Assembly: GCA_001724265.1 (NCBI GenBank)
Contig: MEDY01000107.1
Location: 62,001 to 82,598 of the forward strand
From: Rhizaria sp. SCN 62-66
Taxonomy: Eukaryota
DNA: 20,598 nucleotides
Direction: 5' to 3'
Shown: piece after piece, positions 1 to 20,598 of the stretch
Position numbering within the stretch: the stretch's first letter is position 1
How the letters are laid out: every line of letters begins with the position of its first letter
The notes under the pieces: model-generated
What the model saw: only the letters and a program-made list of their open reading frames with translations
What the model was told of the DNA's origin: nothing
Database searches by the model: none
Made by a program: the position numbers and the translations under genes

Positions 1-1482
1 GAGTCCGCTCTGCCGCTGCCCGCCGGTGCAGCGCAGCGCGCGGCCGTTGGCGGATACCAGCGGCGGCGCGAGGCGCGCGTGGCGTTTGTGTTTGCCGAGC
101 TCTTCTCCGCGCTGCTGCGGTCGGCGCTGTGGGCGCGCTGGTGGGGCGACGAGGCCTCGCGCCGCGCCGCCGCCACTGGGCTCGGCCGCGACCTCCACGC
201 GATGCTCAACTCCCGCGCGTCCGCTGTGCTGCGTCTGTCAACCGCGGAGACGAACGCTGCGACCGCGGGCGCGCTGCGGCGTTGGCTGCGCGCTCACGGG
301 CTGCCGTTGGGCTCCGCGGCGGCGGCGCTGCGGTTGGTGCAGGCCCGCGGCGGCAGCGCGCTGGACGTCTTCTGCGCCGCGACCAACACCGCGCCCCCCG
401 GGCTCTGGGAGCCTTCCGCGGCGCCCGCGCGCTGGGGCGACCCGTGGCACGAGGCCGAGTGCGTGCCGCGCGCTGCCGCGGCCGCGACGGCGGGCGCCAC
501 GACGGTCTGGTGCGAGTGTCCGCCGCTGCGTCTACCTCTGGCCGTGCGCGGCGGCGTCGCAGTGCCGCCCGCGCCGACTGTCGCGGCTGCCACCGAGGCT
601 GCCGCGGCGCCGTACTATCTGCGCGTGCCCGCAGGGCTGGCCGCGCCGTCTCTGTCGGCCGCAGCGCCGCCGACGACGGGCACGATCGGCGGCGGCAGTG
701 CGCTGCTCGACGTTTCACTCGACGGCGCTCTCGCGGCCGCGCCAGTGATTGCTGGTGCCGGCGCGACGTTATCGACGGCGGCATCGGGCGTGGAGGCGCC
801 TAATGGCAATGCGCTGCGCTACCTGCTGCCGTGCCCGCGCCCGCCCAACTGCGCTCACAACGGCGGGCTCGTTCAAGACAGTAACGGCTCCGACAGCCAC
901 CACGCGATCGCTAACATCGGCAACGACAGCGGCGACGCGAGCGCTCTGCGCCTTGCCGTGCCGCTTCCGCCCGCGCCCCCCGCGGTTGCTGGCGCCGCCG
1001 CGGCGCTGCTGCCCGTGGTCACGCAGCGCGGCGCGCCCCGCATCTGGCACCGGCTGTGGTCGCGCGCCACCGCAGTCCGCTCGCAGGCTCTGCATGGACC
1101 GCGCGCGGCGGCGCTGGCGGCGCAGCTCACACAGCTGCTGCTCACCGGCGACTGCGGCTGCGCGGGCTGCGGATACGCTCCCGCTGAGAGTGGCGCTGAC
1201 AGCGAGTTTGACGTGCGTGAGCGCGTGCTGGCTCTGCTGGGGTGCTTCCCTGCGCTGGGCGGGGGACTCACGCCTCTGCTCGCGCTCGCTCTGCACCCAC
1301 AGGCGCTGCCTCACGTCGCGAAGCTTGCTGCGGTTGTTACCACGCAGGTCGAGGGACGGGTTGTGCTGCGTGCGGCCAATTTGGCTGTCAAGCGCGCGAT
1401 GTCGGCCGCGATGATGCGCAATGACGGCTGCACCCTGCTCTCGGCCGAAGAGACAAACACGGTTTACGCGGCGCTTCTGTAA
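1..1482 (+). CDS. 5'-truncated hypothetical Ala/Pro-rich protein (C-terminal part)
   Basis: Frame 1 is open from base 1 (GAG TCC GCT CTG...) to TAA at 1480-1482, so the track's GTG start at 79 is probably internal. Codons mostly end in G/C, and the sequence turns abruptly AT-rich right after the stop. No recognisable domain. Confidence 0.75.
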   Translation, partial: ESALPLPAGAAQRAAVGGYQRRREARVAFVFAELFSALLRSALWARWWGDEASRRAAATGLGRDLHAMLNSRASAVLRLSTAETNAATAGALRRWLRAHGLPLGSAAAALRLVQARGGSALDVFCAATNTAPPGLWEPSAAPARWGDPWHEAECVPRAAAAATAGATTVWCECPPLRLPLAVRGGVAVPPAPTVAAATEAAAAPYYLRVPAGLAAPSLSAAAPPTTGTIGGGSALLDVSLDGALAAAPVIAGAGATLSTAASGVEAPNGNALRYLLPCPRPPNCAHNGGLVQDSNGSDSHHAIANIGNDSGDASALRLAVPLPPAPPAVAGAAAALLPVVTQRGAPRIWHRLWSRATAVRSQALHGPRAAALAAQLTQLLLTGDCGCAGCGYAPAESGADSEFDVRERVLALLGCFPALGGGLTPLLALALHPQALPHVAKLAAVVTTQVEGRVVLRAANLAVKRAMSAAMMRNDGCTLLSAEETNTVYAALL

Positions 1483-1732
1483 GAGACACCGGGAAAATAA
1501 TATATATTCTACGTAGTAATAATTTTATTAGTGCCAAATTCAGTGTTATATAATACATAAATCTTCATTAACCCCATGGTACTCGTGATATTGCGTGTTT
1601 TCGGGGTCTCTGCTCGTGCTAACGCGCTGCTGCGGGCTTCGCTGTTCCCGCCCTTCAGAGAGTCTTTGATATGGGTCATATATCCGTCATCATCGCCATA
1701 TAATTGCACGGCTTAGATTAATAATTGGTTTT

Positions 1733-1830
1733 GTAAGTGAACACTATTTAATTTTTGCATAGACGCTCATTGGCCATCCCACACATCATCCCCCACTTTC
1801 ACCGCGCCTTCATACCATCCTTGCCCACAG
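1733..1830 (+). other. Putative spliceosomal intron (98 nt), probably in the 5' UTR of the J-domain gene
   Basis: Perfect GTAAGT donor at 1733, branch-like CGCTCAT at 1764-1770, and a C/T-rich tract ending ccttgcccaCAG at 1830. The frame after 1830 hits TAA at 1918-1920, so it does not extend the CDS. Confidence 0.5.
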
Positions 1831-1956
1831 GTCAAAGAAGAGCTCTCGAGCTCGCAACATCCTGCGTTTAGCGACAGAACCGACACGCACAGTATTGTAC
1901 ACACATCTTACCTGATATAACACCGGCTGCGCGGTCGCAGACAGAATATCTCCCGC

Positions 1957-4900
1957 ATGTCGATTAGTCTTGTTGAGGCCCTCACGGTCCTCAACTTCAC
2001 GGTCGAGGAGCGGACTCGGGGAATCGCGCAAGACGTTATCAAGCGGCGTTATCGCGAGTTGGCACTTAAATATCACCCCGACAAGTGTCCCGATGACCCC
2101 GACGCCACTGCGCGCTTCCAGCGCATCTCACAGGCCTACGAGTTGCTCAAGGATGCCGGTCCGGTCGTCTCGATCGCCCCGCCGCCCCGGAGCAACTCGA
2201 CTTCCGCCCGCCGCCCCGCTCACGGTACCCCGGGCAGCGCTTCCGACAATATGTCCGCCGCGTTTAACGCCTTTGCGTCGGAGCACTCCGCGGCGTACGC
2301 CGAGGCCATGCGCGCGCACCAGGAGTCGCAGGTCAAGGCCGCCGCGCGCGCCGCCGCCGAGCGCCAGCGCCAGGCTGCAGAGCGCCAGCGGCAGGCCCGC
2401 GAGGAGCGTGCTGCGGCCGAACGCCTCGAGGCCCAGATCTCCATTGCGCGCGCGCAGCGCCACCGCGAAAACCCCCTTGACTTCCTCCGCGTCGGGGCCG
2501 TGTTCATGTACCGTACGCTGCCACCGCGCAAGGCCACCGTGACGGCCGGCAACAAGGCTGCGGCCGCGGCGGCCGGAGCCGAGCGGCTGCTGCCCAAGGC
2601 GCTCGAGTTTGCAGGCGTTACCGTGCGCTCGCTGGAGCTGGAGATCCAGCGGTTGATCAATGAATCCGGCGGCTTCGACGCCATCCAGCGCGAACTGCTC
2701 AACGCCGCCCACGCGCTCATCGACGCCGCCGAAGGCCTCATCGCCGAGCAGCGCACGCGCGAGGCCCAGGTCGGCAACTGGGCCTTCACCGTGCGCAGCG
2801 ACGACTTGTGCAACGCGCCGAGCGTGATGGCGACGGCGGAGCGCAGCTTCATGTACCCGCGTAACTTCGTCGGTGGTGTGCCCGAGCAGTTCCACAAGCC
2901 CTCCAACGCAGAGCGCTTGCGGAGCTTCGGCAGCCACCTGCGCGCGACGGCCGAGGCCTCGCGCTCTGGTCTTAAGACCGCGTCACAGCGCGCGTGGGTG
3001 GCGCAGCTGCACGACCACATCAACCGGTTGCGCGAGATTGCCCGCGTCGCGCTGATCGAGGTCCCCGCCACGCTGCTGCCGCGCTTGCTTGCCGCCGCGG
3101 CCGCGGACCCGGTGCTGCAGACGCCGCCGCCGCGCGACTCGCTGGACCACCTCGAGCGCAACGCGTGGGCTGCGCTGGGCCGCACCGACGCGGCCGAGAT
3201 CACGCGCATCTGCGACGAGCTCAGCATCGCGCTGGGCCCCGGCTCCGTCGCCGCGGGCCGCATCGAGGCGCGCGTCACACAGGCGCTCGAGGCCGCGCTG
3301 ACGATGCTCGATCAGGTCGGCGCCATGTCCGCCTTCGCGAACGAGGTTGACGCCGCGCTGGCGCGCGAGGAGTTCAACGTGCTGACCGACACGCCGCCGC
3401 GCCGCAGGGTCGCACCACTGCGCCCCGTGGCCGCCGCCGTGGCCACCGCGCACGCCTCGCTCAACGCATCGGTCGCGGATGCGTATTCGGACGACGACGT
3501 CGACGACGACAGCGACGACGACGAGTACGACGATAACCATAGTGGCGCGCGTCCGCTGCGGCGCGCCCGCGGGGACCACGCCTGGGCGGAGGTCCTCGCA
3601 GCCGCCAAGGCCGTCGTCGCCTCCTCCGCCGCCGCCGACACTGTGCGCACTGGCTGGGGGGGGCTCGCTGCCAGCGCCGCTACGAACCCATGCGCCGGCT
3701 GCACATGCGGGACGCAGCAGCACACACAGGGCGCAGCTCCGGTAGCTGCGGACGTGGACGCGGCGCTGCTCGCGTCGGCGGGCTGGCAGGAAGGACTCGG
3801 CGGTCAGTCCATGCCCACCAAGCCCGCCGCCGCGACTCACAATAACAAATGCAATACCGGCAACAGCGCTGGCGTGGTTGGCGGCGCCTGCTGCCCCGGC
3901 GCGGCTGCCGCCGCTGTGGCCGCTGCGGGCGCGAGTGCCGCCGGTCTGGCCGCCGTGCCGCCCATGATGGGCTGCGCGGAGGGCGTGTCCCACCTCGATA
4001 GCGCACAACTCTCGCTTGACATGACCGCGGCGCTGCGCGCGGCGTACGCCAACGCGACAGGCCTGCTGCTTTTCCCGATGCTCGAGCGCGCCGCCAAGGA
4101 CGACTCGCCGCCGAGCGCCGACGCGCCGCAGCGCTTCACCGTGAAGGCCGAGGCGCGGCTGGCCGCGGAGTTTGCCGATGCGCTCGCGCGCAAGCTGCAG
4201 ACTGCGTTTCCCTTCGTCGACGCCAAGTGTAACAACGCGTACAACGGCGTCGCTCTGGCGACGCAGCTCGAGGAGGCGCAGGTTGCGCTCGCGGCGGCGG
4301 TGCTGACCGACCAGCAGGAGTCCAAGCCGGACTTGGACGCCGTCTCGCGCGTGCTCCTGCTGCGCGAGGCCGCGCTGAGCGTCGCAAGTCTCGCTATGCA
4401 CCGACGCCCGCTCAGCACGGCAATGCAGGTCTGGGCCGCGGGCGCCGTCGCGCGCGAGGCCAAGGGCCCGCGCCGGCTAGGCCAGTCCGGCAACCGCGGC
4501 AAGCTGACTGCATGGGGATCTGAGCAGGTGCTCGACGTGCCCGGGCAGTTCATCGGTAGCGACTGGGGTGCTGTGCTGCAGTGCGAGCTGGAGGCGGAGC
4601 TGGCTGCGCGCAGCGCCTACTCCACAGCCGCGATGGAGGGCCGCGGCGTTGTCGACGTGTCGGTGGCCCAACTGGCTGGCAGGTCGACCGCAGACGGCAG
4701 CCGCACAGTGCTGCGTCCGCCGCCGGTGACGACGCTGTTGCCGCTCGCGCTGCGCCGGTTGACCCCGCTGCTGGGCGTGATCACGCCGCGCGCCGTGGCC
4801 GACACGTTCACTGGCGCCGCTGTGCTGCAGGCTGTCGCCGCGCCCGCGTCGCTCCTGCTGGGCGACCCCGCTGAACGCTTTGCCGCGCGCCGCGTCTCGC

Positions 4901-6333
4901 CTATCGAGAAGGCTAAGCTTGACAAGGCAGCTGCCACGGCCAGCGAACACGCGCATCCCCGCACACGCAAAGGAAGTCGGCGCGCGCGTGCGACGAGGAG
5001 CTACCACAAGCACGCGTTTGCGGAGGCGGCCGCGTCTGCTGCTGCAGCTGCAGCTGCTGCCGCCGAGGCAACCAAGCCCACCACAGAGACGACTGACAAC
5101 TCAGCTTCTGCTTCTGCTTCCGCTGCCTCTGCAGCTAATGCCAGAAGCAACTCGTTCGTGCCGCCCGGTACTCCTCAGCGTCATCCTGCGTTCTCGCAGA
5201 AGAAGACGCCCCCGAGTAGTCAGCGCCAGCGCGCGCCTGCATCAGTTCGCCCGATGGTGGACGATGTGGACGACAACGTTGTGATTCTGAGCGACTCAGA
5301 CTCAGATGCCAGCGTTGTGGTCGGCGACGACTCCGATAACGACGGCACTGACCTCGTGATTGTCAACACACACCGCTCAGCCCAGGCACATGTGATTCAT
5401 ATCGACGATGACCGTGACTTGGACGCAGAGGACGACGACGTTGTGATCGACAACAGCCAGTTCAAGGGAATCTTTGGTGCTATGGACCTCCGCAGCGAGC
5501 CGCCGGTGACGGGTGCGGCCTCTGCAACAGTGAGCAACGACTCCGACAACGAAGACGCCGACCTCGATGCGCCTTCACGCTTTTCACTCGCTGCGGCGCG
5601 TGGCCGGAAGGTCCGCTCACCTTACTCCGTCGGCAAAAACGGCGTCCCCATGGGCGACGGGCTCGACGGCCTCGGCGACGAGGACGACACCGCTCTATCG
5701 CCCGAGGCCGCCACCGCCGCACGCGCTGCGCGGGCCGCGGCCGACGCGCTGGTCACGCGTTCGCTTGGCACCGGCGGCGCAGACGACCCCTGGCTGCTCG
5801 ACGACCAGGTCGCCACGCTGCAGCTGCTGCAGACGCGCGATACGCGTGCACCACGTGCCGTCCGCGCCGTCGCGGTGGCACTCCAGCAGGCTGCTGCTGA
5901 CGAGAGGATGATGCTGGGCGTAGACGCGGCGACGGTGCCACAGTGGCTGAGCCCGGACGCGCCGTCGCTGCTGCCGATGCCGGTAGACTTCGCAGTCACG
6001 GGCGCGCTCGCCGGCTGGATGCTGCCCGCACTGACCGTGGTTGGCGCACACTTGCAGGGCTTCGCGCTCAACTTTCTGCGCGCCAACGCCACCGCCGTGT
6101 CGGCGCTGCTGCTGCTGCCGCTTGAGGCACAGTACCAGCGTCACTTGGTGTGCCCCACGCGCAGCATCTCGGTTCCCACGCCGGGTGACCGTACTGTAGC
6201 CTTCTACGGCGCAGTTGCCATGCGCGCGGCCCAGATCGCGAACCTGACGGCGCTGCGCACGCGCGCTGTGGTGAGCGGCCAACGCACTGTCGCAGGCGAG
6301 TCAGTGGCGCCGTTGGAGGGCGTGCTCACGTAG
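1957..6333 (+). CDS. DnaJ/Hsp40 class C J-domain protein, 1458 aa if the TAG terminates; probably the 5' part of a larger gene
   Basis: The N-terminus ALTVLNF...[39 protein letters not shown] is a canonical J-domain (HPD at 2074-2082). It is followed by a charged helical segment and Ala-rich low-complexity sequence. There is an in-frame TAA upstream (1918-1920), and 1957 is the first ATG after it. Confidence 0.85.
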
Positions 6334-9300
6334 CACGAACGCCTCACTGAGCATACGACCTGGCTGCACACGCTGCTAGGCACGGACGCCGACGCCGCGC
6401 AATGCGAGCGCAACACGGCATCACTGGCCACCTGGAAGGGCGGCCGCTGGCTGCGGACGGAATTCATGTCGCTGCTCTCCGAGGCCACTGCTGCGGATGG
6501 GAGCAACGCCGCGGTGACGGCGCTGTGCCCGACTCTCGCGCACATGGACCCGCTGCCGCGCGCACTGGGGCCTCTGATGGACGCCGCGCTGCCGCTGCCG
6601 CTCGAGCTGCCGATGCACCAGCGCCACAGCGCGCTTATGCTCTGCGCTGACCTCCCCGAGACGGCCGCTGTCGGCGCCGCCGGCGCGTCTGAGGCCGCCG
6701 AGGCCGCGTGGATGCGTCAGGCGGCCTGGTTCGCCACGGACGCCGTCGACGCCGAGAACGACGACACCGACCGGCTGCGCAAGGTCGAGGCGCGCGTGCA
6801 CGGCGTCGTGACCGCGTGTCTGCGCGCGACCATCGCGGCCCGCTCGCGTGCGCGTCTGCTGCGTGACCGCGACCTGCGCGCTGCGGCCGCGCTGCCCGAT
6901 ACGCTCCCTTTTCGCAACGCCGCGCTCAACGGCAACGGTGCGATGCTGGCTGCGGCGTCCGCGGTGTGTCCCGCGGCCGCTGTGCTGCGTGCGTCCACGA
7001 TCGCGCCCGATGCGAGCTCCGATGGGCTTGCGTCGGTGCTGGTGCGTTGGGACGTGCTTTGCGACGCCGTGGCGCGCGCACAGAGCGTGGCGCTGATGGC
7101 GCTCGGCGAGGACGTGGCCGGTGCGACGGACTCCATTGCCGCAGCGGACTCGATCTCGATCTCCGGGCTGACGCGCGAGGCGATGCGCACTGGCAGTGTG
7201 GCTGTGGCTGCTGGCGTGCTTGAAACGCTACAGGAAGCCACTGCGTCGCTCGCTCTCGAGATGGCCGCGCTAGGCGACGTCGCGGCTGACCTGCACATCC
7301 AGGCGCAGCTCGCCACGCCGCAGGCACTCGCTGCTGCGCGCGCATCTGTCACCGCGGGACCCGGCGTGCACGTGCGCGTGGGCTCCGTGCCTGCGCCGGA
7401 CCAGTCTTCAGCCGATGCCCACGCAACGTACGTGGCGGCAACCAGTCACACTGTGCAGTCGGAGCGCACTGCACATCCAGCGTCATTCCTGGCGCACGAA
7501 GCCGCGGCGCTGGATCCAACTGCGGCCAAGTCCGGCGTGCCGGTGACCGCGAAGCTGCGCTTGTCTGACGCAGTTGCGCCGCTTGATGTAAACTACACAC
7601 AGCTCTCGGAAATGTCACAGAAGGTGCAGTTCGGCCGCTCCACAGTGCTCAACTTTGTTGCTATGCAGGTGGAGACGCTCAACCGCGACTCTCGCCTCTC
7701 ACTCCTGAGCGCGGGCGTCGCTGCGGGGCTCGCAAGTGACCTGACATGGGCATTCCCCTGCACTTCCGAGGTGGAGCCGAACGTTATTAATGTCGACGGC
7801 CGTTCCACGCAGTTCTCCCCCAGCGCCGCCGTCAACGCGGCTGCGAACCAGGCGCGGGCCGCCGCGATTGCGCGCGTGGCAGCGCTGTGGGCTGCGGCCC
7901 CCGAGGGCGTCGGTATGAATCTCGCCCAGGCCTACGATTCCGCGACCGATGTGTGGCGCGAGTTCTCTGCCCGCTCCCAACAACATCACCACCAGCCCGA
8001 CGACGAGCTGGCAGCTGACGCGCTCGATGCCGCCGTCACGCGCGCTGCGCTCGCGGCGGCGCGGCCCAACCTGGTTGCGGCAGGCGTGCTTGACCGCCGC
8101 CGGCGCATGCTGCTGCGCTGGGCAACCTTTGCCGTGTGCTCCTCGGCCTGGCTTACGCGTTACGGCCCCGGCGCTGCGTCTGCGGGCACAGGTGTTGCCA
8201 GCGCGGGCGCAGGTTCTACTGCAGAGTCGATCGCTGCGAATACGTTCGATGTTGACGCACATAACAACGCGATTACTGCACGAAGCACACAGACTCACCC
8301 GGGTGTGGCGCCGCTGCCGTTGGTGGGCACTGCGCCTGTGCTGTCACCGCATGCCCCGTCGCAGGACCGTGATGTCCTGATGTTGCTCGCTCCTCCGGTT
8401 CTTCTGCTGTCGGCGGTCCGCGGCGACCGTTGGATGTCGTTAGCCAGGTTCGAAGCTATTTTTGCACATGCTGGGTACATGGATCACAACTCGGATCTCG
8501 CGCGCGATTGTGCGGCTGCACGCTTTTCTGACTCAGATCACGATTCATCACAGTGTCTGCTCACTCTTGGCCGCGCAAACGTTAAGGACGTGGTGCCACA
8601 ACTGCCCGAAGCGAAATTTAAGGGGCGCATTCTCACATCCGCGTCACGCGCTCTCCTCGCGCACCAGCCCTTGGCGCTGGTGCCGCGCATGCTAGCCGGT
8701 GTCCCGCTGCGGAAGCGCTTCCCGTCCCTGACCTCTCTGTCGCTTTTGAGGCTGCCAGGCGCGGTGTCTCGCAGCCTTGACTGCGTCCCGACGTCGGATG
8801 CTGTGCTGGTGCGATCCGCAATGTCCTATGGCGGTCTGGCGTCGCTGGTGCTGCGCCCTGACGCATTTGCACTGAACCTGGGCATTGAGCGCCCACCGGG
8901 CATGCAGCGTCTGCGACAGCCAATCGTGACGGCTAATTTCTCTCAGCAAACACACTTCACGTTGCCATCAAGTGGATACACGACGCGCAACTACGAAGAC
9001 GAGGTTTCCACCGCGTTCAACAACATCGACTACAATACCAGTTTCTCCGACATGACCTGGCGCCACTGGGTTGGGAACGTGCCGATGCCCACTGGCATTG
9101 TCGGCGGGGAAGAGCCTCCCACAGGACCCTGGACTGCGAGATTCGCTTCCTTCGCCTCGTGCGAAGTGCACAAAGACGTCAGCAACCGCTCTGGCGCTAA
9201 GGACCGCTCATGCCGGCCTGTGCACGGCACCACGGTCTTCTCTGTCGTGCCAGGCGCCGAGGACTCGAACGCCTGTGACTGCCCTTGCTCCGCACAAGGC

Positions 9301-12300
9301 ATGCTCTCGCGGAACGCGCGTGCTACCGTAGAGGCCGTTGCCCTGCAGCAACGCAAGGCGTGGGTCGACGTGCTCGCGACCTACGCACAGTATCACGCCA
9401 CACACACGCCCTACTTTACGTGGGAGGCTGCAGGCTCGTCGCCCGCGCCTGATATTGAAGAGACTTTGACGGAGCGCCCAGTCACCCTTGTTCAGCTGGA
9501 CACCATCTCGATCAATTTCATGCTTCTCCCTTCGCTGCGCCGCTACGTCGGCGGGCTCTACGACAAACACGTCTCCAAAGTCGCGATCACGGCCACTGTT
9601 TCGGGAAGCTCCGCGCGCGCGGCGCAGCAGCAGGCTGCGTTGCTGGCGGCGGCGCCTGTGGCGGCCTCACTTCTTGACTGGTGCCCCACAGCCACACCGC
9701 TCTCGGCAGCGCTGCGTGTGACCGAACAGTTCGCTGCCTCGCTCACGCCTTCCGCGGACGCTCTCCCCGCAACAGCATCGAAGCTCATGGCGTCGAGCAG
9801 CGCATCCGCGGGACCCTTCACGCTGCCATCTGCGTCCCGCGTCTCGCAGGATCTGTCAACACTGGACGTATTCAATGTCGCGCTCGTTGCGCACCTGTAT
9901 ACAGCTCTTACTCAATCTGTCGCTGCGATCCGCCAGGCATGCGCGCTGTCGCAGCCCACTGTCGCTGCCGCCGCCATGGGCCGCACGCTTGCTAACTCAG
10001 TGCCTATGCCGTCAACGCGCGCCGCTGCCTTAGCGCCGAATCTGCACTCGCAGTCGCGCATGCAGCAGCACGAACGCGCGCAGCATATGCTCTCAGCGAT
10101 GGCTGCGCGCTCCGAGGCCGCCACAGCGCGCGCTGCGGAGACTGGCTCGGGTGGCGCAACTTCTGCTGCTGCTGTCTCCGCGGCTGTGGGTACGTGGCAG
10201 AGCGAACTCCGTCTGCGGCCTTACTCGTTAGCCGTGCCTTATGGCTCGTACGCCGAGTACCAGACCTCACCAGACGCTGCGCTCGAGCGCGCCTTCACCA
10301 CCGGCGCGATGCCGGGCTCGATCGCGGACTCGCTATTCCGCTCCTCGGCCGGCGGTTCGCGCAACCCGTCGCCGCTGGTCGGCGCGTTGCTGCGCCCCAT
10401 TGCAACCGCTGTGCTGGCTCGTGTCAAGAACACTCCGCTTGACGACGGTCAGTCTGCGTGCCTCATCGGCGTATCTGCGCGCGAGATCGATGCCGACATC
10501 GGCAAGCGCCCCTTTGGTACGCTTCCGCCGCCTCCAGCGCTCTTTGACGCGCAATCCTTGTGGCGCGCCCCTGCTCGTGCCGAGTGGGCCGTGCTTCTGC
10601 GCTGCCTTGACGTTTGCTCATACTTAGACCGCGCATCCACGCCACCGTTGCTCCGTGGCCGCGTCTTGTTCTCGACGCCCGCACGCTTTGACCTCGAGCG
10701 TGCGCTCGTCGCCCTCGCTGCTCACCGCACGCAGAGCTTACTCTCTGGCGCCGCTGCGGAAAGTGCGACGGCACTGAGCGCGCCCGTGCTGCTGCGCGGT
10801 GACCCCGTTGCGGGCCTGGGAATGGGTGTGCTTGAGCTCTCACGCGCTAGTCTTGTTTCGCACACCGGCGCGCCGCACGATGCACGCCTTGACGTCGAGG
10901 TGCGCCGTGTGCGCGCGTGGTGCGGCGTTACTGCGCCGATCTCCTTGCGCGCATGGACTCGACTGCGTCCGGAAGCGGCGGCGCTCGACGCTGATGAGAA
11001 GGAACTGCACGCTCATGGCGCTATGACGCTCAAGACTTTGGCACATATGAGGCTGTCGACGCGCTTCTTTGACACGACACACGATGCTCTTGCACTGCCC
11101 AGCGCGCCCCGTGGACTGCTGCGCCGTGTGAGTCGCCGTAACGGACGCGTCATCCGCGCCCCGCCTGTGCTCGGGTCGCACAGTAGCGGTGCGATCATGC
11201 TCTCGGAATCCTCAGACAGCGAGCTGGACTCCGACACTGAGGCCAATGCTGGTGCTGAACACACGCCGCTCCGCGTGTACATGACATCGCCCCGCGCACT
11301 CGCGGATGCAATGCTGCCTGTGTTTGCGCGCGGCATGACGGCGCTGTCGCTAAGCAATCTTCTCAAGAAGGAGGAGCTCGATGCAGACGCTGTTAATGTT
11401 GACCAACCGGACAGCGGTGATAGCGATGGAGTTTCTGATGCCACGTCCAATGGCTCAACGGCCGCGTGCTCTGCGATTACCGCCGCATCTCAGCTAGTCG
11501 ATGCCGCACGCGATGCTGCTCAACAGCCGCGCACACGCGCTGCTAAGGCACGCCTGCACGCGACACCCTCCGGCCAGACGCACTACTTGCTGCCACTTCC
11601 AACCGAGTGGCGCCTGTTTCTGTCGCGCCTGCGCCTCATGGCTGCAACGGGCGGTGCGAGTCTGTTGGTGACGTGTGACGCGTCGCTGCTGGCAGCCGAC
11701 ACGAGCGTGCTCACTCTAGTGCTGCCCCGCCGCGGCAGTATGAGCGCCGGAGAGAAGTCAGCCTCACTGCGCGCAGACCCACTTTCTCGTCTCAGCGCTG
11801 ATGCGATCGCAGCTGGAGCTCTTAACTCGTTTTCTCTTGCGACTGCTGCCGGATTGCATTTGCAGGCTCCGACCGATGCCGGAGGCGCCGATTGGGCGCG
11901 GCGTGCGGCATTGTTTGCCGGTAGTTTGATTTTTCAGAGCCCCGTGTCCTCAGCGCTTGCGATGACACTTTTTACAGCCGCCGATGCGAACCCGTTTTCT
12001 GCTCCCACGGCTAACAATCACAACAAGTGTGCTTTGGTGCGCGCAACTGCGACTGCGCTGGGTCACTCGACCGCGCTATTGACTGTGCGTGTACGCAATG
12101 TCGATCCCGCGAACAGGACGCCGGCGATGACACCACGCGGAAGCATCGCGCTTGCGCGTCGCCACTGGCGCTTTGTGCGTGCCTGTGCGGCTGCAGCGCT
12201 GCGTTCCTCCGGCGCTGCGCAGATCGCACAGTCGTTGCTGAGCGGGGGCAATTCACAGGTGTGCTTCACGAAGGACAAGTCACTCCAGCATGAGCACGTG

Positions 12301-15300
12301 CTGCTCACTCAGGCTGCCCGTCTCGAGGCCGCTGCACTCGCTGCGCTTGCCCGCGTCGCCGCACGCGAGCTACGTTGGTTAACTGCCACGCACGCGTCGC
12401 TGTTGCACATCCCTGCGCTTGCGGCCGCCGTGAGCAGTGGCCCAACCACGCTATCATCCTTTCAACACGCTCCTGTTGGTTCGCGCACGACGCCAGCTGT
12501 ACTCGCGGCGTTGCGCAAGCTGCCCGCGTCTTCTTTGGCAGGCGGCTCGTTGGCGCATATGCGCGCGGGATCGTGGGCTCTCAGCAACAGTGTTCCGGGC
12601 CGTGTGGTGGCGCCACCTGTGGTGCTGACGCCTATGTGTGCATCCGTGCTGCTGCAGCTCGCGCTGACGCCGGCCTGTGATGTGGGCCACCAAGCCTTAC
12701 AGGACGACACCGTCGTGACTGCTCGTGGCGGCCGTGAGCTGTTGGCTGACGCAAGCGATGCGACTGCTCACCGTGAGCAGCTGCTGCGCTCCTCTTCGCG
12801 TAGCAAGAGCTCGAGGGTGCATGACACCATCGTTCACGTGCGCGACATCTGCGCTCAGCAGCCGCTCTTTGGTGACCCGCGCGCGGGCACCGGCGTCAAC
12901 GCCTTTGTCCAGGGCGAGGAAGAGGAGAAAGCCGAGCGCGCTCTTGCGGCGACGTCTGCTGCGGACCCTTGGGCCTGCGCACGCGATAAGTACGCCGCCA
13001 CTGTGGGCGCGCCTGCTGCAGCGTTCGCACGCACTGTGGCAACTGCGCACATGCACGCGGCCGAGCCTGTGACGACGCGCTGGCAGTGGCTCTCCGGCAC
13101 CACAGGCATGCTCCGCGACGCATTGGCGACGGCCACAGCGGGCGTCGATGAGTGCAAGGACGACGACGGGCTCGCTGACGCGCCCTCGTTGCGCGCTGTC
13201 GTGACTGCACAGCGCGCGCTGGAGCGCGTGAACATGCGGCTGCTGCCGCCGGGACTGCGCGACGACGGCAACAAGTTGGCAGTGCTCACCGCACCGTGGG
13301 GCCCTCTCTCTCACCCCGACGCTGTTGCTGCGGTCGATGTGGCGACAGCGCTCGACGGAGTCACTTCACCAGGTGTCACGGCGCTGCTGCATGCGCCTTG
13401 GTTGCACGCTGTGGCGATAACTTCGGCGACAACGGAGAGTAAACCCTCCACTTGTGCCTCAGCTATGACGCTCGCATCACCTTCTGCCGCTGTTGCAACG
13501 CCCGTTGCACTGCCGGCGTGGGTTTTCCTGCCTTCGATGACGTCTCTGCTGCGCACAGCTGCGATGCGCCCGGGCCGGGTGGCGACTGTGGTGGGCATCA
13601 TGAGCGAGGCCGTATTCAACGAAACCGTATCGAGCAACTCGCCCGACCGCGCATACAGCCACGTCGTGCTGTCGCACATTGTCGACTGTTCGAGTGACCG
13701 CATCAATCACTGGATTATGACATCCGCTGAGATGACCACTGCGGCGATAGAGCACAACACCCGTTTGGGCTCAGTGGAGATGGGCCTGTCGACTGCGTCC
13801 ACCGCGCTCGCACGCACGCGCGCCGCGCTCGAAGTTCTGGTCCGCGCCTCCGTTGGTGGTGACACAGACCGTCCTTCCACGGTCGCGGATGGCTCTCACT
13901 TCGCGCGCGCCGGCGAACAGCCTCTTGACGACCGTGGTGCCCTGCAGAGCCAAATGCTCGTCGCCGTTGTCAACTCCGTGCAAGCCGCGGGCGTGCGGGC
14001 CGCGTGCGCCGCCGACGACGCCGCAGTGCGTCTTGCAGTCGCCGACAGCCTGCTCGCTGCGGTCGCCGCGCGGCCTCATGTGCAGACCGCCAAGGTTCCT
14101 ACGGTCGGCTCCGGCGTTGCCGGCCACCAGCCTCTCTGGGGCACGCCTGTGTCTGAGCACGCCTACGTGACGCGGCTCGCGACGGAGGTCCAGCTTGGAG
14201 CGTCTCTGTCTGCGCGCGCTGCAGCCGACATCCCACATCCGCTGCTTGCACTGGCACCGTTCGCGGTTGACCAGCGCACTCGACTCCCTGTGTTGGCCCA
14301 GCTTTCGGGCCACCGCTCGCTGCTTGCACTGCAGGCGTTGTTTACGGCCTCGCTTGTCGCAGCGCCCGCCGAGACGCTGTTGCACGCCAATGACGCTGTG
14401 TTAGCTGCGCGTGCGTTGGTGCCGCCGCCGATTACGCTGGCCGCGTTCCCGGGCTCCTCGAGCGCTGCGTCCGCGAGCGAGGGCTGTGCAAACGTGATCA
14501 ATCGCTCTGCAGTGCGCGCACTGTTTAGCGCTGCTCACTGCAAGCGCGAGCGGCAGCAGTACGACTCATTCCAGCAAGCTGTGGCACAGCCCTGGATGGC
14601 GACCGCGCCGCTGAGGTCTGCCGCGCGCGGATGGTTTGACGCTGCCTCTGGTACAACCACGATGCTGCATCTGCTTTCGGTCGCGTCGAGCTTAACGGGG
14701 AGCGACGCTGCTGCCGACACAGAGCCTGCACTGAACGTTTCCTTCCGCATCGCCGCCGGCGCCGTCACCGCTGCGTTGAGCCTGCTGCTCAGGACTATTG
14801 AGACTCACGCCCCCGCGCGTCTGCGCGCCCCACGCGCGTTGCTCTGCGGCGTCACTGTCACGCCGCGCGCTGCTGCTGCACAGGGCGCTTCGCTCGCCGG
14901 CCTGCAGTGGTGGCTCGCTCCCGCGCAGCCGCTGCATTTCGTCCGCGGCCCGCCCTCGGCCCATCTGGGATTCTCAACCGCGCAGACCGGAGCCGCTGCG
15001 GCGCGCACCCACAACACGACACGCTCAATGGTCGACGCACAAGTGCAACCCGCGGCTCCGGCAACTCTCGCTGCGGCACTGCGCAGTTTGGTGGCAACGA
15101 CGGCGTTCGCGGGCGTGAGCTTTGCGGCCGCGCGCTCGTTCCCGCATAAGGCGTTATCAGGCGTACAAGCGGCTCTGCTGTCTGCATGCTCGAGCGCGCT
15201 CGCTGCGGCGCCGCTATACCTCACGCACATGGCCGCGTGGCGCCAGCTTGCCGTCGACTCGGGCGCGGCTGCTGCGGAGCTGCTGCTGCTTTCACCGTAT

Positions 15301-17742
15301 CTGCTTCTTGAGGAGGCGAAGAACGGCGGGAGCAAGTCTTCACCTGCCGCGTCCACCGCGGTTGTGCCGGCTCGCGAGACGCGTCAGGAGATGGTGCCTT
15401 ATGCATATTCTGGTGCCGGCCTGCAGAACCCCACGCTTGCCAGCAGTGTGGGTGGTGGCGGCAGCATGATGGTGGAGGTGGATCCAAGTTTGATTGTGGA
15501 TGACGACGACAACAGTTTTGATGACGTTGTGAACGGGGTTAACCCAACGGCATCCGGACTCACTGCACATGAAATCGCGCTCGCTCGCAGCGGTCTTTCG
15601 AGCGGCGGCATCTCGCTGTCCGCGCTGGATCGGCTTGGCCGGCCTCTGAAGGCGCCCTCGACTGCGCTGCAAGTGGTTTCCAGCGATCGTGCGTACCTGC
15701 TGGCAGACTCGCCCGAGGCGGCGGCAGCGCTGCGCGACGAGATCGAGAAGGGCGAAAGTCACGACTCGATGACTTCGCTGCGGCGCTTCGCCGTCACGCT
15801 TGCCGCGCGCGGCTGGGCTACGGCTGCATCGGCCGTCGGTTTCCTGCTCCGCGGTCTTCCACACGCTGTCACCATGCGTACTGTAGCACAAGATCTCGCT
15901 GCTGGCAATAACATCGCCCGCGCCACCCGAGCACGCGACGCCATCGGCACCGACCGCACTGACAACTGGTCACTGGCGCGCGTGTGTGGCGCTCTCGCGC
16001 TTCCAGCAGAGCAGGTTCTGAACGAGGTTTGGGCCGGTCTCGATACCACAGCCGGTGCGCTCAGCCCGGCGCCTCCAGCGGCGCCCCAGTCGCTCGCTGG
16101 CTACTTCTTCAGTGCGACCGCAAGCCCGGCGTGCTTCGCCGAGGCCTTGCTGAACCTGTGCCCGCTTGTCGCCTCGCCGAACGTGACCCCCGCAACGACA
16201 ACCGTGCTGCCGCGTGCGCTGCCGTCGCGTGCGCCGTTCCTGATCCCTCTCACGTCATGCGGCCACGAGCACTGCCCCGCGGGCTCGCAGATCTGCACAG
16301 CGGCGCACAACGCGCTGGCGATGCAGCTGGCGCATACACAGGCGCTCGCAGTGGCCGCCGGCTTCGGCCCGCTGTGGCAGACCCACTTCATGGATCCCTT
16401 CGCACTGTGGGCCGAACGCGCGCGCAACGGACTCGCGCCGTATTTGCAGACCAACTGCGCTCAGTACGGCCCGTCGACGCTCGCAACATCATGGGCGACG
16501 CAGCACCAGCGCCGCGCCACGCCCGTTGCTGACCCCGCGACGAACGCCTTCGCAGTTCTTGCCGCTGTCGGCGACGCACTGTGCACTGCTAGCAGCTCGA
16601 GCACCGGAGACGCGATGACGCCGCTGGTTTTGCACGCGGCGCCCGGATTTGCGGTCAATATCCCCTCGATTGAACTGCACGTGCGCACGCTCTTTGCCGC
16701 GAGCAATAGCCCGCCAGTGCGCGAGTCCAGTGCGTCGCGCGCGCTCGTCGCCGCTCTTCCCGCGCCCGCTGCTCTGTCGCTTGTCCGTCACTCGCCCCCA
16801 CCCGTCGCTGCTGCGAGTGCTGGAGCCAGCGTTCCTGCATCGGCCTCGTCACGCAAGCGCGCCCCCGAGAGCACTGCGGCGCTTGAGACGCAGCAGCAGC
16901 GCCCCGCACAGCCCGCGCATAGCGCTGCGGAGGTTGAGGAGATGCGCCGTCTGGCGGCTGAGCTCTTGCAAGCACAGGCACTCGAGGCCGAACGCAAGCG
17001 CTTTGCCAGGATGCGCGAGGAGCGCCGCGCAGCTTCTGCTTCCGCTGGTACAGCCGCTGCTGTAGTCCCTGCAATTGCCACCGGGAACGCGATGGTGGTC
17101 GCCCCTGCGCCTGCGCCTGAGCCCGCCCCCGCTCCTGCCCCCGCGCCTGTGCCGACGCCTGCGCCGTTGTCCGCACTAGTGTCCGCGCCTCCGCCATTGA
17201 CGGACATGATGGTGATCGACGCGAGCGAGACCGAGTCTGATACGGACTCGGACTTGGTGTTGGAGGCGACGAGCGTCGATGACAACGACGGCGACGACAG
17301 CAGTAACGGTGGCCGCGCCGTGCCAAGCGCTTCGCCTGCAACATCGATAGCCGCAACCGCATACATGGCACCTCTGCAAGAGTCGGAACAAGACCGCGAC
17401 TTGGATGCAGAGGATTCTGACCTCGACGTGGATTCCGGCCACAACAACAACGGGCCTTACGGTGCCACAAGCAGCAGCAGTGCTAGCAAGCCCGTGCTTT
17501 CCAACGTGGACCCGTCGCTGTTTAGCAAGGTCATCAGCATGGTGCCGAACAAAATGGCAGCGTCTGGCCTCAATCTGGCTGCACGCGGGCGGCCGGGGCT
17601 CGACGGCGGCTACGCAGAGCCCCGGCGGCCTATGGGCCTACAGGGCGCTGTCTTGAGCAGCGCTAAGGGTATGAATGCCCAGTTGGAGGCCTTCCGCCTA
17701 AGGAAGCAACAACAGGACGCTGCCAAGCGTGATAAGATGTAA
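1957..17742 (+). CDS. Preferred gene model: single giant J-domain protein (5261 aa with TAG decoded; 5240 aa if 6271-6333 is spliced out)
   Basis: 1957 and 6466 are in the same frame. 6334-6465 is 44 stop-free codons ([44 protein letters not shown]) with coding-like GC content. There is no AT-rich spacer, unlike the other gene boundaries in the window. Confidence 0.7.
1963..2154 (+). other. J-domain
   Basis: Helix [14 protein letters not shown], the HPD motif and helix [16 protein letters not shown] match the DnaJ consensus. Confidence 0.95.
2353..2394 (+). repeat. Tandem 21-nt coding repeat (AAERQRQ x2) in a predicted coiled-coil/charged helix
   Basis: gccgccgagcgccagcgccag followed by gctgcagagcgccagcggcag; differences are synonymous. 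Confidence 0.8.
3490..3534 (+). repeat. GAC-rich acidic tract ([15 protein letters not shown])
   Basis: Imperfect (GAC)n run read directly from the sequence. Confidence 0.8.
6466..17742 (+). CDS. 3758-aa Ala-rich hypothetical ORF (probably the C-terminal continuation of the J-domain gene)
   Basis: 11.3 kb of uninterrupted frame ending in TAA, followed immediately by AT-rich DNA. No confidently recognised domain; the start at 6466 is doubtful. Confidence 0.85.
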   Translation: MSLLSEATAADGSNAAVTALCPTLAHMDPLPRALGPLMDAALPLPLELPMHQRHSALMLCADLPETAAVGAAGASEAAEAAWMRQAAWFATDAVDAENDDTDRLRKVEARVHGVVTACLRATIAARSRARLLRDRDLRAAAALPDTLPFRNAALNGNGAMLAAASAVCPAAAVLRASTIAPDASSDGLASVLVRWDVLCDAVARAQSVALMALGEDVAGATDSIAAADSISISGLTREAMRTGSVAVAAGVLETLQEATASLALEMAALGDVAADLHIQAQLATPQALAAARASVTAGPGVHVRVGSVPAPDQSSADAHATYVAATSHTVQSERTAHPASFLAHEAAALDPTAAKSGVPVTAKLRLSDAVAPLDVNYTQLSEMSQKVQFGRSTVLNFVAMQVETLNRDSRLSLLSAGVAAGLASDLTWAFPCTSEVEPNVINVDGRSTQFSPSAAVNAAANQARAAAIARVAALWAAAPEGVGMNLAQAYDSATDVWREFSARSQQHHHQPDDELAADALDAAVTRAALAAARPNLVAAGVLDRRRRMLLRWATFAVCSSAWLTRYGPGAASAGTGVASAGAGSTAESIAANTFDVDAHNNAITARSTQTHPGVAPLPLVGTAPVLSPHAPSQDRDVLMLLAPPVLLLSAVRGDRWMSLARFEAIFAHAGYMDHNSDLARDCAAARFSDSDHDSSQCLLTLGRANVKDVVPQLPEAKFKGRILTSASRALLAHQPLALVPRMLAGVPLRKRFPSLTSLSLLRLPGAVSRSLDCVPTSDAVLVRSAMSYGGLASLVLRPDAFALNLGIERPPGMQRLRQPIVTANFSQQTHFTLPSSGYTTRNYEDEVSTAFNNIDYNTSFSDMTWRHWVGNVPMPTGIVGGEEPPTGPWTARFASFASCEVHKDVSNRSGAKDRSCRPVHGTTVFSVVPGAEDSNACDCPCSAQGMLSRNARATVEAVALQQRKAWVDVLATYAQYHATHTPYFTWEAAGSSPAPDIEETLTERPVTLVQLDTISINFMLLPSLRRYVGGLYDKHVSKVAITATVSGSSARAAQQQAALLAAAPVAASLLDWCPTATPLSAALRVTEQFAASLTPSADALPATASKLMASSSASAGPFTLPSASRVSQDLSTLDVFNVALVAHLYTALTQSVAAIRQACALSQPTVAAAAMGRTLANSVPMPSTRAAALAPNLHSQSRMQQHERAQHMLSAMAARSEAATARAAETGSGGATSAAAVSAAVGTWQSELRLRPYSLAVPYGSYAEYQTSPDAALERAFTTGAMPGSIADSLFRSSAGGSRNPSPLVGALLRPIATAVLARVKNTPLDDGQSACLIGVSAREIDADIGKRPFGTLPPPPALFDAQSLWRAPARAEWAVLLRCLDVCSYLDRASTPPLLRGRVLFSTPARFDLERALVALAAHRTQSLLSGAAAESATALSAPVLLRGDPVAGLGMGVLELSRASLVSHTGAPHDARLDVEVRRVRAWCGVTAPISLRAWTRLRPEAAALDADEKELHAHGAMTLKTLAHMRLSTRFFDTTHDALALPSAPRGLLRRVSRRNGRVIRAPPVLGSHSSGAIMLSESSDSELDSDTEANAGAEHTPLRVYMTSPRALADAMLPVFARGMTALSLSNLLKKEELDADAVNVDQPDSGDSDGVSDATSNGSTAACSAITAASQLVDAARDAAQQPRTRAAKARLHATPSGQTHYLLPLPTEWRLFLSRLRLMAATGGASLLVTCDASLLAADTSVLTLVLPRRGSMSAGEKSASLRADPLSRLSADAIAAGALNSFSLATAAGLHLQAPTDAGGADWARRAALFAGSLIFQSPVSSALAMTLFTAADANPFSAPTANNHNKCALVRATATALGHSTALLTVRVRNVDPANRTPAMTPRGSIALARRHWRFVRACAAAALRSSGAAQIAQSLLSGGNSQVCFTKDKSLQHEHVLLTQAARLEAAALAALARVAARELRWLTATHASLLHIPALAAAVSSGPTTLSSFQHAPVGSRTTPAVLAALRKLPASSLAGGSLAHMRAGSWALSNSVPGRVVAPPVVLTPMCASVLLQLALTPACDVGHQALQDDTVVTARGGRELLADASDATAHREQLLRSSSRSKSSRVHDTIVHVRDICAQQPLFGDPRAGTGVNAFVQGEEEEKAERALAATSAADPWACARDKYAATVGAPAAAFARTVATAHMHAAEPVTTRWQWLSGTTGMLRDALATATAGVDECKDDDGLADAPSLRAVVTAQRALERVNMRLLPPGLRDDGNKLAVLTAPWGPLSHPDAVAAVDVATALDGVTSPGVTALLHAPWLHAVAITSATTESKPSTCASAMTLASPSAAVATPVALPAWVFLPSMTSLLRTAAMRPGRVATVVGIMSEAVFNETVSSNSPDRAYSHVVLSHIVDCSSDRINHWIMTSAEMTTAAIEHNTRLGSVEMGLSTASTALARTRAALEVLVRASVGGDTDRPSTVADGSHFARAGEQPLDDRGALQSQMLVAVVNSVQAAGVRAACAADDAAVRLAVADSLLAAVAARPHVQTAKVPTVGSGVAGHQPLWGTPVSEHAYVTRLATEVQLGASLSARAAADIPHPLLALAPFAVDQRTRLPVLAQLSGHRSLLALQALFTASLVAAPAETLLHANDAVLAARALVPPPITLAAFPGSSSAASASEGCANVINRSAVRALFSAAHCKRERQQYDSFQQAVAQPWMATAPLRSAARGWFDAASGTTTMLHLLSVASSLTGSDAAADTEPALNVSFRIAAGAVTAALSLLLRTIETHAPARLRAPRALLCGVTVTPRAAAAQGASLAGLQWWLAPAQPLHFVRGPPSAHLGFSTAQTGAAAARTHNTTRSMVDAQVQPAAPATLAAALRSLVATTAFAGVSFAAARSFPHKALSGVQAALLSACSSALAAAPLYLTHMAAWRQLAVDSGAAAAELLLLSPYLLLEEAKNGGSKSSPAASTAVVPARETRQEMVPYAYSGAGLQNPTLASSVGGGGSMMVEVDPSLIVDDDDNSFDDVVNGVNPTASGLTAHEIALARSGLSSGGISLSALDRLGRPLKAPSTALQVVSSDRAYLLADSPEAAAALRDEIEKGESHDSMTSLRRFAVTLAARGWATAASAVGFLLRGLPHAVTMRTVAQDLAAGNNIARATRARDAIGTDRTDNWSLARVCGALALPAEQVLNEVWAGLDTTAGALSPAPPAAPQSLAGYFFSATASPACFAEALLNLCPLVASPNVTPATTTVLPRALPSRAPFLIPLTSCGHEHCPAGSQICTAAHNALAMQLAHTQALAVAAGFGPLWQTHFMDPFALWAERARNGLAPYLQTNCAQYGPSTLATSWATQHQRRATPVADPATNAFAVLAAVGDALCTASSSSTGDAMTPLVLHAAPGFAVNIPSIELHVRTLFAASNSPPVRESSASRALVAALPAPAALSLVRHSPPPVAAASAGASVPASASSRKRAPESTAALETQQQRPAQPAHSAAEVEEMRRLAAELLQAQALEAERKRFARMREERRAASASAGTAAAVVPAIATGNAMVVAPAPAPEPAPAPAPAPVPTPAPLSALVSAPPPLTDMMVIDASETESDTDSDLVLEATSVDDNDGDDSSNGGRAVPSASPATSIAATAYMAPLQESEQDRDLDAEDSDLDVDSGHNNNGPYGATSSSSASKPVLSNVDPSLFSKVISMVPNKMAASGLNLAARGRPGLDGGYAEPRRPMGLQGAVLSSAKGMNAQLEAFRLRKQQQDAAKRDKM
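17101..17166 (+). repeat. Ala-Pro dipeptide repeat linker ([22 protein letters not shown])
   Basis: Imperfect GCNCCN hexamer repeat. Confidence 0.85.
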
Positions 17743-18320
17743 ACTCGACTTATCATGACCAAAGTACCAACATCTGCGAACGTGAAAGGAGAACCAAGCC
17801 TTTTTCTATTTTATTTCAAGCATCAACTCTTGAGTAATTTTTTCCTCTAGAATCAAACCACTTACACTAGCTATTCTTACAACTGTTATTTAGTATTATT
17901 CGTACTGCCCAAGCATACGCAATGTGATCATGTCTGGATATAAGAGCGTATTACACTCTTCATGTTACGTGACAAACAATACACTTCGTTCTAGTTATTA
18001 CACATACTAGTACATTGTACTACAATTCACCCGTCATGATATTGCAAACAAGCTTTTGTCAGTCATCGAATGGAAAATAAAATTGACTATGTATTGTTGT
18101 CAATGATACCACTATTCACAGGCGATACAATTGACAAGTATTAACTCTCATCAATACATATATAAGCACACGGAAACAAAAAGCTTCATAAAAGGGTTAA
18201 CTATAGTCAAGGGTAACTAGTGATCACACTTCTCAATCTTTCGTTAAATTCCCGCATCACGCAGAACGCTTGATTGCCAAGCCATGCAACGCTTACGCGG
18301 ACCCACTCACACGGACCCGC
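17743..18320. other. AT-rich spacer holding the convergent 3' UTRs of the giant gene and ALG5
   Basis: Lies between two convergent TAA stops, is mostly AT-rich and has no credible ORF. Confidence 0.7.
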
Positions 18321-19593
18321 TTACGCGGACTTGCCGGCCTTGCCCGCGGGCGGCGCGTTGGCCTCCATGACGCGCTTGCGCGCGGCGGCGGCGTCAACGG
18401 GGTAGAGCGTGCGCAGCGTGGCGATGGCGTTGGCGGGGCCCACGCGGCTGCCGGCCTCAGTGGGCCGCGGCAGCATAGCGACAACCGCGGCGGCGTCGGG
18501 CAGGTCGATGCGCCAGAGCCCAAGCGAGTAGCAAACGCGGATGACGACGAGGTCGCGCCCCATCGACAGCGACGCGTCCATGAGGTTCATCTTGGAGCCG
18601 TCGATCTCGGCCCAGTTAATCGCGACTTCGGCGACAGGGATGGCGAGCTGCGAAGCCAGGTACAGCAGCTCGACGTCAAAGCACCAACGCGTGAGCCGCT
18701 GGTTGATGAAGAGCACGAGCGCGGTCTTGCGCGTGAAGAGCTTGAACCCGCACTGCGTGTCGCGCACACTGTGGATGCCCGAGAGCAGGCGAACGAGGAA
18801 GTGGAAGCCGGACATGAGCACGTTGCGGTACCACTTGCGCTCCGCCACGGCGTCCTCCTGCAGGTGTGCGCGCGAGCCAATGGCGATGCCGAGCCCGTTC
18901 TTCTCGACGCGCGTGAGCTCCTTCTCCAGCCGGGACAGGTGCGAGAAGTCAGACGCGCCGTCGGCGTCAGCGAAGAGGATGCGGGCGCCGCGCGCGTGCA
19001 GCACGCCCTGCTGCACCGCACCGCCCTTACCAACGTTGTAGGGCATCTTGAGCAGGCGCACATTCTCGGCCGAGTAACCCTTGACGAAGTCGAGCACGGT
19101 GGCGCACGTGGCGTCCGAGGAGCCGTCGTCGACGACGATGACTTCGTACGTGAAGGTCGGGTCGTTTGCGTTGCGCTCCTGCAGCGCCGTCAGCGTCTCA
19201 ATGAGCATGGGCGGCAGGCGCAGCGCCTCGTTGTATGCGGGGACAATGACGGAGAGAGAAACCTTGGGGGCGTCATAGATGGACGGGAAAGCGAAGTGGG
19301 CGGTGGCGCCAGACTTGCTCGCAGCAGCAGGGTCGGGGAAGAAGTGCTCGAAGGATAACGGGTGGCGGTTCTTGAACGAGGCAATGATAGGTTGAGCGAA
19401 CCACCAAAGTCCGTAGAACTATCAAGGAGACAATCCGGTGGGGTGAATGTGGATCATTGCGAGGTGAGCGATACTGAAATAAAGGGGCATGAAAACAACG
19501 GCGAAGGACCGCATGCGGAGGCAGAAAAGGAGGGATACACGGGGATCGACGTACGATAATGCAAGAGACAGAAAAGACAAGCCACCAGACCAT
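18321..19593 (-). CDS. ALG5: Dolichyl-phosphate beta-glucosyltransferase (GT2 family), two exons: 19593-19555 and 19418-18321, 378 aa
   Basis: Motifs LSVIVPAYNEALRL, YEVIVVDDGSSD, NVGKGGAV, ILFADADGA, AIGSRAHL, DTQCGFKLF, RWCFDVELL and NWAEIDGSK are ALG5-type. The frame stays open 70 codons upstream of the track's start at 19208. Splicing gives the expected N-terminal membrane anchor MVWWLVFSVSCII|FYGLWWFAQPII. Ends in TAA. Confidence 0.93.
19419..19554 (-). other. Phase-0 spliceosomal intron of ALG5 (136 nt)
   Basis: On the minus strand: donor GTACGT at 19554, pyrimidine-rich body, branch-like CGCTCAC (19470-19464) and acceptor tctccttgaTAG at 19419. Removing it joins the two exons in frame. 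Confidence 0.88.
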
Positions 19594-20598
19594 CTTGTTC
19601 CGCTATAAAAGATATGTTACATTTGTGTGAAAATCGTTCGTGAGACGTGAAAGGGGGTAACAGAGGCGATGAGTGAGGATGGCTGACAGAGCATTCGAAG
19701 GTCAAACCGGGAGAGGCGCGGTAGACTGTCCCTTTGACCAGAGTCAGTTAATTTTAGATATATTCGTGAAAAGCACCTATTCTATATGCAACACCTTATA
19801 CTATGTCTGTTTGACGGATGTGCGTGAGATTTTGCGTGTTACAAAGGAACCCAACTCCCCGACAAGCTGTGGCCAACAGTCTCTTCGCAAATGGGGCATG
19901 TGATACATTGAATATATATCTTCATGACCGTGACATCATTGCTTCTGACATCATGTGCATCCGAAGTCGCAACGTTTGTTGTTTATTCACTTTGATTGGT
20001 GATGATGAATGTACAATGAAGTATGTCTCTGTGTTATATAAATAAAGCGAGACAATACTGTCACCATTGGTCAGGTGCTGACCGCCACGATCACTGTCAC
20101 GCAACCAATGAGATGTGTGACTCTTGTTCTACCTAGCACGGCTGTGATGGTTAATGGAGGCGCCTGCGTTTTTTTTTGGTGCAGCATCCCTTGATAGTGC
20201 ATGTTTGTGATACCCACATCATAGTCGATTGTAAATGACTTAAACCCACAAAGGTGACTGTGTCACTACCAGTCTTGTGAAAAAACGGCCAACCGGGAGT
20301 AAGAAAAATCGCAAACAGCCACAAACAGACCAATAGATATGATACATGCTAATTAGATATGTCACACAGTTCCACCATGCTTTGGAGACGAACCAGCATG
20401 TCGAGTTATCTTTCCTGCCTTCATCACGGTTTCAGTGACTTGTCAGTTGTTATCATGGCATTTTGTCACTCAGTGTCGACAAGATTTCTCGATCACCACC
20501 TGTTACGCACGAAATTTTACATAAAGGGACTCTCTCACAGGAAATCCACAGAGAAACGGCACCCAACGACCTCCTAAGCTCCCTTTATCAGGGTGGTG

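Follow-up and report, generated by a model that had tools for sequence, protein, structure and literature searches.

A single in-frame TAG in a putative giant J-domain protein gene of a protist: nonsense allele, young intron or decoded stop?

When a very long reading frame is broken by a single stop codon, it must be asked whether the stop is real, whether the sequence on its two sides belongs to one gene, and what the cell makes of it. This question is raised by a frame of 5,262 codons in the window, the whole 20,598-nt stretch of DNA that was analysed. The ATG at 1957, the TAG at 6331 and the ATG at 6466 lie in one frame, which would encode 5,261 residues and ends with the TAA at 17740-17742; the TAG at 6331-6333 (forward strand, codon 1459) is its sole internal stop. 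The frame thereby comprises ORF1 (1957-6333, forward strand; 1,458 aa plus TAG), a linker of 44 codons from the TAG to the next ATG (6334-6465, forward strand; GC3 0.82), and ORF2 (6466-17742, forward strand; 3,758 aa, stop TAA). A first-pass annotation of this DNA had described the two ORFs as lying in the same frame, parted by a TAG and 44 open codons, with the stop in the context ACG-TAG-CAC-GAA; re-derivation of the frame and the letters at 6328-6339 bear out both descriptions. The openness of the 44 codons is unremarkable, as 44-50% of GC-rich phase-blind simulations are equally open, and 44 codons lack a Met by chance with a probability of 0.42.

The gene was taken in the same annotation to encode a J-protein, and a DnaJ (J) domain is indeed present at 2026-2154 (forward strand; ORF1 residues 24-66, with the HPD motif at residues 40-42), matching Pfam family PF00226 with an E-value of 5.7e-15 and 55.6 bits against a cut-off of 27.8. 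Beyond this N-terminal domain ORF1 is Ala-rich orphan sequence, and the 44 PDB sequences that match it at E≤0.01 all fall within the J-domain region. ORF2 has no Pfam or PDB match, the ESM Atlas returned no usable match for ORF1 or for nucleotides 9157-15000, and neither an internal repeat in the gene nor paralogy with gene 1 was found. A single-sequence AlphaFold2 model of 400 aa over the stop was uninformative (mean pLDDT 40.7, pTM 0.23), and the helix that it placed across the stop was not taken as evidence. Class C and type III are names for the same class of J-domain proteins. ORF1 shares with this class the J domain with its HPD motif and has no other DnaJ-type domain (Pfam); here, however, the family likeness is that of the J domain only, and more than 5,100 residues are without a detectable relative. 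Judged from its sequence, the full-length product would be a giant J-domain protein of the Hsp70 co-chaperone type.

The neighborhood of the gene provides useful yardsticks. A low-GC spacer (1483-1956, GC 0.45) lies 5' of ORF1 and an AT-rich spacer (17743-18320, GC 0.38) separates ORF2 from the next gene, and both served as controls for genuine gene boundaries. That next gene, ALG5 (dolichyl-phosphate beta-glucosyltransferase; 18321-19593, reverse strand), consists of two exons (19593-19555 and 19418-18321) parted by a GT-AG intron of 136 nt (19419-19554, reverse strand; 53% GC, 69% pyrimidine); no other clear intron is seen in the window. An intron-less locus of a relative (L001, 1,489 nt) encodes the matching continuous N-terminus; it was the one true relative among four loci from an ALG5 scan of JGI data, and the 80 prokaryotic glycosyltransferase loci from a GTDB scan (35-44% identity) were set aside. 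ALG5 thus identifies the host as a eukaryote that has spliceosomal introns, and a scan for bacterial promoters and terminators, which found no sites in the window, used a model not applicable to such an organism. The ALG5 tree places the host in a branch that comprises 16 unnamed sequences and has an SH-aLRT support of 97.

A base-call or assembly error at the TAG, which had been left open as an alternative in the first-pass annotation, is now extremely unlikely. A contig from run X3 that covers 5451-7676 (2,226 nt, depth 7.4) does not differ from the window in a single letter, TAG included, and the X3 sample is distinct from the probable source, run X1. The same 1,458-aa ORF1 product is also on record from six contigs of two sources, and an identical ORF2 product from four contigs. 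On the other side, the source of the window is a metagenome assembly of low depth, and run X3 possibly represents the same data set as X2, a run that belongs to the study of the probable source.

Several lines of evidence indicate that coding-type sequence continues through the stop. The AT-rich spacer seen at other gene ends had been noted as missing after the TAG, and the composition agrees: GC in the 132 nt that follow the TAG is 0.67, compared with 0.34, 0.36 and 0.48 after the three genuine stops in the window, and no A/T run in 6000-6700 exceeds 4 nt, compared with maxima of 15 and 11 nt in the two spacers. Frame-0 codon-usage scores are positive in all 19 sliding windows of 44 codons between 5803 and 7122. 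The linker exceeds phase-blind simulations (p 0.009-0.037), and its coding score lies 36-41 bits above that of intergenic sequence. GC at fourfold sites does not fall across the stop (0.75 on the 5' side, 0.83 on the 3' side), and the best change-point lies near nucleotide 4900. Contigs from an RNA library lie on either side of the TAG, one of them covering 6390-6642 and thus starting inside the linker, with DNA carry-over possible. Another pattern, the little or no depth of RNA run X6 in the bins that hold the spacers, was rejected as proof of transcription, because such gaps are expected by chance at 20% coverage.

These observations also bear on whether the locus has split into two separately expressed genes, in which case ORF2 would have a transcript of its own that begins within or ahead of the linker. 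Each ORF is long and opens with an ATG, the lowest-GC window of 60 nt in 5700-7300 begins at 6323 (60% GC), and in periodicity the linker ranks near the bottom of the coding windows, at their 6th-8th percentile. However, the TAG has neither an AT-rich 3' end nor a spacer resembling a promoter; the genuine spacers in the window measure 474 and 578 nt with 38-45% GC; and no poly(A)-like hexamer occurs in 5500-7500, compared with 14 in the two spacers. Together with the coding signal of the linker, this makes fission decidedly improbable. Given the coding-type sequence through the TAG, the absent spacer and the selection on ORF2 described below, the most likely reading of the locus is a single ancestral gene that one TAG interrupts. 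The earlier proposal of a single unit with a recoded stop therefore stands as far as the one coding unit and its single, real TAG are concerned; a recoding site is not supported, the sequence offering a match at only three of six motif positions and no 3' structure.

Comparison among strains reveals how the downstream half has evolved. Between the window and strain X4, 12 of 23 SNPs in ORF2 are synonymous (neutral expectation 0.28, p 0.013; pN/pS about 0.36), and none is a stop gain. The ORF2 frame is therefore under purifying selection over the divergence from X4, a result that is not tied to the period after the TAG arose. Over 18.5 kb, the listed differences between X3 and the window number at most two letters. 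In a population this nearly clonal, a private allele is expected on every contig. Four of the 12 listed runs were compared, and runs X7-X10, with small shares, were left out; for X4 and X5 no contig over the TAG is found among the matches listed, and the differences considered are the 40 of 75 listed. SNPs at which the window carries A/T, assumed to be derived, are nonsynonymous in five of eight cases and look neutral (p 0.47), which is a weak hint only; those at which X4 carries A/T are nonsynonymous in five of 12 (p 0.045 for purifying selection), and the two classes do not differ significantly (Fisher p 0.65).

Searches for orthologues of the interrupted gene were all negative. A HMMER search with residues 1260-2400, read across the stop, matched two of 1,835,955,588 representatives, both of them the ORFs of the window. 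None of 8,000 candidates (lengths 143-457) in a word search contained a counterpart of the 261 aa around the stop, and ORF1 residues 1-500 matched one of 7,998 proteins of 876-2,500 aa, namely ORF1 itself, with proteins above 2,500 aa outside the range. No orthologue was seen among 176 stretches from JGI metagenomes, 156 from GTDB genomes or 38 from IMG/VR.

If the gene is one, the UAG might be decoded as an amino acid in this clade, so that a 5,261-aa J protein is made either by regulated readthrough with no recognisable signal, which would switch a 1,458-aa co-chaperone to a form longer by 3,803 residues, or through a very young or very sparing reassignment of the codon; taken together, these possibilities are unlikely. 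Programmed readthrough, the idea put forward in the first-pass annotation, holds that a near-cognate tRNA, most likely for Gln, decodes the UAG part of the time and yields products of 1,458 and 5,261 aa. It would fit the in-frame, coding-like and selected extension as well as the RNA-library contigs that flank the stop, if these are not carried-over DNA. The C at +4 and the UAG-CA that had been singled out are both present, and CA follows only 5.6% of the codons in the window; even so, codons of this window are followed by C in 28% of cases. The +4 C and the coding-like extension are shared with kelch, headcase and synapsin of Drosophila, the +4 C being common to all validated Drosophila readthrough elements in the account that also reports Gln at UAG (PMC13278127). 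In that account, the support for those cases comes from conservation across species together with ribosome profiling and proteomics, whereas the present one is read from sequence. The suggested resemblance to the tobamovirus Type I motif UAG-CAR-YYA (PMC3542737) holds for the UAG-CA and the long in-frame extension, but CAC-GAA agrees with CAR-YYA at only three of six positions and the gene is a cellular one. The codon before the stop is ACG, so that the two 5' bases are CG rather than the AA of the adenosines described as stimulatory just 5' of the stop (PMC3542737). RNA structure 3' of the stop does not exceed that of shuffled sequences (z -0.91, and -0.98 to +1.36 in seven of seven windows) in a local folding test, pseudoknots and long-range pairing being outside its scope, so that the stable 3' element of structure-stimulated readthrough (types II/III) is not seen there, and the window has no Rfam match. 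The extension would also measure 3,803 residues behind a potential 3' UTR of 11.4 kb, far beyond cellular cases such as kelch and headcase, whose readthrough extensions span hundreds of residues. The usual proof of programmed readthrough is a stop conserved among orthologues, and the searches above yielded no orthologue. With no positive support for the TAG as a recoding site from motif, 3' structure or orthologue, programmed readthrough is rather improbable.

A lineage in which UAG is a rare sense codon for Gln or Leu would leave the gene intact, and the stop usage is compatible with this: all three genuine stops in the window are TAA and the ALG5 of the relative ends with TGA, as genes end with UAA or UGA and carry in-frame UAG in Iotanema spirale (Gln, PMC5304391) and the rhizarian exLh (Leu, PMC9161772). 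Codon bias is extreme, with AGA used twice and ATA three times in 6,132 codons, so a UAG count of one is not far from those of the rarest sense codons. However, four stops are too few to demonstrate avoidance of TAG as a terminator, and the one TAG accounts for 0.5% of the 199 codons that would specify Gln (upper 95% bound 2.8%), compared with a share of about 8% reported for I. spirale (PMC5304391), under which a count of one or fewer has a probability of 1e-6. First-position synonyms reach at least 0.23 (TTG to CTG, 69 to 294), which predicts about 40 TAGs. The known cases have 204 UAGs in 126 genes (I. spirale, PMC5304391) and 384 in 71 (exLh, PMC9161772), in contrast to the one in 6,132 codons here, and the conserved ALG5 has no in-frame TAG in either the window or the relative; a changed code is very unlikely. 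The mending of the stop by RNA editing, with A-to-I conversion to a Trp codon as in the restorative editing of fungal pseudogenes, may almost be dismissed. The mechanism is known and prefers U at -1, and hence UAG, yet the accounts at hand describe it from filamentous ascomycetes (PMC11156358, PMC10776026), and the ALG5 tree groups the host with no named sequence. There is no A>G change among the 12 differences of RNA run X6, nor any unusual RNA structure around the TAG.

Splicing was not considered in the first-pass annotation, even though the window holds a GT-AG intron and a TAG is a possible acceptor. The TAG may be the 3' splice site of a hypothetical in-frame intron at 6271-6333 (forward strand; 63 nt, phase 0, donor GTGAGC), probably young and derived from intronised coding sequence. 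Removal of its 21 codons, stop included, would yield a protein of 5,240 aa, while unspliced mRNA would undergo nonsense-mediated decay or give the short form, and the continued selection on ORF2 would be explained. The ALG5 intron of this organism also has a TAG acceptor, and the candidate segment is short, a multiple of three and stop-containing, as the intronisation model predicts (PMC2586383). Its donor is preceded by G and is a strict GTRAG, a type with only 19 examples in 15.8 kb; an in-phase strict donor 40-150 nt upstream is found for 29 of 672 TAG-neighbour codons (4.3%), and together with a branch-like motif for 7 of 672. This donor set was chosen post hoc, though, and a broader one gives 171 of 672 (25%). 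The segment scores about 20 bits above intergenic sequence and retains an in-frame periodicity beyond that of phase-blind simulations (p 0.006-0.010), and so is not an old intron. It has 68% GC and 43% pyrimidine, in contrast to 53% and 69% in the ALG5 intron, and its acceptor is without a pyrimidine tract (44% pyrimidine before the AG, compared with 68% in ALG5), at the 26th percentile of the YAGs of the gene. A CTCAC resembling a branch point is placed just 5 nt before the segment ends, the reference for this being a single intron, that of ALG5. The joint 6270-6334 is absent among the 15 of 43 joints listed, and the RNA pieces listed do not reach the site; at a read likeness threshold of 88, the joint table was filled with matches from other organisms, among which a true joint of low depth might be hidden. 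Donors at 6185 or 6191 paired with an acceptor at 6379 were rejected, as 6191-6330 has strong in-frame periodicity (10-13 bits) and these donors do not have G at +5. Overall, the segment resembles the introns of the intronisation model of Catania and Lynch (PMC2586383) in being short, a multiple of three and exon-like, with a latent donor, a weak acceptor and a restored frame, and departs from exitrons, which are stop-free by definition (PMC4484396), in that its stop is the acceptor itself. With a strong donor but a poor acceptor, splicing at this site is possible though doubtful, and ranks next after the explanation placed first below.

The explanation placed first is a recent nonsense change in an ancestral gene of about 5,261 codons in a near-clonal protist population, with a probability of roughly 0.43; the first-pass annotation had allowed for such an allele without preferring it. 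The TAG would have taken the place of a sense codon one step away, such as CAG or TGG. Most ribosomes would then halt there and produce a 1,458-aa protein that retains the J domain. A long 3' tail after a stop exposes mRNA to nonsense-mediated decay, and the 11.4-kb tail would probably do so here. Full-length protein, if any, would come from basal leakiness alone, which reporters in cell lines put at about 0.5-2% when C occupies +4 (PMC13278127).

Consistent with a nonsense allele, no hallmark of recoding was detected at the TAG by motif or 3' folding, and the codon occurs too seldom for an established change of the code. Strain-specific premature stop alleles occur in microbial eukaryotes. 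As in those cases, one stop stands in an otherwise intact, codon-biased frame with past selection visible downstream; the proof there is an intact allele, and neither a sense-codon allele nor a protein of read-through length appeared among the 1.84 billion representatives or in the word search. It also speaks against a nonsense allele that purifying selection on the gene should make it hard for a null allele to persist, that a strict in-phase donor 63 nt upstream is a rarity among TAG-neighbour codons, and that UAG-CA arises by chance at only the low rate given above.

Among the records listed in literature searches, none dealt with readthrough in the gene of a J-domain protein or with such a case in a protist. 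If the TAG is a nonsense allele, the case would be an ordinary one, relevant to annotation only, as gene callers divide a single orphan gene in two and its halves are filed as separate proteins. If the segment before it is spliced, the locus would represent a candidate intron at birth, as the intronisation model predicts. If the UAG is decoded, the gene would carry a readthrough extension that far exceeds those of cellular cases such as kelch and headcase, or would reveal a new code change in a eukaryote clade.

The first-pass annotation described a TAG at 6331-6333 that interrupts a long reading frame for a J protein, and every element of that description was reproduced: the in-frame stop, its context (ACG-TAG-CAC-GAA), the 44 open codons between it and the ATG at 6466, and the J domain encoded upstream (PF00226, residues 24-66, E = 5.7e-15, HPD present). 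The TAG is the sole internal stop in the 5,262-codon frame running from the ATG at 1957 to the TAA at 17740-17742, and each of the other five frames holds 67 to 142 stops over the same span. The 3,802 codons 3' of the stop matched no Pfam family (E ≤ 0.1) and no PDB sequence. A TAG within a continuous, selected coding frame is a real feature of this DNA. Upstream, positions 1-1482 (plus strand) carry the 3' end of another alanine-rich orphan frame (493 codons, 5' end open, TAA-terminated), which matches no Pfam family and does not resemble the large gene.

A base-call error, initially left open, is now unlikely, because a 2,226-nt contig from DNA run X3 covers 5451-7676 at depth 7.4 without one letter differing from the window, and the exact 1,458-residue product is recorded from six contigs (the exact 3,758-residue product from four). 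We thus give negligible weight to sequencing or assembly error. The comparison drew on assembled contigs rather than reads, from 4 of the 12 listed runs, over 1400-19900. X3 is a sample distinct from the probable source run, X1, though possibly the same data as X2 of the X1 study, and all records agreeing on the TAG may stem from one near-clonal population. Strain X4 is diverged from the window by tenths of a percent; among the 32 of 1,339 pieces listed, none from X4 or a further strain, X5, lies over the stop. The differences listed make up 40 of 75 rows and include 31 of the 66 for X4; by subtraction the remaining 35 are also from X4, and kinds of change able to alter the TAG are among them. 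All four X5 differences are listed, none at the stop, and the one further difference each in X3 and the poly(A) RNA run X6 probably belongs to contigs elsewhere.

Several measures support the view, to which we assign a probability of roughly 0.9, that the frames on either side of the TAG (1957-6333 and 6466-17742) were ancestrally one gene. As first noted, an AT-rich spacer is missing: GC is 0.67 3' of the TAG, versus 0.34-0.48 after the three genuine stops, and the true spacers (474 and 578 nt) are 38-45% GC. In all 19 windows spanning the junction, codon-usage scores favor frame 0, and GC at fourfold sites does not fall at the stop (0.75 on the 5' side, 0.83 on the 3' side), which bears out the proposal of a single coding unit and makes two separate genes improbable. 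The linker (6334-6465) has a GC3 of 0.82 and a codon-usage score above 99.9% of off-frame windows; in a stricter Markov test it exceeds phase-blind simulations (p = 0.009-0.037) and ranks low among coding windows (6th-8th percentile). Because of this low rank and a local GC minimum (60%) beginning at 6323, perfect continuity is mildly disfavored. The openness of the 44 codons is uninformative, since 44-50% of GC-rich simulations are equally open. Fourfold-site GC declines along 1957-17742: it is about 0.85 over the first 3 kb and about 0.65 past 8 kb, and dips to 0.55 in a low-complexity stretch near 4957-5556.

Of the 40 listed differences, 35 fall in the long frame (five noncoding ones were omitted) and 24 in the downstream frame, where position 17120 was excluded as a repeat matched by several contigs; two neighboring SNPs within one codon were each scored separately. 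Of the 23 listed SNPs that remained, 12 are synonymous, where neutrality predicts a fraction of 0.28 (p = 0.013; pN/pS about 0.36), and none creates a stop. Removing a six-SNP cluster at 15352-15407 leaves 10 of 17 synonymous (p = 0.007). Given this synonymous excess and the lack of stop gains, the downstream frame was translated through most of the between-strain divergence, at a time that may precede or follow the origin of the TAG. When SNPs were polarized by assuming AT-biased mutation, 5 of 8 on the window side and 5 of 12 on the X4 side were nonsynonymous, a pattern consistent with constraint having recently eased in the window's strain, though the difference is not significant (Fisher p = 0.65). 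The X4 cluster, with six differences in 56 nt, four of them nonsynonymous, is far denser than elsewhere in the gene.

The neighboring ALG5 gene (18321-19593, minus strand, start at 19593) has two exons separated by a 136-nt GT-AG intron (19419-19554, minus strand). The joined exons encode an N-terminus matching the unbroken one of a 76%-identical relative, whose metagenome locus (L001) lacks the intron; judged from this sequence, the host is thus a eukaryote with spliceosomal introns, but few of them. Parts of the window are present in bioreactor, wastewater, and related metagenomes (10 of 12 listed rows, four holding half or more). In a quick-method tree of 126 sequences, this ALG5 lies in a 16-member branch (SH-aLRT 97) with no named member, composed of metagenome and unnamed records (P0002-P0008, P0010, P0018, P0066, and P0124-P0129), possibly an undescribed protist clade. 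P0002, the 295-residue database entry for the window's own ALG5, is an N-terminally truncated gene call.

The TAG presumably arose from a sense codon, and the simplest outcome, which we consider somewhat short of an even bet, would be termination to give a truncated J protein, with the long-tailed mRNA probably decayed. Selection should purge null alleles from a gene under constraint, and therefore rescued versions of the gene deserve weight. The odds implied by our wording are judgments from likelihoods and general base rates rather than computed posteriors. On sequence evidence the best rescue would be one that the first-pass annotation overlooked, splicing of a 63-nt segment (6271-6333) with the TAG as acceptor, which is possible but doubtful. 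The donor would be GTGAGC at 6271, in phase 0, and excision would drop 21 codons to yield 5,240 residues. Strict donors are rare (19 in 15.8 kb), and of the 672 codons that a single change would turn into TAG, only 29 are preceded at 40-150 nt by an in-phase one, although a broader donor set raises this to 171. Triplet periodicity persists in the 60 nt (p = 0.006-0.010), which argues against an ordinary intron, as do the segment's composition (68% GC and 43% pyrimidine; the ALG5 intron has 53% and 69%, respectively) and an acceptor without a pyrimidine tract. The candidate form left is a young intron derived from coding sequence. Such introns are expected to be short, 3n in length, and stop-containing according to Catania and Lynch (PMC2586383), as this one is; exitrons, as summarized in PMC4484396, are an analogue but are stop-free, whereas this segment ends in TAG. 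Contigs from X6 lie on either side of the stop (e.g., 4371-4663 and 6390-6642); no listed RNA piece spans it, and a 6270-6334 joint is absent among the 15 of 43 joints listed. Within the linker, 6342-6379 holds a better-looking acceptor (CTAG at 6379, with CTCAC about 34 nt upstream), which would not keep the frame if joined to the donor at 6271.

Functional readthrough, the original proposal, ranks next and is unlikely. The C at +4 was confirmed and is common to validated readthrough elements, but the baseline leak with it is about 0.5-2% in cell lines according to PMC13278127, and 28% of codons in this window start with C (5.6% with CA). Likewise, the CA of the suggested tobamovirus likeness is present, yet the site matches 3 of 6 positions of UAG-CAR-YYA and has CG in place of the two stimulatory 5' adenosines described in PMC3542737. 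RNA structure 3' of the stop is not unusual (z = -0.91, and -0.98 to +1.36 over seven windows), Rfam has no match in the window, and no orthologue of either the junction or the upstream frame emerged from six sequence searches. Possible support for readthrough thus comes down to the CA dinucleotide, and the assignment as a recoding site is not supported. With neither the full motif nor an unusual 3' structure present, and no orthologue found in which to judge conservation of the stop, the site does not warrant annotation as programmed readthrough. A code change making UAG a rare sense codon is less probable still. As glutamine, UAG would be 1 of 199 such codons (upper bound 2.8%), versus about 8% in Iotanema spirale (P = 1e-6; PMC5304391), whose change is limited to one lineage (PMC9161772). 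Sparing sense use is conceivable, since AGA appears just twice and ATA three times among 6,132 codons, and none of the four terminators seen is TAG. Codon avoidance is extreme across all coding frames (CGA appears seven times), and all three genuine stops are TAA though coding sequence is about 70% GC. PMC10776026 and PMC11156358 report editing that restores UAG codons in ascomycetes, but A>G accounts for 0 of 12 differences in X6, and editing of this stop is very improbable. One X6 contig (depth 4.76) has T for six C residues (5646-5649, 5655, and 5702), at which C stands in DNA run X3 and, for 5646-5649, in X4; this low-depth cluster could reflect damage, artefact, or C-to-U editing.

The leading explanations of the stop are of known kinds, and there is about one chance in five that the UAG is decoded as an amino acid. 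A single-sequence structure model was uninformative (pLDDT 40.7), and an Atlas search gave no usable match. Judging from the J domain alone, a full-length protein would be a scaffold, large and probably helical, to which Hsp70 is brought.
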